This document shows, one piece after another, positions 1-64,000 of a stretch of DNA of 64,000 bases. This DNA comes from Candidatus Latescibacterota bacterium. Lineage in GTDB: Bacteria > Latescibacterota > UBA2968. The notes beneath the pieces were generated by a model, which worked only from the letters and a program-made list of their open reading frames with translations, did not search any database and was not told the DNA's origin. The DNA lies in NCBI GenBank assembly GCA_965116885.1, contig OZ220741.1, forward strand, positions 1,920,001 to 1,984,000. The letters run 5' to 3'. Position numbers and translations under genes: made by a program. Every line of letters begins with the position of its first letter. Position 1 is the stretch's first letter.

Positions 1-1
1 G

Positions 2-3000
2 AACAGATTTCAGCACCCGCGCCTGGTACGCACCTTTGCCTGGGGTTTTGCCGAAGAGCGTCCCTATTTTACAATGGAATATTTGCCCGGGAAGACGTTG
101 GAAAAAATCATTGTCGATCATGCATTGTTGGGACAATTCCGAACTTCGTACTTTTTTGTTCTGATGCAACAAATTGTCGAGGGATTGGCATATATCCACG
201 CGCAGGGTGCGGTGCATCGCGATCTCAAGCCATCCAATATTATGGTTTTGGAAACCGAAGAGGGGATTGAGACCACGATTCTGGATCTGGGGTTGGCTAA
301 ATTCAGGCATTTGCATAGCGTGTCTATTACACAGACGGGCGCGACGCTTGGCACCGCAGAGTATATGTCGCCAGAACAGGGTAAAGGGTTGTGGGTGGAT
401 CATCGGTCAGATTTGTACTCATTGGGCGTGATTTTATACGAGATGTTCCTGGGCGCGCCGCCCTTTTCTGGGCAGAATCCAGTATCTGTTATTATGAAGC
501 ATATTCGAGAGTCACCGCCACCAATGGTTGAAGCCCCTGCCCAGACGCAACAAATTGTGTTGAAGTTGCTGGCAAAGGAGCCTGTTGATCGCTACCAGTC
601 GGCAGAGGAGGTGGTGCAGGCGTTAAATGGTGTGGCATCATCGAGTTTTGTGCTATCGGATGACGAGCAGCGCGATGTGCCTCTGAAAGTGATGCGGCCG
701 CAATTTGTCGGGCGCGAGTCCGAGATGAAGACGTTGCGCGCGATGTTGCGGGATGTACAGGCTGGCGAGCAGCGCGTGGTTCTGATCTCCGGTGAGGCGG
801 GGGTGGGTAAATCGAGAGTGGTCGAAGAACTGCTGGGCGATGCTTTGATCCACGATTTTCTGTGTTTGAAAGGTGCAGGGCGGGAAGAGGGTGGACAAAT
901 ATACGGTGCGTTGATTGATGCTTTTCGAGGGACGACGGATTTGGTGGCAGAATTGCCCGATTCATTAGAGACGGACAAGTTTTCTGTTATGGAGCGCTGG
1001 TTGCAGTTATTAAAGCGTCTGCGACAGAAACAGCCCATTGTGTTGTGTTTGGAAGATATTCAATGGCTTGATGAATTGTCATTGGAATTTTTGCAGTATG
1101 TGTTGCGCGATCCAGAACCGTGTCCTCTTTTGTTATGCCTGACCTGTCAAGGGTCTAACAGAGAATCCATTCCAAAGGAAATTGAGAATTTTATACACGG
1201 CAATGAATTTTCTGAAGCGATCCGGATTCAGTTGAAGAATCTACCGCGAGAAGAAGTGGGGTATTTAGCGGCGTCGATGTTTGGGGAGCGATCTATACCG
1301 CCGGATGCATTGCAACCCCTGTTCAGAGAAACGGGTGGGCAACCCCTGTTTGTCGTAGAGGCTGTGAGGACGTTGGTGCATGCCGATGTGGTTCGGCAAA
1401 ATGTGTACGGCGATTGGGAGTGGGGAGAATTTCCAGAAACTTTGTTGTCCGATGATATTTCAGAGGTTTTGAACAGGCGCATAACTGCTCTGTCGGCAGT
1501 GCAACGTCAGGTAATGGAATACGCATGTGTTTTTCTCAATGATTTTTCTTTTGAGTTATTGGCTGCTATCTGGCTCGGTGATGAGCTGGAGTTGGTGGAT
1601 GTGCTTGATAGCCTGATTGCAGAAGGGCTGTTAATTACTTATGGCGATGAAGAGCGGTATCGTTTTTCACAGGGTTTGTATCGGCGGGCAACTTACGACC
1701 GCATGCAAGATGTGCGGCGGCGGTTGTTGCATCGAGAAATTGGCAATGCTTTGGACAAGATGGAGGATGCAGAAGAATTGACAGAAGAATTGGCGGATCA
1801 TTTTGCCGCGGCGGGAGAACAAGATAAGGCTGTGAAATATATGCGTCTATCGGGCAAAAAAGCATTGAAAAAACACGCTTATCTCCGGGCATTGAGAAGG
1901 TTCGAGGCTGTGCAGCAGGCGGATGACGCTTTTGAATCGCATGCAGATGAGATCGACTTTTTGTGCGATTATGCAGATGTGCTGCGCTATTGTGGCCAGT
2001 ACAATAGGGCACTGGAATTTTTAGACGAGGCAAAGGCGTTATTGCCCGATGATCGGAATGATTTGAAGGCGCGTATTCTGAATCGTGAAGGTGGTATTCA
2101 CAGCGTACTTCAACACAGGGAAATTGCCGAAGAATATATGCTGAAGGCATTGCAACTTTATCGTGAACTCGGTGATTTCGACGGAGAAATCCAGGCTTTG
2201 GGAGGTTTGGCTTATTTGTGTGATGTATCTGGACGGCACGAAGAAGCGATTGTGTATATGCGTCGGGAAATAGAAAAACGTCATATGCTGGGAGATCCGC
2301 CAAAGGACGTTTTTATACAAGGTCGAGAAGGTCAGGCCGCATTGATGGGATTTCGATTTGAGACAGCTAAAGCACACCTGAAAGCGGCTGTAAAAACATC
2401 TCAGCAACTTGGACTTGAACACTATCGTATTGGGGCACTTAATTTACTTCAAAGAGTTTATTTTTATCTGGGTGATCTCCACCGTTCAGAAGCTGTTTGC
2501 AAGGAAGTCATTGGGGAATGGCAGAAGCGAGGGTTTATACACTGGGAGGCAGCGAATTTTTTATGGCTGGGAGAATTGGCACTGGAACGCGGTGATTTTG
2601 CCGGGGCATTGGAATATGCCGAGACCTCAATAGAGCGATTTTTGCAAACACCGCGAAAAGATTATATTTATCGCGCTTACGCTATTGCGGCAACGGCTGC
2701 TGCGAAAATGGGAGATACAGAAATAGCACTCGAATGGGCAGAAAAAGCCAGCGAAGGTACGCAACAAACATCGGGGATGTACACGGGTATATTGCCTTTG
2801 GTACATTGTGGTATTGGTGTTGCTTTGGCTCAAGCAGGGCGGATAACCGAGGCTGAAGAGGCTTTTGAGCAGGCGATTGAATGCCGGAGAGAATCCAAAG
2901 GTGACCATTGGGCGCGTGCATTGCTTATGGCAGGGGAGTTTTATCTCCAGCGCGATGATGTACCAAAAGCGCAAGCACATCTCAAAGCGGCAAAACAGGC

Positions 3001-4573
3001 GTTTAAAGAGATGGAGATGTCTTACTTTTTGGAGAAAACACAGGTGCTATTAAATCAATTGCGTGAATCTTCTCGCGGTGAGGATGCCGTATCCGGTTCT
3101 GGGATTTTATCTGTTGATCGCTGGCGCTTGCTTTACAATGTGAGCCGGGAGTTGACTACAGAGCGCGATGCCAAAGTATTATTAGATCGGATTTTGGGTA
3201 ATTTGTTAGCTGTTTATGCGGCAGAGCGAGTGCTTGTTGCGATTAAAAATGAGACCCCAAAAGGCTTTATAGTTGATGCTGTGCGCTACTACAATGTAGA
3301 AGCAGATGATGCAGAAGCACTGAGTCAGGGTATTATTCGTAGCGTTATTGAGACAAATGAACCCGTTTTGAGTATGGATGCCCAGACAGATAAAAGGCTC
3401 AATCAATATCAAAGCGTAATAGACTACCACCTCCGGTCTGTATTGTGTGTGCCCGTATTTCATTTTAACGAAGGTGTTATCGGTGCGTTATATGTAGATC
3501 ATCGCGGTATAGGCAACGCATTTTCTGAAGAAGATCAGACGTTTTTACAAGCATTTGCCAATCTGGTGGGAGTAGCGCTGGTCAATGCGAGGATGTATGC
3601 ACGAGTGGAAGAGAAAGCACAATATTTGCAGCAAGAGGTCGAAAAGCGGTACCAGCTTGGCGACATGGTCGGACAAAGTGATGCCATGCAGAGGATCTAC
3701 CAGCTGATAGAAACTGCTGCAAAGAGCGATATTCCCGTGCTTGTGCAGGGCGAAACAGGTACGGGCAAAGAATTGGCTGCGCGTGCCATACACTACAATA
3801 GCACACGCAAAGACCAGCGATTTTTGTCGCAAAATTGTGCCACACTCTCACCAGAGTTGTTGCAGAGTGAGTTGTTTGGGCACAAAAAAGGTGCGTTTAC
3901 TGGCGCGACTGAAGATCATAAGGGGATTTTTGAGGCTGCCAATGGAGGTACGGTTCTTCTCGATGAAATCGCCGATGCCCCACCGCAGTTGCAAAGGAGT
4001 TTGTTGCGAGTGTTGCAAGAAGGAGAGATTAGGCGTGTGGGAGAAACAGAGGATCGCGAAGTGGATGTGCGCATTATTGCAGCGACCAATCGAGACTTAA
4101 AAAAGGAAGTTGGGAAAGGCTCTTTCCGGGAAGATTTGTATTATCGGTTGCAGGGGATTCAGATCGATATGCCGCCTTTGCGAGAACGCATTGAAGATGT
4201 GCCAGTATTGGCCGAACATCTGCTCATTCGCGCAAAAGAAGATGCAAACAAGTCGGTTGGAGGGCTGACAGTGGGTACAATCAGGGTGCTCACAAGTTAT
4301 GACTGGCCGGGCAATGTGCGCGAGTTGAAGAACAAGATTCAACTTGCGGTGGCATTGGCAGAAGAAGAGGGTGATATTACGCCCGATTTGTTTTCAGAAA
4401 CTGTCGAGCAGGAATTTCAGGGCTATTTACAAGACCGCATCCAGGAGTATGAGAAACGGGTGATTCGAGACGCACTCGAGAAATACGAGGGCAATATTAC
4501 GCATACAGCTAAAGAACTGGGAATAACGCGCGTTGGTTTGCATAAAAAGATCAATCGTTTGGGGTTGAGATAG
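2..4573 (+). CDS. Ser/Thr protein kinase-AAA ATPase-TPR-GAF-sigma54 enhancer-binding protein fusion (5'-truncated by window edge)
   Basis: Frame is open from base 2 (NRFQHPRLVRTFAWGFAEERPYFTMEYL). Kinase motifs HRDLKPSN, DLGLA, GTAEYMSPE; Walker A GEAGVGKS; helical TPR-like middle; GAF region; sigma54 AAA+ motifs GETGTGKE, SELFGHKKGAFTGA, WPGNVREL; C-terminal Fis-type HTH. Confidence 0.95.
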   Translation, partial: NRFQHPRLVRTFAWGFAEERPYFTMEYLPGKTLEKIIVDHALLGQFRTSYFFVLMQQIVEGLAYIHAQGAVHRDLKPSNIMVLETEEGIETTILDLGLAKFRHLHSVSITQTGATLGTAEYMSPEQGKGLWVDHRSDLYSLGVILYEMFLGAPPFSGQNPVSVIMKHIRESPPPMVEAPAQTQQIVLKLLAKEPVDRYQSAEEVVQALNGVASSSFVLSDDEQRDVPLKVMRPQFVGRESEMKTLRAMLRDVQAGEQRVVLISGEAGVGKSRVVEELLGDALIHDFLCLKGAGREEGGQIYGALIDAFRGTTDLVAELPDSLETDKFSVMERWLQLLKRLRQKQPIVLCLEDIQWLDELSLEFLQYVLRDPEPCPLLLCLTCQGSNRESIPKEIENFIHGNEFSEAIRIQLKNLPREEVGYLAASMFGERSIPPDALQPLFRETGGQPLFVVEAVRTLVHADVVRQNVYGDWEWGEFPETLLSDDISEVLNRRITALSAVQRQVMEYACVFLNDFSFELLAAIWLGDELELVDVLDSLIAEGLLITYGDEERYRFSQGLYRRATYDRMQDVRRRLLHREIGNALDKMEDAEELTEELADHFAAAGEQDKAVKYMRLSGKKALKKHAYLRALRRFEAVQQADDAFESHADEIDFLCDYADVLRYCGQYNRALEFLDEAKALLPDDRNDLKARILNREGGIHSVLQHREIAEEYMLKALQLYRELGDFDGEIQALGGLAYLCDVSGRHEEAIVYMRREIEKRHMLGDPPKDVFIQGREGQAALMGFRFETAKAHLKAAVKTSQQLGLEHYRIGALNLLQRVYFYLGDLHRSEAVCKEVIGEWQKRGFIHWEAANFLWLGELALERGDFAGALEYAETSIERFLQTPRKDYIYRAYAIAATAAAKMGDTEIALEWAEKASEGTQQTSGMYTGILPLVHCGIGVALAQAGRITEAEEAFEQAIECRRESKGDHWARALLMAGEFYLQRDDVPKAQAHLKAAKQAFKEMEMSYFLEKTQVLLNQLRESSRGEDAVSGSGILSVDRWRLLYNVSRELTTERDAKVLLDRILGNLLAVYAAERVLVAIKNETPKGFIVDAVRYYNVEADDAEALSQGIIRSVIETNEPVLSMDAQTDKRLNQYQSVIDYHLRSVLCVPVFHFNEGVIGALYVDHRGIGNAFSEEDQTFLQAFANLVGVALVNARMYARVEEKAQYLQQEVEKRYQLGDMVGQSDAMQRIYQLIETAAKSDIPVLVQGETGTGKELAARAIHYNSTRKDQRFLSQNCATLSPELLQSELFGHKKGAFTGATEDHKGIFEAANGGTVLLDEIADAPPQLQRSLLRVLQEGEIRRVGETEDREVDVRIIAATNRDLKKEVGKGSFREDLYYRLQGIQIDMPPLRERIEDVPVLAEHLLIRAKEDANKSVGGLTVGTIRVLTSYDWPGNVRELKNKIQLAVALAEEEGDITPDLFSETVEQEFQGYLQDRIQEYEKRVIRDALEKYEGNITHTAKELGITRVGLHKKINRLGLR

Positions 4574-4585
4574 ACGTTGAATAGG

Positions 4586-4705
4586 TGTAAACCATCATTT
4601 ACAGTGGTGTATATCGACGTTTACACTTGTTTATTTTTATATGAATCAAGTATTTATGTGTAATTTTTGTGAATAAATGATTATAAATGTAAACTTGCGT
4701 TTACA
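4586..4705. promoter_or_regulatory. Three palindromic activator-binding boxes (TGTAAA-N6-TTTACA type) plus IHF-like site
   Basis: TGTAAA-CCATCA-TTTACA 4586-4603, TGTATA-TCGACG-TTTACA 4608-4625, TGTAAA-CTTGCG-TTTACA 4688-4705; AATCAAGTATTTA (WATCAA-N4-TTR) at 4644-4656. Confidence 0.8.
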
Positions 4706-4767
4706 TTTGTGCCTGGATGTTGCATTTGCTACACAAATAATTCTTAAATTTTATCTCTTTGTTTCTC

Positions 4768-4799
4768 AAGCACTTGAGATTTTTCAAGTGCTTTTTTTT
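4768..4799 (+). terminator. Putative intrinsic terminator hairpin downstream of the kinase/activator gene
   Basis: AAGCACTTGA-GATTTT-TCAAGTGCTT followed by a T run; the stem is AT-rich, so it could instead be a protein-binding site. Confidence 0.5.
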
Positions 4800-4815
4800 A
4801 TACCAAAACGATTTT

Positions 4816-4831
4816 AGGCACGGTTCTTGCA
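4816..4831 (+). promoter_or_regulatory. Sigma54 (-24/-12) promoter
   Basis: AGGCACGGTTCTTGCA: GG at 4817-4818 and GC at 4829-4830, exactly 10 nt apart; close to the TGGCACG-N4-TTGC consensus; lies downstream of activator boxes and a sigma54 activator gene. Confidence 0.85.
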
Positions 4832-4885
4832 ATATACAGGCGGATAGTGACCGTATTTTAGATTTTTGCATTGGAGGAGGGTAAA

Positions 4886-5068
4886 ATGGCGATTCGACGT
4901 AAGTTGACTCTGATCAATGGAACGATGGACAAAGAAGGTGGTATTCATACATATCAGGCGACGGACAGTTTTAAAATGGGCGGCTGTGAACCTGGCTGGA
5001 TAGCTGTTCCTCCCCTGCCCTTTCCCGATGACGATGATGATTGGGACGATTTTGATCGCACCGAGTAA
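4886..5068 (+). CDS. Putative RiPP precursor peptide, 60 aa
   Basis: GGAGGAGG RBS before ATG 4886; MAIRRKLTLING...GGCEPGWIAVPPLPFPDDDDDWDDFDRTE; directly upstream of a radical SAM/SPASM gene. Confidence 0.75.
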   Translation: MAIRRKLTLINGTMDKEGGIHTYQATDSFKMGGCEPGWIAVPPLPFPDDDDDWDDFDRTE

Positions 5069-5087
5069 TCTGTCTCTGTTCTGAGGA

Positions 5088-6539
5088 GTGTCTGGCATGA
5101 TGTGCATTCAGAAATGCGATATGCATCTTTTTCAAACTGAAGAACAAAAACAGCCGATTGTCTATCAAGTTGAGACGGGTCTGTTTTTTGAACTGGACAC
5201 CCTTTTCCAGGCGATTTTAGAGTGTTGTGAGGGTTTGTCTGTTGACCAGGTTGTTCAGGTGCTGGCCGATCAATACGAGGCAGAGGAAATTGCCGAGGCT
5301 ATTGAGGAATTGGCGCAGGTGGGTTTGATTTCGGATGGTGCATTGCCTGTGGTATCCAATGTGCCGACGACAGAAGGGGTGGCAGCCTGTGGGGTTTCGC
5401 AGACAGATCGTTTGCAGGTGTCCTTGCACGTTTCGCATACATGCAATATTCAGTGTGCTTATTGCTTTGCCCATGGCGGGGATTACGGCGGTAAGGCGAT
5501 GCTGATGCAACCGGACGTTGCCGAGCAAGCCATACGATGGATTGTCACCGAGGCTCAGGTGTTCGGACGGTGCCAGATTGATTTTTTTGGCGGGGAGCCG
5601 CTTTTGAACTTTCCATTGATGCAGGAGCTTGTCCCATTTGCCAAATCCCTGGGCGCGCGATTGGGTGTACAGGTTGGTTTTGGCATTGTGACCAATGGCA
5701 CGTTGTTGACCGACGAGATGAAGCAGTTTTTGGTCGATGAAAAGTTTCAGATTAAGGTCAGCCTGGATGGGGGGCGTAAGACACAGGATCGCATTCGCAA
5801 GTTTCACAATGGTTCTGGGACTTATGATGTTGTGGCAAAGAATGTGGAGAAACTGACTGCTGAGGCACCTGAGCGCGTGTATTTGCAGGCTGTTATGACA
5901 GCGTATGATATGGATGAGGATCAGATTGCCGATGCGTTGCGTTCATTGGGTACTGATAACGCGCTTGTTGGTCCGGCTGTCGTTTCACCGGATGCGCCCT
6001 ATGCGATTCGGGAAGAACACATACCCGTTTTGAAGCAACAAATTTACAAGCGAAGCCGACGTGCGCTCAAAGCCATTCTGAATGGTGAAGAGAGTGAAGA
6101 GTTTGATCCGAGAATTCAAAAACTTTTGACGCGTGAAAAATCTTGTCATGGATGCTTGGGTGGTAAGCAGTATCTGGCTGTTGCGGCAGATGGGTCGATT
6201 TATTTTTGTTCGAGTTTGGCCGATGCGCCCGAGTTTAAGATGGGTGATGTGTTTGCGGGTATTGATCGCGAAAAGCAGCAGCATTTTGACGCGCAGTTCA
6301 ATGTGAATAATCGGCCTGAGTGCAAGACGTGCTGGGCGCGCAACTTGTGTGGTGGTGGATGTCTTTGGGATGCGCGGACGACGACGGGTGATCCGATGTC
6401 TCCCAACCCTGTTGCTTGTGAACAGACGCGCTATCGCTATGAACTGGCGATGGAGATGTGTATGGAGATTGCAGAAACGGATGCGTCTTTGTTACAGCGA
6501 CGATATGATCTGGAAATGGCATCTGAATCGGAGAAGTAA
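5088..6539 (+). CDS. Radical SAM/SPASM-domain peptide maturase with N-terminal PqqD/RRE-like region
   Basis: CNIQCAYC motif, FFGGEPLLN, SPASM cysteines (CHGCLGG...C...CKTCWARNLCGGGC...C); ~90-aa N-terminal extension. Start could be ATG 5097 or 5100. Confidence 0.92.
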   Translation: MSGMMCIQKCDMHLFQTEEQKQPIVYQVETGLFFELDTLFQAILECCEGLSVDQVVQVLADQYEAEEIAEAIEELAQVGLISDGALPVVSNVPTTEGVAACGVSQTDRLQVSLHVSHTCNIQCAYCFAHGGDYGGKAMLMQPDVAEQAIRWIVTEAQVFGRCQIDFFGGEPLLNFPLMQELVPFAKSLGARLGVQVGFGIVTNGTLLTDEMKQFLVDEKFQIKVSLDGGRKTQDRIRKFHNGSGTYDVVAKNVEKLTAEAPERVYLQAVMTAYDMDEDQIADALRSLGTDNALVGPAVVSPDAPYAIREEHIPVLKQQIYKRSRRALKAILNGEESEEFDPRIQKLLTREKSCHGCLGGKQYLAVAADGSIYFCSSLADAPEFKMGDVFAGIDREKQQHFDAQFNVNNRPECKTCWARNLCGGGCLWDARTTTGDPMSPNPVACEQTRYRYELAMEMCMEIAETDASLLQRRYDLEMASESEK

Positions 6540-6542
6540 GGC

Positions 6543-7451
6543 ATGCATAAAATTTCAAACCTCAAAATACCGGATCGGCTTAATCTGGACACTGGCTGGA
6601 GCATTGGTGAGACGGCGTTTGAGAGAATTACAACCACGCTTCTTGAGATGTCTTCAGTAGAAAGAATTCTCGAATTTGGAAGTGGTCCGAGTTCTATCCG
6701 TCTGGCAATGGCGTTCCCTGAAGCCGAGGTTCTGTCTATAGAAGGCGACTGGCGGAATTTTGCAGAGACCATGAATCTGATGCGAACATTATGGGATAAG
6801 CGCAATCTGTCGATCAAATATCGTCCAATTACTCTTGAATCTTATGGAGATGCGGAATTTTTGACTTATGAAGATGGGATGTTCTGGGAGGAAGAGATAG
6901 ATTGCGTGATTATTGATGGTCCGCCTGTCTATACCTTGCGAGGTCGGGAGGCGTGTCTTTACCAGGTTTATGATCAGATCAAGATTGGTGGTCGGGTTAT
7001 TCTGGACGATTTCAGAAGGTCTTATGAGAAGCAGATTGTTGAGAATTGGCTGTCCGTCTATCCCGGTAGTTTTACAGTGGAAATTATACGCGAAGACCAC
7101 CATCTGGCCGTGCTGCGTAAGGCCAGATCCACGACACCATGTTGGGATGCGCCTTCCAGATTGTCGGATGTTCAGTCTGTCAGTGAGACGCGCGCCCGAA
7201 TAGCAACGGCATTATCCCTTGTTGATGATGTGTATTTGAGAGCACTGGCTAAAGTGAATAATTGCTGTGAGACAGATCTGACTGGTTTGTTCAATACCCT
7301 TCGCAATATCTATGAGGTTACATCTGGGCGCATCCAGGAGTCCACGAGCCGACATTCTACCCTCCCACCAGACGCGAAAAAAAGAAAACAGAATGCCTGT
7401 TATATGACAATCGTCAATGCGTTTTTTCGAGACTTCCAGTTTTCACATTAA
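6543..7451 (+). CDS. Class I SAM-dependent methyltransferase-like protein
   Basis: ILEFGSGPSS motif I, IIDGPP, ILDD; 3 bp after the rSAM stop. Confidence 0.75.
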   Translation: MHKISNLKIPDRLNLDTGWSIGETAFERITTTLLEMSSVERILEFGSGPSSIRLAMAFPEAEVLSIEGDWRNFAETMNLMRTLWDKRNLSIKYRPITLESYGDAEFLTYEDGMFWEEEIDCVIIDGPPVYTLRGREACLYQVYDQIKIGGRVILDDFRRSYEKQIVENWLSVYPGSFTVEIIREDHHLAVLRKARSTTPCWDAPSRLSDVQSVSETRARIATALSLVDDVYLRALAKVNNCCETDLTGLFNTLRNIYEVTSGRIQESTSRHSTLPPDAKKRKQNACYMTIVNAFFRDFQFSH

Positions 7452-7507
7452 GGGGCAGTAATTCCCAGTTGCGAATAACGATTTGATTGAACGCGTTGTG
7501 GAAAGGG

Positions 7508-7557
7508 TTGGTGGCATTTTAAACCTTCTTGCTCTTAAGCGATAAAATGTCCGCCAA
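7508..7557 (+). repeat. 50-bp direct repeat, copy 1
   Basis: TTGGTGGCATTTTAAACCTTCTTGCTCTTAAGCGATAAAATGTCCGCCAA, identical to 9659-9708. Confidence 0.95.
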
Positions 7558-7575
7558 AATGAGGCAAGTCCAACC

Positions 7576-7602
7576 TTTTTACAGAACTTTTCGGACTTGT
7601 TC
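7576..7602 (+). mobile_element. Isolated IS256-type terminal inverted repeat remnant
   Basis: TTTTTACAGAACTTTTCGGACTTG matches the right end of the IS256-like element at 36488-36511 with one mismatch in 24. Confidence 0.6.
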
Positions 7603-7670
7603 TTTTTGATTCTGGGTACTGCGTGTACTACCAACCCACCGCGACAACGTTTATGGAAGGAGAAGTAGCG

Positions 7671-9530
7671 ATGTATCGAAAGAACTTCACTGAACTGACC
7701 TCCACCGAGCTAAGCCGCCTAGCCAACGCCCTCAACGCTCTGTGGGAGGACGGCACCATCTCGGCTAATGCAATCCTGCACAATGAAAACTTCAGAAAAG
7801 GCATCCACTGGGGGCCTGCTTTCTTGCCATGGCACCGTGACTTCTTGCTCAAGTTCGAGCAGGCCCTACAGGGTATTGACCCCACTGTGACGTTGCCCTA
7901 CTGGGACTGGACCCGGTCTGACTCACGGAACCTGAACTCAGGCCCTTGGAAGACATTCTTTGGGGGCCGCAACAACAAAGATGGCCGGTTCGATCACTGG
8001 ACCTACACTCGGCGGCTGACCGATCCGCCGCCTGAGGTCAGTGATCCTCTCCCTGAGCTTGCCGATATCATCGCCGAGTTGCAGGCCACCACCTTCACAG
8101 CCTACCGCGCCATGGAGGGGAATGGAGGCAGTCATGTGCCAGGCCATACCTGGACCGGCGGCTCCATGAGGGGGGGTAACTCACCGTTCGATCCCTTGTT
8201 CTATCTCCACCACTGCAACTTGGACCGACTGTGGGCCATCTGGCAGCAAAACAATCCAGGGGCGGAGCAATACAACCACATCGACGCAATAAGCAGTGAC
8301 AGTGTGGATGCTGCCAGGGTGCCTCTGAACGGTCAGATGATTGGCGGATCCACGCCAGCCTCCATGCTGAATCACAGCGACCTGGGATATCGCTATGAGC
8401 GCGACGTACTCTTGGAGATCGCTTGGTTTGAAGGCGGCCATGGCAACTTGCAAACAGGAGACCCGCGCGATGTCGATGTGTACATCCGAGATGCCTCAGG
8501 CGACACTGGGGAGACCCCAAGCCCGAAAATTCACTGGGCATCGCCAGACATCTGGGTACGCAACGAAGACCCTACGAAAGACGGCGAGAATCCCGACGAC
8601 GGACACCAAGTTCCAATCGTGAACACTGAAAACTATCTGTATGTGCGGATACATAACCGAGGCACTGAAGACTCAGGCCAACAGGAAGTGACCACATACC
8701 ACTGCAATCCTGGCACTACTATGCTGTGGTCAGACCACTTTACACCTATATCCACGATACCTGTAGATAACGTCCCGAGTGGGCAATCAGTACGTGTGGG
8801 TCCATTTAAATGGGTCCCCACTGTTGTTGATCATGAGTGCTTGCTGGCCATCACTTCCGGGGTCAATGATCCGTCCGTGGTGCCTCAATTCATTGGTAAC
8901 GTACCTCACTGGAAACTCGTGCGCTTCGCCAACAATGTAGGACAACGCAATGTTGCCCCGATTCGCATACCCTTAGGTATGGGGGCCCGCAGTGCTATGA
9001 GAGTAAGTGGTTCAGTGCATAAGACAAACAACCGGCTCCGTCTGGACGCCACTAAATTTCCAAAGGACACTGCTATTCAAGTTAGGGTACCCAACAGCGT
9101 GGCGGACAATGCACAGATGACCAGGCTCGCCTCCCTGTCTCGAAACAGCCGCTTCTCCACACTGTCCTTGAGGGGTGGCACTGCTGGAGTCATAGACACC
9201 CTCCCATTGCGTGCTCGACAAGACATCAACATGATCCTGGCCTTCGACTTCTCTATCCTGTCTGTCCCCAGCCAGCAGTACCCATTCATAGCGACCCAGT
9301 GGCAGGATGGCCAGCTTGCAGGACAACTCACCTTGGATGTAATCGCTGTCAAGGACCCCGAGGATTTCGTGTATGGCAACATCCGCTCCAAGGAGCTTCA
9401 TACAGTTAAGTGCCCTTTCTGGCCCCACTTATCCGACCGGAATAAGCGTCCCTTTGGCAGCATCAAGGAAGGGCTGGCCCGTGGCTACAATGGCTGCGCG
9501 TTCTGCCTGGCGGACTACCATACGGACTGA
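7671..9530 (+). CDS. Tyrosinase-family (type 3 copper) protein with C-terminal beta-rich domain and Cys/His metal-binding tail
   Basis: CuA region H...IHWGPAFLPWHR, YWDW, CuB region SHVPGH...DPLFYLHHCNLDRLW; WASPDIWVRN domain; tail ELHTVKC...GYNGCAFC; AGGAG RBS before ATG 7671. Confidence 0.9.
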   Translation: MYRKNFTELTSTELSRLANALNALWEDGTISANAILHNENFRKGIHWGPAFLPWHRDFLLKFEQALQGIDPTVTLPYWDWTRSDSRNLNSGPWKTFFGGRNNKDGRFDHWTYTRRLTDPPPEVSDPLPELADIIAELQATTFTAYRAMEGNGGSHVPGHTWTGGSMRGGNSPFDPLFYLHHCNLDRLWAIWQQNNPGAEQYNHIDAISSDSVDAARVPLNGQMIGGSTPASMLNHSDLGYRYERDVLLEIAWFEGGHGNLQTGDPRDVDVYIRDASGDTGETPSPKIHWASPDIWVRNEDPTKDGENPDDGHQVPIVNTENYLYVRIHNRGTEDSGQQEVTTYHCNPGTTMLWSDHFTPISTIPVDNVPSGQSVRVGPFKWVPTVVDHECLLAITSGVNDPSVVPQFIGNVPHWKLVRFANNVGQRNVAPIRIPLGMGARSAMRVSGSVHKTNNRLRLDATKFPKDTAIQVRVPNSVADNAQMTRLASLSRNSRFSTLSLRGGTAGVIDTLPLRARQDINMILAFDFSILSVPSQQYPFIATQWQDGQLAGQLTLDVIAVKDPEDFVYGNIRSKELHTVKCPFWPHLSDRNKRPFGSIKEGLARGYNGCAFCLADYHTD

Positions 9531-9658
9531 TCGTTGTGACGGCGTCCAGCGGTCAGACCCGCCGGGCCCTGAAGAGAGTCCCGTCTCGATATTGAAGAAT
9601 CGGATCATAAAACTCTGTACGCGGGAGTTCGGGCGGCAAGGCGTTGTTGAGGAATGGT

Positions 9659-9708
9659 TTGGTGGCATTTTAAACCTTCTTGCTCTTAAGCGATAAAATG
9701 TCCGCCAA
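9659..9708 (+). repeat. 50-bp direct repeat, copy 2 (runs into a tandem AATGTCCGCC duplication)
   Basis: Identical to 7508-7557; AATGTCCGCC occurs twice in tandem at 9697-9716. Confidence 0.95.
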
Positions 9709-9758
9709 TGTCCGCCAAAACGGGGCAAGTCCATCATTACAGTGAAGGATGGATCAGC

Positions 9759-11510
9759 ATGAAGGACACATCAAAAGATGAGGCCACTTTGAAATCTACT
9801 CGGATCGGTCTTGCTCTTTCTGGCGGCGGGTTTCGAGCTTCCATCTTCCACCTGGGAGTGATTCGCCGCCTCGAAGAACTCGGAATCATGAAGTACGTCC
9901 ATACGATCTCTGCTGTTTCGGGTGGCTCAATTATAGCAGCCTATTACGCGATCGAGATGGAGAAGCGCCTGCGTCAACGCCGGGAAGAGTTGGCAGATAA
10001 TCCTGACCAGCTCGACGAGATCCGACTTCAGATATTCGAAGAAATCGCCGACTGTTTTTTCCAAGCCCTTAACCACAACCTGCGGTCCCGAGCGATGATG
10101 TTCGGTCCCTTCTACCATCCAATTCTCTTTCTCAAGAGCTTGTGGCCTTCTTGTTCCCGTTCCGACATAATGCAGAAAGAATACGACAATTGGTTTTATC
10201 ACGACGATACGCTGGACCATTTGCCCTCAGTCACTTTACGCCACAACGATGCACGTTCCGAAGAAGAGAAGAGCCCTCTTTTCTTCGCTGGACCGGAGGT
10301 TGTACTGAACACGACATCGTTGCTTACAGGTGAGCGAATAGGGTTCAGCCGAGATCCGGTATCCCGCCTGCAAGAACTTCATCGGGTAAATCAGAATACG
10401 TTGAAGTTGTCGAAGGTCGTAGGAGCATCTTCCGGAGTACCCGGCCTATTTCCCCCTACGACAATATGGGGAGACAAACTTGTAGATGGGGGCGTCGCAG
10501 ACAACCAGGGAATAGATGCTTTGGTTGGCCTTGATCGCTTACTGGATGACGAAGAAAGTTCAGTGACAGGCTGTGACGATTTCGATGTCCTGCTCGTCAG
10601 CGATGCCTCCGGACAGATGGAGTCGGTTCATCGACAAGGAAATCGGGCATTCGCCGTTATGGGTCGAACCTTTTCCATCTTTCAGTTTCAGCTTCGGAGA
10701 AAAATGCTCAAGATACTCCGTTTGTGGCAGAGAAAGGACAGCAGCAGTCGTGAATTTGCGTTTGTGCATTTGTTTTTAAACCTCAAGGATAGGCCCAACA
10801 CGCCGCGCGTACCTTCCGAATACATCCCCGCGTTGGGTGGTATCCGAACTGATCTGGATCAGTTTAGTTTCATTGAACGAGAAGTCTTGATGTACCACGG
10901 CTATACTCTCATTAACGCACAGATCCAAAAGTATTGTGAAAGGTTAAAGGCAATCATCGGCAACAAGACCGGTGACTTACCAAAGTTGGCACAACCGCCT
11001 CTCTTTCTTGACCGGCCAAGTTCAGACCCGGCTGCCGAGAAATGCGTCAGCGAAACCAGGCTACGAAAGCGCGTGAAGGATGTGTTGGTAGCCGGGAGCG
11101 GTCGTGTGTTCTTATATCGTTCGTGGCGAAAGTATCGCAAGAAATCATGGCTGGTCTTTTTCCCTGCCCTGTTATTGTTTCTCGGAGGTTGGTGGGCTAT
11201 TCGGTACCATTTGGAGTCGCTCTACGCTCTCACCTTGCTATTCGAGAGATGGTTGTCCCGTATCATGCCTGATTGGGTGCGGTGGGTTTTGGAGAAGATC
11301 GTCGGGAGCAGCAACTTTCCTCTGGACACTCAAGAGCTAACGTTCGTAGGCTGGATTGCCTTGTGGCTTTATGTTGTTGCGTTTCTGACGTACGTGGCGA
11401 TGCGACGGATGATCAGGCGATGGGATCACAGGGACTATCAGTCACTGACCGATAAGGACTACACCATTCACTGGACCACAAACGACGCCTCTTCAGAGGA
11501 TCGGCGATGA
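9759..11510 (+). CDS. Patatin-like phospholipase with C-terminal transmembrane helices
   Basis: LALSGGGFRA oxyanion motif, SAVSGGS nucleophile elbow, VDGGVADN; hydrophobic C-terminal segments. Confidence 0.9.
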   Translation: MKDTSKDEATLKSTRIGLALSGGGFRASIFHLGVIRRLEELGIMKYVHTISAVSGGSIIAAYYAIEMEKRLRQRREELADNPDQLDEIRLQIFEEIADCFFQALNHNLRSRAMMFGPFYHPILFLKSLWPSCSRSDIMQKEYDNWFYHDDTLDHLPSVTLRHNDARSEEEKSPLFFAGPEVVLNTTSLLTGERIGFSRDPVSRLQELHRVNQNTLKLSKVVGASSGVPGLFPPTTIWGDKLVDGGVADNQGIDALVGLDRLLDDEESSVTGCDDFDVLLVSDASGQMESVHRQGNRAFAVMGRTFSIFQFQLRRKMLKILRLWQRKDSSSREFAFVHLFLNLKDRPNTPRVPSEYIPALGGIRTDLDQFSFIEREVLMYHGYTLINAQIQKYCERLKAIIGNKTGDLPKLAQPPLFLDRPSSDPAAEKCVSETRLRKRVKDVLVAGSGRVFLYRSWRKYRKKSWLVFFPALLLFLGGWWAIRYHLESLYALTLLFERWLSRIMPDWVRWVLEKIVGSSNFPLDTQELTFVGWIALWLYVVAFLTYVAMRRMIRRWDHRDYQSLTDKDYTIHWTTNDASSEDRR

Positions 11511-11520
11511 GGATGAATAT

Positions 11521-11748
11521 ATGGAACGCTATAGAAACAGAGGCGGTGATTCTGGAATCGTAGCCTACGAGATAGGACCTGATTCCATCACGGTGATGTT
11601 TAGTGATAGATCCATCTATCTCTATACGTATCAGAGCGCGGGGAGTGCTAACATTGAGCGCATGAAGCGATTGGCTATTGCCGGTAAGGGCCTGCACAGC
11701 TTCATTAATCGTCGTGTTAAGAAAAAATACGCCAGAAGGCTCCGCTAA
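11521..11748 (+). CDS. Small hypothetical protein (KTSC-like)
   Basis: 75-aa ORF with RBS; SGIVAYEIG...ITVMF...YLY...GKGLHSFIN pattern resembles KTSC-like small proteins. Confidence 0.6.
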   Translation: MERYRNRGGDSGIVAYEIGPDSITVMFSDRSIYLYTYQSAGSANIERMKRLAIAGKGLHSFINRRVKKKYARRLR

Positions 11749-11813
11749 AAAAATTTAATCTATTAAAATCCAAAGCATTCAATACCAGTTGGATCTTCAG
11801 AAAAGAGAATCGT

Positions 11814-12566
11814 ATGTTCAAATTTCTTATTCCTTGCCTGTTAGTTTTTTCTGGACTTACTAATGCCTATGGACATGGAGGAGGTTTGGATCAGAATGGA
11901 GGGCATTGGGATCGAAAGGCTGGAACTTACCATTATCACCGTCCCCGTTCAGGAAGCTCAGAGAACTCACAGAGATCACAAAATTCACTCGTGCAAATGA
12001 ACAAAAATACAAAAGATATATCTATGTTAGGGGTTCAAGTATCTGGCATCCTTGCTTCGCTGACGAATATACAGTCTAGGATTTCAACACTGGAAGCAAT
12101 GGTGGAGAGTAAATTATCCAGACTTCTCACCCGCGTAGATAGTATTCAGATTGCAAGGCCAGAGATAAAAAGAGAAACAATTGTAAGGTGGATAAATGAT
12201 CCTGTATCTATAGGGTGGAGTACCAGTTCTGATCAAACTGATTATAGTACCGCACAATTCAGTTTCAGGTTATCAGACTTCGCCGAAGATATGAAAATAG
12301 ATGTTTCGGAAGTGGAAAATTATACGTATTTCGTTTTAGATATTGCTTTGGGAACAGGAGAAGATGGCTTACCGACGCCCAATGTTGCTGTCCCTGTGCA
12401 TCTTGCGACCGCATTTTCGTCTGTTCTGTCAGAGGATCGTATAATTTTTGTTTTGGAAGTAGAGCCAAAGGACTTTTATAGAGATAAAATTGAGTCTGTT
12501 CAATCTCTAAGTAATCGTACTCGACCAAGAAATTCATATCTTCACCTTCTTGCTGTTAGGAAATGA
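11814..12566 (+). CDS. Secreted protein with N-terminal YHYH-type motif and coiled coil
   Basis: Signal-peptide-like N-terminus followed by HGGGLDQNGGHWDRKAGTYHYH. Confidence 0.7.
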   Translation: MFKFLIPCLLVFSGLTNAYGHGGGLDQNGGHWDRKAGTYHYHRPRSGSSENSQRSQNSLVQMNKNTKDISMLGVQVSGILASLTNIQSRISTLEAMVESKLSRLLTRVDSIQIARPEIKRETIVRWINDPVSIGWSTSSDQTDYSTAQFSFRLSDFAEDMKIDVSEVENYTYFVLDIALGTGEDGLPTPNVAVPVHLATAFSSVLSEDRIIFVLEVEPKDFYRDKIESVQSLSNRTRPRNSYLHLLAVRK

Positions 12567-12597
12567 CGTAAGAGGATGACCAACCAGGGAGATTTGA

Positions 12598-12999
12598 GTG
12601 ATGATACAGTATTACTATAAGCGGTATGGCGAGGACAGAGTTAATATGATGTCGGAAGCACTTGATGATGCAATGGAGATGTCACCATGCCACTTGATCC
12701 TGTGCATACATACGAAGAGCCAGTTGGACCAGGCAGACAGTATTATCGATGCCCTACCGAATGACTTGGTAAAGGACCTCCAGAAGAATAACGAGGGGAC
12801 CTATCGGCAGGTCAATATGTATCTCTTGACGGAGAGAATTACCCCAAGCGTGCAAGGGGGCGTAGCAATTGCACCATTCGTCAATCCCGAGTTAATTTCT
12901 CGTATAGAGCATTGTGCCCCTAATGCAATTATCTACATTCCTTGGGGAGAGAGCGAGCTTTCTGCATATCAGGCTCAGACAAATGTCGAAGAGATATAA
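12598..12999 (+). CDS. Hypothetical protein
   Basis: 133-aa ORF co-oriented with neighbours, GGGAG upstream; no motif recognised. Confidence 0.55.
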   Translation: MMIQYYYKRYGEDRVNMMSEALDDAMEMSPCHLILCIHTKSQLDQADSIIDALPNDLVKDLQKNNEGTYRQVNMYLLTERITPSVQGGVAIAPFVNPELISRIEHCAPNAIIYIPWGESELSAYQAQTNVEEI

Positions 13000-13103
13000 G
13001 AGGGAATGATACCTGCGAAGGACCTCACTCTTCTATCCACAATTCGAGGGTTTGTATCGCGATTTAGCTAAACGATACGAATAAAAATCACATTTCAATT
13101 TGG

Positions 13104-13138
13104 AGCCTGACGGTCTCCACTAAACCGTTGGGCTTTTT
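13104..13138 (+). terminator. Putative intrinsic terminator
   Basis: AGCCTGACGGT-loop-ACCGTTGGGCT followed by TTTT. Confidence 0.6.
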
Positions 13139-13326
13139 CTGTTAAGGTTTCGCTACTGACTTTTCAAGTGCTTTTATTTTTTTCAAAGTTGTGGAGATGC
13201 TGAGCGGATTCCGTCAGTTTAATCAACCTCTTGTGGCCTGATAATTATTATTAACCTAAATTATTAAGAGAAATACTTATGATCAGATTGCAACCGTAAA
13301 CACAATTCATTGCAATAGGAGGGTCA

Positions 13327-14007
13327 ATGGACAAGCAGCAAATTTTGATTGTAGATGATGAACCACTGGTAATATCAGAGCTTGTAGGATTTTTGAGAGA
13401 TGAACCTTATGAGATATTCACCGCGAGAAATGGGATAGAAGGTTTTGAAATTTTAAGAAAAGAGGAGATCGCCCTTGCCGTCGTCGAGATGAAGATAAAG
13501 GATATGGATGGAATAACGCTGTTGAAGCGTGTGAAGGAGGAGAAAATTCAAACGGTTATGCTGATCATGACAAGTTCGGGGAACATGGAATTGGGCGCGG
13601 AAGTGATCAAGGCTGGCGCAGTGAGTGTATTTGATAAACCGATAGAAAAAGATGTGTTTTTGGCGAAGGTCAAAAAATATATACCTCTGCAAGATATTTG
13701 GAAGACCTGGTTGGAATCATTTTTGGAGGCTAATTACAGCAATCCAAAGCTGAGATTTGAAGATGTCATGGGTCATTTCAGGTTCTCGGAAAGCTATGGA
13801 TATAAATTGTTTAAGAAGCACCTGGGAATGTCATTCCGGATGTGCCTTCGGAATGTACGCCTGACAAAGGCTGAGGAAGCGTTGAAGAACACATCATATA
13901 CCCTTTCAGAAATTGCTTGCCTGTGTGGGTTTGCATCTTTATCGACTTTTAGCAAGGTTTTCAAAGAGACGTATGGGGTTAGTCCGACCACATATCGAAA
14001 AAAGTAG
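13327..14007 (+). CDS. Response regulator with AraC-type HTH (atypical receiver)
   Basis: ILIVDDE receiver start, DKP; the usual phosphoacceptor position reads AVVEMK; C-terminal FKKHLG...EIACLCGFASLSTFSKVFKETYGVSPTTYRK. Confidence 0.92.
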   Translation: MDKQQILIVDDEPLVISELVGFLRDEPYEIFTARNGIEGFEILRKEEIALAVVEMKIKDMDGITLLKRVKEEKIQTVMLIMTSSGNMELGAEVIKAGAVSVFDKPIEKDVFLAKVKKYIPLQDIWKTWLESFLEANYSNPKLRFEDVMGHFRFSESYGYKLFKKHLGMSFRMCLRNVRLTKAEEALKNTSYTLSEIACLCGFASLSTFSKVFKETYGVSPTTYRKK

Positions 14008-14092
14008 CGACTGGAACAAATTTTTGCAGGTTAGGACAAACTTTCGGGCTTGGAACTTAAGAGCAATCAAATCATATTATCATCCACATCAC

Positions 14093-14143
14093 AAAAAAGC
14101 TGCCGACAGACCCTAACAGGTCGAGTGTCGGCGGTAAGCAGCA
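14093..14143 (+). repeat. Structured leader element, copy 1 (partial)
   Basis: AAAAAA-GCTGCCGACA-GACCCTAACAGGTC-GAG-TGTCGGCGGT; homologous to the other four copies. Confidence 0.85.
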
Positions 14144-14220
14144 TCTTGAGTTATAAGAGAACCCTTGCACATTCAAAAGATAGTGTTGATGAGAATAATC
14201 GGATCCGAGCGGATAACACA

Positions 14221-15567
14221 ATGGCTATAACAGAAAGAGAGCTTCTGGAAATTGCCGATTCCAGACAGATGCTGAAAGAAAAAATCGCATCGCACGAAGC
14301 GCGGATAGCGGTGATGGGATTGGGGTATGTGGGATTGCCTTTATCTGTGGCATTGGGCAAGGTGGGATTTTCCGTCACGGGAATCGATACATCGGCGCGC
14401 AAAGTAGATCTGGTGGAATCGGGAAAGTCCGATGTGCAGGGTGTATCGGAATTTGAAGTAGCAGGTCTCAAAGCTGTGGGAAAATTGACAGCAACGCGAG
14501 AATGCGATGTGCTCAATGAGGCCGATGTGATTGTGGTATGCGTGCCCACACCTTTAAATAAAACACGCGACCCGGATGTCTCGTTTATTTTGCAAGCATG
14601 TGGTGCAATCAAAGACCGACTGCGCTGCGGACAACTGGTGATTTTGGAGAGCACGACGTATCCAGGGACGACCCATGAACTGGTATTGCCCCTGCTCGAA
14701 GAAAGTGGCTTGAAAGTTGGTCGAGATTTTTTTCTGGTATTTTCTCCAGAGCGCGTCGATCCGGGCAATAAAGTTTATACCATCACCAATACGCCCAAAG
14801 TCGTGGGGGGTATTACCCCGTCTTGCACAGAAATAGGCACGCATTTTTACCGGCAATTGATCGGCGAAGTCGTACCGGTCTCATCAACCCAGGCTGCTGA
14901 AATGACCAAGTTGCTCGAAAATACTTTTCGCAGTGTAAATATCGGCCTGGTCAATGAAGTGGCACTGATGTGTGATCGCCTGAGGGTGGATGTTTGGGAA
15001 GTAATCGATGCCGCAGCGACCAAGCCGTTTGGGTTTATGCCGTTTTATCCCGGTCCTGGGTTGGGCGGGCATTGTATCCCGGTTGATCCGCACTTTCTGG
15101 CCTGGAAGCTCAAGACCTTGAATTACAATGCGCGCTTTATCGAATTGGCCAGTGAAGTCACGCGCAGTATGCCGGGCTATGTGGTCGAAAAAATCACCGA
15201 CGCACTCAACGAATACGAGCGGTGTTTGAAAGGCTCGAACATCCTGATATTGGGCGTGACGTATAAACCCGATGTGCGCGATATTCGCGAGTCGCCGGCA
15301 TTGGATATTATAGAAATGCTTCAGGAGAAAGGGGCGAAAGTCTCGTATTGCGATCCGTTTGTAGATCACTTGCAGACAGAAAATTTGGACTTGAAGAGTA
15401 CCTCTTTAAACAAAAAAAATATAACAGAAGCCCATTGTATGGTGATTGTGACGCATCACAGCGATTGGGATTATGAATGGGTCGTAAAGCACGCACGTTG
15501 TATTGTCGATACGCGCAATGCCACGCAGGCTGTATCTGGAAACAAAGATCACGTCTTTAAACTATAG
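14221..15567 (+). CDS. UDP-N-acetylhexosamine 6-dehydrogenase (WbpA/WecC family)
   Basis: GLGYVG, ESTTYPGTT, SPERVDPGN, KLLENTFR, GPGLGGHCIPVDP; start moved to ATG 14221. Confidence 0.93.
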   Translation: MAITERELLEIADSRQMLKEKIASHEARIAVMGLGYVGLPLSVALGKVGFSVTGIDTSARKVDLVESGKSDVQGVSEFEVAGLKAVGKLTATRECDVLNEADVIVVCVPTPLNKTRDPDVSFILQACGAIKDRLRCGQLVILESTTYPGTTHELVLPLLEESGLKVGRDFFLVFSPERVDPGNKVYTITNTPKVVGGITPSCTEIGTHFYRQLIGEVVPVSSTQAAEMTKLLENTFRSVNIGLVNEVALMCDRLRVDVWEVIDAAATKPFGFMPFYPGPGLGGHCIPVDPHFLAWKLKTLNYNARFIELASEVTRSMPGYVVEKITDALNEYERCLKGSNILILGVTYKPDVRDIRESPALDIIEMLQEKGAKVSYCDPFVDHLQTENLDLKSTSLNKKNITEAHCMVIVTHHSDWDYEWVVKHARCIVDTRNATQAVSGNKDHVFKL

Positions 15568-15625
15568 CATTACAAGATTGCGCTTCTCCAGTCCAATCCT
15601 CGACAGATCACCTGACTAATTTGGG

Positions 15626-16627
15626 ATGCTACCTTTGAAGATTCTATTTGATATTCTCCACGTTGCACATCTTAATTTTTTCAAGTCAGCCATCGAATCG
15701 TTGAAGGCCAGACACGATGTGTCGGCTGTTGTCAGGCAAAGAGGTAATCTTGTTGCCATAGCGGAGTCAGATCTCCCTTGTTCCTTTCGTGTAATGGGCG
15801 CTCATAGAACTGGTGTTAGAAAGATGGTTGGGGTATGGGAAAGGGTCGTTGATCTCAAGAAGATAGTATGCGAAATGGAGACAGATGTTTTGGCGAGTTG
15901 TGGATTCTATTCGGGCATAGTTTCGCGGTTTTGTCGCGTGCGGTCTGTGATTTTTTATGACGACTTCGAATACAAGCTAAATTTTTGGCCGTGTCTTTTA
16001 TTTGCTCATCAACTTGTCTTACCTGAAGCACTCGGAGCGGCAGGCAGAAACATCATTCAATACAAGGGGTTCAAAGAGTTGGCTTACTTGAACCGATTTG
16101 TCCCGCAACCGAAGATTTTAGGTGGGTATGGCGTTCAGCCAGGAGAGTATGTTTTCGTCAGGTATGTTGCACCTATCAGCATGAACTATCGACGCCTGGG
16201 TCAGAAAGAAGTTACGCAAGCGACCAATGCGATTTTAAATACTGGAATGATCATCATAGCCTCCCTTGAGCGGGGAATAAATCTCGAATTCGAACACCCC
16301 AATTTCCGAAAGGTTGTTGAACCTTGTCCCAGTATCCATTCCCTGATTTACTATTCAGCCCTGGTGGTAACTACTGGAGATACTGTTGCAAGGGAAGGCG
16401 CTCTCTTAGGAGTGCCTACTATCTATCTTGGAAGAAGGGAAATGCGCATAAATCGAGAATTAGTCGAGTGTGGACAATTAATAATCCCTGATCCTGGTGA
16501 GGCGACTAAAGAAATATTGGCAAATCTTAGCAATAGAGTTCCGCGAGTCAAACCTGAGAATAAAAAGTGGGAAGACACAACGGAGGTCATTGTCTCCTGT
16601 ATTGAGCAACAGAAATTCACAAAGTAG
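15626..16627 (+). CDS. DUF354-like GT-B fold protein
   Basis: FDILHVAHLNFFK N-terminus, YKGFKELAYL, TVAREGALLGVPTI. Confidence 0.75.
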   Translation: MLPLKILFDILHVAHLNFFKSAIESLKARHDVSAVVRQRGNLVAIAESDLPCSFRVMGAHRTGVRKMVGVWERVVDLKKIVCEMETDVLASCGFYSGIVSRFCRVRSVIFYDDFEYKLNFWPCLLFAHQLVLPEALGAAGRNIIQYKGFKELAYLNRFVPQPKILGGYGVQPGEYVFVRYVAPISMNYRRLGQKEVTQATNAILNTGMIIIASLERGINLEFEHPNFRKVVEPCPSIHSLIYYSALVVTTGDTVAREGALLGVPTIYLGRREMRINRELVECGQLIIPDPGEATKEILANLSNRVPRVKPENKKWEDTTEVIVSCIEQQKFTK

Positions 16628-16768
16628 TTTTGTCCGATATCAGATGATATTGGATTGTCCGGCAAATGGTAATTCAATCTGGTAAATATAGATTTGATGC
16701 GATGAAAATATTGGGATAATCAATCGGGATTAGGATTGATGTAGGTATATGGAAGGTAAGGGTGCAGG

Positions 16769-18139
16769 ATGAAAATTTGTGTGGTTGGTTTGGGCCATGT
16801 TGGCACTGTGAATATTGCCTACTTGCTTGAACGAGGTCATATCGTCACAGGCATGGATGTCTCCCAGGAGAGAATCCGCCATCTTTTTGCCGGTGAGCCT
16901 GAACCAGAACCCCGCGTAAGCGACCTGCTAAGTTCAGCACTTAGAAGTGGGAGGCTCCAGCTTTCGACTGACTACTTCAAAGCCGTTGAGGAGGCGAGTG
17001 TAGCGATCATCTGTGTAGGTACTCCGCGAGGTGAGAAAGACGGAATACCAAATCTGAGTTTTCTTTATCAGGCTGTAACGTCACTGGTTGAGATAGTCAA
17101 CAAGAAAAGAGGTACGTTTGACGTCGTTCTGCGCAGCACTGTTCCGCCCGGGACGACGCGTGATATCGTCTCTGGAGCCTTCGGGAATTTTGGCAATGTC
17201 TGGTATTACCCGGAGTTCTTGAGAGAAGGAAGCGCAATGGAGGACATGAATGATCCCCCGATTCGGATCGTTGGTGCTCCAAAGACTGGTTATTGTCAGC
17301 GCGTGTTAGATATTTACGGTGAGGCTGGGCCGGTGTACATTACCGAATACGAAATAGCTGAAATGGTAAAGTATGTATGCAATGCTTTTCATGCTATGAA
17401 GGTTACTTTCACGAATGAGATATCGAATATTTGTAGATATCTCGGGATAGACAGCAATAGAGTAATGGAAGTCGTGTGCTCAGACAACAAGCTCAATATG
17501 TCAAAAGCCTATATGAGGCCGGGATTCGCATTCGGAGGATCCTGTCTTCCAAAGGATCTTACAGCACTCCTGCGGCTATCGAACGGACGACAAGGACCTG
17601 AATTGCCTCTGCTGACCAATATCATCGTCAGTAATGATCTTCACATCAAGTCCACGGTCAGGAGGGTAAGGTCACTTGCCGTTCGAGGAACATTGGGTAT
17701 GTTGGGTTTGAGTTTTAAGCCCAATACAGGCGACTTGAGGGATAGTCCGTTCGTAAAACTCGGAAATATGCTCATCTCAGAAGGGTATCATGTGATCGCA
17801 TACGACCCGTCAGTGGAGTTGGGTTTCCTGGACGTAGAGCAGACTTATATTCAAAGCGATGCCAGAGAGATGTGGCAGGGACAATTGACCAGATCCCTCA
17901 ATTCGCTGTGTGAGTGTTCCCTGCTGTTGATCGCACATCCCATTTCCTCATTTCCTACACCGATTTTACCCATCTTGAAGGGCAAGCACGTTCTTGATTT
18001 GTGCAACGATCCTTTGCGAGAGCAAATCGCTGCTATTGCTGACTATGAAGGTGTGGGCTGGGAATGCCGTTCAGGATGTGTTCGGAATGTCAGCTTAGCA
18101 AAGGCTGAAGAAGCGTTAAAGAACACATCATATTCATAA
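16769..18139 (+). CDS. GDP-mannose/UDP-glucose 6-dehydrogenase family protein with chimeric C-terminus
   Basis: GLGHVG, RSTVPPGT, PEFLREG, GFAFGGSCLPKD; the last ~25 codons are homologous to the AraC gene. Confidence 0.92.
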   Translation: MKICVVGLGHVGTVNIAYLLERGHIVTGMDVSQERIRHLFAGEPEPEPRVSDLLSSALRSGRLQLSTDYFKAVEEASVAIICVGTPRGEKDGIPNLSFLYQAVTSLVEIVNKKRGTFDVVLRSTVPPGTTRDIVSGAFGNFGNVWYYPEFLREGSAMEDMNDPPIRIVGAPKTGYCQRVLDIYGEAGPVYITEYEIAEMVKYVCNAFHAMKVTFTNEISNICRYLGIDSNRVMEVVCSDNKLNMSKAYMRPGFAFGGSCLPKDLTALLRLSNGRQGPELPLLTNIIVSNDLHIKSTVRRVRSLAVRGTLGMLGLSFKPNTGDLRDSPFVKLGNMLISEGYHVIAYDPSVELGFLDVEQTYIQSDAREMWQGQLTRSLNSLCECSLLLIAHPISSFPTPILPILKGKHVLDLCNDPLREQIAAIADYEGVGWECRSGCVRNVSLAKAEEALKNTSYS

Positions 18140-18225
18140 AAAAGCCGCCGACAGACCCTGGCAAGTCGAATGTCGGCGGCAGACTGCAGTTCAAAGCTCA
18201 AGCATTTGGGAATGTGAGCTTGATG
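18140..18225 (+). repeat. Structured leader element, copy 2
   Basis: GCCGCCGACA-GACCCTGGCAAGTC-GAA-TGTCGGCGGC hairpin (18144-18180) plus AAGCTC-AA-GCATT-TGGG-AATGT-GAGCTT hairpin. Confidence 0.92.
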
Positions 18226-18248
18226 ATTTAAGATACCTCAGGTGCCCC

Positions 18249-19070
18249 ATGTACCAATCTCTAAAATCTCTCAACTATCTTCGAAAGAAGGTAGCGGTTA
18301 CAACATATAGACAATGGAGTAATCGGTGGCGATGTCTTCCAGACTATTTACTCATTGGCGCTCAAAAATCTGGAACTACGTCGCTGTACAAATATCTGGT
18401 TTCACACCCCGAAGTCCATCGGTGCTTGAAAAAGGAGGTTGGTTACTTTGACCAGCATATCAATAGGGGATTGGCGTGGTATCTTGCTCATTTCCCGATC
18501 AAGGGTTCTGCGGGATTTCAGCAAGTAACTGGCGAGGCAACGGCTGAATATTATTATTTGCCACAAGTGCCCCAAAGAGTACTCTCGGTTGTACCTCAGG
18601 CTAAGTTAATCATACTGTTAAGAAACCCCTTAGAAAGAGCACACTCTCATTATTGGCATCTTTTTAATACAGGCCGCGAGCGAAGACCTTTCGCGAAAGC
18701 AGTTGAAGACGAATTACGTCTTTTGAGCACCGATAGTCATCTCATGAAAATAGGATTCAGTGGCAGTCCTGGCTATGTTGCTCGGGGAATGTACTCCAGG
18801 CATTTGAAAAGGTGGTTAAGTTTGTTTCCGGAGCGTAATTTAAGAGTACTTATTTCAGAAGATTTTTTTTCCAAACCGGCTGTTGGTTACAACGAGATAA
18901 CAGATTTTCTGCAGGTGCGCAGACACCTGCCTGAGGCGTTCAAGGTTTACAACTCTGCAGCCTATAAGACACCCATGCCCAATCGCACAAGAGAGATGCT
19001 GATTGAGTTCTATCATGGCGTTAATATGGAACTGTCTAATTTGCTCGGACGCCGTGTCCCATGGCCATAG
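18249..19070 (+). CDS. PAPS-dependent sulfotransferase
   Basis: IGAQKSGTTSL 5'-PSB motif, LRNPLERAHSHY 3'-PB motif. Confidence 0.92.
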   Translation: MYQSLKSLNYLRKKVAVTTYRQWSNRWRCLPDYLLIGAQKSGTTSLYKYLVSHPEVHRCLKKEVGYFDQHINRGLAWYLAHFPIKGSAGFQQVTGEATAEYYYLPQVPQRVLSVVPQAKLIILLRNPLERAHSHYWHLFNTGRERRPFAKAVEDELRLLSTDSHLMKIGFSGSPGYVARGMYSRHLKRWLSLFPERNLRVLISEDFFSKPAVGYNEITDFLQVRRHLPEAFKVYNSAAYKTPMPNRTREMLIEFYHGVNMELSNLLGRRVPWP

Positions 19071-19159
19071 TGAGTATGTCTTAAAAGGCTCGCGGCTTGT
19101 GTTCACGATTACACATTTGGTGGATAACGAGAAATTGAAGAGGTAAGCGTGCTATCATG

Positions 19160-19246
19160 AAAAAGCCGCCGACAGACCCTGGCAAGTCGAGTGTCGGCGG
19201 CAGACTGCAGTTCAAAGCTCAAGCATTTGGGAATGCGAGCTTAATG
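19160..19246 (+). repeat. Structured leader element, copy 3
   Basis: Near-identical to copy 2; first hairpin 19165-19201. Confidence 0.92.
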
Positions 19247-19304
19247 GTAAGATAGCTTTTGGTGGGTAGGTTGTCAACTATCGTGTAACTGGATATAAAA
19301 ATTT

Positions 19305-19598
19305 ATGAAGAAAAACACAGTAACAATATCTGAGATTGAGAATCAGATTCAAGGTTTGGTTCTGAAGGCATTAGACTGTGAAGCCTTATCTGATGATATA
19401 GATTGGGACAATCTTCCTCTGGCTTCTATACTCGATTCTATTTCCACTCTGGCCCTGGTGACAGGCTTAGAGGATGCATTTGATGTAATCGTAGAAGACG
19501 AAGAACTCACAGAAGAGATGCTGACTTCGACACGTTCGGTAGCACAGTATATATATGAGAAATTAACCACTGATACACATTCACTTGTTCCCGAATAG
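19305..19598 (+). CDS. Acyl carrier protein
   Basis: Acidic 97-aa protein with LDSISTLALVTGLEDAFDV; the phosphopantetheine Ser is retained. Confidence 0.85.
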   Translation: MKKNTVTISEIENQIQGLVLKALDCEALSDDIDWDNLPLASILDSISTLALVTGLEDAFDVIVEDEELTEEMLTSTRSVAQYIYEKLTTDTHSLVPE

Positions 19599-19636
19599 AT
19601 CAATACCATGAACTAAACACTGCGAGAGGTTTTTTG

Positions 19637-21541
19637 ATGGAGTATTTTTTTTCTGGGTTGACAGGTACAGGAACACGCGTAGGCGTCATTGATAGCGGTT
19701 TTAATGCAGGAAAAAAAAACGTGCATGTGTTGAATGGCACCAGTTTCTGTAATGGCGATTCCCAACCAGATTCAAAGTATAAAGATATGATAGGCCACGG
19801 CACAGCAGGTATTGGCGTCATCCACTCTAAAGCTCCCAATGCTGAATTTTTGCCTGTCAAAATTTTTGAGTCAGAGCTGATAGCGACAATGGATATTTTG
19901 TGCAAGGCGATTTACTGGTGTGTTGAACATCACTGTCACATTATCAATTTGAGTTTAGGCACTCTGGATGAGAGTAATAGCGATATTTTGAAGAATGCCT
20001 GTGATTTTGCACACAAACACCAGACGTTCATTGTTGCTGCGACATCAAATGATGGACAACCGAGTATTCCCGCGTCTTTTCCCAATGTCTTTGGCGTAGC
20101 AGGGGGAAAAGTTAATGGAAAATTTGATTACTTTTATGATCCGCACGAAAAAATACAATTTGTCGCGCGGGGTGATCGTCAACGCTTGGATTGGCTGGGA
20201 GGCAAACAGATATTTATGGGCGGGTCGAGCTTCGCGGCTCCGCATATTTCTGGCTTGATTGCTCTGATCATAGAGAAATATAATGGCATAACTTTCAACG
20301 ATCTGATAGAAATTTTGCAGAAACATTCCTTAACTCAATGTCCCAAGCTGGTAGATAGTAGCACTTATGCGATGAGCGAGATGCCCAGGTCCCGCTCAGA
20401 CGTTTCTATCCGCGATCTCAATAAGGCAAACACGCCAGGCTGGATAGAAGAGGCTGTTATTTTTCCATATAACAAAGAAATGCATGGATTGGTGCGGTTT
20501 CGGGAGTTATTGCCATTTAGACTTACAAGGGTAGTTGACGTTATTGGTAAAAGAACCATAGGCAAAGATTGTGGAAAGGTTATTGGTGGGTCCGAATCTA
20601 ATTTGATCATACAACAAAATTTGGAAGACTGCCTGCAATACGGCGATACGCTCGTTTTGGGTTATTTGGATGAAATTAGCCGGATTAAGAAACGCGATGT
20701 GTTACAAGAATCTCTGGAATTGGCATTGAAGCATAACAAGAATGTTTATAGTCTGAGTCCCATTGCAAATAAGCAATACGAAAGCATAAGCAAAGCATTT
20801 GAAGAAAAACATCTGTATTATGCAGCACCAACCATAGATTTTGCAACTTATGAGGTTTTGACCAAAACTTATGATTGGAGAAGCAGAAGCCAGAAACCTG
20901 TCGTGGGCATATTTGGGACAGGACCGCAGCAAGGCAAGTTCACTGCACAATTGGCACTGAGAAAACAATTACAAAAAATTGGCTATAAAGTTGGTCAATT
21001 GGGTACAGAACATCAATCTGCGTTATTTGATTTCGATTTTACATTTCCAAATGGATATGATGGGCATCAGAGCATCCAAATTCCCATGGATTTGCACATT
21101 CCACTTCTAAATTCCGCTATGGTCGGTATCGAACAATTAGACCCGGATATCATCGTTGTTGGCGGTCAGTCCGGTATTATACCTCATAACTTTTACGAAA
21201 AATCTCAGAGTTATACTTTGCCCTCATTGATCTTGCTTTTTGGAACCGTTCCCGATGCTTATGTCCTGCTCGTTAATTCTATCGACGAGCCTGAATTTAT
21301 ACAAGAAAATATCCGAGTATTAGAGAGCCTGGGAAAAGGAAAAGTGATTCTGCTTGTTTTTAGTGATAAGAAAAAAATTGTTAATAACACTGTTAATACA
21401 GTCGTCAACCAGCCGCTTTGTAGAGAGGAAATTTGTCAAACGATATTGACTTTGGAATCAACGCATTGCATTCCTGCGACTGAGATAATTAGCGCAGAAG
21501 GACAAAAAAAGATGGCCGATGTTGTTGTTGATTTTTTCTGA
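19637..21541 (+). CDS. S8 (subtilisin-like) peptidase fused to a DUF1611-like P-loop domain
   Basis: Catalytic triad motifs VIDSG, GHGT, GSSFAAPHISG; C-terminal half has GIFGTGPQQGKFTAQL, GTE and IIVVGGQSG; no signal peptide. Confidence 0.85.
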   Translation: MEYFFSGLTGTGTRVGVIDSGFNAGKKNVHVLNGTSFCNGDSQPDSKYKDMIGHGTAGIGVIHSKAPNAEFLPVKIFESELIATMDILCKAIYWCVEHHCHIINLSLGTLDESNSDILKNACDFAHKHQTFIVAATSNDGQPSIPASFPNVFGVAGGKVNGKFDYFYDPHEKIQFVARGDRQRLDWLGGKQIFMGGSSFAAPHISGLIALIIEKYNGITFNDLIEILQKHSLTQCPKLVDSSTYAMSEMPRSRSDVSIRDLNKANTPGWIEEAVIFPYNKEMHGLVRFRELLPFRLTRVVDVIGKRTIGKDCGKVIGGSESNLIIQQNLEDCLQYGDTLVLGYLDEISRIKKRDVLQESLELALKHNKNVYSLSPIANKQYESISKAFEEKHLYYAAPTIDFATYEVLTKTYDWRSRSQKPVVGIFGTGPQQGKFTAQLALRKQLQKIGYKVGQLGTEHQSALFDFDFTFPNGYDGHQSIQIPMDLHIPLLNSAMVGIEQLDPDIIVVGGQSGIIPHNFYEKSQSYTLPSLILLFGTVPDAYVLLVNSIDEPEFIQENIRVLESLGKGKVILLVFSDKKKIVNNTVNTVVNQPLCREEICQTILTLESTHCIPATEIISAEGQKKMADVVVDFF

Positions 21542-21572
21542 GATCAAGACCTCAAGGATAGGGAGAAAGTAA

Positions 21573-22295
21573 ATGCAAGAAATTCGGAAAATGTCGCTGA
21601 TTTTGAATATCCTGTTATCTGTTTTTCTTATGGTTGCGTTATTTGGGATATGGAAGTTGAAAAATACGAACGCTCGTCGTTGGGAGGAAATCAGAGAGCT
21701 TCGAAAAGAGAATGCAGATTATAAGGAGCACATAAATACTTCTACTTATGCATCCAATTTTCAAGGACAGGAATTTCCGAAGTTGCAATTGAAAAACATA
21801 AATGGCGATTGGATTTCAACAGACTTTTCTAAAACAGGAAAAGGATTGGTTCTGGTCTTCAAGCCGCGAGACTGTCAGCCTTGTCTAATCACCCAGATAA
21901 AGTTATTGGAGCATGTGTACCAAAATCAAGATCCCTCAAAACGCTTTCCAATTTATGCTTTTGCCAATGCTACTCCAGAAGTATTGAAAAAATTTAAAAA
22001 GAGTTTTGATCTCCATTACGAGTTGCTTCCGGATACTGAGAACAAGTTATTCGAAAATCAATTACTTACCCGTCGTACCCCTGCTATCTTTGTTGTGAAC
22101 AAACAAAATATTATAACGCATTGTCATTTGCCCTCAAAGGACCGCCCTCAAAATACAGTCCTCTTTTTTGGTGTGATTCAAAGACATTTGCCTTTGCAAA
22201 AACCACTTCTGAACGATCATCTTGAAGGAGTAACCTATTCTCAAATTATTGCCAAAGATTTTGATATTGATCCTTTATCTACATTGATGTATTGA
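21573..22295 (+). CDS. Membrane-anchored redoxin (TlpA/AhpC-like thioredoxin fold)
   Basis: N-terminal TM helix, GQEFPKLQLKNING, CQPC, TPAIFVVN. Confidence 0.75.
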   Translation: MQEIRKMSLILNILLSVFLMVALFGIWKLKNTNARRWEEIRELRKENADYKEHINTSTYASNFQGQEFPKLQLKNINGDWISTDFSKTGKGLVLVFKPRDCQPCLITQIKLLEHVYQNQDPSKRFPIYAFANATPEVLKKFKKSFDLHYELLPDTENKLFENQLLTRRTPAIFVVNKQNIITHCHLPSKDRPQNTVLFFGVIQRHLPLQKPLLNDHLEGVTYSQIIAKDFDIDPLSTLMY

Positions 22296-22339
22296 TATTT
22301 ACGAACAAGATGTGGCAGGGCAAAAAGATTGATATAAAT

Positions 22340-22422
22340 AGCCGCTGACAGGCCCTGGTGAGTCGAGTGTCGGTGGTAGGGCGCAACAGCAGTTCAAAGT
22401 CCAAGCATTTGAGAATATGAGC
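22340..22422 (+). repeat. Structured leader element, copy 4
   Basis: GCCGCTGACA-GGCCCTGGTGAGTC-GAG-TGTCGGTGGT (22341-22377) plus GCAGTTCAAAG...CAAGCATTTG segment. Confidence 0.88.
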
Positions 22423-22522
22423 ATGAGAGCCTGATTTTACTTGAAGCCCATCAAGTAAAGAGTCGCTTATACGCACGCAGGTCCATGCAGAATATGACTC
22501 AAAAAGTAAAGGAGGTGATACT

Positions 22523-22738
22523 ATGAAAGCATTGACCAAGCCGAAGAAGTTTCAGGCTATGTCTCGTATCTATGGATACGAGTTAGAATGGGATGTGGAC
22601 CCCCCGGCTGTCTGTGTCACAACAGGAAGTATCAATGTTAACGACGAGGATCCAGATAATCCTAAAGAGGAGATATACGTGTGCGAGGGTACGTGTGAAC
22701 CGTATTACGATTGCGACGTCGACAGCGACTGTGAATGA
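22523..22738 (+). CDS. Cys/acid-rich precursor peptide A (71 aa)
   Basis: Strong AAAGGAGGTGA RBS; leader MKALTKPKKFQAMSRIYGYEL shared with peptide B; core has 5 Cys. Confidence 0.88.
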   Translation: MKALTKPKKFQAMSRIYGYELEWDVDPPAVCVTTGSINVNDEDPDNPKEEIYVCEGTCEPYYDCDVDSDCE

Positions 22739-22823
22739 CCTCAATTATCAATGCCGGCTCATTTTGGTGTGAAGAGGTATTCGATTGCAACGAATGCTGA
22801 TCCGTGGCTGTCGTTTAAAAAGC

Positions 22824-22910
22824 GAGCTTGATGGGCTTCAAGTTTGGATCGGTGTTCTCGGTAAACAGGCTTGGAACACCGATCCAACGATAAATAATAA
22901 GGATTATCAT
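22824..22910 (+). repeat. Conserved 3' structured element after precursor A
   Basis: GCTTGA-TGGGCT-TCAAGT hairpin, then a 14-bp stem TTGGATCGGTGTTC/GAACACCGATCCAA; paralogous to 27321-27407. Confidence 0.88.
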
Positions 22911-22912
22911 TA

Positions 22913-24019
22913 ATGAAGAAAAAAAAATTATTGGTTTCAGTGGAGTGGCTAACACTCCTCTTTCTCATCCTTGGAGGTTGCGAAAAGAGTGCGGTTGAAA
23001 ACCAGAAAGCGGTTGAAAATCAGAAAGATGCAATCGTTCTCGATACGCAAACACAAGGAACCCATCTCTCATTGGTTGGTGATATCACGCTGGAGCTCCC
23101 AGAGGCTGGCCCCGCACTCGGTAGGGTAGGTTCTGTGACGATTGCGGAGGACTATATCATAATTTTAGATAACCTGAGAAAAAGTGTTGAAGTTTTTGAC
23201 AGAGAGGGAAACTACAAGTGGCCTATTGGCAGTCGGGGGGACGGAGTAGGCCAGTACAAGATACCGAGCGGGTCTGCTATTATACCCAATACCGACCAAA
23301 TACTGATCTACGATGGAGGTCCCATAAAAATTCTTCGTTTCTCACTCAAAGGTGAATTTATAGGGCGGGTAAGGCTATCTGAGAGACGCGCCATTAATCG
23401 TATGGTGGTTTCTGAAGGTCACAATTTCATTCATACTTATGTTGATAGAAACAGAAACGGTATGCTTTGTGTAACTTCTCTGGACACAGGTGAAGACCTC
23501 GCTAAGTTCAAAGTCTGCGAGCCTGAATATAGACGCCTATTTTTTGCTTTTAAGCGTTTTCAAGGGCTTGCTTATGACGAAGCGCGAAAAATCATATACT
23601 TTGTCCTACCGTGGGGTGGTGAGGTTGTGCGGATTGATTTGGCAACGCAGGAGTTTCTCCCTTCTCTAACTATAAATCATCCCAAATTTATCAGTCTTAA
23701 ATTAGAAGAGGACAAAACTGCAAAAAAATTATTAAAAACTAAGTTTAGTAGATTGTACGGCATGTCTCTTCTGTCTTCGGGAGATGTTTTACTCAGGTAC
23801 CTGTTCAGGGATTCATCAAACAGTACTGCGTTTATACTTTTTTCTGACCTGAGCGTGGAGCCTTATGCCCAAGAGATGAAAAATGAACTGAGATACAATA
23901 GTTTCACTTCTCAGGGGATGTCTATATATGAGTATTTATCGCCTGCCGATGACGAGGATACGAATGGTAAGATTCGTATCTATCGTCTTATCGATACTCC
24001 TGAATCCCCTACCGGCTAA
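22913..24019 (+). CDS. Beta-propeller (NHL/TolB-like) lipoprotein
   Basis: Lipobox-like LILGGC after a basic/hydrophobic N-terminus; VFDREGNYKWPIGSRGDGVGQY repeat pattern; AVENQK tandem duplication at 22991-23026. Confidence 0.75.
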   Translation: MKKKKLLVSVEWLTLLFLILGGCEKSAVENQKAVENQKDAIVLDTQTQGTHLSLVGDITLELPEAGPALGRVGSVTIAEDYIIILDNLRKSVEVFDREGNYKWPIGSRGDGVGQYKIPSGSAIIPNTDQILIYDGGPIKILRFSLKGEFIGRVRLSERRAINRMVVSEGHNFIHTYVDRNRNGMLCVTSLDTGEDLAKFKVCEPEYRRLFFAFKRFQGLAYDEARKIIYFVLPWGGEVVRIDLATQEFLPSLTINHPKFISLKLEEDKTAKKLLKTKFSRLYGMSLLSSGDVLLRYLFRDSSNSTAFILFSDLSVEPYAQEMKNELRYNSFTSQGMSIYEYLSPADDEDTNGKIRIYRLIDTPESPTG

Positions 24020-24120
24020 TAGCGAAAGTCAACTCGTTGAGCATCTCTATCATCACTATTTTCAATGATTAATCCGACGACATTTTTCACGGGTATTCTT
24101 CGTTTATATCACGGGTGAAT

Positions 24121-25890
24121 ATGAAGGACAAACAACAAGTCATATCAGCTATTTCCAATATCTCTAAGCAGAGACACGTCTTTTATCATTTTTTGAAATT
24201 TCTAAGACCGTATTGGATACACGAAAGCATTGTTTTCGTCCTCATGATTTTAGGGACCGTTAGCTCGCTGGCCTTTCCCTATATCATGAAAATTATTATT
24301 GATGACGTGTTTCCAAACAAAGATTATGAACTCTTGATATTTATTTTGCTTCTGCTCCTGGGCATTACAGTAGGCAATATCATTATTAGTTTTTGTTCAA
24401 ACTATTTATTTGCCTGGATAAAAAATCGCGTTATGCTGGATATAAGAAGCCATCTTTTTGACCACTTAATCCAGTTGCCATTGAGCTTTTATGATCGCAA
24501 TAAATCTGGGGATATTGTTTATAGAATGAGCAACGAAGTTGATAGAATACAGTCGTTTATCACTTCAAGTGCTTTGAGTCTTGTACATAGCTTGCTGACA
24601 CTCATAGGGCTTACTGTGGCTCTCTGCTGGTTGAACTGGCAGCTATTTTTGGTTTCTATTATTGTAATACCTTTTCTGGCACTCAATATTCGCTACTTCC
24701 AGCCCAAGATAAGAGATATTACGGAACGAGGACGAAAGAAAGGCTCTGAAGTTATGAGCTATTTGATTGAGCGATTTGAGACTGTCCAATTGATTCAGGT
24801 CTATAATGCCTATCATTACGAAAACAATAGATTGTGGTCGCAGCTAAATGATCTCCTGAGTATCAATATGCAAAATGTAACCTGCTCTGGAGCTATGAGG
24901 TCCATTTCGAGATTTTTAACGTCATTGACGCCTGCAATCATTCTGGGATGGGGAGGGCATAAGGTGATGTTGGGGGTTATGAGCCTGGGGGCATTGGTTG
25001 CTTTTTTGCAATACCTGTCGCGCCTTTTTGCACCATTTAGAAATCTCAACCGCCTTTATATCGCCCTCATCCGTGTATCTGTTTCAATGAAACGAGTATT
25101 CGAATTTCTCGAGATTGATGTTCAGAAAATAACAGATGGGTCTGCCGCCAGTCCGTTTTCTTTTCAAAAGGAGATTGCGTTCACCAACCTCAATTTTGGA
25201 TATAATGGACAACCCGTTTTGCAGGACTTCAGTTTAAGACTGGAGAAAGGAAAAAAATATGCTCTGGTGGGGTCAAGTGGTTGTGGCAAGAGTTCATTAG
25301 TAAATGTACTGTGTCGTTTTTATGACTTGAATACAGGTGTGATTACTATTGACCATACACCGATTACCGATATCAAGCTGTATGATCTGAGAGAGCATAT
25401 TGGTCTGGTAACCCAGGAGAATCAAGTTTTTCATGATACAATCTGGAATAATATCCGATACAGCAAGCTGGAAAGTACGCCTGAAGAAATCAATCGAGCG
25501 ATCAGCATAGCTGGTTTGAATGAATTTATTGAGAGGGCTGAAGATGGTGCGCTTACGCTTATCGGTGACCGAGGTAACACACTGTCGGCTGGACAAAGGC
25601 AGCGTATTGCTATTGCGCGTGCAATTTTGAGAGACTCGGATATTCTGATCCTGGATGAAGCTACGTCGGCACTGGATTCTGAAAGCGAAGGTGAAATTAT
25701 AGCAAATTTACAGGATCTATATGAAAATAAGACGATGATTGTGATTAGCCACAGACTCAGCACGATCCAGCAGGTAGATGAGATTATTTGCTTGGATGAG
25801 GGGAGAGTTGTGGAGCAAGGAGCACATGAGGAGTTGATGGAGAAGAAGGGGTATTATTGGCGTCTTTTTCGCAAGCAACTTATCGCATAG
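24121..25890 (+). CDS. ABC exporter, fused permease and ATPase (no C39 peptidase domain)
   Basis: TM domain, then GSSGCGKS, LSAGQRQR, ILDEATSALD, ISHRLST. Confidence 0.95.
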   Translation: MKDKQQVISAISNISKQRHVFYHFLKFLRPYWIHESIVFVLMILGTVSSLAFPYIMKIIIDDVFPNKDYELLIFILLLLLGITVGNIIISFCSNYLFAWIKNRVMLDIRSHLFDHLIQLPLSFYDRNKSGDIVYRMSNEVDRIQSFITSSALSLVHSLLTLIGLTVALCWLNWQLFLVSIIVIPFLALNIRYFQPKIRDITERGRKKGSEVMSYLIERFETVQLIQVYNAYHYENNRLWSQLNDLLSINMQNVTCSGAMRSISRFLTSLTPAIILGWGGHKVMLGVMSLGALVAFLQYLSRLFAPFRNLNRLYIALIRVSVSMKRVFEFLEIDVQKITDGSAASPFSFQKEIAFTNLNFGYNGQPVLQDFSLRLEKGKKYALVGSSGCGKSSLVNVLCRFYDLNTGVITIDHTPITDIKLYDLREHIGLVTQENQVFHDTIWNNIRYSKLESTPEEINRAISIAGLNEFIERAEDGALTLIGDRGNTLSAGQRQRIAIARAILRDSDILILDEATSALDSESEGEIIANLQDLYENKTMIVISHRLSTIQQVDEIICLDEGRVVEQGAHEELMEKKGYYWRLFRKQLIA

Positions 25891-25893
25891 GGA

Positions 25894-26403
25894 ATGGAAC
25901 TGGTGAGTTTAGAATTTCGCAATCCTGACATAAAATTAATTCTCCTGCGTGTATTGGTCATCCAAGTTTTGGGAATAGGCACAGGATTGATTTATACTGT
26001 TATTTTTAGTGAACAGCTTTTGTTCGGCGAGGTTGAAACCTCTGAAAAACAAGATGATATAACGTATGTCTCTTTAGAAGTTCTTCAAAATATAATTCAT
26101 TCGAAATCAAAAATATTACTCATCGATGGGCGTTCTGAATCTGCTTATCACAGAGGCCATATTCCAGGGGCTGTGAACATACCGTATATTCAGCGCGATT
26201 ATTTTTTTCGTCAGCTTTTGGCTGATGTTGCTCGTGAGACCCTAATAATTGTCTATTGTTCTGGCAAGAATTGTAATATCAGTGTCAAATTGGCGAGGTC
26301 TCTATCAGGGGAATTTGGATTTATACATGTTCGAGTTTTTGAGGGAGGATGGGAGGAATGGGTAAAGGGAAAAAATCCGATCCAAACGAGTTTTGACAGA
26401 TGA
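25894..26403 (+). CDS. Rhodanese-like domain protein
   Basis: IDGRS...GHIPGAVNIP, IVYCSGKNC, EGGWEEW. Confidence 0.9.
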   Translation: MELVSLEFRNPDIKLILLRVLVIQVLGIGTGLIYTVIFSEQLLFGEVETSEKQDDITYVSLEVLQNIIHSKSKILLIDGRSESAYHRGHIPGAVNIPYIQRDYFFRQLLADVARETLIIVYCSGKNCNISVKLARSLSGEFGFIHVRVFEGGWEEWVKGKNPIQTSFDR

Positions 26404-26867
26404 TTATACCTGCTAAATTAGCCTGGACAGGAACCGTAGTCCGGATATTTCTGGGACTTATTCTCGGATGGGCCGGGGTTGTAAAAATCCGTAATCCGAA
26501 AGCATTTATTGAAATTGTTAAAGCCTACAATTTGCTACCTGAGGAATTGGTCGTGCTATGGGGGATCTTCTTGCCCTGGATTGAGCTTGTGACAGGTTTA
26601 TTTTTATTTCTCGGTTTGTGGCACAGGAGTGCCGTGCTCAGTTGTTCTGGTCTCTTTTTTGTATTTGCAGCAGCCGTAGGCATTAATATTCTCCGGGGGG
26701 CAGATATCGCCTGTGGTTGTTTTGGGTTCAATGACACCAATTTGTATGTTGTGTTGTTCCAGGACCTGGTTTTCTTGCTTTGCTGTTATTTTTTGGTTTT
26801 TCTAAAATCTACACCTTATTCTCTGGACCATTGCTTTTCTACTTCTCAAAGTGGTGGACTTTCGTAA
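26400..26867 (+). CDS. MauE/DoxX-family membrane protein
   Basis: RIFLGLI...LPWIEL...GADIACGCFG. Confidence 0.88.
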   Translation: MIIPAKLAWTGTVVRIFLGLILGWAGVVKIRNPKAFIEIVKAYNLLPEELVVLWGIFLPWIELVTGLFLFLGLWHRSAVLSCSGLFFVFAAAVGINILRGADIACGCFGFNDTNLYVVLFQDLVFLLCCYFLVFLKSTPYSLDHCFSTSQSGGLS

Positions 26868-26880
26868 AGTATTCCCTGGC

Positions 26881-26979
26881 AAAAGCCGCCGACAGACCCT
26901 GGCGAGTCGAGTGTCGGTGGTAGCCCCCAGGGGTAGGTTGTAGTAGCAGTTCAAAGCGCAAGCATTTGGGAATGTGAGC
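26881..26979 (+). repeat. Structured leader element, copy 5
   Basis: GCCGCCGACA-GACCCTGGCGAGTC-GAG-TGTCGGTGGT (26885-26921), a short insertion, then the second conserved segment. Confidence 0.9.
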
Positions 26980-27083
26980 GTGAGAGCATGCATGGTTTTA
27001 CTTGAAGCCCATCAAGTAAGGTGCCTCTTATATGCACGCATATTCATGCAGGATATGACTGAAAAAGTAAAGGAGGTGATACT

Positions 27084-27284
27084 ATGAAAGCTTTGACCAA
27101 GCCGGAGAAGTTTCGATCTATGTCTCGTATCTATGGATATGAGCTACCAGATGATATAATAGGATATCAATGTGAATTTCAAGGCTATACCGATATTGTC
27201 GTAGATGGTGTGGTCGTTGGTCAAACGGAAGATTGGGACTGCGTGAGTGTAGTTGATGAGATATTCGATTGCGACGGCTGCTAA
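27084..27284 (+). CDS. Cys/acid-rich precursor peptide B (66 aa)
   Basis: Same RBS and leader (MKALTKPEKFRSMSRIYGYEL) as peptide A; core has 4 Cys and ends DCDGC. Confidence 0.88.
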   Translation: MKALTKPEKFRSMSRIYGYELPDDIIGYQCEFQGYTDIVVDGVVVGQTEDWDCVSVVDEIFDCDGC

Positions 27285-27320
27285 TCCGTGGCTCTCGTTG
27301 AAAAACTAAGGTGTGCTACT

Positions 27321-27407
27321 GAGCTTGATGGGTTTCAAGTTTGGATCGGTGTTCTCGGTAAACAGGCTGGGGATACCGATCCAACGATAATAGTAAGGAT
27401 TATCATT
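27321..27407 (+). repeat. Conserved 3' structured element after precursor B
   Basis: Paralog of 22824-22910; the stem substitutions create G-U pairs. Confidence 0.88.
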
Positions 27408-27545
27408 GGGGATGGCGTAGGCCAGTTGAAGATTGCGATATTCTCGTATCGGAACCGTGTCTTTTATGATACATCAAAAGGACAATCCAATGAACAAGGC
27501 GATATGTAGTTGGCCTGAATTTGATATCGAAGAAGAATTGAACAG

Positions 27546-28199
27546 ATGATTGTGAATGATAGGTTTAAGAGGATCGTTAGGACGATTTTGTGCAAAGTAT
27601 TTAGTCAAGGTATCATTTTTTTAATTTTGATTTTTGGGGGAAGCGGAGTAGTTGCCATTTATGCTTATCCCTTTTTTGCGATAAGTAAACCACTACATGG
27701 CGACATTATGGTCGTAGAAGGATGGTTGCGTGGTGAAGAACTAAGATCGGCATTACAGATTTACAGAGCTGGCAAATACTCTCAGATTGTCGTGACTGGA
27801 GGTCATTTCGCCTATAGCACTGCAACAACTCTTGCCTCAGAATGGCAAATTGATCCCGACCGCGTCAAGGTGGCTGTTCGCGACATGCCGAATGGGAAGT
27901 TTGAGCGAGATCGCACATTTAATTCCGCATTAGGACTTCGTCACTGGCTACTCGAGGCGAATCAAAAAGAAAAAAAAGTTGATATAGTTACGAGAGGTCA
28001 TCATGCCAGGCGTTCGTTTATTTTATTTAAAACCGCCCTTGATGGCGTGGCACAAGTAGGCGTTATAGCTGTTTCCCCCTATAACTACGATCCTGATTAC
28101 TGGTATGATTCAAGTGCAGGGTTCAGGTCGGTTATAGGTGAAATCATCGCCTACATTTATGTAAAACTTATTTTCACTCCTGAGTTTCCCAAAATATAG
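27546..28199 (+). CDS. YdcF/ElyC (DUF218)-like protein
   Basis: N-terminal TM, VVEGW, VVTGG, RTFNSA, HARRS, VIGEIIAYIY. Confidence 0.8.
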   Translation: MIVNDRFKRIVRTILCKVFSQGIIFLILIFGGSGVVAIYAYPFFAISKPLHGDIMVVEGWLRGEELRSALQIYRAGKYSQIVVTGGHFAYSTATTLASEWQIDPDRVKVAVRDMPNGKFERDRTFNSALGLRHWLLEANQKEKKVDIVTRGHHARRSFILFKTALDGVAQVGVIAVSPYNYDPDYWYDSSAGFRSVIGEIIAYIYVKLIFTPEFPKI

Positions 28200-28255
28200 A
28201 GAACAATCTAACATTGATCATCAGGTTTTTCTCCCAATAAACGCGATCTTTTCTT

Positions 28256-29533
28256 ATGAGAGGTGTGATTTTGAGAACAGTTTTGATGGTCACACAAAAA
28301 TTTCCCCCTTTTAATGGTGTTGGGGTTCTGCGGGTTACCAAATTTGTGAAGTATATTCAGGATTTTGGATGGCGACCAGTTGTTCTGACTTGCAAACGGG
28401 AAGAAGATCATTTAGACGCTGTGGATGAAAAACTGCTATATGGTGTTCCGGAAGATTTAAGCATTCATCGGGTAAATGCACCTTCCCTGTATGACGTTTA
28501 CAGACAGGTAGGCGGACGGGCAAAACAAGGATCTTTTTCATTGTCTAAAAATTCCTTGGCTTCTTTAATCCGATCTCTATTTGTGCCTGATCAATATGTC
28601 GCCTGGTATTTTACGGGTGTTCGTAAGGCGAAAGAGATTTTCCAGGTGGAGAATATAGACGCGATCTATTCTACATCTCCTCGTGAAACATCTCATCTAA
28701 TAGGAAGAACGCTCCATCTAAAGTATAAGTGTCCCTGGATAGCCGATTTTAGAGATCCCTGGATCGAGAAACAACACCGTCCCAAACGTATCCAGCCTCT
28801 TGAACAGTTCGAGAAGTACTTAGAAAAAATTGTGCTTCGCGATGCAGATTGTATTCTTGCTGCCTGGCCTGGAATTGTCCGAAGTTTTGAGCCTGCTGTA
28901 GAGGGGAAGTCGCAAGTTTTGACAAATGGATTTGATGAAGAGGACTTCAGGGGTCTAAAGCCTCATGTATTCCCCAAATTCACTTTTTTGTTTGCTGGAT
29001 CACTTTTTAAAGAATTGTTTCCCCTACCAATGTTCGAAGCATTGGATGTGCTGCTGCGAACACGTCCAAAACTACGACAAAGAATTCAATTGGTTCTCTT
29101 AGGAAGGCAAGACGCATTTATCCGAGATACGATAAAGAAATACAAGTTAGAATATTGTGTAAATATCATCCCACAAGTACCACACAGAGAATGTTTGCAG
29201 TACATATTAGGAGCTGATGCATTGATTTTTTGTATTCCAGATAAACAGTGTATTCCCAGCAAAATTTTTGAGTATTTAAGAGCCAACCGACCAATACTGG
29301 CAATAGCAGACCAGGATTCAGACGCTGTACAGATTATCGCGCGTGTAAACCCGAGTTTATGTTTAGCAAGCCGAGACCCTGAGCATATAGCACGTTATAT
29401 GTCAAACTTAGTGCGAGATCGCGAGGTTTCGGATTGTGAAATTCAAAACAACAGGCGACTCTGGGAGTTTGAGCGAAGACAGTTAGCAAAACAACTTGCT
29501 CATACCCTCGATACGCTCGTCAATCAGGTTTAG
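28256..29533 (+). CDS. GT4-like glycosyltransferase
   Basis: FPPFNGVGVLR, WIADFRDPW, TNGFD, PSKIFEYL. Confidence 0.88.
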   Translation: MRGVILRTVLMVTQKFPPFNGVGVLRVTKFVKYIQDFGWRPVVLTCKREEDHLDAVDEKLLYGVPEDLSIHRVNAPSLYDVYRQVGGRAKQGSFSLSKNSLASLIRSLFVPDQYVAWYFTGVRKAKEIFQVENIDAIYSTSPRETSHLIGRTLHLKYKCPWIADFRDPWIEKQHRPKRIQPLEQFEKYLEKIVLRDADCILAAWPGIVRSFEPAVEGKSQVLTNGFDEEDFRGLKPHVFPKFTFLFAGSLFKELFPLPMFEALDVLLRTRPKLRQRIQLVLLGRQDAFIRDTIKKYKLEYCVNIIPQVPHRECLQYILGADALIFCIPDKQCIPSKIFEYLRANRPILAIADQDSDAVQIIARVNPSLCLASRDPEHIARYMSNLVRDREVSDCEIQNNRRLWEFERRQLAKQLAHTLDTLVNQV

Positions 29534-29536
29534 GAA

Positions 29537-30220
29537 ATGGGCCGTTTGAATAAAATGTTAAAAGTGCTGTGTGCCCTGAGTTTTCTCATAATACTCTTAC
29601 CGCTCGTGATTCTGGGTATCATATTGATCTGGATAGAGACTCGGGATAGATGCTTGTTCAAGCAAGTCCGGGTGGGGAAAAATTTGAGAACCTTTACCAT
29701 TTATAAACTTAAAACAATGATTGACCGTAAAAAAACAGATCAAAATGATCTCTTTGTAGATAAGGAAAAATATACGACAAAAAGCGGACATTTGCTCAGG
29801 ATGTCAAAAATTGACGAAATACCGCAACTTTGGAATATCATCAAGGGGGATATGGATTTTATAGGTCCGAGGCCGATTAGAGAACCACTACACAATTTTT
29901 ATATGAAAAATATCCCAAACTTTGAACGCCGATACCAAACGTTACCTGGCCTTACTGGTATCTCTCAAATTGTTGATCCTGAGAATACAGATCGCAGTCT
30001 CGGCCTGGCTTGTGACTGTTACTATATCAATAACAAATCTGTGAAACTCAATGTCCAGATCATTGTATCGACGGTCGTATATTTGATGTACAGTCTATCA
30101 CGAGAGATTTACAACTGGACAACTACAAGATGGCTCAGGTGTATCAATGTGGAAAATATCCCCAATATTCAAGCTGATAATTTGCAGCATATGAGTTTGT
30201 CAAAATGGAAACGTCAATGA
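29537..30220 (+). CDS. Priming sugar-phosphate transferase (bacterial sugar transferase family)
   Basis: FKQVRVG, YKLKTM, KIDEIPQLWNIIKGDMDFIGPRP, PGLTG. Confidence 0.92.
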   Translation: MGRLNKMLKVLCALSFLIILLPLVILGIILIWIETRDRCLFKQVRVGKNLRTFTIYKLKTMIDRKKTDQNDLFVDKEKYTTKSGHLLRMSKIDEIPQLWNIIKGDMDFIGPRPIREPLHNFYMKNIPNFERRYQTLPGLTGISQIVDPENTDRSLGLACDCYYINNKSVKLNVQIIVSTVVYLMYSLSREIYNWTTTRWLRCINVENIPNIQADNLQHMSLSKWKRQ

Positions 30221-30221
30221 A

Positions 30222-31331
30222 ATGAAAACAGTGATCAGTGATATTGAATTCTATCGGCCTGCACAAGGTAAATCGAAACATATGGTTTGCAGTAGTACTT
30301 TCTTGAACATTTTGGCCTATCACAATCCATTTTTTAAAAAACCTATCCTGTACGATCTGCTGAGAGTTGGGTGGACATTTTGGTATTCTCCCAAAAAGAG
30401 AAGACTGAGCTCAATGTATGCAACAAATGGCTTTTTATTTAATTTGAGTTCTCTGTTTTCTGTAAACGCGGAGTCCATATTCTGCTCGGACTTAAGTCAC
30501 TTTAGAGCGTGTTTGAGAGAGCGACTTATTGAAAAACGCCCATTATATGTTAATCTATCCGGGGCGCCCGTTTTGATAGGAAATGAGCTTAAGTTCATAG
30601 ATCTACAACTAAAACATTTCACGTATGTTGTCTTTGGTTTCGACAGCAAAAATGATACTGTCTTACTTTTGACAAACGAAGCTTCAAAGGTGGGTTGGGC
30701 ATCAGTTTCTGAGGTTGCGAGCAGGCTTAAGAGAAATGAAATTGTAGATTTTATGAATCCTTTAGACTTACAGATGCCTGATCAAAAAAAATTTGCGGGC
30801 TTTTTTTTGCGAAAAATAAGAAGCAACTTTAAAACCTGTGCTACAATAGGCACTTTGAGGAGGATAAATCACTATGTATGGGGAAATATTACGAGGAAGT
30901 CTATCCCTATAGATTTACCTCCAGTAAGGATCCTGAGTGGCATAGGAGGTATAGAAAAATTTTCGAAAGATCTCGTACACTTATACGGATTAGAGAAGAA
31001 TGAGATAAACGATTTTTCAAAGCATACATGCCGCAAGATAATAGGATTCCGAGATGAACGAGCGATATTTATGAGGTCGTTATTAGGGTTAGCTCGTTTT
31101 AACAAGAAAGATCATATCATAAAAGAAATTGAACGTCTATCGCAAGATTTAGAACTAACCTGGGTATCTTTGGCTAAATCCTTTGCCAGAGTTTATATGT
31201 CAGAGAAGAAAGATTCTGTAGATCGACTACAGGAAAAATTACTTAATATAAAGAGTCGAGAGAAGGCTCTCCTATTACTGATGCAGGATTTTTTAAAAAA
31301 AGGGGGGTTAGATGGTATTGAATCCTTATAA
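30222..31331 (+). CDS. Hypothetical protein, BtrH-like (papain-fold acyltransferase candidate)
   Basis: N-terminal Cys (HMVC), RPLYVNL, H-x3-VVFGFD, helical C-terminus (GIGGIEKF...REK); judged by eye only. Confidence 0.5.
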   Translation: MKTVISDIEFYRPAQGKSKHMVCSSTFLNILAYHNPFFKKPILYDLLRVGWTFWYSPKKRRLSSMYATNGFLFNLSSLFSVNAESIFCSDLSHFRACLRERLIEKRPLYVNLSGAPVLIGNELKFIDLQLKHFTYVVFGFDSKNDTVLLLTNEASKVGWASVSEVASRLKRNEIVDFMNPLDLQMPDQKKFAGFFLRKIRSNFKTCATIGTLRRINHYVWGNITRKSIPIDLPPVRILSGIGGIEKFSKDLVHLYGLEKNEINDFSKHTCRKIIGFRDERAIFMRSLLGLARFNKKDHIIKEIERLSQDLELTWVSLAKSFARVYMSEKKDSVDRLQEKLLNIKSREKALLLLMQDFLKKGGLDGIESL

Positions 31332-31398
31332 ATGAATCATTGGAGTTTGGAGTTATTCAATCAGTCTCTATTATTTTCACTAAAAATAGGATTTGACC

Positions 31399-32712
31399 AT
31401 GAAAAAAAAAGTAAAAATAGCTTATATCTTTACACGGTTTCCCTGTTTGACTGAATTGTTTGCTTTACGTGAGGTAGAAGAATTGAGAAGATTGGGAATT
31501 GATGTTCAGCCTTATTCTTTAAACAGGGTGCGGGCAGAAGAGATGCAAGATCCTCTCATGGAATTTTGGTTTGATAAAACCATATATGTTCCTTCTTCCA
31601 CCAGTTTTCAATGTCTTGTATCGCTGCCTAAGATCGGTATTAAGCGCTTTAGAATTTTTTGGGGAGGTCTCATAGTTAAATGTATCTCTGGAAATATACG
31701 AAACTTAAGATACTTGTTTTCTTCGCTTGCAGTATTTTCTCAGGCTACGCATATAACACAAGAGTTAGTAAAAACAAACGTTATGTGGGTCCATGCACAT
31801 TTTGCGACCAATGCTACAACTGTTGCCTGGATAATCAAGCACCTATCGGGTATCCCTTATAGCTTTACACCTCACGCCTATGATATATTCAAACGAGAAT
31901 TCCAAACGGGATTTCTCAAGACAAAGATTCAAGATGCCCATTTTGTTGTTGCGGTCTCTCAATTTAACAAATTTTTCCTTCAAAATTTTAGCGGACAAAA
32001 GTCTGAAAATGGCCGGTATCCCGTGATTCATTACGGTATTGGATCTGATTATCTACACAGACAATTAAAGAAGGATTGTAAAAATCAGTTCCCTATTATT
32101 CTTTGTATAGCCCGATTAGTAGAAAAGAAAGGTCATAAATATTTAATTAGAGCATTGGATATAATCAAACAACAAGCATTGGATTTTAAATGTATAATGG
32201 TCGGTGATGGACCTTTGCAAGAGCAGTTGATCGATCAGCTAAAAGAAAAGAAATTGGAAGATCGAGTCGAATTTGTAGGGAAGTTTTCTCAAGTTCAGGT
32301 GAAGGATATTTTGGAACAAGCAGATATATTTTGTCTTCCGTGTATTCATGCAAGCAGTGGTGATAGAGACGGCATACCTGTTGCTCTTATGGAAGCGATG
32401 GCAAAACGCCTTCCTGTGATTTCAACTCATATGAAAGGAATCATCGAGTTGGTCAGGTCTGGAGATAACGGGTTGCTGGTGCCGGAGAGAGACGAGAAAG
32501 CACTTGCAGATGCATTAATAATTCTACTAAAAAGTACTGATTTGAGATCGCGTTTGGCTGAAGCTGGTTATAATACGATTCACGAATATTTCAACTCAAA
32601 AAAAGAAACGACAAAATTGTATCAAATATTTCTTAAGCAACTAAAAGAAAGAGACTTTAAGGATGGACTTGACCTATCGGATCGCCAAAAATTTTTAGAC
32701 CTGGATTATTAG
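31399..32712 (+). CDS. GT4 glycosyltransferase (WcaL-like)
   Basis: HAHFA, HAYDIF, ARLVEKKG, DRDGIPVALMEAMA. Confidence 0.92.
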   Translation: MKKKVKIAYIFTRFPCLTELFALREVEELRRLGIDVQPYSLNRVRAEEMQDPLMEFWFDKTIYVPSSTSFQCLVSLPKIGIKRFRIFWGGLIVKCISGNIRNLRYLFSSLAVFSQATHITQELVKTNVMWVHAHFATNATTVAWIIKHLSGIPYSFTPHAYDIFKREFQTGFLKTKIQDAHFVVAVSQFNKFFLQNFSGQKSENGRYPVIHYGIGSDYLHRQLKKDCKNQFPIILCIARLVEKKGHKYLIRALDIIKQQALDFKCIMVGDGPLQEQLIDQLKEKKLEDRVEFVGKFSQVQVKDILEQADIFCLPCIHASSGDRDGIPVALMEAMAKRLPVISTHMKGIIELVRSGDNGLLVPERDEKALADALIILLKSTDLRSRLAEAGYNTIHEYFNSKKETTKLYQIFLKQLKERDFKDGLDLSDRQKFLDLDY

Positions 32713-32716
32713 GCGA

Positions 32717-33790
32717 ATGAACTATATTGATTCTTGTCAGAAAATTATAGAGCAGGTACTTAAGATTGCGCAGAAGAATAATAAATTGCCTGGCTTTTGC
32801 ATTGGTTGTACACGAAAACCAGAAAAAAACGGTCTATATTTTACCCCGATTCGAAACACCTATAGGCTTGTTTCTGGGAGCGTAATCGTTTATACCCCGA
32901 TGGAGGCCGCAAACATTGCCCGAATTGTCGATGGGAAAGTGCAATATATCTTAATTGACATAGAAAAAAAGATAAATTGCGAAGGACGATACCACCAGCT
33001 GACAGACAGCATTGAGCAGGCGGTCAGAGAAACTATAAGGCATTCAACAATTTTGACCTATAAGGGGAATGATTTGGCGGTGGATTCCATTGACTGTTTG
33101 GTGGGTCGATTTCTGGAGGAAGGTCGTCTTCGGCGTCGGAAGAAAGTAGCTATTATTGGGGCGGGCAATGTAGGAACAAAGCTGGCTCTTAAATTGGTCG
33201 AGAGAAATATAGATGTCGTGATCACCAGGCGAAACAAAAATAAACTGGAAGCTATTGTACAGGCGCTGAACTTCATAAAAGCTGAAGGAACGATGGCTGA
33301 AGTGAAAGGCATTCTGGATAACGAAGCCGCTGCTTATCAGGCCGATATTCTGATCGGCCTGACAAATGGCATACCTGTCATTGGAGAAACTATGATTACC
33401 AATCTTGCCGAAGGCGCATTAATCATTGATGGCGGCAAGGGGTGTTTTTCTTCTGCGGCAATCTATAAGGTCAAAGAAATGGGTCTGATGTTTTTTCGGG
33501 CAGATATTCGTCCAGGTTTTGAGGGCCATATTTCTACAATTTTAGAGACTGAACAGATTATAGAAAATACCGTCGGACGTTGTACGATAGATGATATAAC
33601 GATTGTTTCAGGGGGGCTGTTTGCTTATGCGAATGAGATTGTGGTCGATAATGTTTATGAACCTACAACAATATATGGTATGGCAGATGGTCAGGGGGAT
33701 TTTGTGCGAACAATTTCTTCCAGCCAAAAAGAGATGATTGACACTATTCAGAGATATATCAATGCAGGCAGATTTAGATCTATCGCCTGA
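32717..33790 (+). CDS. NAD(P)-binding Rossmann-fold protein of unknown function
   Basis: VAIIGAGNVG, IIDGGKG. Confidence 0.7.
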   Translation: MNYIDSCQKIIEQVLKIAQKNNKLPGFCIGCTRKPEKNGLYFTPIRNTYRLVSGSVIVYTPMEAANIARIVDGKVQYILIDIEKKINCEGRYHQLTDSIEQAVRETIRHSTILTYKGNDLAVDSIDCLVGRFLEEGRLRRRKKVAIIGAGNVGTKLALKLVERNIDVVITRRNKNKLEAIVQALNFIKAEGTMAEVKGILDNEAAAYQADILIGLTNGIPVIGETMITNLAEGALIIDGGKGCFSSAAIYKVKEMGLMFFRADIRPGFEGHISTILETEQIIENTVGRCTIDDITIVSGGLFAYANEIVVDNVYEPTTIYGMADGQGDFVRTISSSQKEMIDTIQRYINAGRFRSIA

Positions 33791-33833
33791 AGAATACGTA
33801 CATTGTAATCTCTTAAGAAAGGCGGAAACCTGA

Positions 33834-34841
33834 ATGCCTAAAGTAAGCGTGCTCCTGCCTGTTTTCAATAGCAAGGACTTTATAGATGATGCAATTAAGA
33901 GTATTTTAGGCCAAACTTATTCTGATTTCGAGCTTCTCATCATTGATGATGGTACAACAGATGGTACTCTAAAACGAATTGAAGCATATAATGATCGTAG
34001 AATTAGGTTAATATCTAATGGATCGAACATTGGTATAGCAAAAACTCTGAACAAAGGTTTAAACCTCATATCCAGTAAATATATTGTCCGAATGGATTGT
34101 GATGATATATCCTTACCCACTCGCATAGAGAAGCAAGTTTCTTTTATGGATCATAATCCCGAAGTAGGTGTTTGCGGAACCTGGATGAAGACTATAGGAA
34201 AGTTACGTACTCGTTATTGGAAACCCCCATCTGGCTCAGATGCTATCCGGTGTTTTTTCCCTTTCAAAAATCCGCTCATTCATCCATCAGTTATTCTCCG
34301 AAGAGAAATGTTATTGAAATATGATTTAATGTACAGTGAGAAATTCCACTATGCAGAAGATCTGGAGCTTTGGTCCAGATGCGCCAGATATTTTCTATTA
34401 AGTAATATCAAGGAAGTATTAGTTTATTATCGGATTCATAACCAGTCAGCAGGAAGATCAAATAGAAATATCCAAAAAGATTCTGTGAATAGAGTACACA
34501 AACGAGAGTTGATAAGAAGTGGTTTGCTGCCAGTTGCAGATTGTCATGAAGTTCTAAATTGGATCAATAATCCTTTGCGTGAAGAAAAAAAACCAAATCG
34601 CCTTAATATCATCGAATACTGGCTTCATAGACTACGAGATACAAATTTCAGGAAGCGAGTATATCCGGAACAGGCCTTTTTGAGTGTATTAGGTTGGATA
34701 TGGTACCGGGAATGTCTTGCCAGTCGAAGTTTAGGTATTTGGACCTGGCGAAAATTCCAAAAATCTTCTCTAAATGACCTGATGCCCCGGAAATTTAAAA
34801 ACCAGCTTGAGTTGAGCATTCGATGTCTAATTCGAAAATGA
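33834..34841 (+). CDS. GT2 glycosyltransferase
   Basis: VSVLLPVFN, IIDDGTTD, RMDCDD, HPSV, AEDLELW. Confidence 0.93.
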   Translation: MPKVSVLLPVFNSKDFIDDAIKSILGQTYSDFELLIIDDGTTDGTLKRIEAYNDRRIRLISNGSNIGIAKTLNKGLNLISSKYIVRMDCDDISLPTRIEKQVSFMDHNPEVGVCGTWMKTIGKLRTRYWKPPSGSDAIRCFFPFKNPLIHPSVILRREMLLKYDLMYSEKFHYAEDLELWSRCARYFLLSNIKEVLVYYRIHNQSAGRSNRNIQKDSVNRVHKRELIRSGLLPVADCHEVLNWINNPLREEKKPNRLNIIEYWLHRLRDTNFRKRVYPEQAFLSVLGWIWYRECLASRSLGIWTWRKFQKSSLNDLMPRKFKNQLELSIRCLIRK

Positions 34842-35067
34842 AGCGACGTTTTCTGCTCGACTTAGTCCAATTCTGTGTTTAAGCAGCAGTAACTGCAGTC
34901 TGAGAAGGTCGGTTTTGTCTTGTGATATCAAGCAGCGGTCACAATGGGCAAGTTGTATGAGCAGGCTGGACCTGGCTAAAGGACCCCACCCAGTCAGGTG
35001 ATTATTTTTTAGCCTTTTAAAGGCTTTTAGGGGGTTAAACAGCTTCTTAGATGATACATTTAAAGGG

Positions 35068-36177
35068 GTGCTGATGGAATTCCAAGTGTGCTGTCCTATT
35101 TGCTCAGGGACTCAAAGTAACGAGATACAAAGTTTCAAATACTCCTGTAAAGACCATGAGAAGACTGCCTCTATAATAGTTATTCTCTGGATAAAATTAC
35201 AGCAACTTTTTAGAAATACGGCTGGAATAGAGAAACCTGTTGAGCATCATGTAGCTAAACTATCTTTAAAACAAAGAACATTACGAAAAATTCTTTTTGA
35301 AAAGTGGTGTGCTGATCAGGAGTTGTTGCTTAAAGTAATGCTTTGTTCAGAATGTGGATTTGTTTGGTTTTCCCCTAGACCTACAGAAACGGACATGAGA
35401 GCTAAATATAATTATTTTAAAGGTAAATTAAAAATGCCATTGGGCGAAATCAAAGACGGATTTGCAAGGATCTTGGATAAGAGGAGAGCAAAAGATATAT
35501 ATCAAAGAACTACTGAATTTCTACCTCACGATAAAATTTCAATAATGGATTTTGGAGGTGGAGATGGCAGGATACTTTTACCTTTTGTGGAGAGAGGTCA
35601 TAAATGTTCAATCGTTGATTTTAATGAAAAACATATCCCCGGTGTTATTAAGATTGCCGACGAAATCTATTCCCTCAAAGATATCCAAAAGTTCGATTTA
35701 ATTCTTTGTTGTCATGTTCTTGAACACTTAGTTAATCCAGTCAAAACATTAGGTGTTTTGCGGAATCACTTAACAAAAGAAGGAACGCTATTTATTGAAA
35801 TCCCAAACGAAATATGGGGTGGTATTAACCGAATTTCTACTGATCCAGTTACACACTGTAATTTTATGACCAGGGGGACATTGGATACAATTGTTAGGAG
35901 GGCTGGATTCGTACCTGTTTGGAGTGAGGAATTATATTCCACTCAAGGTCATCATATGGGTTTGAACATCAGGATGATATGCAAAGTTGGAAAAAAAGAA
36001 AACCGTGTAAATCCAAATGCATATAGAGACGTATTAGATCTGTTGCATCCATCTTACTTATATAGCTTGACACGTCTTTTGAGAATCTACATCCCTCAAT
36101 TAACATTCCATTTTATATTATTACTTAAAAGAAACTTGGCTTTTTTGATAGCGTCCTTAAATTTCTGTAAAAAGTAA
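35068..36177 (+). CDS. Class I SAM-dependent methyltransferase with Zn-binding N-terminus; 3' end overlapped by IS remnant
   Basis: CPIC...CSECG, MDFGGGDG, HVLEHL, EIPN. Confidence 0.88.
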   Translation: MLMEFQVCCPICSGTQSNEIQSFKYSCKDHEKTASIIVILWIKLQQLFRNTAGIEKPVEHHVAKLSLKQRTLRKILFEKWCADQELLLKVMLCSECGFVWFSPRPTETDMRAKYNYFKGKLKMPLGEIKDGFARILDKRRAKDIYQRTTEFLPHDKISIMDFGGGDGRILLPFVERGHKCSIVDFNEKHIPGVIKIADEIYSLKDIQKFDLILCCHVLEHLVNPVKTLGVLRNHLTKEGTLFIEIPNEIWGGINRISTDPVTHCNFMTRGTLDTIVRRAGFVPVWSEELYSTQGHHMGLNIRMICKVGKKENRVNPNAYRDVLDLLHPSYLYSLTRLLRIYIPQLTFHFILLLKRNLAFLIASLNFCKK

Positions 36178-36514
36178 AAAAGTCACCGTAGCTCCGAGAA
36201 AAATCTTAAGATAGGGGTGGAAGTAGTATAAACCCTAACCTTGGAGGCTACGATAACTCACCCCAAAGATATTAAGATTTTTGCACCAGAGCAATTTGCA
36301 CTTTTAAATGATCCTGATTTTCTCAATCAGGCCATAACCCGCTTCCTGCAGCAGTTCCTCGACGCGGAGATCACGTCGTTTTTACAAGCAGAACCCTATC
36401 AAAGAACAGGCGACCGTACGGGCTATCGTAACGGATGTAAACCCCGTTTTGAAATAAACTCTCTGACCCCTATTTCACGGGGCTACATTTTTACAGAACT
36501 TTTTGGACTTGACC
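36147..36514 (+). mobile_element. Internally deleted IS256-family element (MITE-like) with imperfect terminal inverted repeats
   Basis: Left end GATAGCGTCCTTAAATTTCTGTAAAAA and right end TTTTTACAGAACTTTTTGGACTTGACC (20/27 inverted match); flanking CTTTTTT direct repeat; encloses a transposase N-terminal fragment. Confidence 0.8.
36241..36450 (+). pseudogene. IS256-family transposase N-terminal fragment
   Basis: LQQFLDAEITSFLQAEPYQRTGDRTGYRNG is typical of IS256 transposase N-termini; no DDE domain follows. Confidence 0.85.
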
Positions 36515-36624
36515 CTTTTTTTCAAAAGAGAATTCTTTTTAAGAGCTAAGTTATCCCTAAATTAAAAATTTTGTTATCAGTTCTAAGACTAAATGCTACA
36601 TTCCATCTTTTTGGAGAAACTGTC

Positions 36625-37446
36625 ATGAAAAAAAAAGAAAATTCGCCTGCGGTTGTCGTAGGCATTCCGGCACGCATGGGTTCATCTCGATTTCCGGGTA
36701 AACCACTATGTGATATTTTGGGTATATCGATGATTGAGCATGTATATAAGCGATGCAAACTTTCAGACAGTGTAGATTCAGTTTTTGTTGCTGCCTGCGA
36801 CCAGGAGGTTAGAGAGGTGGTAGAAGGTTTTGGTGGAATGGTCGTGATGACGGACCCTGGCATCTCCAGGCCTGCTTTACGAGTAGCCGAAGCCTGTAAA
36901 AAGATAAAAGGTCTAAAGGAGAATGATATTGTAGTGGTCGTCCAGGGGGACGAACCGATGGTCAGGCCCGAAATGATTGATCTCGCTATTGAACCTATTC
37001 TAAAGGATTCAAAAATTATGTGTGTCAATCTGGTATCAAGTCTCACTGATGATCAATGGCTTGATCCAAATGAAATTAAAGTGGTCACTGATTTGGAAAT
37101 GAACGCGCTTTATATGTCCCGAAGCCCAATTCCTTCAAAAATACACAAAGAAAGTTTCAAGGCCAATCCTTTTAATCAACCTGTCCAGTTTCGGCAAGTT
37201 TGTATCTTTCCTTTTTTTAAATCAAACTTATTGAACTTTGTCAAACTGTCACCAACACCTCTGGAACAAGCAGAGTCTATAGAAATGCTGCGTGCAGTTG
37301 AACATGGACATCGAATTCGTATGGTTTACTCTCCTTACGATACGAAATCAGTAGATACCGAATCAGACCGGATAGAAGTTGAGATTCTTTTATCACGCGA
37401 TCCTTTGTGTCACACGTATTTGACTGATCATTTAGCTCTAAATTAG
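36625..37446 (+). CDS. kdsB: 3-deoxy-manno-octulosonate cytidylyltransferase-like (CMP-Kdo synthetase)
   Basis: IPARMGSSRFPGKPL, VQGDEP, ALYMSRSPIP, LEQAESIEMLR. Confidence 0.85.
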   Translation: MKKKENSPAVVVGIPARMGSSRFPGKPLCDILGISMIEHVYKRCKLSDSVDSVFVAACDQEVREVVEGFGGMVVMTDPGISRPALRVAEACKKIKGLKENDIVVVVQGDEPMVRPEMIDLAIEPILKDSKIMCVNLVSSLTDDQWLDPNEIKVVTDLEMNALYMSRSPIPSKIHKESFKANPFNQPVQFRQVCIFPFFKSNLLNFVKLSPTPLEQAESIEMLRAVEHGHRIRMVYSPYDTKSVDTESDRIEVEILLSRDPLCHTYLTDHLALN

Positions 37447-37484
37447 GGTGATCTTCACAGAATCATACATAAATAGAGTAGCTA

Positions 37485-39152
37485 ATGCCAAATGTACTGT
37501 TTTTTTGTGGTGGTATAACACACCTTTATAATCAAGATATATTGAAGCAACTAATGCCAGATGTTCGGTTTACAGTTTTGCTAAAAGATACCTGGGTTCG
37601 ACGTATTCCCCCAAAAATACTTGGACGCTTAGATAGTGATCTCGTGATTCATGATGGTGCCCAATTAAAAGAAGAGATGTGGCGGAACCGTCCGGATTTA
37701 ATTTTTTTTTCTACAGCTAATCCTGAAGTATTTCGATGCCGCCTGTTTCGTAAGGCTCTTCAAATGAATATTCCAACTTTGGCCATTGAAGAAGTGAATC
37801 AACTGGCCAATAATGACGGCGTTATTAACCACTATTTTTTACCTGTAGATCGCCTGGGCGTGGCATCGGAAGTCGAAGCCAGGCAGTTTCGTGCATTGGG
37901 TTATTTGCCCGGCCAGATTGCTGTCACAGGATGGCCTTTTTATTCTGCCAACAAGAATCAAAAATTAGATCTTAAGAATGCTCTAACAAGGGATAATATT
38001 GGACTCAAAGGAAGCAAGCGTATCGGTCTTTTGATCCTATCCTTTTCCAGAGAAAAGGGCCTGGAGAGCCTTGAAACGATTCGCATAAGACGCCGTATGC
38101 TGGCGTTACTCCGGCAGGGCCTACCTCAGGATGTACAACTTCTTGTGAAACCTCATCCTGTGGACAAGCAACGCGATGTAGAAAAAATAGTAAAGTCAGA
38201 GATAGCAGAAGCAGTGGTGTTAGATGAGCAAGTACCCATAGAAGATGCTCTTGAAATTTGTGATTTCGTAATCAGCCGTGGTAATTCCCAGGTCATGTTT
38301 GAAGCAATGTTCAGAGGAATCCCTCTGGTCATCGTTCCTATGAATATCCGAACATTATTTGATCGTGAGTTGCCTGAATTGGTGGCAAATACACCCGACG
38401 CTCTGCGATACATTTGTCAACATGTCATAACACATCCGATTGATTATGGGCCTATTATCAACCTTCATGCGCCCCTTTCACCAGAATCGTCTTCAGAAAA
38501 AGTGGCTGGCTTAGTAAGAGTCATGCTCAATGGTTCGCTTCAAGTGCCCAGGTGGTTCAAGATGTTGGATCTGTGTCTCCAGATGAAATTTATTGGTATG
38601 GACGAAGAGGCTCATGAAGATCTGAAACGCCTGGCATCTTTAGAAGATATGCCTGCTGAATATAGACAAACAATACATGCAATCCATCATTTGTTTAGAA
38701 GGGAAGCAGATGTTGAAATTATTTCGAATCTTTTGGAAAGTTTTCGTGGAAATTTAATTCGACAATGGCATGTTCAAGCACTTTGGATACGCCAATTGTA
38801 TCAAAGACGGCGAGATGTTAGTATGGTAGGAGCAGGGATTCCCCTGACGCGATCATTTATCGGTGCTGTGAATCCTCATTATTTTATTCAGGAATTGTTG
38901 ATGCGGATGGATTTAGAATTTATAGCTGGTGATCAAGAAATAGCAGAGCAGCTCAGGTCCTGGTTCCAGGAAGATTTCTATTTTCTATGGGATTTTCAAA
39001 GGCGGGATATAAATCTGTCTCTCTGGCAAGATCACTGTATAAATTTACAGTCGCTGAAACAATTTCTCTACACAGTATATCGATCAGGACGTAAAAAAAT
39101 AAGTCGCTTCTACCTGAACGGGCGCAACATGGTGTTAAAAAAGAAACATTGA
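37485..39152 (+). CDS. Hypothetical GT-B-like polysaccharide biosynthesis protein
   Basis: VTGWP, VKPHP, SQVMFEAMFRGIP patterns resemble capsule/nucleotide-sugar transferases. Confidence 0.55.
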   Translation: MPNVLFFCGGITHLYNQDILKQLMPDVRFTVLLKDTWVRRIPPKILGRLDSDLVIHDGAQLKEEMWRNRPDLIFFSTANPEVFRCRLFRKALQMNIPTLAIEEVNQLANNDGVINHYFLPVDRLGVASEVEARQFRALGYLPGQIAVTGWPFYSANKNQKLDLKNALTRDNIGLKGSKRIGLLILSFSREKGLESLETIRIRRRMLALLRQGLPQDVQLLVKPHPVDKQRDVEKIVKSEIAEAVVLDEQVPIEDALEICDFVISRGNSQVMFEAMFRGIPLVIVPMNIRTLFDRELPELVANTPDALRYICQHVITHPIDYGPIINLHAPLSPESSSEKVAGLVRVMLNGSLQVPRWFKMLDLCLQMKFIGMDEEAHEDLKRLASLEDMPAEYRQTIHAIHHLFRREADVEIISNLLESFRGNLIRQWHVQALWIRQLYQRRRDVSMVGAGIPLTRSFIGAVNPHYFIQELLMRMDLEFIAGDQEIAEQLRSWFQEDFYFLWDFQRRDINLSLWQDHCINLQSLKQFLYTVYRSGRKKISRFYLNGRNMVLKKKH

Positions 39153-39234
39153 ATTTGATCCGTTTTATCGGCAAAATGTAGAGAAGTGCCGGCTTTCCTT
39201 ATCACCTCGTTGAAAAAGGCATCAGAAGGTCAAT

Positions 39235-41721
39235 ATGATTCGCAGTTATCTCATAGCTACTCTGCGCAGCTTGCTGAAAAACAGGGGATTGACAGCCATT
39301 AATATCCTGGGTCTGGCAATCGGAATGGCGTGCGTCATTTTAATCGCCCTCTACATTCAGTATGAATTTAGCTACGACCGACATCATGCCAATGCAACCC
39401 GCATCTATCGCGTCTTTCGCACAGTTTCAATGGAAAATACCACATCGGTCAATCCGCGTGCATCTGGCGCACTGGCACCGGCATTAAAGCGCGATTTTCC
39501 CGAAGTACAGGAAGCCATCCGCACACAACTGCTCACCTCATGGGTCAAAACCGACGACCGCTTTTTTCAGCAAGACGTGTGCGTGGCAGATCGAGAAATT
39601 TTCAATGTATTTACAATCCCGTTTGTAATCGGTGATCCAGGGACGGCATTGACCCAGCCGGGTTCGATGGTGTTAACAGAATCCATGGCGCGCAAGTTCT
39701 TCCAAAACCAGAATCCAATAGGAAAAACACTGCAAGTGGATCACCAGGCACTGAGTGGCACGGCTACATACTTTGTAACGGGTATTGTGCGCGACTTTCC
39801 ACCCAATTCGACCTTTTATTTTGATTGCCTGACCGCCACGCCAAGAGGAGCGTTGGCGGACATGTGGCCTATATGGCAACCCACGGGTGCTTATCGTCCC
39901 TTTTTTACGTATCTCCTGTTGTCCGAAGGCCACGACCATCGCGCACTACAGCAAAAACTGCCCGATTTGATAACGCGATACATGGGTGATGAAGTGCGCC
40001 AAACGACCCGATATATGGTGCAACCCCTCACGCGCGTACATCTTTATAGCCATTGGGATTTGGGACGTCAGTTTGCGGGATATGGCGACATCAAACAGGT
40101 GTATGCCTTTGGCCTCGTCGCGGGTTTTATTCTTGTACTCGCCTGTGTCAATTTTATGAATCTCTCAACGGCGCGTTCATCCACCAGAGCGCGTGAGGTG
40201 GGATTGCGAAAAGTGGTGGGCGCATCTCGCCAGCAATTGATCGGACAATTTTTGGGCGAGTCAATACTGATGGCACTCGTTGCAATGATGGTGGCACTCG
40301 TTGTAGTTGAACTGATCTTGCCGTGGTTTAACAGTTTTATTCAACGGGATTTGGTATTGCGTAGCACTGAAAATCTGTGGTGGCTGATCGGGTTGATCGG
40401 GTTTGGCGTGAGCGTTGGAATACTCGCGGGAAGTTATCCCGCATTTATACTCTCATCTTTTCTGCCTACGCAGGTGATGAAGGGGGATTGGATACCCGGA
40501 TCGAAACACGTTGGGCTGCGAAAAGCCCTGGTCGTCTTCCAATTTGCAATTTCGATTGCTTTTATCACAGGCACTGTTGTCGTACAAGAGCAACTGGCGT
40601 ATATCCGAAACAAAGACCTCGGATTTGACAAAGAACTCGTCGTTGGCATACCGATTTTCATCTATTCCTGGCAACTACATCACGGTAGTTCAGAAGATCT
40701 GAGGCGGCGCATTCCCACGGTAAAAGAGGTGTTCATGGCACACCCAAATATTTTAAAAACCACAGCCACGCGTTTCCCACAAGGAGGGTACATCACGACA
40801 GATACGTTTCGAGCTGAAGGCAGTGATACCGATTGGCAGATGGGCCTGTTTGATATTGACCTCGATTTTCTCGACTTCTTCAACATTGAACTGGCAGCAG
40901 GCCGTATGGCACCAGAACCGCCAGAGCTACCAGAAAGAATAGAAAGTCGTGCGGAGTTGGAAAAATATCGAGAACTGGTGCAAGCATATCGAGAAAAAGG
41001 CCGACCTCTCATCTTAAATGAAACAGCCGCACAGCACCTCGGATGGGATGATCCAATGGGCAAGTGCTTTAAGGAAAAAAATGGACCCGAGGGATATGTG
41101 ATAGGCGTGGTAAAAGATTTTCACGTTCAGACATTGCACAATACCATCCGGCCCGTTGTATTCAGGGTTTTTACGGGAGGTGCCAAACACCTCTACCTCA
41201 AATTGGGCACACAGAACATACCCGCAACCCTCGAATTTATAGAAAAAACATGGCATGAGTTTCTACCACAAATCCCTTTCACTTTCTGGTTTTTGAATGA
41301 TGACCTGACACGCGCGCGTTATGAAAATGAAATCCGCACGGGGAATGCGCTTGCAGTGTTTTCCGGACTGACAATCTTCGTGGCATGCCTGGGACTACTC
41401 GGCCTTATCTCGTTTTGCGCAGAACAAAAAACAAAAGAAATCGGGATACGGAAAGTTCTGGGCGCATCGGTATTCAGTATTTTTGGGTTATTATCCAGAG
41501 AATTTGTCAAACTCGTAATCATCGCCTGTGTAATCGCCAGTCCAATAGCCTATCTGTTTGTGGGCAGATGGCTGCAGGACTTCGCCTATCGCATCGATCT
41601 GCACCTTATGTATTTTCTCATAGGCGGTGTTCTCGCTCTCTTGCTCGCACTTGTAACCATGATCTACCAGGCCCTCAAAGCCGCACGGACAAATCCAGTG
41701 GATGCTTTGCGGACGGAGTAA
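39235..41721 (+). CDS. ABC transporter permease, duplicated MacB/FtsX type
   Basis: INILGLAIG, NFMNLSTARS...REVGLRKVVGA, KEIGIRKVLGAS, NPVDALRTE. Confidence 0.95.
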   Translation: MIRSYLIATLRSLLKNRGLTAINILGLAIGMACVILIALYIQYEFSYDRHHANATRIYRVFRTVSMENTTSVNPRASGALAPALKRDFPEVQEAIRTQLLTSWVKTDDRFFQQDVCVADREIFNVFTIPFVIGDPGTALTQPGSMVLTESMARKFFQNQNPIGKTLQVDHQALSGTATYFVTGIVRDFPPNSTFYFDCLTATPRGALADMWPIWQPTGAYRPFFTYLLLSEGHDHRALQQKLPDLITRYMGDEVRQTTRYMVQPLTRVHLYSHWDLGRQFAGYGDIKQVYAFGLVAGFILVLACVNFMNLSTARSSTRAREVGLRKVVGASRQQLIGQFLGESILMALVAMMVALVVVELILPWFNSFIQRDLVLRSTENLWWLIGLIGFGVSVGILAGSYPAFILSSFLPTQVMKGDWIPGSKHVGLRKALVVFQFAISIAFITGTVVVQEQLAYIRNKDLGFDKELVVGIPIFIYSWQLHHGSSEDLRRRIPTVKEVFMAHPNILKTTATRFPQGGYITTDTFRAEGSDTDWQMGLFDIDLDFLDFFNIELAAGRMAPEPPELPERIESRAELEKYRELVQAYREKGRPLILNETAAQHLGWDDPMGKCFKEKNGPEGYVIGVVKDFHVQTLHNTIRPVVFRVFTGGAKHLYLKLGTQNIPATLEFIEKTWHEFLPQIPFTFWFLNDDLTRARYENEIRTGNALAVFSGLTIFVACLGLLGLISFCAEQKTKEIGIRKVLGASVFSIFGLLSREFVKLVIIACVIASPIAYLFVGRWLQDFAYRIDLHLMYFLIGGVLALLLALVTMIYQALKAARTNPVDALRTE

Positions 41722-41796
41722 ACGACCATCCGCAGAGCGGGTGGCGGTGGATTTAAATTCTGTTTTGGTTTTTACTGCTAATGTTTTCGGTAGGGA

Positions 41797-43428
41797 TTAA
41801 AACCGCGATTGTTTGCTCTCCATGCTGGTATGCACATCGATCAATACGGTTTTGCCATCGGCATTTAGTCGCTGGGCTTCTTGCAATGCGGGGCGCATTT
41901 CGCCCACTTTTTTCACTGTGATGCCCACTGCGCCCATGCCTTCGGCTATTTGGGCGTAGTTGCCCTGCATGTTGGAGACGCCGTAGCGTTCGCGCGCCGT
42001 GGGAAAGCCACCGGGGTATGTCGCCATGCCCCCGTTGTTCAAAATCACGGTTGTGATGGGGATACCTGCGCGAGCAGATGTTTCGATGTCCAGGCCGGAC
42101 ATGCCGAAGGCGCCATCTCCCATCATGTTGAGGCAGAATTTGTCGGGGTGGGCGAGTTTGGCACCGATCATCAGAGGGATGCCGAAACCGAGGTGGGTTG
42201 TTTTGCCCCAGCCGATATAGCTGTGGGGCGTGGTTGCGGTGTAAAATGGTACGATTGAGTCGCGGGGCGCGCCGGCGTCATGCGTGACAATGCTGTTTTC
42301 GCGGTCGAGGGTGTTGTTGATTTCGTTGATGACGCGATAGGGGTTGAGGGGTTCTTCATTTGAGGTCAGCAGGGGCGTCCAGGTGTCGAGCCATTGTTTT
42401 TTGGCATGTGCGATCTCGGCGGCGACGCGGTCGGAATTTCTGGGTTCGCCAATTTGCGCTTTTACTTCGTCTATGATCGCTTGCAGGGCGAGTTTGACGT
42501 CGCCGATTAGTCCGATATCTACGGCTTCGTCTTTGTTGATGTCATCTGGGTTATCGGTGTTTTGGATGAGTACTTTGCAGGGGGGAACGGATTGGGCATA
42601 AGGGGTGCGGGTTAAACTGGATCCGAGTGCGAGGAGTACGTCGCAGTTTTTGAGCCAGTGGTGTACGGGTCCCGTGGTCGCGCCGCTGCCAGCGCCGAGG
42701 GCGAGTGGATGGCGTTCGTCAAAGGCGGATTTGCCGGGCATGGTGCAGAATACGGGTGTGGCGGTGAGATCGGCCAGTTCTTTCAGTTCATCTGTTGCAC
42801 CGGCAAATACGACCCCGTGTCCCGCCCAGATTACGGGGTTTTTTGCGGCGAGTAGTGCTGTGACGGCATCTTTGATGTCTCCAGACGAGGGCATTTGTTG
42901 CGCGCGTTTTGGCGAGTGGTAATTTTGTGCGTCGGCGGGTATTTCCTCTGCACAGACATCGGAGGTCATTTCGACTACGACTGGACCAGAAATACCATTG
43001 CGAAGGGCGTGGAATGCGCGGCGCATCACGGTGCCGACATCTTCTGGTCGATAGATCGCCTCGACGCGTTTGACCCATCCGCGATAGGTGTGGGTTGCGG
43101 AAAAATTGGGACGAACCGCGATTTGACTGAGTCTTACGCCGCCGGGGAGGACCAGTATTGGGACGTTGTCGGCATAAGCCTGGGCAATGCCACCCATTGC
43201 GTTTTCTGCACCGGCCTGTGCTTGTATTGCCACGACGCCGAATCGCTGTCGGTTGCTGGTGCGGCTAAAGCCGTCTGCGGCCATGACTGCGCCGCGTTCG
43301 TGGCGAAATGCGATTGGGCGAATGCTTTCTTTGGCTGCTGCCTCAATTAACGGATTGCTGGGATAACAGGAGATCCATTCGACGCCTTCTTGTTTCAAAA
43401 TGCGAGCGATATATTCAATGCCGTTCAT
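41797..43428 (-). CDS. Thiamine diphosphate-dependent enzyme (acetolactate synthase-like)
   Basis: RHERGAVMAADG, GDGAFGM...LNNG ThDP motif. Confidence 0.92.
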   Translation of the reverse strand: MNGIEYIARILKQEGVEWISCYPSNPLIEAAAKESIRPIAFRHERGAVMAADGFSRTSNRQRFGVVAIQAQAGAENAMGGIAQAYADNVPILVLPGGVRLSQIAVRPNFSATHTYRGWVKRVEAIYRPEDVGTVMRRAFHALRNGISGPVVVEMTSDVCAEEIPADAQNYHSPKRAQQMPSSGDIKDAVTALLAAKNPVIWAGHGVVFAGATDELKELADLTATPVFCTMPGKSAFDERHPLALGAGSGATTGPVHHWLKNCDVLLALGSSLTRTPYAQSVPPCKVLIQNTDNPDDINKDEAVDIGLIGDVKLALQAIIDEVKAQIGEPRNSDRVAAEIAHAKKQWLDTWTPLLTSNEEPLNPYRVINEINNTLDRENSIVTHDAGAPRDSIVPFYTATTPHSYIGWGKTTHLGFGIPLMIGAKLAHPDKFCLNMMGDGAFGMSGLDIETSARAGIPITTVILNNGGMATYPGGFPTARERYGVSNMQGNYAQIAEGMGAVGITVKKVGEMRPALQEAQRLNADGKTVLIDVHTSMESKQSRF

Positions 43429-43447
43429 GAAAGTTCCTTGGGAAAAG

Positions 43448-44335
43448 CTATTCCTTCAATGTCTCATTAAAAAAGTCAATCGTGCGCTGCCAGGCGAGCT
43501 TTGCAGCGGCTTCGTCATAGCGCGGCGTTGTGTCGTTGTGGAATCCGTGGTTGACGTTTTCGTATATATGAGCCGTGTAATTCACGCCTGCTTCTTTGAG
43601 CGCGGCTTCATAATCGGGCCAGCCCCGGTTGATGCGTCTGTCCAGTTCGGCGTAGTGGATGAGCAATGCGCCTTTTATTTTTGGTACGTCTTCGACCGCG
43701 GGTTGGCGGCCGTAAAAGGGGACTGCGGCGGAGATGATGTCGGGGATGCGCACGGCAAGGGTGTTCGACATGCCGCCGCCAAAGCAGAAGCCTACGACGC
43801 CGACTTTGCCGGTGCATTTTTCGTGTGTGTGTAGATAACGCGCAGAGGCGATGAAGTCTTCTGTCATTTTATTGCGGTCTATTTCGCGCTGCATGAGTCG
43901 GCCTTCGTCATCTGTGCCGGGATATCCGCCGAGGGGGGCGAGCGCGTCGGGGGCAAGCGCGAGAAAGCCTGCCGTTGCCGCGCGCCGGGCAACGTCTTCT
44001 ACGTAGGGATTTAAGCCGCGATTTTCGTGGATGACGACGACGCCGGGTACTTTGCCTTCTGCCTGCGCTGGGGCGACGAGGTATCCGCGGGTTTTTTCGT
44101 GTCCTTCTGGTGACGGGTATTCTATGTATTCGGCGCTGATGCGTTCGTCGTCTGTGGCGATTTGCTGTGCAAGTGCGTAATTGGGCTTTAGACTGTCTAA
44201 CAGAGCAGCAGCGGTTACGCCGCCGACTGCGAATTTTGCAGCGCGGTTTAAGAAGCCCCGCCGGTCTGTTTGTCCGTGGACATATTCGTCGTAGAGGTCG
44301 AGGAGTTCCTGGTCAAAGTCAGTTGCGGATTTCAT
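43448..44335 (-). CDS. Dienelactone hydrolase family protein (YghX-like)
   Basis: DRRGFL, HENRGLN, GFCFGG, HGFHND; start set to MKSATD. Confidence 0.92.
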
Positions 44336-44354
44336 AATAGGTTCCTTTCTGTGA

Positions 44355-45134
44355 TTATACAACGCCAACGGTCTCGCGCACACCATCCCATTCGCGCCAT
44401 ATATCGGTGAATGCATCGACTCCAATTTCATTGATTTGTGTGTGTTTGGTTCTGAAGATCACGGCATATCGAATGTCTGGCGAGGTGTTGGGGCAGCCGG
44501 TATGCACCATGGCGTGATGGGCAAAGATTACGTCACCCGCTTCGCCAGTTACAAATACCGGACCTTCGGGTAGTTCGACGTGGGGCATGTGGTCATCCAA
44601 AATCTGATGCCCGTGTTCTTTGAAGTAGTTTTCGAAGAAGTGATGCGATTTGGGCCATACGGTAAAGTTGCCGCCGTTGGGGACGGGGACATCGTCGAGA
44701 TATACGACCGCAAAAGATGTAAAATTCCGGTTATAAGTTCCGTCTTCGCGCAATCCGCGCAGCCGGTCGCCTACGGCTTTTATGCCGTCCAGGTGCCCGC
44801 CACTTCTGCCCCAGCCTATTTTTTCCGTCAAGGTATCTTTTGGAAGACTGCCCGGTGGGCGCGGAAAATTGAGCTTGATACTTCCCGTCTGACTGCGCTG
44901 TAAATTGCCTTTTCCCAATGCGGATTCGAGGAGAGAGAAGGCGGGGGTTTCGTTGAACAGGTCCGTAATGACTGGTGTGGCGTTGATTTCGGGAAATGGG
45001 TTGGTATTTCCTTTGCCTATTTCGGCATTGATCGCCTGCCGCGCGGCATTTACCATTGCGCGGGGCACGGCACCCGAGACTTTGAGATAGCCCTCTTCGT
45101 AAAAGAAACGTTTTTGGCTTCCGGTTAGTTCCAT
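44355..45134 (-). CDS. PhyH-family Fe(II)/2-oxoglutarate dioxygenase
   Basis: FYEEGYL, HLD, WPKSH, GDV...HTGCPN...R. Confidence 0.85.
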
Positions 45135-45216
45135 TGCGATCTCCTCGTGTTCGCGTTTCAATTTTATCTCGCCCAAAATTATACCACTTTCCAAAAAAAG
45201 CAACATTTTTACCATT

Positions 45217-45301
45217 GGGACGGCACAGGGGCCGTCCCCTACGGTTTGTAGGGGCGACCCCCTGTGGTCGCCCGCTGACTACTGACCACTGACTACTGAT
45301 A
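45217..45301. repeat. Pair of GTAG-type REP-like palindromes plus CTGACYA heptamer repeats
   Basis: GGGACGGCACAGGGGCCGTCCCCTAC and GTAGGGGCGACCCCCTGTGGTCGCCC, then ctgacta-ctgacca-ctgacta-ctgata. Confidence 0.85.
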
Positions 45302-45413
45302 CCTCTTGATAATTTTTTTGTTTCATGCCAAATTTCTTTTGCTCGAGGAAATGGGAAGTGGGAAAGCAGATTTATCACCTTAAAATTGCCCCAATTGGCA
45401 CGGGGCGAAAGGA

Positions 45414-46586
45414 ATGAAGATGTCCAGTTCTCAATCAGTTTATCGCGCTGCGGCTTTTGCCGATTTCAAGCCGGAGCTTTCAGGTCCCGGGGCTACGCCA
45501 GAGCGATTGGCGCATCTGGAGGAGCATGGGTTTGTCATTATCAACGATTTTGCCGATAATCCCTGGATTCCCGTTCTCCGCGAGGCGGGTCGCCGCGTTA
45601 CCGAGGCGTGCGCGCCAGAGAATGGGTACAGTGAGATCGATTGCTCGAAGGGCTATGTACACCGCACGGGCAATGATGAGCCGTGGGCGATTCGGGGGCT
45701 TATCCATCCGGCTTTTGGGGAGCCGTGTTTTGCGGAGTTCCACGGTTCGCCAGATTTTCTGAGTTTTGTTCATTCGTGGTGTGATGGGCTGGCGCCAGAA
45801 GATATGGTGCTGGGTGGGTTGTTGCTGTGGTGCAATCCCCGGCAGAAAGAGAATAAGCTGAGTTGGCACCGGGATGTGACGTGGTGGGGTACGGGGGAGC
45901 GCTATTTTGCACAGCGGGATGAGCGGGGTAGTGATCCAGAGGCGTATTCCGAGGAGGTTGAGAGGAAGCGCTGGAAAGAGATCCGCGCAAATAATGCGAA
46001 GTCTCTTAAAGAGCGGAATGGCGTGAGTATGTTTTTGGCATTGGCGGACGATGAGTGTCACGAACTCATACCGGGGAGCCACAATCGGTGGCGTACGCCG
46101 TTTGAGCACGATGTGCTTTTGCCGAAGGCGGTGAAGGAGCAGGGGGTGCCGCATACGCCGAGTTGGAATGGCGAAGATCCATTGCCTGGGCAGGTGGCGA
46201 TCCGGCTCAAGGCTGGGGAAGCGCTTATCCGCAATGGGACGACGATCCATACGGGGCACACGGTTCCCGATCGCGAGCGCAATACGTTGTCGATCGGTTG
46301 GTCGAAGTGGTCGGGGCCATCGGAAGAGGAGCCGTCTGTGAGCGATGTGCGACATGCATGGCAACTCGATCCGGCTGTGCGAGAAGCACTGCCACACGAG
46401 TGGATGAAGACGGCGTGGGATCGCTGGGCCGCGAGAACGAAGCTCGGAGATACGCTCGAGGACCGGTATCCGGGCTTTGATATCAAGCGCATCAAAGCTG
46501 GCGAGGTGGTCGGTTGGCGCGGTGAGTTGGAGCGGCAAGCTGCGGCGGCTGGCGAGGCGTGGGAGCGTTTCCAGACTGTGTCGTGA
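45414..46586 (+). CDS. PhyH-like Fe(II)/2-oxoglutarate dioxygenase
   Basis: LEEHGFVII, WHRD, IPGSH, HTG...R. Confidence 0.8.
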   Translation: MKMSSSQSVYRAAAFADFKPELSGPGATPERLAHLEEHGFVIINDFADNPWIPVLREAGRRVTEACAPENGYSEIDCSKGYVHRTGNDEPWAIRGLIHPAFGEPCFAEFHGSPDFLSFVHSWCDGLAPEDMVLGGLLLWCNPRQKENKLSWHRDVTWWGTGERYFAQRDERGSDPEAYSEEVERKRWKEIRANNAKSLKERNGVSMFLALADDECHELIPGSHNRWRTPFEHDVLLPKAVKEQGVPHTPSWNGEDPLPGQVAIRLKAGEALIRNGTTIHTGHTVPDRERNTLSIGWSKWSGPSEEEPSVSDVRHAWQLDPAVREALPHEWMKTAWDRWAARTKLGDTLEDRYPGFDIKRIKAGEVVGWRGELERQAAAAGEAWERFQTVS

Positions 46587-46600
46587 AGATTGTGCAATAG

Positions 46601-46641
46601 CAAGAAGCCCCCGGTGCGGTTATGGCATCGGGGGCTTCTTG
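46601..46641. terminator. Hairpin between convergent genes, probable bidirectional terminator
   Basis: CAAGAAGCCCCCGGTGC-loop-GCATCGGGGGCTTCTTG. Confidence 0.8.
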
Positions 46642-46642
46642 T

Positions 46643-48196
46643 TTATGAGGTGTAAATATTCTCCATCTGATAGGCGTCGAGAGACAGGAGTTCGCTATCC
46701 TGTCCCTGTGATCGGAGGGAGACGCCCGTGCTGTCTTCGCGTCCGGGATAGACGCGCAATGCCACGCATTGTTTGCCGTTTACAAATACTTCTACGACGC
46801 TTTTATCGACAAAGACGCGCAATTTTAAGGTTTCATCCGGCTCGATATAGACCGAACCGGTTTCCGGCGCGCGGGTGCGTACGTCGGGTAAGATGGAGGA
46901 GCACGATGAGTCGATTGTGATCAGGCTCTTCTGGGTGTTGAGTTCTCGATTTCTGAATCCGCGATCTTTGAAGAACATGATGCGCGTGACTTCTTCTTTG
47001 TTGGGTGACCGCAATACGTCCATTTCGACCATGGGCGCGTTTTTGGTGTCGATTTCAGCGACTATTTCCATTGCGTTGCCCTGTATATTGTCGAGGACGA
47101 TTTCGCTATTGGCAGCGAGTGTCATGCGTCCTACATGCTGGTGATCGCGGCGCAGGGATTCCACATCGCCTGCTGGTTCTATGCGTATATCTTCTTCGCC
47201 GATGAGCGTCATTTTGCGGGGCAGGGTCATGATCTGGTTCCAGTTTTCTGTTGGCTTGCCCGGGTTCATGTTGAAGATGACGATGATATTGCCATTGCCA
47301 TCCGGGGTTGCCGAAGGCGCGTGTACGCCACAGGGACCATAAGGTCCAAAATTGCATTTGTCATGCGCTGTCACCACAAATTTGTCGCGTTCTTTGTCGT
47401 AGTCGCCCAGCAGATATTGCCCCCCGCTCATGTGGCTGTAAAAGAGCAAGATGTGGCGATCTGCAATGGGCCAGAAGTAGGGGCAGGCGCCGTCGTCGCC
47501 AACGAGTGTGAAGAGGTCGTCTTCGACAAATGGATGCAAATACGTCCAGTTCGCCAGGTCGGGTGAGCGGAGCAAGAAGTTCGCGCGGGTGCGTTTACCA
47601 CCCGGTCCGGGCAGGGTGCCGCCCGAGAGCGAGTAGTAAAAATCTCCCTTTTTCCAGATGCACGGATCAAATACCCGATAGGGCGGTGTGGAGCCATCGG
47701 GGTTTTGCATGGGGATTACGGCTTGTCCGGTTACTTTTTCCCAGTTTAAGAGCAGGGGGTCGCTGGATACGGCGACCATGTTGCCTACCATGGTGCCGTG
47801 ATACATGGCGATGACGCGGTCGTCTTCTACGAATGTTGAGCCGGAAAAACAGCAGCGTTCGGGGTTGGGATAGATCGCATAAGGCAGGTCTTCCCAATGG
47901 ATTAAGTCGTCGCTGATGGCGTGTCCCCAGTGTTGGCGCGGGTCTTCGGGGGGATATGCCTGGTAAAACAGATGCCATCGCCCCTGCCAGAAGCAGAGGC
48001 CATTGGGGTCGTTGAGTGTGTGTTCTGGGTTTACGTAGTGGTAGATGGGTCTGTGTGGGTCGCCTTCATAACTTTTTCGCGCTTCATTCATCCGCTGTAA
48101 TAGCGGATTTGTGGCGAGGGCTTCGCGCTGTTCTTCAAGTGTGTTTGGAAATGTGTAGTGCGGTACGAGTGATGTGTAATCTGGCGTGTCGCTCAT
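46643..48196 (-). CDS. Glycoside hydrolase family 32-like protein (atypical catalytic motifs)
   Basis: LNDPNG, WHLFYQ, HWGHA, FSGS, FDP, ACP, DKSVVEVF; start set to MSDTPD. Confidence 0.88.
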   Translation of the reverse strand: MSDTPDYTSLVPHYTFPNTLEEQREALATNPLLQRMNEARKSYEGDPHRPIYHYVNPEHTLNDPNGLCFWQGRWHLFYQAYPPEDPRQHWGHAISDDLIHWEDLPYAIYPNPERCCFSGSTFVEDDRVIAMYHGTMVGNMVAVSSDPLLLNWEKVTGQAVIPMQNPDGSTPPYRVFDPCIWKKGDFYYSLSGGTLPGPGGKRTRANFLLRSPDLANWTYLHPFVEDDLFTLVGDDGACPYFWPIADRHILLFYSHMSGGQYLLGDYDKERDKFVVTAHDKCNFGPYGPCGVHAPSATPDGNGNIIVIFNMNPGKPTENWNQIMTLPRKMTLIGEEDIRIEPAGDVESLRRDHQHVGRMTLAANSEIVLDNIQGNAMEIVAEIDTKNAPMVEMDVLRSPNKEEVTRIMFFKDRGFRNRELNTQKSLITIDSSCSSILPDVRTRAPETGSVYIEPDETLKLRVFVDKSVVEVFVNGKQCVALRVYPGREDSTGVSLRSQGQDSELLSLDAYQMENIYTS

Positions 48197-48255
48197 GGTG
48201 CTTTGTCCTTTCTGTTTTAGGGAATCCTCCTGGCTTCCAATAACGGGGCTTGCCC

Positions 48256-49665
48256 CTATTTTGGCGTAATTTTCAATACGAGTGCGTGGTCGCACGGCTT
48301 TTCTGCGGGGAGTTGGACTTTTAATCCGCGCATTGTTTGCGACCATTTTAACGATCCTGCTCCCAGTAGTTCGACTTTGTCGATTGGTTTGGTCAGCAGA
48401 CGCAGGGAAGAGCCGAGGGATTGGATCGTTACTTCATTTTTTTCGGGTATTGCCAATACGGTTGCGTAGAGGATATCCCCTCGCGTGGTGAAGCGGATGT
48501 CGCGTTCGGTAAACATCTGTCGTTTTGTGTCGGTGAATGAACCTGTTGTGACTTCTGTGGGACCTTCGCCAAATACTTTCCAGGGGCGCGAGTCGTAGAT
48601 CGCTTCGCCGTTTACGGTGAGCCATTTGCCGATTGCGAGCAAGAGGGCCTCTTCTTCTTCGGGGATTGTGCCATCGGCACGGGGGCCTACGTTGAGCAGG
48701 AGTGCGCCGTTTTTGCTTACGATATCTACCAGGTCGCCGATGAGTTGCGAAGCGCTTTTGTATCCCCGTTCTTCTTCGATATATCCCCAGGATTTTTTCG
48801 CCACACAGGTGTCGGTTTGCCAGAAGTGGGGATTGATGTCGTCTAATTGCCCGCGCTCTATGTCGTAAACCGCGGCTTCTGGGGGAAAGGTCCCGTGTTT
48901 GTAATTGATCGCTACGCCGCGATCCCATTCGGCGCCGCGGTTGTAATAATAGGCTGCAAAACGCTGTACGTAAGATGTGAAAGCAGGTTCTTGTATCCAC
49001 CAGTCAAACCACACGATTTGCGGGTGGTATTTATCGACGAGTTCACAGGTGCGCGCGAGCCAGTCGTCTAAGAATTCTTCGTTGGGCTGGCTGTCCCTCG
49101 GTTGCGCGGGTCCGTATAAGCCCGCGTATTGTCCGTCCTGTACGTCGGAGTCAAATTGCATCCCGCCATCCATGAACCACCAGTGTTCTGCGCGGTGGGT
49201 CGATAATCCGAATACCAGCCATTGTTTGCGTACGGCTTCGGCGAGTTCGCCAATGAGATCGCGTTTAGGCCCCATTTTGCTCGCGCACCAGTCCGATAGG
49301 GCGGTGTCGTACATGGCAAATCCATCGTGATGCTCGGCTACGGGGACGACAAAGCGGGCACCGGCTTTGCGGAATAGGTCTGCCCAGTGGTCGGGGTCGT
49401 ATTTTTCCGCTTTGAACATGGGGATGAAGTCTTTGTATCCAAATTTGCTGTGTTCGCCATAGGTCGCTTTGTGATGCGCGAATTCTCTGGTGCCTTGTTG
49501 ATACATGTTGCGGGGGTACCATTCGCTGCCATAAGCGGGTACCGCATACACGCCCCAGTGGATGAAGATGCCGAATTTGTCGTTCTGATACCAGTCGGGG
49601 ACGCGATAATTTGAGAGTGAGTCCCAGTTCGGTTCAAAAGGGCCTTCGGGTAGTTGTATTGCCAT
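48256..49665 (-). CDS. Alpha-L-fucosidase (GH29)
   Basis: KFGIFIHWG, EHHDGF, WFDW, DIVSKNGALLLNVGP. Confidence 0.95.
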   Translation of the reverse strand: MAIQLPEGPFEPNWDSLSNYRVPDWYQNDKFGIFIHWGVYAVPAYGSEWYPRNMYQQGTREFAHHKATYGEHSKFGYKDFIPMFKAEKYDPDHWADLFRKAGARFVVPVAEHHDGFAMYDTALSDWCASKMGPKRDLIGELAEAVRKQWLVFGLSTHRAEHWWFMDGGMQFDSDVQDGQYAGLYGPAQPRDSQPNEEFLDDWLARTCELVDKYHPQIVWFDWWIQEPAFTSYVQRFAAYYYNRGAEWDRGVAINYKHGTFPPEAAVYDIERGQLDDINPHFWQTDTCVAKKSWGYIEEERGYKSASQLIGDLVDIVSKNGALLLNVGPRADGTIPEEEEALLLAIGKWLTVNGEAIYDSRPWKVFGEGPTEVTTGSFTDTKRQMFTERDIRFTTRGDILYATVLAIPEKNEVTIQSLGSSLRLLTKPIDKVELLGAGSLKWSQTMRGLKVQLPAEKPCDHALVLKITPK

Positions 49666-49688
49666 GGTTTCTCCTGTGGATGATTGGT

Positions 49689-49784
49689 GGGACGGCACAG
49701 GGGCCGTCCCCTACGGCGAATGGTTGTTCACGCATCGTCGGTCATTTTTACGTGTGTTGTAGGGGCGACCCCCCGTGGTCGCCC
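49689..49784. repeat. Pair of GTAG-type REP-like palindromes
   Basis: Same two units as 45217-45273 with a longer spacer. Confidence 0.85.
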
Positions 49785-49789
49785 GCCTT

Positions 49790-50929
49790 TTAAAATTCTA
49801 CATAAGGCTCTGATTCTATGGGTGTAAATGGTTTGGGCGGATATTTTGCCAGGACATCTGCTCTCAAATCCACGCCCCAGCCAGGTCCTTCGGGTGGGAC
49901 ACAATGGCCGTCGATTACTTCGATGGGTTGTGTGAGGACTTCGTTGTAGAGGCCGATGGAGGATAGGAATATTTCCTGCATCAGGCTGTTGTGGATGCAG
50001 AGGTCCAGATGCAGGCTGGCGATGGTGGAGATCGGTCCGTTGGAGTTGTGCGGGGCTACGGTTACGTAATATGTTTCGGCCATTGCCGCAATTTTTTTGA
50101 GTTCGGTGATGCCGCCCGCGTGGCAGATGTCCGGCTGGATGATGCCCACGGCGTTCAGTTCTAATAGTGAGCGGAATCCCCATCGGGTGTACAGTTGTTC
50201 TCCCGTTGCAATGGGTACGCGCACTTCATGGGCAAATTGCGCGAGGGCTTCGGGGTTGTCCCACAAGATGGGTTCTTCCATCCAGGCGATGTTGTATGGT
50301 TCGAGTGCTTGTGCGACCCGGCGCGCACTCCAGATGTTTAACCGCGCGCGTATGTCAATGCCGATTTCGACTTGCGGTCCGGCGGCTTCTCGCGCGGCTT
50401 CTACGAGCGCGACACCGTGTTCTATGCGGTCGATTTTTGCGACTTGTTCGCCGCCAAAGGGATAGAATTTTAAGGCTGTATAGCCCTGATCTACGACCTG
50501 TTTTACGCCTTCGAAGATGCCTTCGGGGGTGTTTCCTTTTCTGGGCCAGCCGTTGGCGTACATGCGTATTTTGTCGTGGGATTTTCCGCCGAGCAATTCA
50601 TATACGGGTACGCCGAGTGCTTTGCCTTTGATGTCCCATAGGGCGAGGTCAATGGCGCTGATGGCACTGGTGGTTACGGGTCCGCCAGACCAGGTGACGC
50701 GCCGATATAGGGATGTCCATAGCCGTTCGATTTCAAAGGGGTTTTTACCGATCAGGAATCGCTTGAATGCCCCAAATTCCGCTATTAGTCCTTCGTCTTT
50801 GTATTGCAGACTGGCTTCGCCCAATCCGTATATGCCGGCGTCGGTTTCGATTTTTACAAATGTCCAGTTTGTCCCCTCACCCTTTCCCGGTGTGCCCATA
50901 CGCATGACGTGTAGATCGGTGATTTTCAT
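49790..50929 (-). CDS. Mandelate racemase/enolase-superfamily sugar acid dehydratase (galactonate dehydratase-like)
   Basis: DLALWDIKGK, EEP, ATGE, QPD...GGITE, PHN. Confidence 0.9.
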   Translation of the reverse strand: MKITDLHVMRMGTPGKGEGTNWTFVKIETDAGIYGLGEASLQYKDEGLIAEFGAFKRFLIGKNPFEIERLWTSLYRRVTWSGGPVTTSAISAIDLALWDIKGKALGVPVYELLGGKSHDKIRMYANGWPRKGNTPEGIFEGVKQVVDQGYTALKFYPFGGEQVAKIDRIEHGVALVEAAREAAGPQVEIGIDIRARLNIWSARRVAQALEPYNIAWMEEPILWDNPEALAQFAHEVRVPIATGEQLYTRWGFRSLLELNAVGIIQPDICHAGGITELKKIAAMAETYYVTVAPHNSNGPISTIASLHLDLCIHNSLMQEIFLSSIGLYNEVLTQPIEVIDGHCVPPEGPGWGVDLRADVLAKYPPKPFTPIESEPYVEF

Positions 50930-50939
50930 TTGTGCTCCT

Positions 50940-52205
50940 TTATTCTTTTATGACGACAGCTATTTCCTCTGGTTTGTCCAGTTGCGGGATCCACTCATAA
51001 GGCACGCGATAAGCGCGATAGCACGTTTCGTGAGGGCTGATAAATTCCCATACAATTTCGAGTTCGGGAGTGACTTCAAAAAGCCGACCTCCTGCCCCTT
51101 CGCAAATCAGTGTATTGCCATTGGGCAGGCGCTGTGCAGAACTCCACGGTCGGCTATAAAAACGGCAGGCTCGGATCCGGTCGCCATCCGCCTTGAGCGC
51201 GGAATACTCCCACACGAGTTCCAGTGTTATTGGATCGAATTCTACCACACGAGAATAATCTCGTACCGCGTTCATCCTTCCGTTGGGCGCACCCGGATTC
51301 GGTGCACCATATCCAGCAGCACCGCCATTGTCGAATACCAGGATATTTCCTTCACCGGACAAGCCTTTTGGTATCATGTGTGCGTGATGCAGCCCAATGA
51401 TCCAGCCCAATGCCCGCAGTTCGGATGTCAGTGAATAATCCGGCCCGACCTTCCACGCGATTTTACCCGTCTCTTTGCTGATTACTGCGATTGTGTTGGT
51501 GTGTCGTCCATCCCAAATAAAATTATCTGGATGAAATCGCTCGTCGCCAGCATCATACCATTTGTTTGGTCCCAAATAGGATACACTGTTGGAGTGTACC
51601 CAGTCATAGGGATCTGCTCCGACGCGCCCTCCCCGGTAAATCGCATTTTTTGCTTCTTCGCTGAAATCCATTTCATCAAAGTGATCCACGCTTTGCCATT
51701 CCCACACGGTGTCGCCGTCCCAGTTTACTTCCAGAATACAATCGCCATGTAGCACTCCGGGTGCGATATGTGGTCTTTCCACTTCTTTTGCTGCGAGCAC
51801 TATTGTATTTCCGCCTTCTATAATGGGATCTAAACCCGGCGCATAATACCCGGTTGGGCTGCCTTCGCGTTCAAAATCGTGGTGTTGCTTGGCGGACCAG
51901 ATTTTTTGATTATCAATTTCGATTTGCTCAGTTTTATTGTAGTGCCAGACTTCATTTCCATCCCAATCTATCTGAACGAGTTCGCGCCCTCGTTCCATGC
52001 GGGGGCCGTTGTATCGCCGGTCACCGAGTATATACCCCCCAGGCATTATTTTGCCCAGTTGTGACAGATCAAAATGCTTTACGAGATTGCCGTTCATGTC
52101 AATTATCTCACCGCCAGCATAGACGGTATAACCATTCCAGCTACGGTCGGGGTCGTACACAGATATACCAACCGGTCGGGGAACACCCGTTACGCGTGAT
52201 GCCAT
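50940..52205 (-). CDS. Arylsulfotransferase (ASST)-like protein
   Basis: QHHD, DWVHSN, HHAH, VFDNG, SRVVE, SSAQRLPNGNTLI. Confidence 0.88.
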   Translation of the reverse strand: MASRVTGVPRPVGISVYDPDRSWNGYTVYAGGEIIDMNGNLVKHFDLSQLGKIMPGGYILGDRRYNGPRMERGRELVQIDWDGNEVWHYNKTEQIEIDNQKIWSAKQHHDFEREGSPTGYYAPGLDPIIEGGNTIVLAAKEVERPHIAPGVLHGDCILEVNWDGDTVWEWQSVDHFDEMDFSEEAKNAIYRGGRVGADPYDWVHSNSVSYLGPNKWYDAGDERFHPDNFIWDGRHTNTIAVISKETGKIAWKVGPDYSLTSELRALGWIIGLHHAHMIPKGLSGEGNILVFDNGGAAGYGAPNPGAPNGRMNAVRDYSRVVEFDPITLELVWEYSALKADGDRIRACRFYSRPWSSAQRLPNGNTLICEGAGGRLFEVTPELEIVWEFISPHETCYRAYRVPYEWIPQLDKPEEIAVVIKE

Positions 52206-52233
52206 TGATAGACTCCTCAAGTAGATTTTGGGA

Positions 52234-53976
52234 CTAAGCGGGGCTGATTCTCTTTACATAAACATAGTAGGCACCGGGGGGCGCGTCAATGCCATCGTCA
52301 AAATAGGTTTGTACACGGGTTGAGCCTTTTTTGAGTGATAGATGAAAGGTGATGTATTTGTCTTTTTCGCTGACTGCTTTTTGTTGGACGATGTCGCCTA
52401 CTTGTAATTTTGCCGTTTTGATGGCGAGTGCTTCTCCCGGTAATAGGTCATCTACATAAGGTACACCGGTTCTGCCGGGTAGTGCGGCGCAGATTGGTGT
52501 GTCGATTTCAATGGGCCAGCGGCGAAGTTCGAATTCGTATTCTCCGTCTTGTTCAATGTCGATGGCCCAGTATCCGTTGTCTCGCTCTCTTTGGCGCACA
52601 TGCCGCTGGCTGTAGATTCCTTCTTTTCCATGCCAGCTGTGCGCGGTGAGTGTTGTGGGGTTTTCGCGATTTGATCCGATTGTGATTTCGCTGTATTCGC
52701 CAAATCGCCGGGAGATGTCTGTCCACCAATTTTCATAATCTTCGCGCAGTGTTTGTACGATGTCGGGATGGTGTTCTGCTATGTCGCGCTTTTGCTCGGG
52801 GTCGCGTTTGTGGTCGTATAGTTCGTATTGTGGGTTGCGCCATGTTCCCGTGTGTACGAGCCGCCAGCGATCGGTCATGGCGGCGAAGTCTTTGTATTTT
52901 TTGGGGTGGTCAATTTGCTGCTGGTGTACGAATAGGGTGCGCGCGGGCCAGTTGCTATAGGCGTTGTTCAATAGGGGTGTGAGGCTGGTGCCGTCGAATT
53001 TTGCGTTTGGTGGCGTTAGTTCGCAGAGGTCGATCAGTGTGGGCATTATGTCGATGTGTGCGGTTAGATGATTGATATCGCGACCGTCTGTCAGTTTTCC
53101 GACGGGCCAGTGTATGAAACACGCGTTGCGATGGCCGCCGTCATAGACCCATGTTTTTTTGCCGCGCATGCCCGCGTTATATCCATCTGTTGGATATCCT
53201 TCCGCGGTTATTCCCGTTCCCATGGATGTGCCGTTGTCTCCCATGAAGATCAGTATGGTGTTTTCTGTTAGATCATTGTCTGAGAGCCACTGGCGGAGGT
53301 GCCCGATGTTTTCGTCGATGTTTGCGATCATGCCGTAAAATCGCGCGCGCTGTTTCGGTATGCCCTGTTGCAAATAAGGTGCGCTGTATTTTTCGTGTAC
53401 GTTGAATGGGCCATGGGGGGCGTTGGTGGAGATGTAGCAGAAAAATGGGGTTTCATCCGCTTCTATAAATTGCATAGCTTCGTTGAACCATACGTCTGTG
53501 CAATAACAGGAGTGTAGTTCAGGTGCGCCGTTTCGGAGGTATGTTGCGGTGAAGTTGTCGTTGTCCCAGTAGTCGGGGATTTCTCCAACTACGCCGCCGC
53601 CAAAGCTCAGGGATTCTCGAAATCCCCGGTCAAAAGGGCGATAGGGATAGTTGTCGCCCAGATGCCATTTGCCAAAGATGCCGGTTCGATAGCCCGAGTC
53701 CGCAAATACGTCGGCGATGGTGATTTCGTCCCGGCGCATGATATACCGGCCCCGCAGGGTGCTCCATACGCCGGTGCGCGCGGCATATCGCCCGGTCATG
53801 AGCGCGGCTCTTGTGGGCGAGCACATGGCATCTACGTGATAGTCGGTTAAGCGTACGCTCTGGTCGTATAACTTGTCCAGATGTGGCGTTTGCAATACGG
53901 GATTGCCCGTGCAACTCAAGTCCCCATATCCCTGATCGTCGGTTAAGATCAGGATTACATTGGGGCGTTCTGTCAT
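52234..53976 (-). CDS. Arylsulfatase (formylglycine-dependent)
   Basis: TDDQG, CSPTRAALMTG, GKWHLG. Confidence 0.95.
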   Translation of the reverse strand: MTERPNVILILTDDQGYGDLSCTGNPVLQTPHLDKLYDQSVRLTDYHVDAMCSPTRAALMTGRYAARTGVWSTLRGRYIMRRDEITIADVFADSGYRTGIFGKWHLGDNYPYRPFDRGFRESLSFGGGVVGEIPDYWDNDNFTATYLRNGAPELHSCYCTDVWFNEAMQFIEADETPFFCYISTNAPHGPFNVHEKYSAPYLQQGIPKQRARFYGMIANIDENIGHLRQWLSDNDLTENTILIFMGDNGTSMGTGITAEGYPTDGYNAGMRGKKTWVYDGGHRNACFIHWPVGKLTDGRDINHLTAHIDIMPTLIDLCELTPPNAKFDGTSLTPLLNNAYSNWPARTLFVHQQQIDHPKKYKDFAAMTDRWRLVHTGTWRNPQYELYDHKRDPEQKRDIAEHHPDIVQTLREDYENWWTDISRRFGEYSEITIGSNRENPTTLTAHSWHGKEGIYSQRHVRQRERDNGYWAIDIEQDGEYEFELRRWPIEIDTPICAALPGRTGVPYVDDLLPGEALAIKTAKLQVGDIVQQKAVSEKDKYITFHLSLKKGSTRVQTYFDDGIDAPPGAYYVYVKRISPA

Positions 53977-54935
53977 GCGCGATGCTCCTTGTATGGACTG
54001 AGGTCCATTTCTGGATAGGCGTTTTTGATGAGGTCAAGTGTTTCTGGCGTGTAGAAGTCGTCGCCGGGATTGGGCCAGCCAAAGAGGCTGCGGACTCTTG
54101 CGGTGGTTTTTGTCAGGAAGGGACGCAGGCGTCTGCGTTCTTGTATGTCTCGTTTTTCCGTGAGTGTCCAGGTGCTGGTGTCTCTGCGGCCCACGGCGTA
54201 GAAGAGGACGGCGCGTTGTTTTCTGGGGTTGGCGAATGCCTGGGCTGAGTGGGGCGTGTGCGAGCTGTAAAAGAGTACGGTTCCGGTTTTTCCTTCGGCG
54301 GTGACGGGTTCGAATTTGTAAGGGAGTTTGCGGATGTCGTCAAAGCGATACGATGCGTGTTCTGTGCCGAGTAGGTCGCGGATGAGTTTGTTCATTTTGC
54401 TGTGTGCGCCGGGCAATACGCGGACCGGGGCGCAGTCTGCGTCGTTGTCGGTCAGATAAACCCAGGCCTGGATGTGGCCGTAGCGTTGCCATTCCGGGTG
54501 CGGGGGGAGCAGGGGTTTTGCCCAGTCGATGTGGAAGCCCTGCCAGGGTTGTTTAGGGGTTCCCCGGTCCAGGCGGCCGCTGCGGGCATAGACAAAGCCG
54601 TGGTGGTAGTGCATGTCGGGTGTGTCTAAGAGTTGGGATAGGGCGTCTAAAAAGGGTTCGTGTTCAAGGGTGCGGTCAATGGCGTCGATACCCGTTGGGA
54701 TGTCGTGAAATTGCGCGCGGGGTCCGCCAAAGCTGCGGCGGCCTTTTGGTCTGATGAGTGTTTCTGCGATTTCGGGATGGGCATCTATTTCGGCGTTGAA
54801 TTCTTCGTGAGATTTGCCGTAGGCATTTTGTTCTGCGACTTCGAGCGCGGGTGCCAGTTGCGCTTTTGAGAAGAGGTCGGGGACTAAGAGATAGCCGTTG
54901 CGCTGGTATGATTCACATTGTTCAGGGGTCAACAT
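53973..54935 (-). CDS. PhyH-family dioxygenase
   Basis: YQRNGYL, FHID, LPGAH, HSA...R. Confidence 0.85.
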   Translation of the reverse strand: MLTPEQCESYQRNGYLLVPDLFSKAQLAPALEVAEQNAYGKSHEEFNAEIDAHPEIAETLIRPKGRRSFGGPRAQFHDIPTGIDAIDRTLEHEPFLDALSQLLDTPDMHYHHGFVYARSGRLDRGTPKQPWQGFHIDWAKPLLPPHPEWQRYGHIQAWVYLTDNDADCAPVRVLPGAHSKMNKLIRDLLGTEHASYRFDDIRKLPYKFEPVTAEGKTGTVLFYSSHTPHSAQAFANPRKQRAVLFYAVGRRDTSTWTLTEKRDIQERRRLRPFLTKTTARVRSLFGWPNPGDDFYTPETLDLIKNAYPEMDLSPYKEHRA

Positions 54936-54947
54936 TTTGAGCCTCCT

Positions 54948-55748
54948 TTATCCGGCGATTACGGGATGCAGGGGGTGGTCCCAGGGTTTGCCGATTTCCA
55001 TTTCGTCTTGCGCGCCCGCTGCGTCATTTTTGCCGGTAAAGAGGACGTAGTCGGGGATGTAGATGATGGCGAATGCGCGGCGGGGTTTGTCGCTGAGGTT
55101 GGGTCCCGCATAGTGGAAGTTGCATCCGTGGTGGAAGGTGACGCCGCCAGCCGGCAGTGCTATGGTTTCCGGTTCGGCGACTTTGTGTCCGCGTTCTTTC
55201 ATTTTTTGGACGATGCTTTCGCCCTGAGTGGTCAGGCTTATGCCTTCTTGTTTGCCAAATTTGTGGCTTCCGGGGACGAAGTGCATGCAGCCGTTTTCGA
55301 TATAGACATCATCGATTGCGATCCAGGCGGAGAGTGCGCCCGGGCGGTCCATGCCAGACCAGTACGGGAAGTCCTGGTGCCAGTTGGTTTCCCGGCTTTT
55401 GACGCCGGGTGGTTTTATGAGTGCGTGGTCGTGATAGATGCGGATTTGTTTGGCTTGTGATAGCCGGCGGGCGGTTTCTGCGAGGCGTTTGTTCAGGGCG
55501 ATTTTTCGCGCGCCTGCATAGTCGGTCCAGAGGTTGACCATTTGATTAAATACGAGTTCGTATTCGGGTCTGCCTCGTCCCGCGTTTTCTGCGCCTTTGA
55601 TTCTGGCGCGGTTGATTTCTACGGCGTGTTCGAGCGCTTCTGCCAGTTCCCGGAGGTCTTCGGGGGTGAAGAAGTTGGGATAGCTGATGAACCCCTTTTT
55701 TTCATATTGCGCGATGTCTTCAGGGGTTGTGGGGCAGTCTGTGGTCAT
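54948..55748 (-). CDS. PhyH-family dioxygenase
   Basis: WHQD, WIAIDD, NGCMHFVPGSH, HYAGPN...RR. Confidence 0.92.
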   Translation of the reverse strand: MTTDCPTTPEDIAQYEKKGFISYPNFFTPEDLRELAEALEHAVEINRARIKGAENAGRGRPEYELVFNQMVNLWTDYAGARKIALNKRLAETARRLSQAKQIRIYHDHALIKPPGVKSRETNWHQDFPYWSGMDRPGALSAWIAIDDVYIENGCMHFVPGSHKFGKQEGISLTTQGESIVQKMKERGHKVAEPETIALPAGGVTFHHGCNFHYAGPNLSDKPRRAFAIIYIPDYVLFTGKNDAAGAQDEMEIGKPWDHPLHPVIAG

Positions 55749-55794
55749 TGCTGTTCCTCCAGCCAATTAAGAATTTGAAATCATGGTAATCAGC

Positions 55795-55886
55795 GGGCGA
55801 CCACAGGGGGTCGCAGGACAACCACAGGGGGTTGTCCCTACAACAAACCACAATATCATCGTAGGGGACGGCCCCTGTGCCGTCCC
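55795..55886. repeat. Cluster of GTAG-type REP-like palindromes
   Basis: GGGCGACCACAGGGGGTCGC, GGACAACCACAGGGGGTTGTCCCTAC, GTAGGGGACGGCCCCTGTGCCGTCCC. Confidence 0.85.
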
Positions 55887-55907
55887 GCTGAAATGGCGTA
55901 ATTTGCA

Positions 55908-56927
55908 CTATTTTATTTCCGCTATTTCTACCATTTGTCCGCCGCGTTGTGCTGATAAATAGGCCGCATCGACGATTTGCATGGTGTGTAAATTCCCTCG
56001 TCCGCTGTGCATGGGTTCTGTGCCGCGTCGCGCCGAGTCCATCAGGTGGTTCATGCTTTCACCCATTGCGTGCGTGAATGCTCCTTCGCGATGGAATTCG
56101 CGTGTTTCCTTTTTTCCGTTCAGGGGATGGATGTGCAATGTGGCTGTGTCGTCAAGTACGACTTTTTTGACGGATAGTACCGAGCCTTTTGTGGCGTCTA
56201 TGCGCAATCGACATTCCGATAGGGTTAAGCCGTGCCAGTTGGAGATCATGGTGCCGACGATGCCATTTTCAAATTGTACTGTCAGGCTGGTAAAGGTTTC
56301 GCCTTTGACATCTGGATTCCAATGGCGGGTTACGGCTGATACGCTTTGGGGCGGGCTGCCAGCCAATGTGCGGATGCGGTCGATGAGGTGGATGCTGAAG
56401 ATACTGATTTCCAGGCGTTGTTCCCGGCTTCGCCATCCGCGCACTCGCGTTCGATTTTTTAATTCGTCGTGCGATATATAACGTATGTCGCCAATATCAC
56501 CTGAGTTGACGATATCGCGCATTGCGACGACGTCTTCCATGAATCCCAGTTGGTGGTTGACCGCCAGGGTTACGCCCGCTTTTTCCGCTGCTTCGACAAA
56601 GGAGACCGCGTCGCACAATGTTTCGCCGAATGGTTTTTCGACGAGGAGATGGATTCCACTTTCAATTGCGGGGAAGATTACGTCGTGGCGCACAGCAGGG
56701 GGTGTTAACAGGCTGATGACATCGACTTCTCCGGATGCGATCATGTCTGCCGCATTTGTAAAGCGGTTGGGTATGTCGTATTGGTCGCAATATCCGTTCA
56801 GTTGCTCTTTGTCTATATCGCATCCTGCGACGACTTCTCCCAGGTCGTGCGCGACTTTCCGATATCCCGCAATGTGCCGATGTGCTATTCCACCACATCC
56901 TACAATTCCTATCCGATATCCGTTCAT
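55908..56927 (-). CDS. Gfo/Idh/MocA-family oxidoreductase
   Basis: GIVGCGGIA, VEKP. Confidence 0.92.
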   Translation of the reverse strand: MNGYRIGIVGCGGIAHRHIAGYRKVAHDLGEVVAGCDIDKEQLNGYCDQYDIPNRFTNAADMIASGEVDVISLLTPPAVRHDVIFPAIESGIHLLVEKPFGETLCDAVSFVEAAEKAGVTLAVNHQLGFMEDVVAMRDIVNSGDIGDIRYISHDELKNRTRVRGWRSREQRLEISIFSIHLIDRIRTLAGSPPQSVSAVTRHWNPDVKGETFTSLTVQFENGIVGTMISNWHGLTLSECRLRIDATKGSVLSVKKVVLDDTATLHIHPLNGKKETREFHREGAFTHAMGESMNHLMDSARRGTEPMHSGRGNLHTMQIVDAAYLSAQRGGQMVEIAEIK

Positions 56928-56937
56928 AATGAATTCC

Positions 56938-58326
56938 TCATAACTCAGGTGCGCCGTGATTCCACGCGATATAAGACCGCGGGCTCAGTTCAATTAGTTT
57001 GTCCAGTAAGCGTTTTTGCAATTTGGATTTTAACGCTGCTAAATCCTGGCGGTCCCACAGGTTTTCTTTTTCCCACGGGTCGTTTTTCAGGTCGTAGAGT
57101 TCGCCATAGGGTTTGTTCCAATAATGCCCTATTTTCCAGCGCCGGGTGCGCAAACACCGAATGCCCGATGCTTCCATGTACAATTCGTCCCGGTCGTCCA
57201 GGTCTTCCGCGTGGGACCAATAATGCGACAGGTCGCGTGATGCCATGTGTTGGGGCACTTCTGTGCCTGCAGCGGTCAGACATGTGGCTGCAATATCAAT
57301 TGCCGAGATTAGAGATGATTCTACTTTTCCGCGTACGCCGCCTTTTGGAGGCTTGATTACAAAGGGTATGCGCATGAGTACTTCCATGATGTTTTGCCCT
57401 TTCGCCATGAGCTGGAAGTCGCCCATGAAATCGCCGTGGTCGCTGGTGAAGAATATGAGGGTGTTGTCATAGGTGCCGCTATTTTTTAATGCCTGTACGA
57501 TTGCGCCGATTTTTTCGTCTATGAGTGTTACGTTTGCGTAATAAGCGTGCCGAAGTTTGCGTATTTCGTCGTTTGTAAAAGGCTGTTGGCGCTCGGGTCC
57601 GCCGCGGAGTGAATTGTGCGGGGGTTTTTGTGCCAGCATTTCAAAATTTGTCTCTGGCATGTCGATGTCTGCCGGGTCGTACAGGTCGGCATGGGGGAGA
57701 TTGCCACAGTCAATGGGTCCGTGTGGTCCTGGAAATGAGATCCAGCAAAACCAGGGGCGGTCTTCGGGCATGCCGCTTTCAATCCATTCGCGACCCCGGT
57801 CGCCCACGTAGTGATCGACGTGGTATTTTGGGTCTGCTTTCCATTCCGAATATCTTCTGATGTCGGGATTTCCCTGTATCAGTTCGCTGCGGTGCTTAAA
57901 CCCGGAGTCCCATAGCCACTGATTATAGGAGTTGCGGTCTGGATTCTGAGGTGCAGGGCTGTGGCTGTCTATAATGTCTTCGTAGTTATAACCCCGTTCA
58001 ATTTTCGATTCGCCAAAGTGCTGTTTGCCAATGACTGCCGTGTAATATCCCGCTTCCTGCAGATAACTCATGAATGTCTTTTCGTGCGCTGGCAAATAGG
58101 TGATAAAGGTGGGTGCCGCGCACTGGTGGGGATATTTGCCCGTGAATATTCCCGCGCGCGCAGGTACACAGGAAGGGTTGGGTGTATATGCTCGGGTGAA
58201 TAGGACGCCGTCATTGGCCAGGGCGTCCAGGTGCGGTGTTTTTACCGCGGGGTTTACACGTCCCAGATGGTCAAATCGCTGCTCATCGGTCATTATGAAC
58301 AGGATATTTGGTCGGTTTTCGGCCAT
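56938..58326 (-). CDS. Sulfatase-like hydrolase
   Basis: PNILFIMTDEQR, CVPAR, GKQH, SDHG. Confidence 0.93.
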   Translation of the reverse strand: MAENRPNILFIMTDEQRFDHLGRVNPAVKTPHLDALANDGVLFTRAYTPNPSCVPARAGIFTGKYPHQCAAPTFITYLPAHEKTFMSYLQEAGYYTAVIGKQHFGESKIERGYNYEDIIDSHSPAPQNPDRNSYNQWLWDSGFKHRSELIQGNPDIRRYSEWKADPKYHVDHYVGDRGREWIESGMPEDRPWFCWISFPGPHGPIDCGNLPHADLYDPADIDMPETNFEMLAQKPPHNSLRGGPERQQPFTNDEIRKLRHAYYANVTLIDEKIGAIVQALKNSGTYDNTLIFFTSDHGDFMGDFQLMAKGQNIMEVLMRIPFVIKPPKGGVRGKVESSLISAIDIAATCLTAAGTEVPQHMASRDLSHYWSHAEDLDDRDELYMEASGIRCLRTRRWKIGHYWNKPYGELYDLKNDPWEKENLWDRQDLAALKSKLQKRLLDKLIELSPRSYIAWNHGAPEL

Positions 58327-58333
58327 AATTTTC

Positions 58334-59233
58334 TCACCTGACGACATTTTGGCCGGCAAATCGCTCTCTGAACAGGGTCTGGCGGATCGGGGGCATGGCG
58401 TTCAGGATGCGGGGATCTGGTCTCAGCAATCTGGCGTGACCGCCATCTACGAAGTTGTAGAGGTTGGCGATGGCGATGCGGTCGTTTTCTTCATTGGTCC
58501 ACGGATGCGCGCTGTGTGTTGTTGCTTCTGCGAAAAACAGGACTGAGCCTGCTGGGCAGGAATAGGTCGTCCAGATGCTGGAGTCGGGGTCTTGTATTTC
58601 GTCGGGTGCGGTGTACACGGCTTTGTGGCTGCCCGTTACGAGGAGTGTGCCGCCCTGTTTGTGTTTGACGGGGTTCAATTCCCAGACCACGCGGGTATGT
58701 GCGCTGTTGGCTTTGCCGGGGAAGGCGTTGTAATAGTGCGCGTCGCCGGGCAGGCGATATAGTCCATTGCCATTGTGTGGGCTGAATTGGCGGGCTTCTC
58801 TTCTGCCTTCATTTCGCCGATTGGGTGCGGTTCTATACCAGAGTCCATTGGCGGCCAGGCTGAATCCATAACAATTGGGGCTTGATAAGCGGGGGTTGGC
58901 CATGAATTCGTTCATCATGCCGACTACGAGGGGGTGATCTATTAATTTTTGTGTGGGGCCTGCCAGCGGGGTGCGTTCGTGTTCGGGGAGCGATTGGGGG
59001 TCGAAGTGCAGTTGAATACAATATTCCCGCATTTCTACGATGTCCTGGTCGCTCAATACGCCGGGGACTAAGAGCCACCCGTCTTTGTCGAATCGGTACT
59101 TTTGCTCTGTGGTCGGTTCGATGATGTCTAATCCATCGCCATTTTTCTTTGCCAATGTATCTGAGTAGTCGTCCATTGGGCTGCCCAGATTTTTGTCGAT
59201 GATATAAGGTGTTACTGTTCCGTTGCTGTCCAT
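58334..59233 (-). CDS. PhyH-like dioxygenase, HxG variant (paralog 1)
   Basis: FDKDGWL, PHNG, GGTLLVTGSHK, GSVLFF...HSA...R. Confidence 0.82.
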   Translation of the reverse strand: MDSNGTVTPYIIDKNLGSPMDDYSDTLAKKNGDGLDIIEPTTEQKYRFDKDGWLLVPGVLSDQDIVEMREYCIQLHFDPQSLPEHERTPLAGPTQKLIDHPLVVGMMNEFMANPRLSSPNCYGFSLAANGLWYRTAPNRRNEGRREARQFSPHNGNGLYRLPGDAHYYNAFPGKANSAHTRVVWELNPVKHKQGGTLLVTGSHKAVYTAPDEIQDPDSSIWTTYSCPAGSVLFFAEATTHSAHPWTNEENDRIAIANLYNFVDGGHARLLRPDPRILNAMPPIRQTLFRERFAGQNVVR

Positions 59234-59250
59234 GTCGATCTCCTTTTCAA

Positions 59251-60162
59251 TTACCCGTCCATATACGCCGTTGTGCGCGGGAAGAATGTCTCCACTTTTT
59301 CGTTGTACGGTTCGCTGAAGAGCGTTTGTCTGAGGGGGGGCATGGATTCGATGAGTTTTTCAGGGGGCAACCACGAATGCCATCGGCTGGCGACGATGTT
59401 GTAGAGGTTGAATACGGCGAGGCGGTTGTTTTCGGTGTTGGTCCAGGGATGTGCGCTGTGCGTGATTGCTTCGGTGAAGAATAACAGCGATCCGGGTGGG
59501 CAGCTATATGTTTCCCACATGGTTGATTCGGGGTCGCGGACGGTTTCGGGTGCTGGATAAGCGGCTTTGTGGCTGCCCGGTACAAATAGTGTGCTGCCCT
59601 GGCCTTTTTTGACGGGGTTAAATTCCCATACGACGCGCGTTAGTCCGCTCCAGGCTTTGCCGGGGATGCACCGGTAAAAGTGGGAGTCCCAGGGCATGCG
59701 AAACAGGCCGTTGCCGTTATGTGGGCTAAATCTTCCGGGTGTTTCAGCATCGCGGTAAAACAGGTGGGATGTTTCCAGTCTGAATCCATATCGCTCGTCG
59801 TTGGCGAGGGGGGGATATGCCACAAATTCGTTCATGAATCCGACGACAATGGGGTGGTCGGCCAGTTTTTGCAATGGTCCCCCGAGCGGACAGCGTTCGT
59901 GTTCGGGTATGCTTTCGGGGTCTTTGGCCAATCGTTCGGCAAAGGTCCGCATTTCATCGCATTCGTCTTTTGAGAGTACGCCGGGGATCAAGAGCCACCC
60001 ATTGCGATCAAAGTCGTATTTTTGTTTTTCCGTTGGCAAGACTACGGGGAGACCATCCGCATTTTTTGGCGTGAGGTCTCTGGCGGATATCGCCAGCGGG
60101 CTGCCCATGTTTTTGTTGATTACAAAGGGTTCCGACCGGACGATTTTTTTTGTTTCTGGCAT
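59251..60162 (-). CDS. PhyH-like dioxygenase, HxG variant (paralog 2)
   Basis: FDRNGWL, PHNG, VPGSHK, GSLLFF...HSA...R; clearly paralogous to 58334-59233. Confidence 0.82.
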   Translation of the reverse strand: MPETKKIVRSEPFVINKNMGSPLAISARDLTPKNADGLPVVLPTEKQKYDFDRNGWLLIPGVLSKDECDEMRTFAERLAKDPESIPEHERCPLGGPLQKLADHPIVVGFMNEFVAYPPLANDERYGFRLETSHLFYRDAETPGRFSPHNGNGLFRMPWDSHFYRCIPGKAWSGLTRVVWEFNPVKKGQGSTLFVPGSHKAAYPAPETVRDPESTMWETYSCPPGSLLFFTEAITHSAHPWTNTENNRLAVFNLYNIVASRWHSWLPPEKLIESMPPLRQTLFSEPYNEKVETFFPRTTAYMDG

Positions 60163-60189
60163 AAGAGCCTCCTTTTTTCAGTTCAAACC

Positions 60190-60278
60190 GGGACCCCTCC
60201 CCCGGCCCCTCCCCGAAGCGGGGAGGGGAGACTTGATCCCCCCTTCCTCTCAGGAAGGGGGTTAGGGGGGTAGGTCCC
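60190..60278. repeat. C/G-rich nested palindromic intergenic element
   Basis: GGACC...CCCCTCCCCG-AAG-CGGGGAGGGG...CCCCCTTCCT-CTC-AGGAAGGGGG...GGTCC. Confidence 0.75.
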
Positions 60279-60280
60279 AG

Positions 60281-62269
60281 TCATTCAATCACGACAATCT
60301 GATTCATTTCGACCTTGGGCACGGTAAATGATACGCGCCCGTTCGCTACTGCAAATTCAATGTCCTCGTTTTCAGGGGCGAGATATACGCGAGATATGTC
60401 GCGGTCTTCTTTGAGGGAGACTGCAATATTGTACAGTGGGATAATGTCTTCAATTACATTTGTGTCGCCCCGTTTGATGGGGTTGGCGTACATGAGATGC
60501 AAGATTAGCCGGTTTCCTTCCCGGGGTTGGCGCGTTAGATTTACGCGGCCGCACGATGGCAGGGCTACCTGCAATAAGGGGTCGTCGTAGAGCAGGTCGA
60601 TACAGTTTTTTACCAGGTCGCGGTGCAATTGCATGCCCTGGTCGTCATAGACTCTGAAGATGGGTTGGGCGATGTGGATGATGTTGCCTTTGCGGATGAC
60701 AGAGGGCCAACCCGCGTCGCCTTCATAAGGGGTGTTTCGGTGGGAGCAGAATTTTCCGTAGGTGCGGTTGAAATACGGTTTCCACGCGGCTGCGAGTATT
60801 TCGCCGTCTGTCACTTTTGTGGTTACGCCGGATTCATAGATGAGGAATGGGGTGCGTACCATGTTTTTGGCAATGGCGTCTCCGACGACTACATATTCTA
60901 TATCGTTGGGCGAGGGTCCGGTATATTCCGCGCCGATGTTATACGCAAAACCATTTCCCGCGGGGTCCAGACCACTTTCGCCGGATGACAGGAGCTTGCC
61001 GCCGTCTGCCAGAAAGGCGTCGATTTTTGCTTTTAGTGCGTTATCCACGCGTACGCTGTCTGGTAGAATTAATAGTTGGTAGGGGGATAGGTCCATGGTT
61101 TCGTCGAGCATTAGAAACGGGATGTGGTTTTCCATGAGCATGAGTCCGGCGCCGACTTCGCTGTCTTCCAGGTCTCTGTTTTTGTGTACGCCCGAGGGTG
61201 CGAGGACCGCCACATCTACTACGTGTTCGGCACCTTCCAGCCAGGGTTCGCGTTCTTCAACGCGTTTGTACGCTTCGCCGATGATGCGATAGGTTTCTTC
61301 GTCCATTTCACCTTCTGGATGGAGTTGATCGCCTACCATACAGCGGCAATTTAATGAGATGATTTGTCCGACTTCGTATTCCAGTGCGACTGGATTTTTG
61401 AAGCCGCCAAATTCACCCCACATGCGATGGAATTTGCCCGTTTGTGCGATTGCGTTGCAGTCGGGCAGGTTTGTGAAGTAGCGCGCGTTTGTCGGGAAGT
61501 GGTTGTATCCCCACATACCTGTTGGCAGGGATTCGATTTCGTGGTGCGACCAGTAGGGGTAGAGGTCGTGGCGCCCCTTTTTGTCGCTTCCGTTGTGATA
61601 AATTGTGGCGTCGGGATTTCGGCTCCAGATGATGTCTGTGGTTTTGGTTAGATAATCTTTGTACACATCTTGTGAGTGGATAATCCGGTCTCCGGCGTTG
61701 TTGGGGTCGAGTCCTTTTTTGTGCATGCTGGCGATACACCAATCACAGGTGCAGATTTCTTCTCCGGTGATGTCGAGAAATATGCCAGAGGGGTTGTACA
61801 TGTCCATCACTTCTGTCAATACGGGCAGGACACTCGCGTCCAGGTAGGGTGTGTTGCAACACAGGCGATACCATCCGCCGTGTGGCAGGGGGGTGTGGGG
61901 GTGCATGGTGGGTCGTCCGACATAGCCCCCATCGGGTCGTCTGACGCGCCATTCGGGGTGTTCGCGCGCGGCTTTTTCCTGCCATTGTACGGTGATATAG
62001 ACGGGCATGTTGATGTCGGCTTTTTTGGCTGCGGCGAGCATGCGTCCGACGAGGTCGGTTTGCAGGTTGGGATGTCCCATATCCGTTTTTGTGGGGTAAT
62101 AACACCAGCCGTGATGGCATTGTGCAAAGATGGTTATGGAATTGACATGGCCTTTTTTCAGGGCGCCGATGAACTGGTCTTCGTCAAATTTGCCACCGAC
62201 ATTCGGGCAGTGTTCTGAGGTGTGAAAGTCCAGGTGTACCTGTCTGTAGCGGAGTTTGGCGTTTTTCAT
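60281..62269 (-). CDS. Putative glycoside hydrolase (GHL6/alpha-fucosidase-like TIM barrel with beta-galactosidase trimerisation-like domain)
   Basis: RQVHLDFHTS, FAQCHHGWCYYPT, EIESLP, WGEFGG, GDQLHP. Confidence 0.75.
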   Translation of the reverse strand: MKNAKLRYRQVHLDFHTSEHCPNVGGKFDEDQFIGALKKGHVNSITIFAQCHHGWCYYPTKTDMGHPNLQTDLVGRMLAAAKKADINMPVYITVQWQEKAAREHPEWRVRRPDGGYVGRPTMHPHTPLPHGGWYRLCCNTPYLDASVLPVLTEVMDMYNPSGIFLDITGEEICTCDWCIASMHKKGLDPNNAGDRIIHSQDVYKDYLTKTTDIIWSRNPDATIYHNGSDKKGRHDLYPYWSHHEIESLPTGMWGYNHFPTNARYFTNLPDCNAIAQTGKFHRMWGEFGGFKNPVALEYEVGQIISLNCRCMVGDQLHPEGEMDEETYRIIGEAYKRVEEREPWLEGAEHVVDVAVLAPSGVHKNRDLEDSEVGAGLMLMENHIPFLMLDETMDLSPYQLLILPDSVRVDNALKAKIDAFLADGGKLLSSGESGLDPAGNGFAYNIGAEYTGPSPNDIEYVVVGDAIAKNMVRTPFLIYESGVTTKVTDGEILAAAWKPYFNRTYGKFCSHRNTPYEGDAGWPSVIRKGNIIHIAQPIFRVYDDQGMQLHRDLVKNCIDLLYDDPLLQVALPSCGRVNLTRQPREGNRLILHLMYANPIKRGDTNVIEDIIPLYNIAVSLKEDRDISRVYLAPENEDIEFAVANGRVSFTVPKVEMNQIVVIE

Positions 62270-63732
62270 TGTTTTTCCTTTGCGGTATTGGTGTCTATCG
62301 TTTGCAGTAACGCGTTCATTTGCTTGCGCGTTTGAGGTATGTTGTCGCTGTTGAAGATTTGTTGTTCTATTTCGTCTGTCAGGCCCGCTTTTTCGCGTTC
62401 ATCCCGCAGCAAGGCTTTCATTTCGGATACTGTTGAGGCGTATTCGGGGTCCTCGGACACGTCCCGGGTTTCGCTGGGGTCTTTTTGGGTGTCGAAGAGC
62501 TGGTAATGGTCGTAGTTGTGGTTGTACCAGATGAGTTTGAAATTTTTGGTGCGTACGCCGCAGTTTGCCAGTTCGCCGTCGGGGTGGATGTCGAAGTGCT
62601 GGTAGTAGAATGCGGTTCGCCAATTGTCCGGTGTGTGTCCTTTCAGGAGGGGGACCAGGCTTCGTCCCTGGATGTCTGCGGGGATGGGCTGCCCGGCGTA
62701 TTCCAAAAAGGTCGGCGCATAGTCGAGGTTGATGACCATGTCATTTGTGTGGGTTCCGGCTGCTATTTCTCTGGGGTACCGGATTAAGAATGGGACCCGC
62801 AGGCTTTCTTCGTACATCATTTTTTTATCGACCCAGCCGTGTTCGCCCTGAAACATCCCGTTGTCCGAGGTATAGACTACAACTGTGTTTTCGACGAGGT
62901 TTTGTTCGTCGAGGTAGTTGAGGAGTCGCCCGATATTGTCATCTACCGAGGCTACACAACGGAGGTAGTCTTTGATGAAGTACTGGTAGTTTCTGTGTTT
63001 TTGCTGCTGCATGGATAATCCTTCGGGCATGGCGTCCCAGTGGGTGATGTTCCACTGTTCGTGTACGGTTTCGAGCTTGACTTGCAATGCTTCGGGAGGT
63101 ACCGGGCTGTCTCCAAAGTTGTGGTCAAATGTCTCTGGTTCGGGGATTGTTTCGTCCTGGTACATCGCCTGGTGTTTTTCGTCCGGTTCCCAGTTGTAAT
63201 GGGGGGACTTAAAATGACACAGGAGCATGAAGGGTTGTTCGGGGTTTCGCCCTTTGAGCCAGTTCAGGCATTTGCCGGTTACCAGGTCTGTCGAATATCC
63301 CTGGCTTTCTTTCCATACGGGGCCATGCGCGCCGGGTTCGATAAATCTGGGGTCAAAATAAGAGCCTTGATTCCACATGACGCTGTAGTGATCAAAGCCC
63401 GTTGGTATGCTGTGGAGATGCCATTTTCCGATGATTGCTGTTTGATATCCCGCGTCCTGTAATAGGCGGGGGAATGTTTGCTGTGTGCCGTCGAAGATAT
63501 TTCCACCGATTGATGTTTGCCCGTGGAGATGTGCGTATTTTCCGGTTAAGATGGAGGCGCGGCTGGGCGAGCACAAGGAGTAGGTTACGTAACAATTGTC
63601 CAGGCGCATCCCTCCGTGGGCAATGCGGTCCATGTTGGGGGTGTGGTTGATCTGGCTGCCGTAGCAACTCAGGGCACCGGTTCCATGGTCGTCTGTCATG
63701 ATGTAGAGGATGTTGGGGCGTTTATCTGACAT
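62266..63732 (-). CDS. Sulfatase
   Basis: PNILYIMTDDH, CSPSRASILTG, GKWHL, SDNG. Confidence 0.95.
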   Translation of the reverse strand: MSDKRPNILYIMTDDHGTGALSCYGSQINHTPNMDRIAHGGMRLDNCYVTYSLCSPSRASILTGKYAHLHGQTSIGGNIFDGTQQTFPRLLQDAGYQTAIIGKWHLHSIPTGFDHYSVMWNQGSYFDPRFIEPGAHGPVWKESQGYSTDLVTGKCLNWLKGRNPEQPFMLLCHFKSPHYNWEPDEKHQAMYQDETIPEPETFDHNFGDSPVPPEALQVKLETVHEQWNITHWDAMPEGLSMQQQKHRNYQYFIKDYLRCVASVDDNIGRLLNYLDEQNLVENTVVVYTSDNGMFQGEHGWVDKKMMYEESLRVPFLIRYPREIAAGTHTNDMVINLDYAPTFLEYAGQPIPADIQGRSLVPLLKGHTPDNWRTAFYYQHFDIHPDGELANCGVRTKNFKLIWYNHNYDHYQLFDTQKDPSETRDVSEDPEYASTVSEMKALLRDEREKAGLTDEIEQQIFNSDNIPQTRKQMNALLQTIDTNTAKEKQ

Positions 63733-64000
63733 TTTTTTCCCTTTTAATTCGAATATCGTCTTCTGTCAATGTTCGGCCCAGGGCACTGTCCCAGTTCATG
63801 CTTTCTTTTTCGGGCGTTGTTTGTACGGTTCCGGGCATTCCGCAGATGTACATTTCATGCGTGCCCCAGTGCTTCGTGTCTTCGGCGATCCTTTGCCTGT
63901 TCCTGGTATTGGTATGCTGAATGGTTGCTTTCATATAGTGTACGATATAGGCACGCCGAAACCGGTCGGATGTGTTGGGTGTGCTGCGGTGAAATAGGGC
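63722..64000 (-). CDS. C-terminal part of a PhyH-family dioxygenase (runs off window)
   Basis: Frame is open to the window end and reads ALFHRSTPNTSDRFRRAYIVHY, the distal His and Arg motif of PhyH proteins. Confidence 0.75.
   Translation of the reverse strand, partial: ALFHRSTPNTSDRFRRAYIVHYMKATIQHTNTRNRQRIAEDTKHWGTHEMYICGMPGTVQTTPEKESMNWDSALGRTLTEDDIRIKREKNVR

Follow-up and report, generated by a model that had tools for sequence, protein, structure and literature searches.

Copy 3 (c3) of an element that recurs in a peptide/glycan gene cluster is very probably a small-RNA gene, predicted here on the minus strand. We give slightly better than even chances to the wider interpretation, likewise drawn from sequence, that the element is a genus-specific small-RNA gene family viewed from its antisense side and that the copies are the pairing sites of that RNA. 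Read on the minus strand, the A-run and first hairpin of the element (hairpin 1) form a predicted intrinsic terminator, and the second conserved segment (module 2) forms the 5′ hairpin of a predicted small RNA of ~85 nt. The window, the whole stretch of DNA that was analysed, comprises 64,000 nucleotides (GCA_965116885.1 OZ220741.1:1920001-1984000); its source is an uncultured Latescibacterota bacterium from a MAG lineage.

Five copies (c1–c5) were found, all on the plus strand (Table 1). An earlier note on this DNA had described them as same-strand intergenic elements upstream of genes, and this was confirmed: all five are intergenic, and each lies 5′ of a plus-strand gene. A search with the 13-mer of the hairpin 1 5′ arm (≤2 mismatches) returned 8 matches against 1.09 expected, a count reached in 0 of 100 shuffles. 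The copies account for five of these matches, and the opposite arms of c2 and c3, read on the minus strand, for two more; the eighth, at 5363, is unrelated. A search with an 18-mer from module 2 (≤3 mismatches) returned 3 matches against 0.11 expected; module 2 of c4 is more diverged and shows up when the copies are aligned or scanned less strictly. Chance is ruled out for both motifs. The downstream genes are as the note named them in the case of the dehydrogenase, the sulfotransferase and both precursors, but its acyl carrier protein (ACP) gene, downstream of c3, is better called carrier-protein-like, as all of its ACP matches fall below threshold.

Table 1. Coordinates of the element copies, their gaps and associated features in the window
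Feature	Position	Strand	Description or evidence
REC + AraC-type HTH response regulator gene	13327..14007	+	Pfam Response_reg, HTH_18, HTH_AraC
c1 gap	14007 to 14221		REC-AraC stop to UDP-sugar dehydrogenase ATG
c1	14093-14135	+	A-run and hairpin 1 alone
c2 gap	18139 to 18249		to sulfotransferase start
c2, aligned copy	18138-18219	+	one of five aligned copies
c2, putative gene	18138..18257	-	recent duplicate of small-RNA gene, damaged promoter
c2 T-run	18138-18143	-	sequence
c2 terminator hairpin	18144-18180	-	5′ hairpin also present
c2 -10	18230-18235	-	TATCTT, retained
c2 -35 position	18252-18257	-	TTGGTA in place of -35; 16-nt spacer
c3 gap	19070 to 19305		downstream gene carrier-protein-like
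c3, aligned copy	19160-19240	+	one of five aligned copies
c3 predicted small RNA	19160..19242	-	~83-87 nt
c3 T-run	19164-19160	-	UUUUU after hairpin 1
c3 terminator hairpin (hairpin 1)	19201-19165	-	sequence and fold
c3 linker	19214-19202	-	short, single-stranded (UUUGAACUG...)
c3 5′ hairpin (module 2)	19242-19215	-	sequence and fold
c3 promoter	19249..19277	-	TTGACA-N17-TATCTT
c3 -10	19254-19249	-	TATCTT; 17-nt spacer from -35
c3 -35	19277-19272	-	TTGACA; promoter scan, 10/12 matches
c4 gap	22295 to 22523		to precursor A
Possible extended -10 promoter	22330..22338	+	TGATATAAA; putative, read by eye
c4	22336-22422	+	one of five aligned copies
c4 hairpin 1	22341-22377	+	leader of precursor gene A
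c4 module 2	22390-22422	+	11-nt variable linker after hairpin 1
c5 gap	26867 to 27084		to precursor B
c5	26881-26979	+	one of five aligned copies
c5 hairpin 1	26885-26921	+	leader of precursor gene B
c5 module 2	26947-26979	+	25-nt variable linker after hairpin 1

A predicted small-RNA gene on the minus strand

The predicted c3 RNA, whose start was placed from the position of the -10 box, folds as two hairpins (-34.7 kcal/mol). Its terminator combines a GC-rich 10-bp stem with an inner stem (-23.7 kcal/mol) and is followed by 5–6 T; its internal loop hid it from a simple terminator scan. The predicted gene has features of a cis-encoded antisense small RNA, namely a promoter of its own, facing against the flanking genes, and an intrinsic terminator that would give a defined 3′ end. 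Because c3 lies in the gap between the co-directional sulfotransferase and carrier-protein-like genes, its RNA would be fully complementary to any plus-strand transcript crossing that gap, and overlap with the sense transcript of the flanking genes is likely. The terminator scan found no plus-strand terminator between 19070 and 19305.

Sites detected by the promoter scan are no commoner in the window than in shuffled sequence (26 vs 27.3), so that support for the c3 promoter comes from its conservation across genomes. The consensus is that of sigma-70, whose use in Latescibacterota is assumed. The family copies comprise orthologous promoter-bearing copies (type B, n=8), paralogous copies beside REC-AraC regulator genes (type A, n=13) and 15 type C copies. 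In 8/8 type B and 13/13 type A copies the promoter stands at a fixed distance, as TTGACA-N17-TAnnTT located 38–56 nt ahead of the hairpin along the T-run strand, an exact arrangement of which the 5.56-Mb genome, counting both strands, has only 226 instances. All 21 promoter-bearing family members keep the consensus while the spacer varies, and none of 17 promoter-less copies has a minus-strand promoter. Among the 8 orthologues, invariant columns make up 6/6 of the -35 box, 5/6 of the -10 box, 27/28 of the 5′ hairpin, 37/38 of the terminator and 5/5 of the T-run, vs 7/17 of the spacer, 5/19 of the linker, and 1/6 and 0/4 of the flanks. The type B set, c2 included, also yields a consensus structure. 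At the sequence level, the c3 orthologues show the conservation pattern of an RNA gene.

The earlier note had recognised no known RNA family here, and Rfam 15 agrees. The 64-kb window gave 0 matches at the gathering score; at E<=10, the interval 13900-27200 gave four weak matches (17–22 bits against cut-offs of 38–54), none on a copy; and at E<=1 four type A loci gave none. The note's reading as a cis-acting RNA survives in part: action at the RNA level and the tie to the cluster stand, but the gene on the opposite strand had been missed. A plus-strand attenuator, riboswitch or antitermination leader was rejected, there being no U-run after hairpin 1 on that strand and no significant covariation. 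Plus-strand terminator-like sites are rarer than in shuffles (7 vs 10.8), and only one of them, a 5-pair stem at 26978-26991, lies close to a copy.

Distribution of the family and origin of the other copies

The family, which is restricted to one genus, numbers 10 members in the 5.56-Mb genome. Five lie in the cluster, in one orientation, and five beside REC-AraC paralogues. A dispersed repeat of the REP, BIME or MITE kind, which the earlier note had also doubted, was rejected on the count of 10 members and the single orientation of the cluster copies. The small-RNA family is always paired with a REC-AraC regulator gene: all five type A copies in the genome lie just upstream of paralogous regulators, and in G002, G011 and G020 an intact small-RNA gene directly follows the regulator. 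In each of the seven genomes of the genus that carry the peptide cluster, a single intact gene precedes the carrier-protein gene, and there are also 1–3 promoter-less copies at conserved junctions, all in one orientation. In 8/13 type A copies a good sense-strand promoter abuts the A-run, so both strands are probably transcribed there.

This linkage might instead reflect a DNA-level element, in which the inverted repeat GCCGCCGACA-N17-TGTCGGCGGC or module 2 serves as a REC-AraC operator or as an attC-like site at which a site-specific recombinase takes up cassettes, a reading we consider very unlikely. It would account for the constant neighbouring REC-AraC gene (5/5 type A copies in the genome, and a regulator beside type B), for a loop that differs between paralogues and is fixed in the cluster family, as a specificity determinant would be, and for copies that bound variable cassettes in one orientation. 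The strand-asymmetric G-U pairs and compensatory stem changes described below, however, point to RNA pairing. AraC-family sites are usually direct repeats beside the -35 box, whereas here a 10-bp palindrome lies inside the transcribed region. An integron attC site was rejected as well, with no integrase or recombinase among 30 ORFs (7.6–41.7 kb) and no attC-type core motifs evident; the sole resemblance is that copies bound cassettes. One Mutator-family transposase fragment, the only one among these ORFs, lies at 36241-36546.

Of the remaining small-RNA-like sequences, c2 is by its sequence a recent duplicate that has lost its -35 box and is putative as a transcribed gene. It scores 117 bits with model R2, and its stem has 10/10 Watson–Crick pairs. 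Homology to type B stops 4 nt past the -10 box, and the TTGGTA hexamer coincides with the sulfotransferase start codon. Copy c1 is what is left of the small-RNA terminator found after the REC-AraC gene in relatives: its post-regulator spacer and hairpin align with those of G002, G011 and G020, which have the full gene at this place. In the window, as in G003, its homology goes no further than the 3′ end of the stem, and no minus-strand promoter was found within 230 nt. Neither c4 nor c5 has a minus-strand promoter, and the minus-strand tail of c4, TATTTATA, is a poor U-run. Orthologues of c4 follow a redoxin-like gene in G002, G013 and G011, and copies at the c5 junction follow a MauE-like gene in G002, G006, G013, G005 and G011.

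Synteny fits the suggestion in the earlier note that the element may be a recombination substrate. Copies c1–c3 flank inserted sugar and sulfotransferase cassettes, and the left flank of c2 and right flank of c3 are the two flanks of a single copy in G017 and G006. From here one could argue that c1, c4, c5 and the body of c2 are neutral scars of duplication or cassette insertion, the element providing only recombination homology. We judge this quite unlikely. The sulfotransferase cassette does sit between two ~95-nt element copies, two G017 copies share one 50-nt upstream flank, and the T-run is interrupted in 8/15 type C copies, which also contain five non-pair stem cells. Yet particular junctions (those that follow the redoxin-like gene, precede an ABC transporter gene or follow the MauE-like gene) keep their copies across 5–7 species. 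In promoter-less copies hairpin 1 and module 2 are ~80–95% conserved, whereas the linker between them, ~11 to ~95 nt long, is unalignable, which is unlike neutral decay.

Strand asymmetry of the stems

Promoter-bearing copies have G-U pairs in the small-RNA orientation only. In the type A main stem all 10 wobble cells are on the T-run strand; further U-G/G-U pairs occur in 9–12 of 13 sequences, and two of the 13 carry a C-G to U-A compensatory change. The type B inner stem has two U-G pairs, and a T>C change private to c3 gives a G-U pair on the minus strand only. In the promoter-less copies of the window the asymmetry is reversed. The 10-pair stem has two (c1), three (c4) and two (c5) G-U pairs on the plus strand and 0 on the minus strand, the wobbles of c4 and c5 pairing on the plus strand only, and the inner stem of c4 adds one more on the plus strand. 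The c4 stem accordingly has a predicted energy of -15.9 kcal/mol on the plus strand vs -7.2 kcal/mol on the minus strand. The plus-strand G-U pattern of the earlier note therefore holds for c1, c4 and c5 but is only a bias in relatives, where the 15 type C copies have 21 plus-strand wobble cells, 9 that pair on the minus strand only and 5 non-pairs.

These data bear on an unlikely alternative, the model of the earlier note, in which plus-strand RNA is the functional unit, a structured leader or intercistronic element before each transcription unit, and the c3 minus-strand promoter is secondary. It would coordinate the glycan and peptide genes by serving for processing, for 5′ or 3′ stabilisation or for protein binding. 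Every copy in every genome is in gene orientation at an operon junction, and hairpin 1 is predicted to fold on the plus strand in 5/5 copies (z of -2.4, -2.3, -0.7, -3.2 and -2.5). Stem cells of promoter-less copies are paired in 92.3% of cases on the plus strand vs 82.7% on the minus strand, which suggests that the plus-strand RNA is itself under some selection, instead of or besides selection for complementarity. Plus-tolerated transitions also prevail in stems (11 vs 6 distinct changes, 33 vs 14 cells), and three compensatory changes were seen (G005_b, G011_b and G011_d). However, covariation among relatives, the check suggested in the earlier note, was not above the shuffle control: there are three double-change pairs, and 226 of 500 shuffles reach that number. 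The C>T/A>G excess, which is milder outside stems but only modestly so, is not peculiar to pairing positions, and coding-strand mutational bias may contribute to it. Module 2 shows no compensation in promoter-less copies, its sequence being nearly fixed instead, and the invariant TTGACA/TATCTT boxes with a variable spacer, and the T-run, would go unexplained.

A conserved extended -10 box abutting c4-type copies also favours plus-strand function. It was not detected by the promoter scan; the putative box ends 2 nt before the c4 stem, and its counterparts are TGATATAAT (G002_b), TGATATAAA (G013_b), TGATGTAAA (G011_b) and TAATATAAA (G006_b). Transcription from such a promoter would nevertheless start inside the 5′ arm and remove part of the stem. 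Because the G-U pattern is weaker in relatives and covariation is not significant, plus-strand leader function of c4 and c5 is a candidate only.

Known systems and a possible role in the cluster

Returning to the antisense small RNA, the closest parallels lie in other bacteria. GadY of Escherichia coli is a cis-encoded antisense small RNA from the gadX-gadW intergenic region. Both it and the predicted c3 RNA are short, have their own promoter and terminator, lie opposite a gap between co-directional genes and are fully complementary to read-through mRNA, with duplex-directed processing expected; GadY differs in that it is not known to have promoter-less self-copies in other leaders of its cluster, and it is unrelated in sequence. 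The Qrr RNAs of Vibrio are multicopy, luxO-adjacent small RNAs with sigma-54 promoters that act in trans through short seeds and Hfq. The family described here is likewise multicopy, with one architecture (5′ hairpin, linker, terminator) and a member beside a response-regulator gene. Unlike Qrr, it has promoters that look like the sigma-70 type, a separate regulator next to each paralogue and, as candidate targets, long sequences that repeat the gene almost completely.

The scr4677 RNA of Streptomyces coelicolor is a conserved ~70-nt small RNA in an intergenic region inside an operon, tied to a neighbouring regulator, that alters operon transcript levels (PMC3896431). It resembles c3 in conservation, in its intergenic position within an operon and in its link to a neighbouring regulator (PMC3896431). 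It is a single-copy RNA of another phylum and sequence family, whereas here the element occurs 2–5 times per cluster and the partner is a REC-AraC response regulator. Similarly, the E. coli SraG gene lies between rpsO and pnp and its transcription runs in the opposite direction (PMC5029454), as does that of c3 between its two co-directional coding regions; SraG is single copy, unrelated in sequence and part of a different operon type.

We propose that the c3 small RNA would pair with plus-strand cluster RNA at its own locus and, since the other copies retain its sequence, would likewise reach c1, c2, c4 and c5 in trans. Copies c1, c4 and c5 lack a promoter and lie within sense leaders, that of the sugar-dehydrogenase gene and those of the two precursor genes; on this view the copies arose through cassette insertion by recombination at the element. 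Pairing would change the processing or stability of transcript segments, much as GadY and scr4677 act on their own operons, and the transcribing of the small RNA may also hinder read-through into the carrier-protein operon. The pairing sites are 100–200 nt upstream of start codons, which argues against a simple block of the ribosome-binding site. Predicted pairing gains between the small RNA and the copies (c1 -34, c2 -105, c4 -69 and c5 -76 kcal/mol, against -5.5 ± 2.4 kcal/mol for 148 random windows) follow from homology and are not independent evidence. Changes outside the stems show no clear bias towards keeping this pairing: five distinct hairpin changes are tolerated vs four that are not, and in module 2 eight are tolerated vs six that are not, plus 10 transversions. 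We give somewhat less than even chances to a pairing function of the promoter-less copies, as opposed to their being scars or independent plus-strand elements.

A bolder and unlikely proposal is that one antisense small RNA, paired in the genome with an AraC-type response regulator, coordinates the whole peptide/glycan cluster by pairing with promoter-less, near-complete copies of its gene, one in the leader of every transcription unit, that also capture cassettes. If so, the copies would be homology arms, and captured cassettes (sugar dehydrogenases, the sulfotransferase and extra precursors) would arrive already wired into control. The cluster would then contain a combined regulatory and recombinational cassette system made from an RNA gene.

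The minus-strand reading of the repeated element

The earlier note had described an element repeated in five leaders (copies c1–c5), with a first hairpin (hairpin 1) followed by a second part (module 2). The repeat is real: at up to two mismatches, the 13-mer of its 5′ arm has eight matches in the window versus 1.09 expected, a count reached by 0 of 100 shuffles, and the module-2 18-mer has three matches versus 0.11 expected at up to three mismatches. Of the eight 13-mer matches, five are the plus-strand copies and two come from reading the opposite arms of c2 and c3 on the minus strand; the match at 5363 has no relation to the element. Module 2 of c4 is more diverged and was found by alignment and a looser scan; c1 consists of the A-run and hairpin 1 only. 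All copies lie in intergenic positions upstream of plus-strand genes, as had been claimed, and three scans of Rfam gave no match, in keeping with the assignment to no known family. The downstream genes include a UDP-sugar dehydrogenase, a sulfotransferase, a small carrier-protein-like gene after c3 (all ACP matches sub-threshold) and two precursor-like genes with the common leader MKALTKP-KF--MSRIYGYEL.

The two precursor-like peptides have this 21-residue N-terminal leader in common and unrelated, acidic, Cys-containing cores, and neither has a match in Pfam or NCBIfam. A strong Shine–Dalgarno box, AAAGGAGGTGATACTATG, lies upstream of both genes, and a third conserved hairpin lies beyond module 2 in leaders of precursor genes and of ABC transporter genes, in the window and in relatives. 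A neighbouring S8 protease–DUF1611 fusion matches TIGR04066 (peptide maturation system) below the cut-off.

Features of the element and its surroundings, in window positions
Feature	Position	Strand	Sequence or remark
REC–AraC gene (response regulator with receiver and AraC-type HTH)	13327–14007	+	
c1	14093–14135	+	13-mer match at 14099
c2	18138–18219	+	13-mer match at 18144
c3	19160–19240	+	13-mer match at 19165
c4	22336–22422	+	13-mer match at 22341
c5	26881–26979	+	13-mer match at 26885
Extended −10 box at c3	19150–19158	sense	TGCTATCAT
c3 −35	19277–19272	−	TTGACA
c3 spacer	between −35 and −10	−	17 nt
c3 −10	19254–19249	−	TATCTT
Predicted c3 RNA, part 1		−	5′ hairpin (module 2)
Predicted c3 RNA, part 2		−	linker, UUUGAACUGCAGUCU
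Predicted c3 RNA, part 3		−	terminator and UUUUU (hairpin 1)
Linkers between hairpin 1 and module 2	22378–22389; 26922–26946		
Third hairpins	22435–22465; 27000–27030		TTTTACTTGA-loop-TCAAGTAAAG
Precursor-like peptides	22523–22738; 27084–27284	+	
Mutator-family transposase fragment	36241–36546		102 aa

Hairpin 1 was predicted in plus-strand RNA folds of all five copies (z-scores −2.4, −2.3, −0.7, −3.2 and −2.5). On that strand, an A-run precedes the hairpin and no U-run follows it. Because of this A-run, the minus strand has the layout of an intrinsic terminator: a GC-rich hairpin and then TTTTT(T). At c3, the minus strand also has consensus-like promoter boxes, and the predicted RNA of about 85 nt, starting near 19242, would fold with an energy of −34.7 kcal/mol. 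The minus strand of c3 carries the full set of sequence features of a small-RNA gene. A scan of 13900–27300 lists the c3 promoter among 26 sites versus 27.3 in shuffles, which is chance level, and the promoter/terminator scan missed hairpin 1 as a terminator. Since the scan total is at chance, the weight of the promoter case rests on comparison with other genomes.

A genus-restricted family with a conserved promoter motif

The family was defined by BLAST and two covariance models, R1 and R2, built separately for types A and B because a joint alignment misplaced their two kinds of 5′ hairpin. Type A copies (13 analysed, from 9 genomes) lie beside regulator paralogues. Type B comprises the copies directly before the carrier-protein gene, that is, c3 and its orthologues in genomes G002, G005, G006, G011, G013 and G017, together with a copy that follows the regulator gene of G020, a genome without the peptide cluster. 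Type C comprises 15 copies, c4 and c5 included, before precursor, ABC transporter, DUF218 or glycosyltransferase genes, and the hairpin-only type comprises c1 and one copy in G003. The source genome has ten family members, five in the window and five elsewhere. Neighbours of four of its five type A copies were scanned, giving three with a receiver and an AraC HTH and one with an AraC HTH only; the fifth is similar by eye.

BLAST gave matches in 13 of 20 genomes of the same genus and in none of 40 outside it; with stricter filters, R1 had matches in 16 of the 19 genus genomes and none in 131 others sampled from the phylum. R1 and R2 found no element in 11 distant peptide-cluster loci (Cytophagia, KSB1, Bacillota and another Latescibacterota genus). 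The element tracks the genus, not the type of cluster. It is also carried by two contigs whose S8–DUF1611 gene is 90–91% identical, VXYV01000024.1, binned as Gammaproteobacteria (R2, 116 bits), and JAAXHO010000070.1, binned as Poribacteria (R2, 49 bits). These are probably mis-binned Latescibacterota contigs from sponge metagenomes; the alternative is recent transfer.

An exact TTGACA-N17-TAnnTT is present on the T-run strand, 38–56 nt before the hairpin, in all 13 type A and all 8 type B copies; genome-wide, this motif occurs 226 times on both strands, or about 2 × 10−5 per position. The counterpart in c2 is TTGGTA-N16-TATCTT, and c2 is a recent duplicate whose −35 box is damaged. Among the 17 copies of type C and the hairpin-only type, none has a −35 box of at least 5/6 with a TAnnnT within 230 nt. 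A minus-strand promoter further downstream that could serve c4 or c5 was also considered; none with a −35 of at least 5/6 was found within 230 nt, and none in the promoter scan. Thus c1, c4 and c5 cannot produce the RNA from any recognisable promoter.

Across the eight type B orthologues, the columns are nearly all invariant in the −35 (6/6), −10 (5/6), 5′ hairpin (27/28), terminator (37/38) and T-run (5/5), and few are invariant in the spacer (7/17), linker (5/19) and flanks (1/6 and 0/4). Read on the minus strand, this is the pattern predicted for a promoter and an RNA gene.

Some sense-strand boxes were also observed. In c3 and in 8 of the 13 type A copies, an extended −10 box stops exactly 6 nt short of the stem; in the type A copies it is TATCAT, TATTAT or TATAAT and has TTGAAA or TTGCAA at a distance of 18 nt. 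Sense transcription may therefore begin at the A-run, placing its start back to back with the terminator of the small RNA. Sigma-54-type boxes (TTGGCAT/C-ACAT-N-TTGCA) lie between two type A genes and the downstream genes, at about 1290–1320 of locus L039 (about 1759060 on contig C1 of G000) and at the equivalent site of locus L041, with GTGAACA-N3-TGTTCAC palindromes upstream of them, and some paralogous regulators may be driven by an enhancer-dependent promoter. A sigma-54 reading of the loop (TGGCA...), of module 2 and of the boxes upstream of c4 and c5 was rejected, as by eye the GG–GC spacing does not fit.

Pairing, retention and origin of the promoter-less copies

The promoter-bearing copies have wobble pairs in the small-RNA orientation only. 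All 80 main-stem cells of type B are Watson–Crick; those of type A comprise 120 Watson–Crick and 10 wobble cells, all of the latter on the T-run strand. In the type A consensus, four further positions are U-G or G-U in 9–12 of 13 sequences, and one compensatory change, C-G to U-A, occurs in 2 of 13; the inner stem of type B has two U-G pairs. Within module 2, a T>C change private to c3 makes a G-U pair if the minus strand is read and a C-A mismatch if the plus strand is.

The element might instead act as a plus-strand structure in its own right, a reading that the earlier note drew in part from substitutions keeping pairing as G-U only in plus-strand RNA. Within the window, this pattern holds: all seven main-stem wobbles are on the plus strand (two in c1, three in c4 and two in c5). 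In type C as a whole the bias persists but is not exclusive: the 150 main-stem cells comprise 115 Watson–Crick pairs, 21 plus-strand wobbles, 9 minus-strand wobbles and 5 non-pairs. In the 17 promoter-less hairpins, the fraction of paired cells is 92.3% for the plus strand versus 82.7% for the minus strand, neither being above the shuffle control (the plus-strand value was matched by 134 of 500 shuffles). The covariation check that had been called for was not significant for hairpin 1 in these copies, with only three double-sided pair changes, equalled by 226 of 500 shuffles, so that the strand asymmetry alone is left.

Counted as distinct changes relative to type B, the stem has 11 transitions tolerated on the plus strand (C>T, A>G), 6 opposite transitions and 4 transversions; the corresponding counts are 5, 4 and 4 in the hairpin outside the stems and 8, 6 and 10 in module 2. 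Outside the stems, the ratios of tolerated to non-tolerated transitions (5:4 and 8:6) give no clear bias of the kind that selection for pairing with the small RNA would leave. The plus-strand signal is a modest, stem-enriched bias that would fit some selection for a hairpin in plus-strand RNA and, in part, a C>T mutation bias of the coding strand. The element did not qualify as a plus-strand attenuator.

The promoter-less copies might also be neutral scars. Across species, however, type C keeps hairpin 1, module 2 and the complement of the linker (CAGTTCAAAG), whereas the intervening linker is hypervariable, which argues, at the level of sequence, that these copies are not neutral. This linker is an insertion hot spot, from about 11 to about 95 nt, and certain inserts, such as those in copies G002_c, G017_b and G017_c, are both GC-rich and self-complementary.

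A DNA operator or recombination site is a further alternative, and the gene-order maps bear on its second part. Each cluster has one intact gene, always before the carrier-protein gene, and the promoter-less copies recur at the same junctions: after a redoxin-like gene, before an ABC transporter gene and after a MauE-like gene. In G002, G011 and G020, an intact small-RNA gene directly follows the regulator gene; the window has the same post-regulator spacer and hairpin (c1), followed by three sugar genes instead. In both c1 and the G003 copy, homology is lost beyond the 3′ end of the stem. In G017 and G006, a second UDP-glucose dehydrogenase gene, a single intact copy and the carrier-protein gene follow one another directly. 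In the window, c2 retains the left flank of this arrangement and c3 the right, with the sulfotransferase gene in between, and the duplication, about 95 nt long, begins at the A-run and reaches 4 nt beyond the −10 box. If the chromosomal element recombined by one crossover with an element on a circular cassette, the c2/c3 arrangement would result. These flanks support the earlier remark that the element may serve as a recombination substrate for module shuffling, the crossover itself being deduced. The element did not qualify as an attC site or as a REP-like repeat.

Locus L044 of G017 has promoter-less copies at 8609 and 4188, one before a precursor gene and the other before an ABC transporter gene, with identical hairpins and near-identical 50-nt upstream flanks, which indicates a recent duplication of several kb inside this cluster. 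The transposase fragment in the glycosyltransferase part of the window cluster covers profile positions 18–67 of 379.

A candidate multi-target antisense RNA

The c3 RNA would be complementary to any plus-strand transcript across 19160–19242 and, because the copies keep the small-RNA sequence, also to c2, c4 and c5, and to c1 over hairpin 1. Predicted pairing gains are −105 (c2), −69 (c4), −76 (c5) and −34 (c1) kcal/mol versus −5.5 ± 2.4 for random windows, a trivial consequence of homology. The frozen small-RNA sequence and the kept copies fit a multi-target RNA. We favour an antisense RNA that would act in cis and in trans to alter the processing or stability of segments of the cluster mRNA, and whose action would be linked to the REC–AraC regulator, the partner of every family member. 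A direct translational block is unlikely because the sites lie 100–200 nt upstream of the start codons.

Qrr and LuxO exemplify a multicopy small-RNA family paired with a response-regulator gene, and the family here is likewise multicopy and so paired. The predicted architecture of c3 is that of cis-encoded antisense RNAs in operon gaps, and we liken it to GadY, one such RNA. Antisense RNAs in operon gaps with a similar architecture are also scr4677 of Streptomyces (PMC3896431) and SraG (PMC5029454). A full-text literature search found nothing on regulatory or small RNAs of Latescibacterota. This is an undescribed, genus-restricted small-RNA family, unusual in that promoter-less copies of it occur both at the boundaries of cassettes and in leaders within the same cluster.

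Latescibacterota are uncultured, and the genomes here appear to be sponge-associated. For these bacteria, the family offers a concrete candidate small-RNA gene whose promoter and terminator are clear, a fixed protein partner (REC–AraC) and, within a peptide natural-product cluster, a naturally occurring set of candidate targets. For annotation, the lesson is that repeated 'leader hairpins' after an A-run should first be read on the opposite strand. If the copies are real pairing sites, copying of the regulator's own sequence into each leader would place the cluster under one RNA, and the same repeats would let cassettes move in and out.

Follow-up and report, generated by a model that had tools for sequence, protein, structure and literature searches.

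A family of leader-bearing, cysteine-containing acidic peptides and its putative maturation and export genes in Candidatus Latescibacterota

Genes at the locus

We analyzed a window of 64,000 nt (the whole stretch of DNA under study) from a Ca. Latescibacterota bacterium. The locus is embedded among polysaccharide (exopolysaccharide) genes, and all features given below lie on the plus strand. It holds two small peptide genes together with co-oriented genes for an acyl carrier protein (ACP), an S8-DUF1611 fusion, a redoxin, a beta-propeller, an ABC exporter, a rhodanese, and a MauE/DoxX protein. The sequence-only reading of this DNA had described these neighbors, including the CxxC motif of the redoxin and the lack of a C39 domain in the exporter, and all of them were confirmed. 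We likewise confirmed its observation of two small ORFs with a common ribosome-binding site and leader and divergent Cys- and acid-rich cores. Precursor A (22523..22738; 71 aa) consists of a 21-aa leader ending in IYGYEL and an acidic core of 50 aa with 5 Cys and 16 Asp/Glu residues, and precursor B (27084..27284; 66 aa) has the same type of leader with a different acidic core of 45 aa, which contains 4 Cys and 12 Asp/Glu residues and carries a C-terminal Cys. The two leaders share 18 of their 21 residues. Besides, 25 bases through the ATG are identical in the two genes (AAAAAGTAAAGGAGGTGATACTATG), and they include a strong Shine-Dalgarno sequence at a spacing of 5 nt from the ATG.

The fusion protein (19634..21541) has neither a signal peptide nor a prodomain. 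Residues 1 to 240 form a QhpE-like subtilisin, and residues from about 270 to 635 make up a DUF1611/TIGR04066-like module that is complete, has two domains, and contains a P-loop. Pfam assigned 83 bits to the S8 domain and 37.7 bits to DUF1611 (PF07755), the latter above the gathering score of 25. The scores against the QhpE protease model (142.4 bits; cutoff, 165) and against TIGR04066 (120.2 bits; E, 9.7e-35; curated cutoff, 200) were below the cutoffs, the TIGR04066 match spanning fusion residues 273 to 522 and profile positions 2 to 245 of 361. The nearest named ESM-Atlas cluster of the C-terminal half is "TIGR04066 family peptide maturation system protein." The catalytic triad (D20, H55, and S199) is invariant in 25 sequences, and the P-loop residues of the module (G179, T180, Q183, Q184, G185, and K186) are invariant as well. 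Foldseek matched the module to 2g0t and 2obn (E, 1e-15 to 1e-12) and to the N-acetyltransferase DgcN (7xrj; E, 1e-12), the last being a distant relationship with 15% identity and TM of 0.57 to 0.65.

The ACP (19305..19598) was recognized by weak ACP matches and a DSI motif with Ser45; its score against PP-binding was 18.1 bits, below the cutoff of 20.8, with the serine of the DS motif present. Ser45 is invariant in all 13 ACPs adjoining related fusions, and in 13 of 16 related loci with full-length fusions, an ACP gene is found no more than about 5 kb from the fusion. An acyl-ACP loading enzyme is absent from the block.

The redoxin (21573..22295) is an AhpC/TSA-type protein of the thioredoxin fold with a CQPC motif and an N-terminal membrane helix; NCBIfam returned no MauD match for it and only weak matches to ResA and thiol peroxidase. 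It is kept beside the fusion in six related loci (L001, L002, L003, L007, L010, and L018). The next protein (22913..24019) is, by Pfam and predicted structure, a DUF5128 lipoprotein with an LGGC lipobox and a six-bladed NHL-type beta-propeller (model pLDDT, 73), the best fold matches of which were the Brat NHL domain (E, 3e-13) and Bacteroides BF0058; its gene was also found in L001, L002, L007, and L010. The half-size ABC exporter (24115..25890; ABC_membrane and ABC_tran) is MsbA-like and lacks a C39 domain, and it scored 474 bits against the MsbA model, missing the cutoff of 602. It is followed by a rhodanese-domain protein with an N-terminal membrane helix (25894..26403; domain matches) and a MauE/DoxX membrane protein with a CGC motif (26400..26867), which scored 86.7 bits against MauE (PF07291), above the gathering score of 27. 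Pairing of DoxX with rhodanese in thiol-redox chemistry is a known accessory arrangement. A DUF218 membrane protein (27546..28199) has homologues of 83% and 80% identity in L001 and L002, respectively, and is syntenic in close relatives only.

Upstream, a response regulator with an AraC-type HTH (13327..14007) is a likely cluster regulator by synteny, since the ACP gene of L001 is immediately preceded by an 82% homologue and a 42% homologue occupies the same place in L002. A conserved intergenic module 5' of the ACP gene (19154..19251) occurs in five copies in the window, and the other four begin at 14088, 18133, 22330, and 26874. Its hairpin has 13 pairs, in which one-sided changes (8 cells) always lead to G-U on the plus strand and none is broken. 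This response regulator and the repeated module probably drive expression.

The precursor family and its cassettes

A profile search of 1.84 billion representative proteins yielded 37 matches, 35 of which were 37 to 84 aa long, and the leader was present in all 27 sequences fetched from these matches. The leader profile matched precursor A with an E value of 5.6e-19, and one representative (P0244) was identical to it. In a word-based search, 19 of 19 returned proteins had the leader, and the pattern MK.L.KP...IYGY was found in every one of the 46 relatives inspected. The family cores are hypervariable and acidic, with one invariant Cys-x(8-10)-Cys pair, usually with an aromatic residue just before it; in an alignment of 21 sequences (A4), this pair (C53/C63 of precursor B) was invariant. 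Hence, the family of small genes shows the constant leader and variable core that characterize RiPPs, as had been proposed from the sequence, and predicted genes for a leader peptidase and an exporter adjoin the precursors. Precursors A and B are genuine members of this leader-plus-variable-core family. Neither of them matched any NCBIfam or Pfam model at E ≤ 1, and therefore neither matched TIGR04065, the presence of which in the library release is unconfirmed. The family is real and unannotated, and its members are predicted to be secreted, acidic, Cys-containing peptides.

The two precursor cassettes are homologous at the DNA level in their flanks only (26881-27146 versus 22337-22585, 81% over 266 nt; 27254-27407 versus 22770-22911, 83% over 155 nt). 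Each precursor gene is followed by a strong double stem-loop, at 22824..22893 for precursor A (-34.2 kcal/mol; z, -7.0; no U-tract) and at 27321..27390 for precursor B (-37.3 kcal/mol; z, -5.5). Past the stop codon of precursor A lies an out-of-frame relic of a B-type precursor C terminus (..EEVFDCNEC*; 22770..22821; repeat D6), and 3' of precursor B lies a relic of the propeller gene (27408..27438; repeat D7; 84.6% over 26 nt; E, 0.001).

Related loci and the radical SAM enzyme

The two closest related loci (L001 and L002) come from Ca. Latescibacterota MAGs, and both have the order regulator, ACP, fusion, redoxin, precursor, propeller, ABC, rhodanese, and MauE. Leader-type ORFs accompany the fusion in both, so that the expected co-occurrence of leader homologues with the fusion, ACP, and redox/export genes holds in these close relatives. 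The distant L010 has one co-oriented cluster of a sigma54 activator, a radical SAM enzyme (rSAM), a propeller, a leader-like ORF, a redoxin, an ABC protein, a rhodanese, the fusion, and an ACP. L020 and L022, which are spirochaete loci, have an rSAM and an ACP-like gene followed by tandem leader-sharing Cys-rich ORFs (about 10 and 7, respectively), then an ABC gene, and then the fusion. A leave-one-locus-out leader test recovered the window, L001, and L002 (E, 4e-5 to 7e-4) but no others; E values for the remaining nine loci were 0.2 to 82, at or worse than the best background match (E, 0.15 to 5.7), and in four of the nine the candidate ORF was never returned. The leader resemblance across phyla is not significant.

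The sequence-only reading had stated that the block has no maturase. This is true within the block, but an rSAM/SPASM enzyme of a thioether-forming clade by profile scores, a candidate distant maturase, is encoded at 5088..6539, and a relative is integral to the L010 cluster. It might be the essential maturase of a QhpC-like (ranthipeptide) route, linking the sulfur of Cys to side-chain carbons of Asp/Glu while the peptide still bears its leader and before the subtilisin cut and ABC export, so that thioethers, not disulfides, would define the product. The highest scores of the enzyme are those against models of thioether formers (SCIFF, 266 bits; QhpD, 252.7 bits; PapB, 228 bits), several homologues have a PqqD/RRE domain, and the cores are rich in Cys and Asp/Glu. 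Furthermore, L010 has a 53% homologue of the rSAM and, adjoining it, a 56% homologue of the Ser/Thr kinase-AAA-TPR-GAF-sigma54 activator at 74..4573, a candidate regulator of the rSAM operon, beside equivalent redox, export, and fusion genes. Exactly this logic operates in the QHNDH pathway, in which the leader is removed by a cytoplasmic subtilisin before ABC export (PMC7876137).

However, all rSAM scores fall below the cutoffs (425, 453, and 340 bits for these three models; CcpM [TIGR04068], 170 of 500 bits). A SCIFF/ranthipeptide assignment calls for a maturase above cutoff with an adjacent precursor, whereas the rSAM gene lies 12.8 kb upstream of the ACP gene, with unrelated genes between, and 16 to 21 kb from the twin precursors. 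It is also preceded by its own small ORF and a sigma54-like site (4816-4830). An rSAM is near the fusion in only 4 of 16 loci, and none occurs in L001 or L002 over 8.5 kb of upstream and 10 kb of downstream sequence; therefore, the rSAM step is optional at best. We consider this route possible, though rather doubtful.

QHNDH gamma-subunit maturation (QhpC/D/E/F; PMC7876137) offers a further comparison. Both systems have a signal-less cytoplasmic subtilisin for the leader of a Cys- and Asp/Glu-containing peptide (predicted by sequence in the window), an rSAM making Cys-to-Asp/Glu thioethers (only a candidate in the window), a C39-less ABC exporter, and an AraC-type regulator. In contrast, the window lacks QhpA, QhpB, and QhpG genes, its cores are hypervariable, its proteins score below cutoff on the QhpE and QhpD models, and its protease additionally carries a DUF1611 module and is accompanied by an ACP.

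Relation to known systems and a putative route

The sequence-only reading had linked the locus to clostridial CLI_3235-type systems. In the SacP23/CLI_3235 cluster, an ABC transporter, a TIGR04068 rSAM, a TIGR04066 protein, a TIGR04069 ACP-like protein, and a subtilisin-like protease are encoded by separate genes, and the cluster of Paenibacillus polymyxa #23 yields an active peptide product (PMC10731318). The likeness extends to a short leader with a Cys-rich core (TIGR04065 being the precursor model there), to the clustering of a TIGR04066/DUF1611-like protein with an ACP-type protein, a subtilisin-like protease, and an ABC exporter, and to an associated thioether-type or SPASM rSAM. This parts list, the TIGR04066 match, and the Atlas cluster support the relationship, while the curated models that had been suggested for checking it do not: TIGR04066 was matched below cutoff, TIGR04065 not at all, and TIGR04069 (cutoff, 70) had no NCBIfam match to the ACP at E ≤ 1. 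The window also differs in that its protease and TIGR04066-like module are one polypeptide, its precursors, ACP, and rSAM miss the curated models, its cores are acidic, and its rSAM is distant. It adds a periplasmic redoxin, a rhodanese, MauE, and an NHL lipoprotein, and its host belongs to a diderm lineage. The earlier interpretation is thus partly supported, and the locus is best read as a CLI_3235/SacP23-type Cys-rich peptide system in Gram-negative form, equipped with helpers for thiol redox in the periplasm.

A substrate other than peptides is conceivable for the fusion and the ACP, because the locus lies in polysaccharide genes and some related fusions are found among sugar-modifying genes (in L008, those for a sugar aminotransferase, an epimerase, and a GNAT protein). 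They would then act on, e.g., a lipid or glycan of the surrounding locus, and the peptides would be secreted unmodified and disulfide-bonded. The MsbA-like exporter is compatible with this, as is the fact that the locus misses every curated CLI_3235-, Qhp-, and SCIFF-type family cutoff. We regard it as improbable, however, given that leader-type ORFs occur with the fusion in both close loci, tandem precursor arrays adjoin it in L020 and L022, equivalent parts are found in the SacP23 peptide cluster (PMC10731318), and a protease without a signal peptide must find its peptide substrate in the cytoplasm.

On balance, we lean toward RiPP-type maturation and export of this uncharacterized family. 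In the cytoplasm, the QhpE-like subtilisin domain of the fusion would recognize and remove the leader, and the DUF1611/DgcN-like P-loop module and the phosphopantetheinyl ACP would add an ACP-dependent modification, for which acyl transfer to the peptide is our best guess. The thioether-type rSAM may first add Cys-to-Asp/Glu links, as QhpD does for QhpC. The MsbA-like exporter would carry the product over the inner membrane. Thiols would be handled on the periplasmic side by the membrane-anchored CxxC redoxin, the rhodanese, MauE/DoxX, and the NHL propeller lipoprotein, which would most likely join the two conserved Cys residues in a disulfide-closed ring. We infer both the acylation and the type of cross-link from gene content.

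The redox genes also resemble MauE/MauD of methylamine dehydrogenase (MADH), where a MauE-family membrane protein beside a thioredoxin-fold protein assists a small, Cys-rich exported polypeptide; six disulfides are present in the MADH small subunit (PMC7876137), whereas the window has no MADH genes. Instead of being free natural products, the peptides might belong to a periplasmic protein, as its small cross-linked subunits or as ligands, with the propeller lipoprotein as partner, like the Cys-rich small subunits of MADH and QHNDH. A precursor adjoins the propeller in the window, L001, L002, L007, and L010, the aromatic residue and Cys pair are conserved, and dehydrogenase-type maturation systems are the source of the MauE, QhpE-like, and QhpD-like parts. 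Against this, the cores are hypervariable and differ even within the window, the propeller fold matches are generic binding domains, and a Pfam scan of 49 window ORFs revealed no QhpA/QhpB, dehydrogenase, or cytochrome subunit. Such a role seems unlikely, and RiPP-type maturation and export is the reading we favor.

The DUF1611 module shares with DgcN the two-domain fold and the P-loop, but DgcN is a free-standing enzyme, whereas the module of the window is part of a protease fusion and has an ACP as its partner. DgcN, the sole characterized relative of the module, acts on a free amino acid.

The precursor peptides and their cassettes

Both small ORFs that the sequence-only reading had picked out as twin precursors were confirmed (precursor A, 22523-22738; precursor B, 27084-27284), as were the features ascribed to them. 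The two leaders agree at 18 of 21 residues, and the 25 bases through the ATG, containing the Shine-Dalgarno sequence AAGGAGGTGA, are identical in A and B. The cores are divergent as described: A has 5 Cys and 16 Asp/Glu in 50 residues, and B has 4 Cys and 12 Asp/Glu in 45. At the DNA level, likeness between the cassettes is confined to the flanks, with an 81% match over 266 nt in the 5' region and leader and an 83% match over 155 nt in the 3' region.

A word-based search with precursor B recovered 19 proteins, all of which had the leader MKALTKPEKF..S.IYGYE and 18 of which had a C-terminal Cys. We then ran the profile of an alignment of 21 precursor sequences against 1.84 billion representatives, obtaining 37 matches at E ≤ 0.001 (12 at E ≤ 1e-10), of which 35 were 37 to 84 aa long and aligned from residue 1. 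Among the 27 new matches fetched, MK.L..[KP/S]...IYGY was present in every sequence and IYGYE in 25. In the alignment the leader is invariant, and the acidic core is hypervariable except for two invariant Cys residues 8 to 10 residues apart (C53 and C63 of precursor B), with Tyr or Trp usually two residues ahead of the first. No Pfam or NCBIfam model matched the precursors, even at E ≤ 1. Judged from these alignments, the precursor peptides are a real family.

The fusion protein and its relatives

The fusion of a signal-less subtilisin with a DUF1611 domain (19634-21541) was borne out: the protein begins right at the catalytic Asp region, without a signal peptide or prodomain. Its N-terminal 240 residues are a subtilisin with QhpE as the top curated match (142 bits versus a cutoff of 165). 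Residues D20, H55, and S199, which we take from general S8-family knowledge to be the catalytic triad, were invariant in 25 fusion homologues. Residues 273 to 522 match TIGR04066 (120 bits; cutoff, 200), and the 19 C-terminal halves compared all share the P-loop G-T-x-x-Q-Q-G-K. The predicted model of residues 250 to 635 (pLDDT, 84.9; pTM, 0.86) matched the DUF1611 structural-genomics proteins 2g0t and 2obn (E, 1e-15 to 1e-12; TM, 0.62 to 0.75) and 7xrj, deposited as "N-acetyltransferase DgcN" (E, 1e-12; TM, 0.57/0.65). The nearest named ESM-Atlas cluster to the DUF1611 half was "TIGR04066 family peptide maturation system protein" (score, 0.97), and a PDB sequence search with the C-terminal half returned 2g0t alone (E, 0.003). 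From the fold and Atlas matches, therefore, the C-terminal half is a complete DUF1611 enzyme module. The sole characterised relative of this half, DgcN, is an acyl-group transferase. DgcN uses acetyl-CoA.

The ACP beside the fusion (19305-19598) has a DSI motif, and the ACP serine was invariant in all 13 ACPs near related fusions. The other assignments in the block (19160-27407) also held. The redoxin has a CQPC motif and one N-terminal membrane helix, and the rhodanese likewise has an N-terminal membrane helix. The lipoprotein propeller has a lipobox, and its model is an NHL-type six-bladed propeller (pLDDT, 73) with the Brat NHL domain (E, 3e-13) and the Bacteroides exported protein BF0058 as top fold matches. 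The ABC exporter is MsbA-like and lacks a C39 domain, and the MauE protein passes the Pfam cutoff.

A word-based search for the fusion gave 234 clusters at E ≤ 1e-3, and a genome scan with the fusion alignment confirmed 272 stretches as relatives, S8-only matches included. The scan yielded 79 loci, of which 16 with a full-length fusion ORF were examined (L001-L004, L006-L008, L010-L014, L017, L018, L020, and L022), the ORFs scanned there being selected, mostly on the + strand, and at least 70 aa long. An ACP lay within about 5 kb of the fusion in 13 of the 16 loci, a thioredoxin-fold protein lay near it in 6, a rhodanese, a DUF5128 propeller, and a radical SAM enzyme in 4 each, and MauE in 3. 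The S8-DUF1611 fusion with an ACP is a widespread module.

The closest loci, L001 and L002 (90% identity), come from MAGs titled Ca. Latescibacterota and have the order AraC-type response regulator, ACP, fusion, redoxin, one precursor, propeller, ABC, rhodanese, MauE, and DUF218. Their leaders have diverged (MKILTKPEKS..IYGYE and MKSLIKPVKF..IYGYE). Both have an FtsX-type permease, L001 has an IS element, and housekeeping genes lie upstream. In L010 (38% identity), all genes are on one strand, in the order sigma54 activator, radical SAM enzyme, propeller, an ORF with MNLLRKP..LIYAYE, redoxin, ABC, rhodanese, fusion, and ACP. L007 (38% identity) has redoxin, propeller, a small ORF, ABC, rhodanese, HTH, fusion, and ACP. 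The spirochaete loci L020 and L022 have a radical SAM enzyme, an ACP-like gene, tandem Cys-rich ORFs (about 10 and 7, respectively, with their own shared leader), ABC, and fusion.

A second type of locus (L004, L006, L013, L015, and L018) has HlyD, TPR/C39-like or Rce1-like proteins, and a BtrH_N-like protein. The last, about 350 aa long and with a weak match to BtrH_N (ACP-dependent acyltransferase-like), follows right after the ACP (L004, 12147-13187; L006, 12105-13169; L013, 12169-13224; L015, 11528-12589; L018, 9663-10769). Candidate substrates in these loci are longer acidic proteins without Cys, a hint that the fusion family has ACP-linked transfer, not cysteine chemistry, as its common denominator. 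L015 (7976-11209), from the same genome as L001, is a third fusion copy, in which a transposase insertion separates the S8 and DUF1611 parts. ORF 30222-31331 of the window, which has a weak DUF4872 match, was considered as a BtrH_N-like counterpart and left out of the system because it showed no BLAST similarity to the proteins of these five loci. S8-only loci of Firmicutes and others were rejected as CcpM clusters, being ordinary secreted proteases in housekeeping contexts; TIGR04066, TIGR04068, and TIGR04069 had no match among 34 selected ORFs of eight S8-only loci (L028, L030, L031, L033-L036, and L049).

Small ORFs beside distant fusions have, as judged by eye, L-x-K-P ... Y-x-x-E in common. 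A leave-one-locus-out leader test recovered the window, L001, and L002 only (E, 4e-5 to 7e-4). For the remaining nine loci, E values were 0.2 to 82, at or worse than the best background (E, 0.15 to 5.7), and the search missed the candidate ORF altogether in four of these. Because the test failed for these nine loci, the cross-phylum likeness lacks statistical support; we abandoned the cross-phylum profile and treat L.KP...Y..E, the wider motif, as no more than a resemblance seen by eye. The association of peptide and fusion in distant loci thus rests on position and tandem arrays. As a linkage proxy, a precursor and a fusion were each found on contigs of 5,875,595 nt and 25,259 nt, and a radical SAM fragment and a fusion each on a contig of 3,527 nt; both were set aside as suggestive only.

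The radical SAM enzyme, known systems, and a possible pathway

The sequence-only reading had found no maturase in the block. Indeed, there is none inside 19160-27407, but a radical SAM/SPASM enzyme is encoded at 5088-6539. Its top curated matches are thioether formers, all scoring under the cutoff (bits/cutoff: SCIFF, 266/425; nif11, 253/519; QhpD, 253/453; PapB, 228/340; CcpM, 170/500), and several of its homologues have a PqqD-type recognition domain. The enzyme and the sigma54 activator (74-4573) are tied to the system because both have counterparts inside the L010 cluster (53% and 56% identity, respectively). Judging by L001 and L002, the block can do without a nearby radical SAM enzyme, and we consider its participation rather doubtful.

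Directly upstream of the radical SAM gene, ORF 4871-5068 encodes a 65-aa peptide with a DDDDDWDDFD tail and a single Cys. This ORF might supply the enzyme with a precursor of its own. It has no counterpart in L010 and was set aside. A single sigma54-like site, AGGCACGGTTCTTGC, precedes it at 4816-4830. A sigma54 promoter scan of the whole window gave 53 matches versus 62 expected by chance, none of them upstream of the precursors, and of these only 4816-4830 deserves mention. Downstream of the radical SAM gene, 6543-11510 encodes a 302-aa protein with a methyltransferase-like GSG motif and no family match, a 635-aa tyrosinase-domain protein, and a 600-aa patatin-like protein. The latter two genes are preceded by copies of a 63-nt sequence (7495-7557 and 9646-9708; 95% identical), which suggests that they may be co-regulated.

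Among described systems, the CLI_3235/SacP23 cluster of Paenibacillus polymyxa comes closest. As outlined in one report (PMC10731318), the SacP23 precursor has a 19-aa leader and a 42-aa Cys-rich core, and its cluster includes an ABC transporter, a TIGR04068 radical SAM enzyme, a TIGR04066 protein, a TIGR04069 ACP-related protein, and a separate subtilisin-like protease. Cloning of the eight-gene cluster yielded a peptide that withstood heat, was sensitive to protease, and acted against Gram-positive bacteria, and in that account an immunity role for the TIGR04066 protein is only a guess (PMC10731318). Judged from its genes, the window locus is predicted to work like this system and like QHNDH maturation, although none of the curated membership tests of the two placed it in either. 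It differs in its gene fusion, acidic cores, periplasmic redox set, and distant radical SAM enzyme.

Text searches of the literature outside subscription journals found no functional study of the S8-DUF1611/ACP module and no paper on this gene architecture. Text searches for DUF1611 returned two unrelated papers only, and those for TIGR04066 only genome-mining tables and the SacP23 paper (PMC10731318). Three papers contain one of the TIGR numbers, one of these also mentions CLI_3235, and the other papers listed matched CcpM only, in an unrelated sense. A search for a RiPP with acyl carrier protein, subtilisin, leader peptide, and radical SAM gave only a review, and ranthipeptide combined with subtilisin, ABC transporter, and acyl carrier gave no paper. 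By title and abstract, the matches listed for Latescibacter with RiPP and radical SAM concerned BGC or natural-product genome mining only.

The precursors form a family, the gene set is conserved, the catalytic motifs are intact, and folds have been assigned; on this basis we can outline a possible pathway. By analogy with the Qhp pathway, the signal-less QhpE-like subtilisin would cut off the leader in the cytoplasm, and the ABC exporter without C39 would move the product out; for QhpC, leader removal by QhpE and export by QhpF are described in PMC7876137. As family knowledge suggests, the CxxC redoxin, the rhodanese, and the MauE/DoxX protein probably face the periplasm and manage the thiols of the exported peptide. 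According to the same source, MauE is among the accessory proteins of methylamine dehydrogenase, the small subunit of which has six disulfides (PMC7876137). The DgcN-like module and the ACP might pass an acyl group to the peptide. A more specific version, to which we assign a low probability, is a two-step fusion: the subtilisin half would remove the leader and the DgcN-like half would acylate the exposed N terminus from the neighbouring ACP, giving ribosomal lipopeptides that the MsbA-like exporter flips out and that periplasmic thiol enzymes lock by a disulfide ring. If true, this would be ACP-dependent tailoring chemistry of a new type, and the same chemistry would account for the TIGR04066/TIGR04069 pair of Firmicute Cys-rich bacteriocin clusters.

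The locus offers a well-defined test case: its leader is defined, it has two natural cores and a fused enzyme, and the ACP serine is invariant. Chemistry solved here would assign a function to the unexplained genes in a bacteriocin cluster with anti-staphylococcal activity; besides, it would add a peptide class from an uncultured phylum and a lead for product discovery.

Locus history and repeated elements

Between the AraC-type response regulator gene (13327-14007) and the ACP gene, the window has 5.3 kb of sugar genes, whereas this interval is 170 nt in L001. They comprise two UDP-glucose dehydrogenase-family genes, one DUF354 gene, and one sulfotransferase gene. At the 3' end of the second UDP-glucose dehydrogenase-family ORF, 18081-18133 is an 87% copy of part of the regulator gene (13847-13899). 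A relic of the 3' end of the regulator gene (repeat D7) precedes the copy of an intergenic module at 18133. The regulator copy points to insertion of the sugar genes by duplication of the regulator-ACP junction.

The intergenic module, of about 95 nt, has five copies in the window (14088-14143, 18133-18230, 19154-19251, 22330-22433, and 26874-26990), located ahead of the ACP operon, each of the two precursor genes, and the sugar-gene insertion; in the relatives it lies between regulator and ACP (L001, 9338-9507; L002, 9499-9714). It starts with an A-run and a 13-pair hairpin, in which one side was altered in 8 cells, each giving G-U on the + strand, with 0 pairs broken and no pair altered on both sides. 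Sequence comparison thus provides weak evidence that the module fits a sense-strand RNA element, and the copies may have a common role as a regulatory or RNA element. No Rfam family matched anywhere in the window, the module included, and neither the sigma70 nor the terminator scan exceeded the shuffled expectation.

Downstream of precursor A is an out-of-frame relic of a B-type C terminus (EEVFDCNEC), and downstream of precursor B is a 26-nt relic of the propeller gene. These relics thus indicate that the second cassette is a duplicated precursor-propeller segment, with the cores swapped between conserved flanks. A double stem-loop without a U-tract lies 3' of each precursor (A, -34.2 kcal/mol, z = -7.0; B, -37.3 kcal/mol, z = -5.5), and the 5' untranslated regions of the precursors folded no better than shuffled sequences. 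Both 5' untranslated regions contain the 16-nt CTTGAAGCCCATCAAG (22437-22459 and 26997-27019), the reverse complement of which occurs shortly past the coding regions (22824-22847 and 27321-27344, the copy downstream of B having one substitution). These copies could each form a local hairpin or pair with each other across the whole mRNA. Finally, the right-hand third of the window (41797-63732) has a higher G+C content (about 0.52 to 0.56) and densely encodes sulfatases, fucosidases, PhyH-type dioxygenases, and a GH32 enzyme; it is a sulfated-glycan degradation region unconnected with the peptide locus.

What the first reader, a model, noticed from the sequence alone, without database searches (positions are those of the whole stretch)
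22436..22887. Each precursor gene is bracketed by hairpins with complementary loops (kissing loop or long-range duplex)
Seen: upstream TTTACTTGA-AGCCCA-TCAAGTAAA (22436-22459) and downstream GCTTGA-TGGGCT-TCAAGT (22826-22843). 22439-22455 is the exact reverse complement of 22827-22843. The arrangement recurs around precursor B (27000-27016 with 27324-27340), where the single change gives a G-U pair. A 14-bp stem follows each, and its two differences in copy B are also G-U compatible. Inference: 5'-3' pairing loops out the precursor ORF, for example as an RNase III-type excision/stabilisation site giving excess precursor mRNA or as a translation switch like type I toxin mRNAs. Alternatively these are DNA inverted repeats of an exchangeable cassette.
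Basis: partly seen in the sequence, partly recalled or inferred. Interest (0 to 1): 0.75.

Follow-up and report, generated by a model that had tools for sequence, protein, structure and literature searches.

The report
Precursor mRNA closed by 5'-3' pairing
Two small peptide-precursor genes in an uncultured Latescibacterota bacterium are each enclosed by sequences that can pair across the whole gene, and related species keep this pairing through matching changes, so it is probably an RNA structure controlling how much precursor message the cell keeps.

Summary
22439-22455 is the exact reverse complement of 22827-22843. Copy B (27000-27016 / 27324-27340) has one G-U, and a 14-bp hairpin follows each 3' arm. 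Genome-wide, only these four sites match within one mismatch.

Ten homologous precursor units from nine Latescibacterota genomes keep the 5'-3' complementarity:
- The core helix is paired in 96.7% of cells, against 21-38% in slid controls.
- C-G alternates with U-A (5:5).
- One pair shows U-A, U-G and C-G.
- One 1-nt indel occurs in both arms.

Mismatches in the conserved helices are G-U far more often than A-C (28:5 cells), which points to RNA read from the sense strand. Thermodynamic folding places the long-range helix in the minimum-energy fold of 10 of 10 units. The 3' local hairpin with the complementary loop appears in only 3 of 10. The conserved feature is therefore an extended 5'UTR-3'UTR duplex, not a kissing pair.

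No recombinase lies in the window, and all 10 units share one orientation.

Best reading: a long-range mRNA interaction, closest to the B. subtilis hbs 5'/3'-UTR pairing, that sets processing or stability of the precursor message. The function is inferred, not shown.

The parts
22337..22432 (+). Upstream leader element (copy 3 of 4 in the window), directly 5' of arm A. It is context for the transcript's 5' region, not part of the duplex.
   Evidence: (D2, D3). It is absent upstream of 3 of the 10 units (G005, G017b, G006), so it is separable from the arms.
22436..22459 (+). 5' arm of unit A. The core 22439-22455 pairs with 22827-22843. On its own it folds as a 9-bp hairpin with loop AGCCCA.
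   Evidence: I1; local hairpin -8.2 kcal/mol; duplex -32.3 kcal/mol.
22463..22468 (+). Possible inner-helix strand of unit A (TCGCTT), pairing with 22820-22825 (AAGCGA). It is specific to unit A and rests on prediction only.
   Evidence: duplex prediction. It takes the place of the GCACAC/GTGTGC helix seen in the other 9 units (helix 3).
22508..22738 (+). Strong Shine-Dalgarno sequence (AAAGGAGGTGATA at 22508) and precursor A ORF (22523-22738, 71 aa). The leader is conserved and the Cys/Asp/Glu-rich core is hypervariable.
   Evidence: No Pfam or NCBIfam match.
22827..22843 (+). 3' arm of unit A, 88 nt after the stop codon.
   Evidence: (I1).
22844..22887 (+). Hairpin P2 of unit A: a 14-bp stem with a conserved 16-nt loop. 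It abuts the 3' arm and lies 25 nt before the start of the DUF5128 propeller gene. No U-tract follows.
   Evidence: I8; helix 4: 90.4% paired, 4 pairs changed on both sides; not listed as terminator-like; -27.3 kcal/mol.
27000..27016 (+). 5' arm of unit B.
   Evidence: (I2).
27038..27043 (+). Inner-helix 5' strand of unit B (alignment cols 62-67), pairing with GTGTGC at 27311-27316 through two U-G pairs.
   Evidence: (helix 3).
27069..27284 (+). Shine-Dalgarno sequence and precursor B ORF (27084-27284, 66 aa).
27311..27340 (+). Inner-helix 3' strand (27311-27316) and 3' arm of unit B (27324-27340, one G-U against the 5' arm).
27341..27384 (+). Hairpin P2 of unit B. It has two G-U pairs relative to A and is followed by a remnant of the propeller gene (27408-27438).
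   Evidence: (I9, D5, D7).

Best explanation
The arms are the two strands of a conserved intramolecular RNA duplex that joins the 5'UTR and 3'UTR of the precursor cistron. The core is 14-17 bp. In 9 of 10 units a 6-bp inner helix extends it, and a strong hairpin (P2) abuts it on the 3' side. The duplex encloses only the ribosome-binding site and the small ORF.

Shown here: the complementarity, its conservation, compensatory changes, a bias towards G-U on the sense strand, and thermodynamic dominance of the helix.

Inferred: the 5' hairpin presents its GC-rich loop (GCCCA) as a nucleation site for the 3' arm. The closed stalk then governs endonuclease access in the flanking AU-rich single strands and hides both ends of the precursor message. 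This would uncouple the amount of precursor mRNA from that of the maturation-enzyme genes in the same gene row. The comparison is with the hbs 5'/3'-UTR interaction and with selective RNA processing and stabilisation in operons. P2 would then serve as the 3' cap of the precursor message, the 5' cap of the downstream message, or both.
For: 1. Exact 17-nt complementarity in A and one G-U in B. These are the only such sites in the genome.

2. The alignment holds ten units from nine genomes. In one search, 91.7% of 349 cells are paired, against 21-38% when the partner is slid by 1-3 columns. The core helix is 96.7% paired. Seven pairs changed on both sides (shuffled mean 3.8; 9 of 500 shuffles reach 7). 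The covariation score is 0.201 against 0.165 (1 of 500 shuffles).

3. Specific compensations: col 30/645 is C-G in 5 units and U-A in 5. Col 32/643 is U-A in 8, U-G in 1 and C-G in 1. The C-G state in G006 breaks the local 5' hairpin but keeps the long-range pair. An extra A in the 5' arm and an extra T in the 3' arm occur together, in G000 only.

4. Cognate arm pairs are more stable than non-cognate ones (-26.4 against -22.3 kcal/mol). Only 2 of 20,000 permutations do as well.

5. G-U against A-C cells: 9:0 in the core helix, 5:1 in the inner helix and 14:4 in P2. The sense-strand duplex is the more stable in 7 of 10 units.

6. The core helix is in the minimum-energy fold in 10 of 10 units, with mean pair probability about 1.0 in 9 units and 0.87 in G013. 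This holds despite 330-560 nt of unalignable sequence between the arms. The folds of both window units have z-scores of -3.8 and -5.3.

7. Arms that have lost their partner have decayed: -8.3, -9.0 and -17.1 kcal/mol against -22.7 and -25.3 for paired units of the same genomes.

8. No reading frame is open across the 3' arm and P2 in all units, and lengths differ by non-multiples of 3. The conservation is therefore not due to coding.

9. RNase III, RNase Y (two copies) and RNase E/G are encoded in the genome.
Against: No transcript ends, abundances or probing data exist, so the function is inference.

All homologues come from one genus-level group. The number of independent events is small: the C-G/U-A switch needs 1 to 3 changes on a tree of the flanks.

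The outermost four pairs are poorly kept (72.5% paired, with 5 A-C cells). The coaxial 31-bp stack of arms plus P2 therefore holds for G000 and L027 but not for all units.

G013 has an internal C-U mismatch and G011 an internal G-G mismatch (sequences; for G013).

The 14-17 bp core is short for a classical RNase III site.

The shuffle control does not correct for relatedness.

P2 lacks a U-tract, and no promoter-like or terminator-like signal above chance marks the unit's ends.
Confidence: 0.55

Rival explanations
1. The arms are DNA-level inverted repeats. Each arm looks like two inverted half-sites around an asymmetric 5-6 bp centre, as in tyrosine-recombinase sites. The two sites would be oppositely oriented and would invert or exchange the precursor cassette (phase variation or cassette shuffling).
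For: The architecture is TTTACTTGA-AGCCCA-TCAAGTAAA. The centres covary between the two sites, as strand exchange would require. The core between conserved flanks is hypervariable, and a relic of an older C-terminus lies after A's stop codon (D6, 62).
Against: No integrase, resolvase or invertase family was found among 46 ORFs of at least 110 aa in 64 kb. All 10 units are in one orientation relative to the protease gene. The outer half-site of the 3' arm is lost or decayed in several units. Copy B has a mismatch inside the centre. The G-U over A-C excess is strand-specific. Pairing extends into a separate inner helix with G-U pairs. There are no other sites in the genome.
Confidence: 0.08
2. 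Two independent hairpins interact by loop-loop kissing, or switch with the duplex, to gate translation of the precursor.
For: In G000A, G000B and L027 both local hairpins are predicted, with fully complementary 5-6-nt loops. The 5' hairpin is predicted in 10 of 10 units. An ATG 8 nt before the 5' arm opens a short frame across it in 8 of 10 units, so ribosomes could open the arm.
Against: The 3' hairpin with the complementary loop is predicted in only 3 of 10 units. Three units fold differently and 4 have none. The arms do not overlap the Shine-Dalgarno sequence or start codon, and predicted Shine-Dalgarno accessibility is not consistent (0.06-0.56). The short upstream frame is missing in G000A and G017b. 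Where present, it is 8-10 codons in 5 units, 29-31 codons in 2 and fused to the precursor in 1.
Confidence: 0.1
3. The arms are a relic without present function. A small hairpin was duplicated in inverted orientation in the ancestor of this gene cluster, and its persistence reflects short divergence time.
For: All units belong to one genus-level group. B is a duplicate of A. Few independent events are available.
Against: Sequence between the arms is unalignable while the arms are kept. Changes on both sides restore pairing. Cognate pairs pair better than non-cognate pairs. Orphan arms decay.
Confidence: 0.12
4. Both arms are palindromic operator sites (ACTTGA-N5/6-TCAAGT) for a dimeric DNA-binding regulator that flanks the precursor gene.
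For: The half-sites are palindromic. A response regulator with an AraC-type domain and a sigma-54 activator are encoded in the window.
Against: A symmetric operator does not require the two centres to be reverse complements of each other, yet they are in 10 of 10 units, with covariation. Half-sites of the 3' arm decay. There is no such site elsewhere in the genome.
Confidence: 0.05

Closest known systems
Long-range 5'/3'-UTR interaction of Bacillus subtilis hbs mRNA (Braun, Durand and Condon 2017, PMC5737220; abstract and section 16 read)
   Same: It is a fully complementary stretch of about 14 nt in the 5'UTR, next to a 5' hairpin, that pairs with a stretch in the 3'UTR lying just upstream of the terminal hairpin. 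It serves a small, highly expressed ORF with a strong Shine-Dalgarno sequence. In hbs it restricts RNase Y cleavage and was confirmed by compensatory mutations.
   Different: There is no sequence relationship. Here the mRNA is part of a long gene row rather than monocistronic. The terminal hairpin has no U-tract. The 5' arm is itself a hairpin. The pairing is conserved with covariation across species, whereas the review PMC7821165 (passages read) says the hbs 3'UTR is not conserved among close relatives. No nuclease site has been mapped here.
icaR mRNA 5'UTR-3'UTR pairing in Staphylococcus aureus, and RNAIII/hld (as summarised in PMC7821165, passages read)
   Same: Both are intramolecular 5'-3' UTR pairings. 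In icaR the pairing creates a double-stranded RNase III substrate.
   Different: The icaR 3'UTR motif UCCCC pairs with the ribosome-binding site and blocks translation. Here the arms lie 67 nt upstream of the start codon and do not include the Shine-Dalgarno sequence.
Selective RNA processing and stabilisation in operons, for example the cip-cel operon of Ruminiclostridium cellulolyticum (PMC10311766, abstract read)
   Same: Intergenic stem-loops act as cleavage signals and protect both ends of processed segments. This sets unequal amounts of products from one transcription unit.
   Different: Those elements are local stem-loops at each end. Here the two ends pair with each other across the cistron.
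RNase III processing stalks flanking 16S and 23S rRNA, and hok mRNA fold-back 5'-3' pairing (recalled, not checked in a call)
   Same: Sequences on both sides of the functional RNA pair to form a stalk that encloses it.
   Different: rRNA stalks are longer, and cleavage there is established. The hok pairing controls a toxin mRNA that has an antisense RNA partner. Neither a toxin-like peptide nor an antisense partner is evident here.

Membership tests
Bacterial mRNA 5'/3'-UTR long-range interaction (hbs type; a functional class, not a homology family) | At least about 14 nt of complementarity between the 5'UTR and 3'UTR of the same cistron | tested here: met
   17 nt at 100% in A. The core helix is 96.7% paired in 10 units. 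Duplex energies are -20.9 to -32.3 kcal/mol.
Bacterial mRNA 5'/3'-UTR long-range interaction (hbs type; a functional class, not a homology family) | The 3' element lies directly upstream of a terminal hairpin or terminator | tested here: inconclusive
   P2 starts at the base after the 3' arm. It has no U-tract and is not listed as terminator-like.
Bacterial mRNA 5'/3'-UTR long-range interaction (hbs type; a functional class, not a homology family) | The pairing forms in vivo and changes nuclease cleavage or stability (compensatory mutants) | not testable with these tools
RNase III processing stalk | About two helical turns of double-stranded RNA formed by the flanks of the excised RNA | tested here: inconclusive
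   The conserved core is 14-17 bp, plus a 6-bp inner helix across an internal loop. A continuous stack with P2 is possible only where the outer four pairs hold, and these are 72.5% paired.
RNase III processing stalk | RNase III is present in the organism | tested here: met
   One PF14622 match above the cut-off (130 bits).
Kissing hairpin pair | Both hairpins are conserved and present complementary loops | tested here: not met
   The 5' hairpin is predicted in 10 of 10 units. A 3' hairpin with the complementary loop is predicted in 3 of 10.
Invertible DNA segment (inverton) or site-specific recombination sites | A recombinase gene is nearby and both orientations are seen | tested here: not met
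   No recombinase family among 46 ORFs in 64 kb. All 10 units are in one orientation. A distant recombinase is not excluded.
Intrinsic terminator | A GC-rich hairpin followed by a U-tract | tested here: not met
   P2 is followed by CGATAAATAATAAGG and is not listed.
Any Rfam family | A match at the gathering score | tested here: not met
   0 matches in the 64-kb window against 4227 families.
Dispersed repeat (REP or MITE-like palindrome) | Many copies across the genome | tested here: not met
   Only the four arms match within 1 mismatch in 5.56 Mb. BLAST of the whole unit hits only this locus.

The most novel reading that the evidence does not exclude
The duplex, inner helix and P2 form a dedicated 'expression capsule' for hypervariable peptide cores. 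An endonuclease cuts the polycistronic RNA at the stalk and releases a precursor message whose two ends are paired to each other. That message outlives the enzyme messages. Because all expression signals sit in the conserved flanks, any new core sequence dropped between them is expressed at once. The short frame that starts 8 nt before the 5' arm in 8 of 10 units could let ribosomes open the stalk and tie message lifetime to translation.
Probability: 0.25. Interest if true: 0.75.

Novelty: new variant of a known kind. Interest (0 to 1): 0.55.

Why it matters
According to the review passages read (PMC7821165), only a few bacterial mRNAs are known to pair their 5' and 3' UTRs: hbs, icaR and RNAIII. 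The review also says such 3'UTRs are usually not conserved between species.

Here the pairing is kept across species by compensatory changes. It also surrounds the substrate gene of a peptide-maturation cluster, where the cell needs far more substrate message than enzyme message.

If confirmed, this would be a comparative, testable case of message closure as a way to set stoichiometry in natural-product operons. It would also offer a compact design for expressing peptide libraries.

One search returned 13 papers holding at least 3 of the terms RNase III, precursor peptide, biosynthetic gene cluster and mRNA stability. None of the 10 listed titles describes such a bracket. That is one search of one library, not proof that nothing is published.

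Tried and rejected
It was too generic. The same pattern in genome contigs returned only three units already known. This wasted the one chance to enlarge the alignment from metagenomes.

2. A more specific pattern covering the inner helix and 3' arm, run in genome contigs, found 10 loci. Eight were known units. L294 and L299 are chance hits inside unrelated coding DNA.

3. More distant homologues of the protease/TIGR04066 gene have no recognisable precursor next to them. These were L031 (Cytophagia-labelled), L032 (KSB1) and L034 (another Latescibacterota genus). They could not serve as an independent test.

4. I looked for a second peptide gene with its own bracket near the radical SAM gene. 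The 65-aa ORF at 4871-5068 has no flanking inverted repeat.

5. I considered a sigma-54 promoter inside the 90-nt upstream element. The GG is followed at the right spacing by GT, not GC, and the GG is broken in two species. A good sigma-54 promoter of this organism is at 4817-4833. Rejected.

6. A protein-coding explanation for conservation of the 3' arm and P2 was rejected.

7. The search of earlier findings returned nothing for this place.

8. The integron attC idea was considered from recall only. No integrase was found in the window, and I did not test the core motifs formally.

Full report
**Observation.**
- The repeat finder lists 22439-22455 and 22827-22843 as a 17-nt inverted repeat, 100% complementary, 371 nt apart. 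It lists 22844-22857 / 22874-22887 as a perfect 14-bp stem (I1 and I8).
- The motif occurs four times in the window within 3 mismatches, against 0.17 expected (0 of 100 shuffles reach 4). The four sites are the two arms of unit A and the two arms of unit B. B's 3' arm has one change.
- In the whole 5.56-Mb genome, only these four sites match within one mismatch. BLAST of the whole unit hits only this locus.
- Unit B is a segmental duplicate of A. The 5'UTR and leader are 88% identical, the 3' flank is 94% identical, the core has diverged, and a 31-nt remnant of the next gene follows (D1, D5, D7). B therefore does not count as independent evidence.

**Setting.** Record titles of close relatives name the organism as an uncultured Candidatus Latescibacterota bacterium. 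The two small ORFs encode 71 and 66 aa. They share the leader MKALTKPxKFxxMSRIYGYEL and have unrelated Cys/Asp/Glu-rich cores. They sit in one gene row with the following:
- a sulfotransferase
- an acyl-carrier protein
- a subtilisin fused to a TIGR04066/DUF1611 peptide-maturation domain
- a redoxin
- a DUF5128 propeller
- an ABC exporter
- a rhodanese
- a MauE protein

No Rfam family matches anywhere in the window.

**Relatives.** DNA similar to the unit was found in 9 of 20 other genomes of the genus. It was found in 0 of 4 genomes of other genera of the family and in 0 of 16 genomes of a second family. The arm-to-P2 part alone was found in 7 of 20. Together with one further record from genome contigs (L027), this gives ten complete units from nine genomes. 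In all ten the precursor points the same way as the protease gene. They were aligned as A1.

**Pairing across relatives.** I wrote a structure with four helices: four outer pairs, twelve core pairs, six inner pairs (GCACAC/GTGTGC) and the 14-bp P2. I left out one pair next to the indel because MAFFT placed the gap differently on the two sides. On A1:
- 91.7% of 349 cells are standard pairs, against 21-38% when partners are slid by 1-3 columns.
- Seven pairs changed on both sides (shuffled mean 3.8; 9 of 500 shuffles reach 7).
- The covariation score is 0.201 against 0.165 (1 of 500 shuffles).
- By helix: core 96.7% paired, inner helix 98.1%, P2 90.4%, outer four pairs only 72.5%.
- Column 30/645 is C-G in five units and U-A in five.
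- Column 32/643 is U-A in eight units, U-G in G002 and C-G in G006.
- The extra A in the 5' arm and the extra T in the 3' arm occur together, in G000 only.

The G006 state breaks the closing pair of the local 5' hairpin but keeps the long-range pair, so it favours the duplex over two separate hairpins. On a tree built from the flanks alone, the C-G/U-A switch needs between 1 and 3 changes. Events are few and the units are related, so the shuffle counts are not probabilities.

As a second test, I computed duplex energies for every 5' arm with every 3' arm. Cognate pairs average -26.4 kcal/mol and non-cognate pairs -22.3. Only 2 of 20,000 permutations do as well.

**RNA or DNA.**
- Cells that depart from Watson-Crick pairing are G-U against A-C as follows: 9:0 in the core, 5:1 in the inner helix and 14:4 in P2. 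The poorly kept outer pairs show 1:5. Transitions should give both kinds equally if only DNA symmetry mattered. The excess of G-U on the sense strand points to RNA. These are cells, not events.
- The sense-strand duplex is the more stable in 7 of 10 units.
- No frame is open across the 3' arm and P2 in all units.
- No recombinase family is among 46 ORFs of at least 110 aa.
- The outer half of the 3' arm is lost in several units.
- Copy B has a mismatch in the centre.

Together these make recombination sites, operators or dispersed palindromes unlikely.

**Hairpins or duplex.** Folded alone, the 5' arm forms a hairpin in 10 of 10 units (-3.5 to -8.5 kcal/mol). The 3' arm behaves differently:
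- It forms the hairpin with the complementary loop in only 3 of 10 units (G000A, G000B, L027).
- It forms a different small hairpin in 3 units.
- It forms none in 4 units.

The intermolecular-style duplex is -20.9 to -32.3 kcal/mol in all ten. In partition-function folds of the whole units, the ten core pairs are in the minimum-energy structure in 10 of 10 units. Mean probability is about 1.0 in nine units and 0.87 in G013. The folds of the two window units have z-scores of -3.8 and -5.3. The kissing picture therefore fits this genome but is not the conserved feature. The extended duplex is.

**Natural controls.** Arms that have lost their partner have decayed:
- The orphan 3' arm of G006 gives -8.3 kcal/mol with that genome's 5' arm.
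- G006's orphan 5' arm gives -9.0 kcal/mol with the orphan 3' arm.
- The orphan 3' arm of G002 gives -17.1 kcal/mol.
- The complete units of the same genomes give -25.3 and -22.7 kcal/mol.

In G001 the precursor is a 5'-truncated pseudogene without a 5' arm, and its 3' arm is still intact. I read this as a recent loss.

**Mechanism.** Shown: a conserved, covarying 5'UTR-3'UTR helix on the sense strand that encloses the ribosome-binding site and ORF.

Inferred: the 5' hairpin offers its invariant GC-rich loop as the point where the 3' arm starts pairing. The closed stalk then limits endonuclease access to the conserved AU-rich single strands beside it (GGUUUUAC before the 5' arm, CGAUAAUAG after P2) and hides both ends of the precursor message. 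That would let precursor RNA accumulate relative to the enzyme genes.

The closest studied case is hbs mRNA of B. subtilis. There, 14 nt next to a 5' hairpin pair with 14 nt just upstream of the terminator (-19 kcal/mol). They restrain RNase Y cleavage, as proven by compensatory mutants (PMC5737220, abstract and section 16). icaR and RNAIII are the other cases named in the review passages I read (PMC7821165). Selective processing and stabilisation by intergenic stem-loops is described for the cip-cel operon (PMC10311766, abstract). The genome encodes RNase III, two RNase Y paralogues and RNase E/G.

Against a translation switch: the arms do not touch the Shine-Dalgarno sequence, and its predicted accessibility varies from 0.06 to 0.56.

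**Verdict.** The kissing-loop detail is local to a few units. The function is an inference that needs transcript data. I file it as a new variant of a known kind, bacterial 5'/3'-UTR long-range interactions. It is not a member of any homology family.

Noticed in passing
window 18134-18230, 19155-19251, 22331-22433, 26875-26990 (partial copy 14095-14136): A conserved element of about 90 nt occurs four times in the cluster: before the sulfotransferase gene, the ACP gene and both precursors. It has a 10-bp stem extended by 3 bp, a variable inserted hairpin, and a second highly conserved hairpin region. Seventeen copies from 9 sources align well with a few compensatory changes. There is no Rfam match. 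It could be a cis-regulatory leader RNA or a promoter region. It is absent before 3 of the 10 precursor units.
   Followed up: partly
window 22771-22800: Downstream of precursor A's stop codon, in another frame, lies ...EEVFDCNEC followed by a stop. It is homologous to the C-terminal coding end of precursor B (27254-27284; 85% over 52 nt, D6). The core of A seems to have been replaced or frame-shifted, leaving the old C-terminus as 3'UTR.
   Followed up: partly
window 27408-27438 versus 23237-23267: After unit B there is a 31-nt remnant (81% identical) of an internal part of the DUF5128 propeller gene that follows unit A. B therefore arose by duplication of precursor plus propeller gene, followed by deletion.
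   Followed up: no
window 4586-4705 and 4817-4833: Three palindromes of the form TGTAAAC-N4-GTTTACA are followed by a near-consensus sigma-54 promoter (GGCACGGTTCTTGCA). They lie upstream of a 65-aa ORF (4871-5068) and a radical SAM/SPASM maturase (5088-6536) that resembles SCIFF and QhpD maturases below their cut-offs. A 1499-aa kinase/TPR/GAF sigma-54 activator lies just before them, at 74-4570.
   Followed up: partly
window 19634-21541 and 5088-6536: The protease domain resembles QhpE (E 1e-41) and the radical SAM enzyme resembles the quinohemoprotein amine dehydrogenase maturase (E 6e-75), both below their cut-offs. The precursor cores are rich in Cys, Asp and Glu. Cys-to-Asp/Glu thioether cross-links are a lead for the chemistry. 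That link is from recall and was not tested.
   Followed up: no
alignment A1 columns 7-9 (window 26992-26994 in unit B; absent in unit A): An ATG 8 nt before the 5' arm opens a frame across the arm in 8 of 10 units. It runs 8-10 codons in 5 units, 29-31 codons ending on the precursor's start codon in 2 units, and is fused to the precursor in 1 unit. It is not consistent as a gene, but ribosomes starting there would unwind the 5' arm.
   Followed up: partly
L012 (genome G001), about 1200-1600: The precursor gene is a pseudogene. The ribosome-binding site, start codon and 5' arm are missing, while the leader remnant, core, 3' arm and P2 are kept.
   Followed up: partly
window 22858-22873 and homologues: The 16-nt loop of hairpin P2 (TCGGTAAACAGGCTTG) is nearly as conserved as the stem across species. 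This suggests a binding site or tertiary contact rather than a plain stabilising hairpin.
   Followed up: no
genome G000:C1:5387148-5388674 and 2776118-2777650: Two full-length RNase Y paralogues score above the family cut-off in one genome.
   Followed up: no
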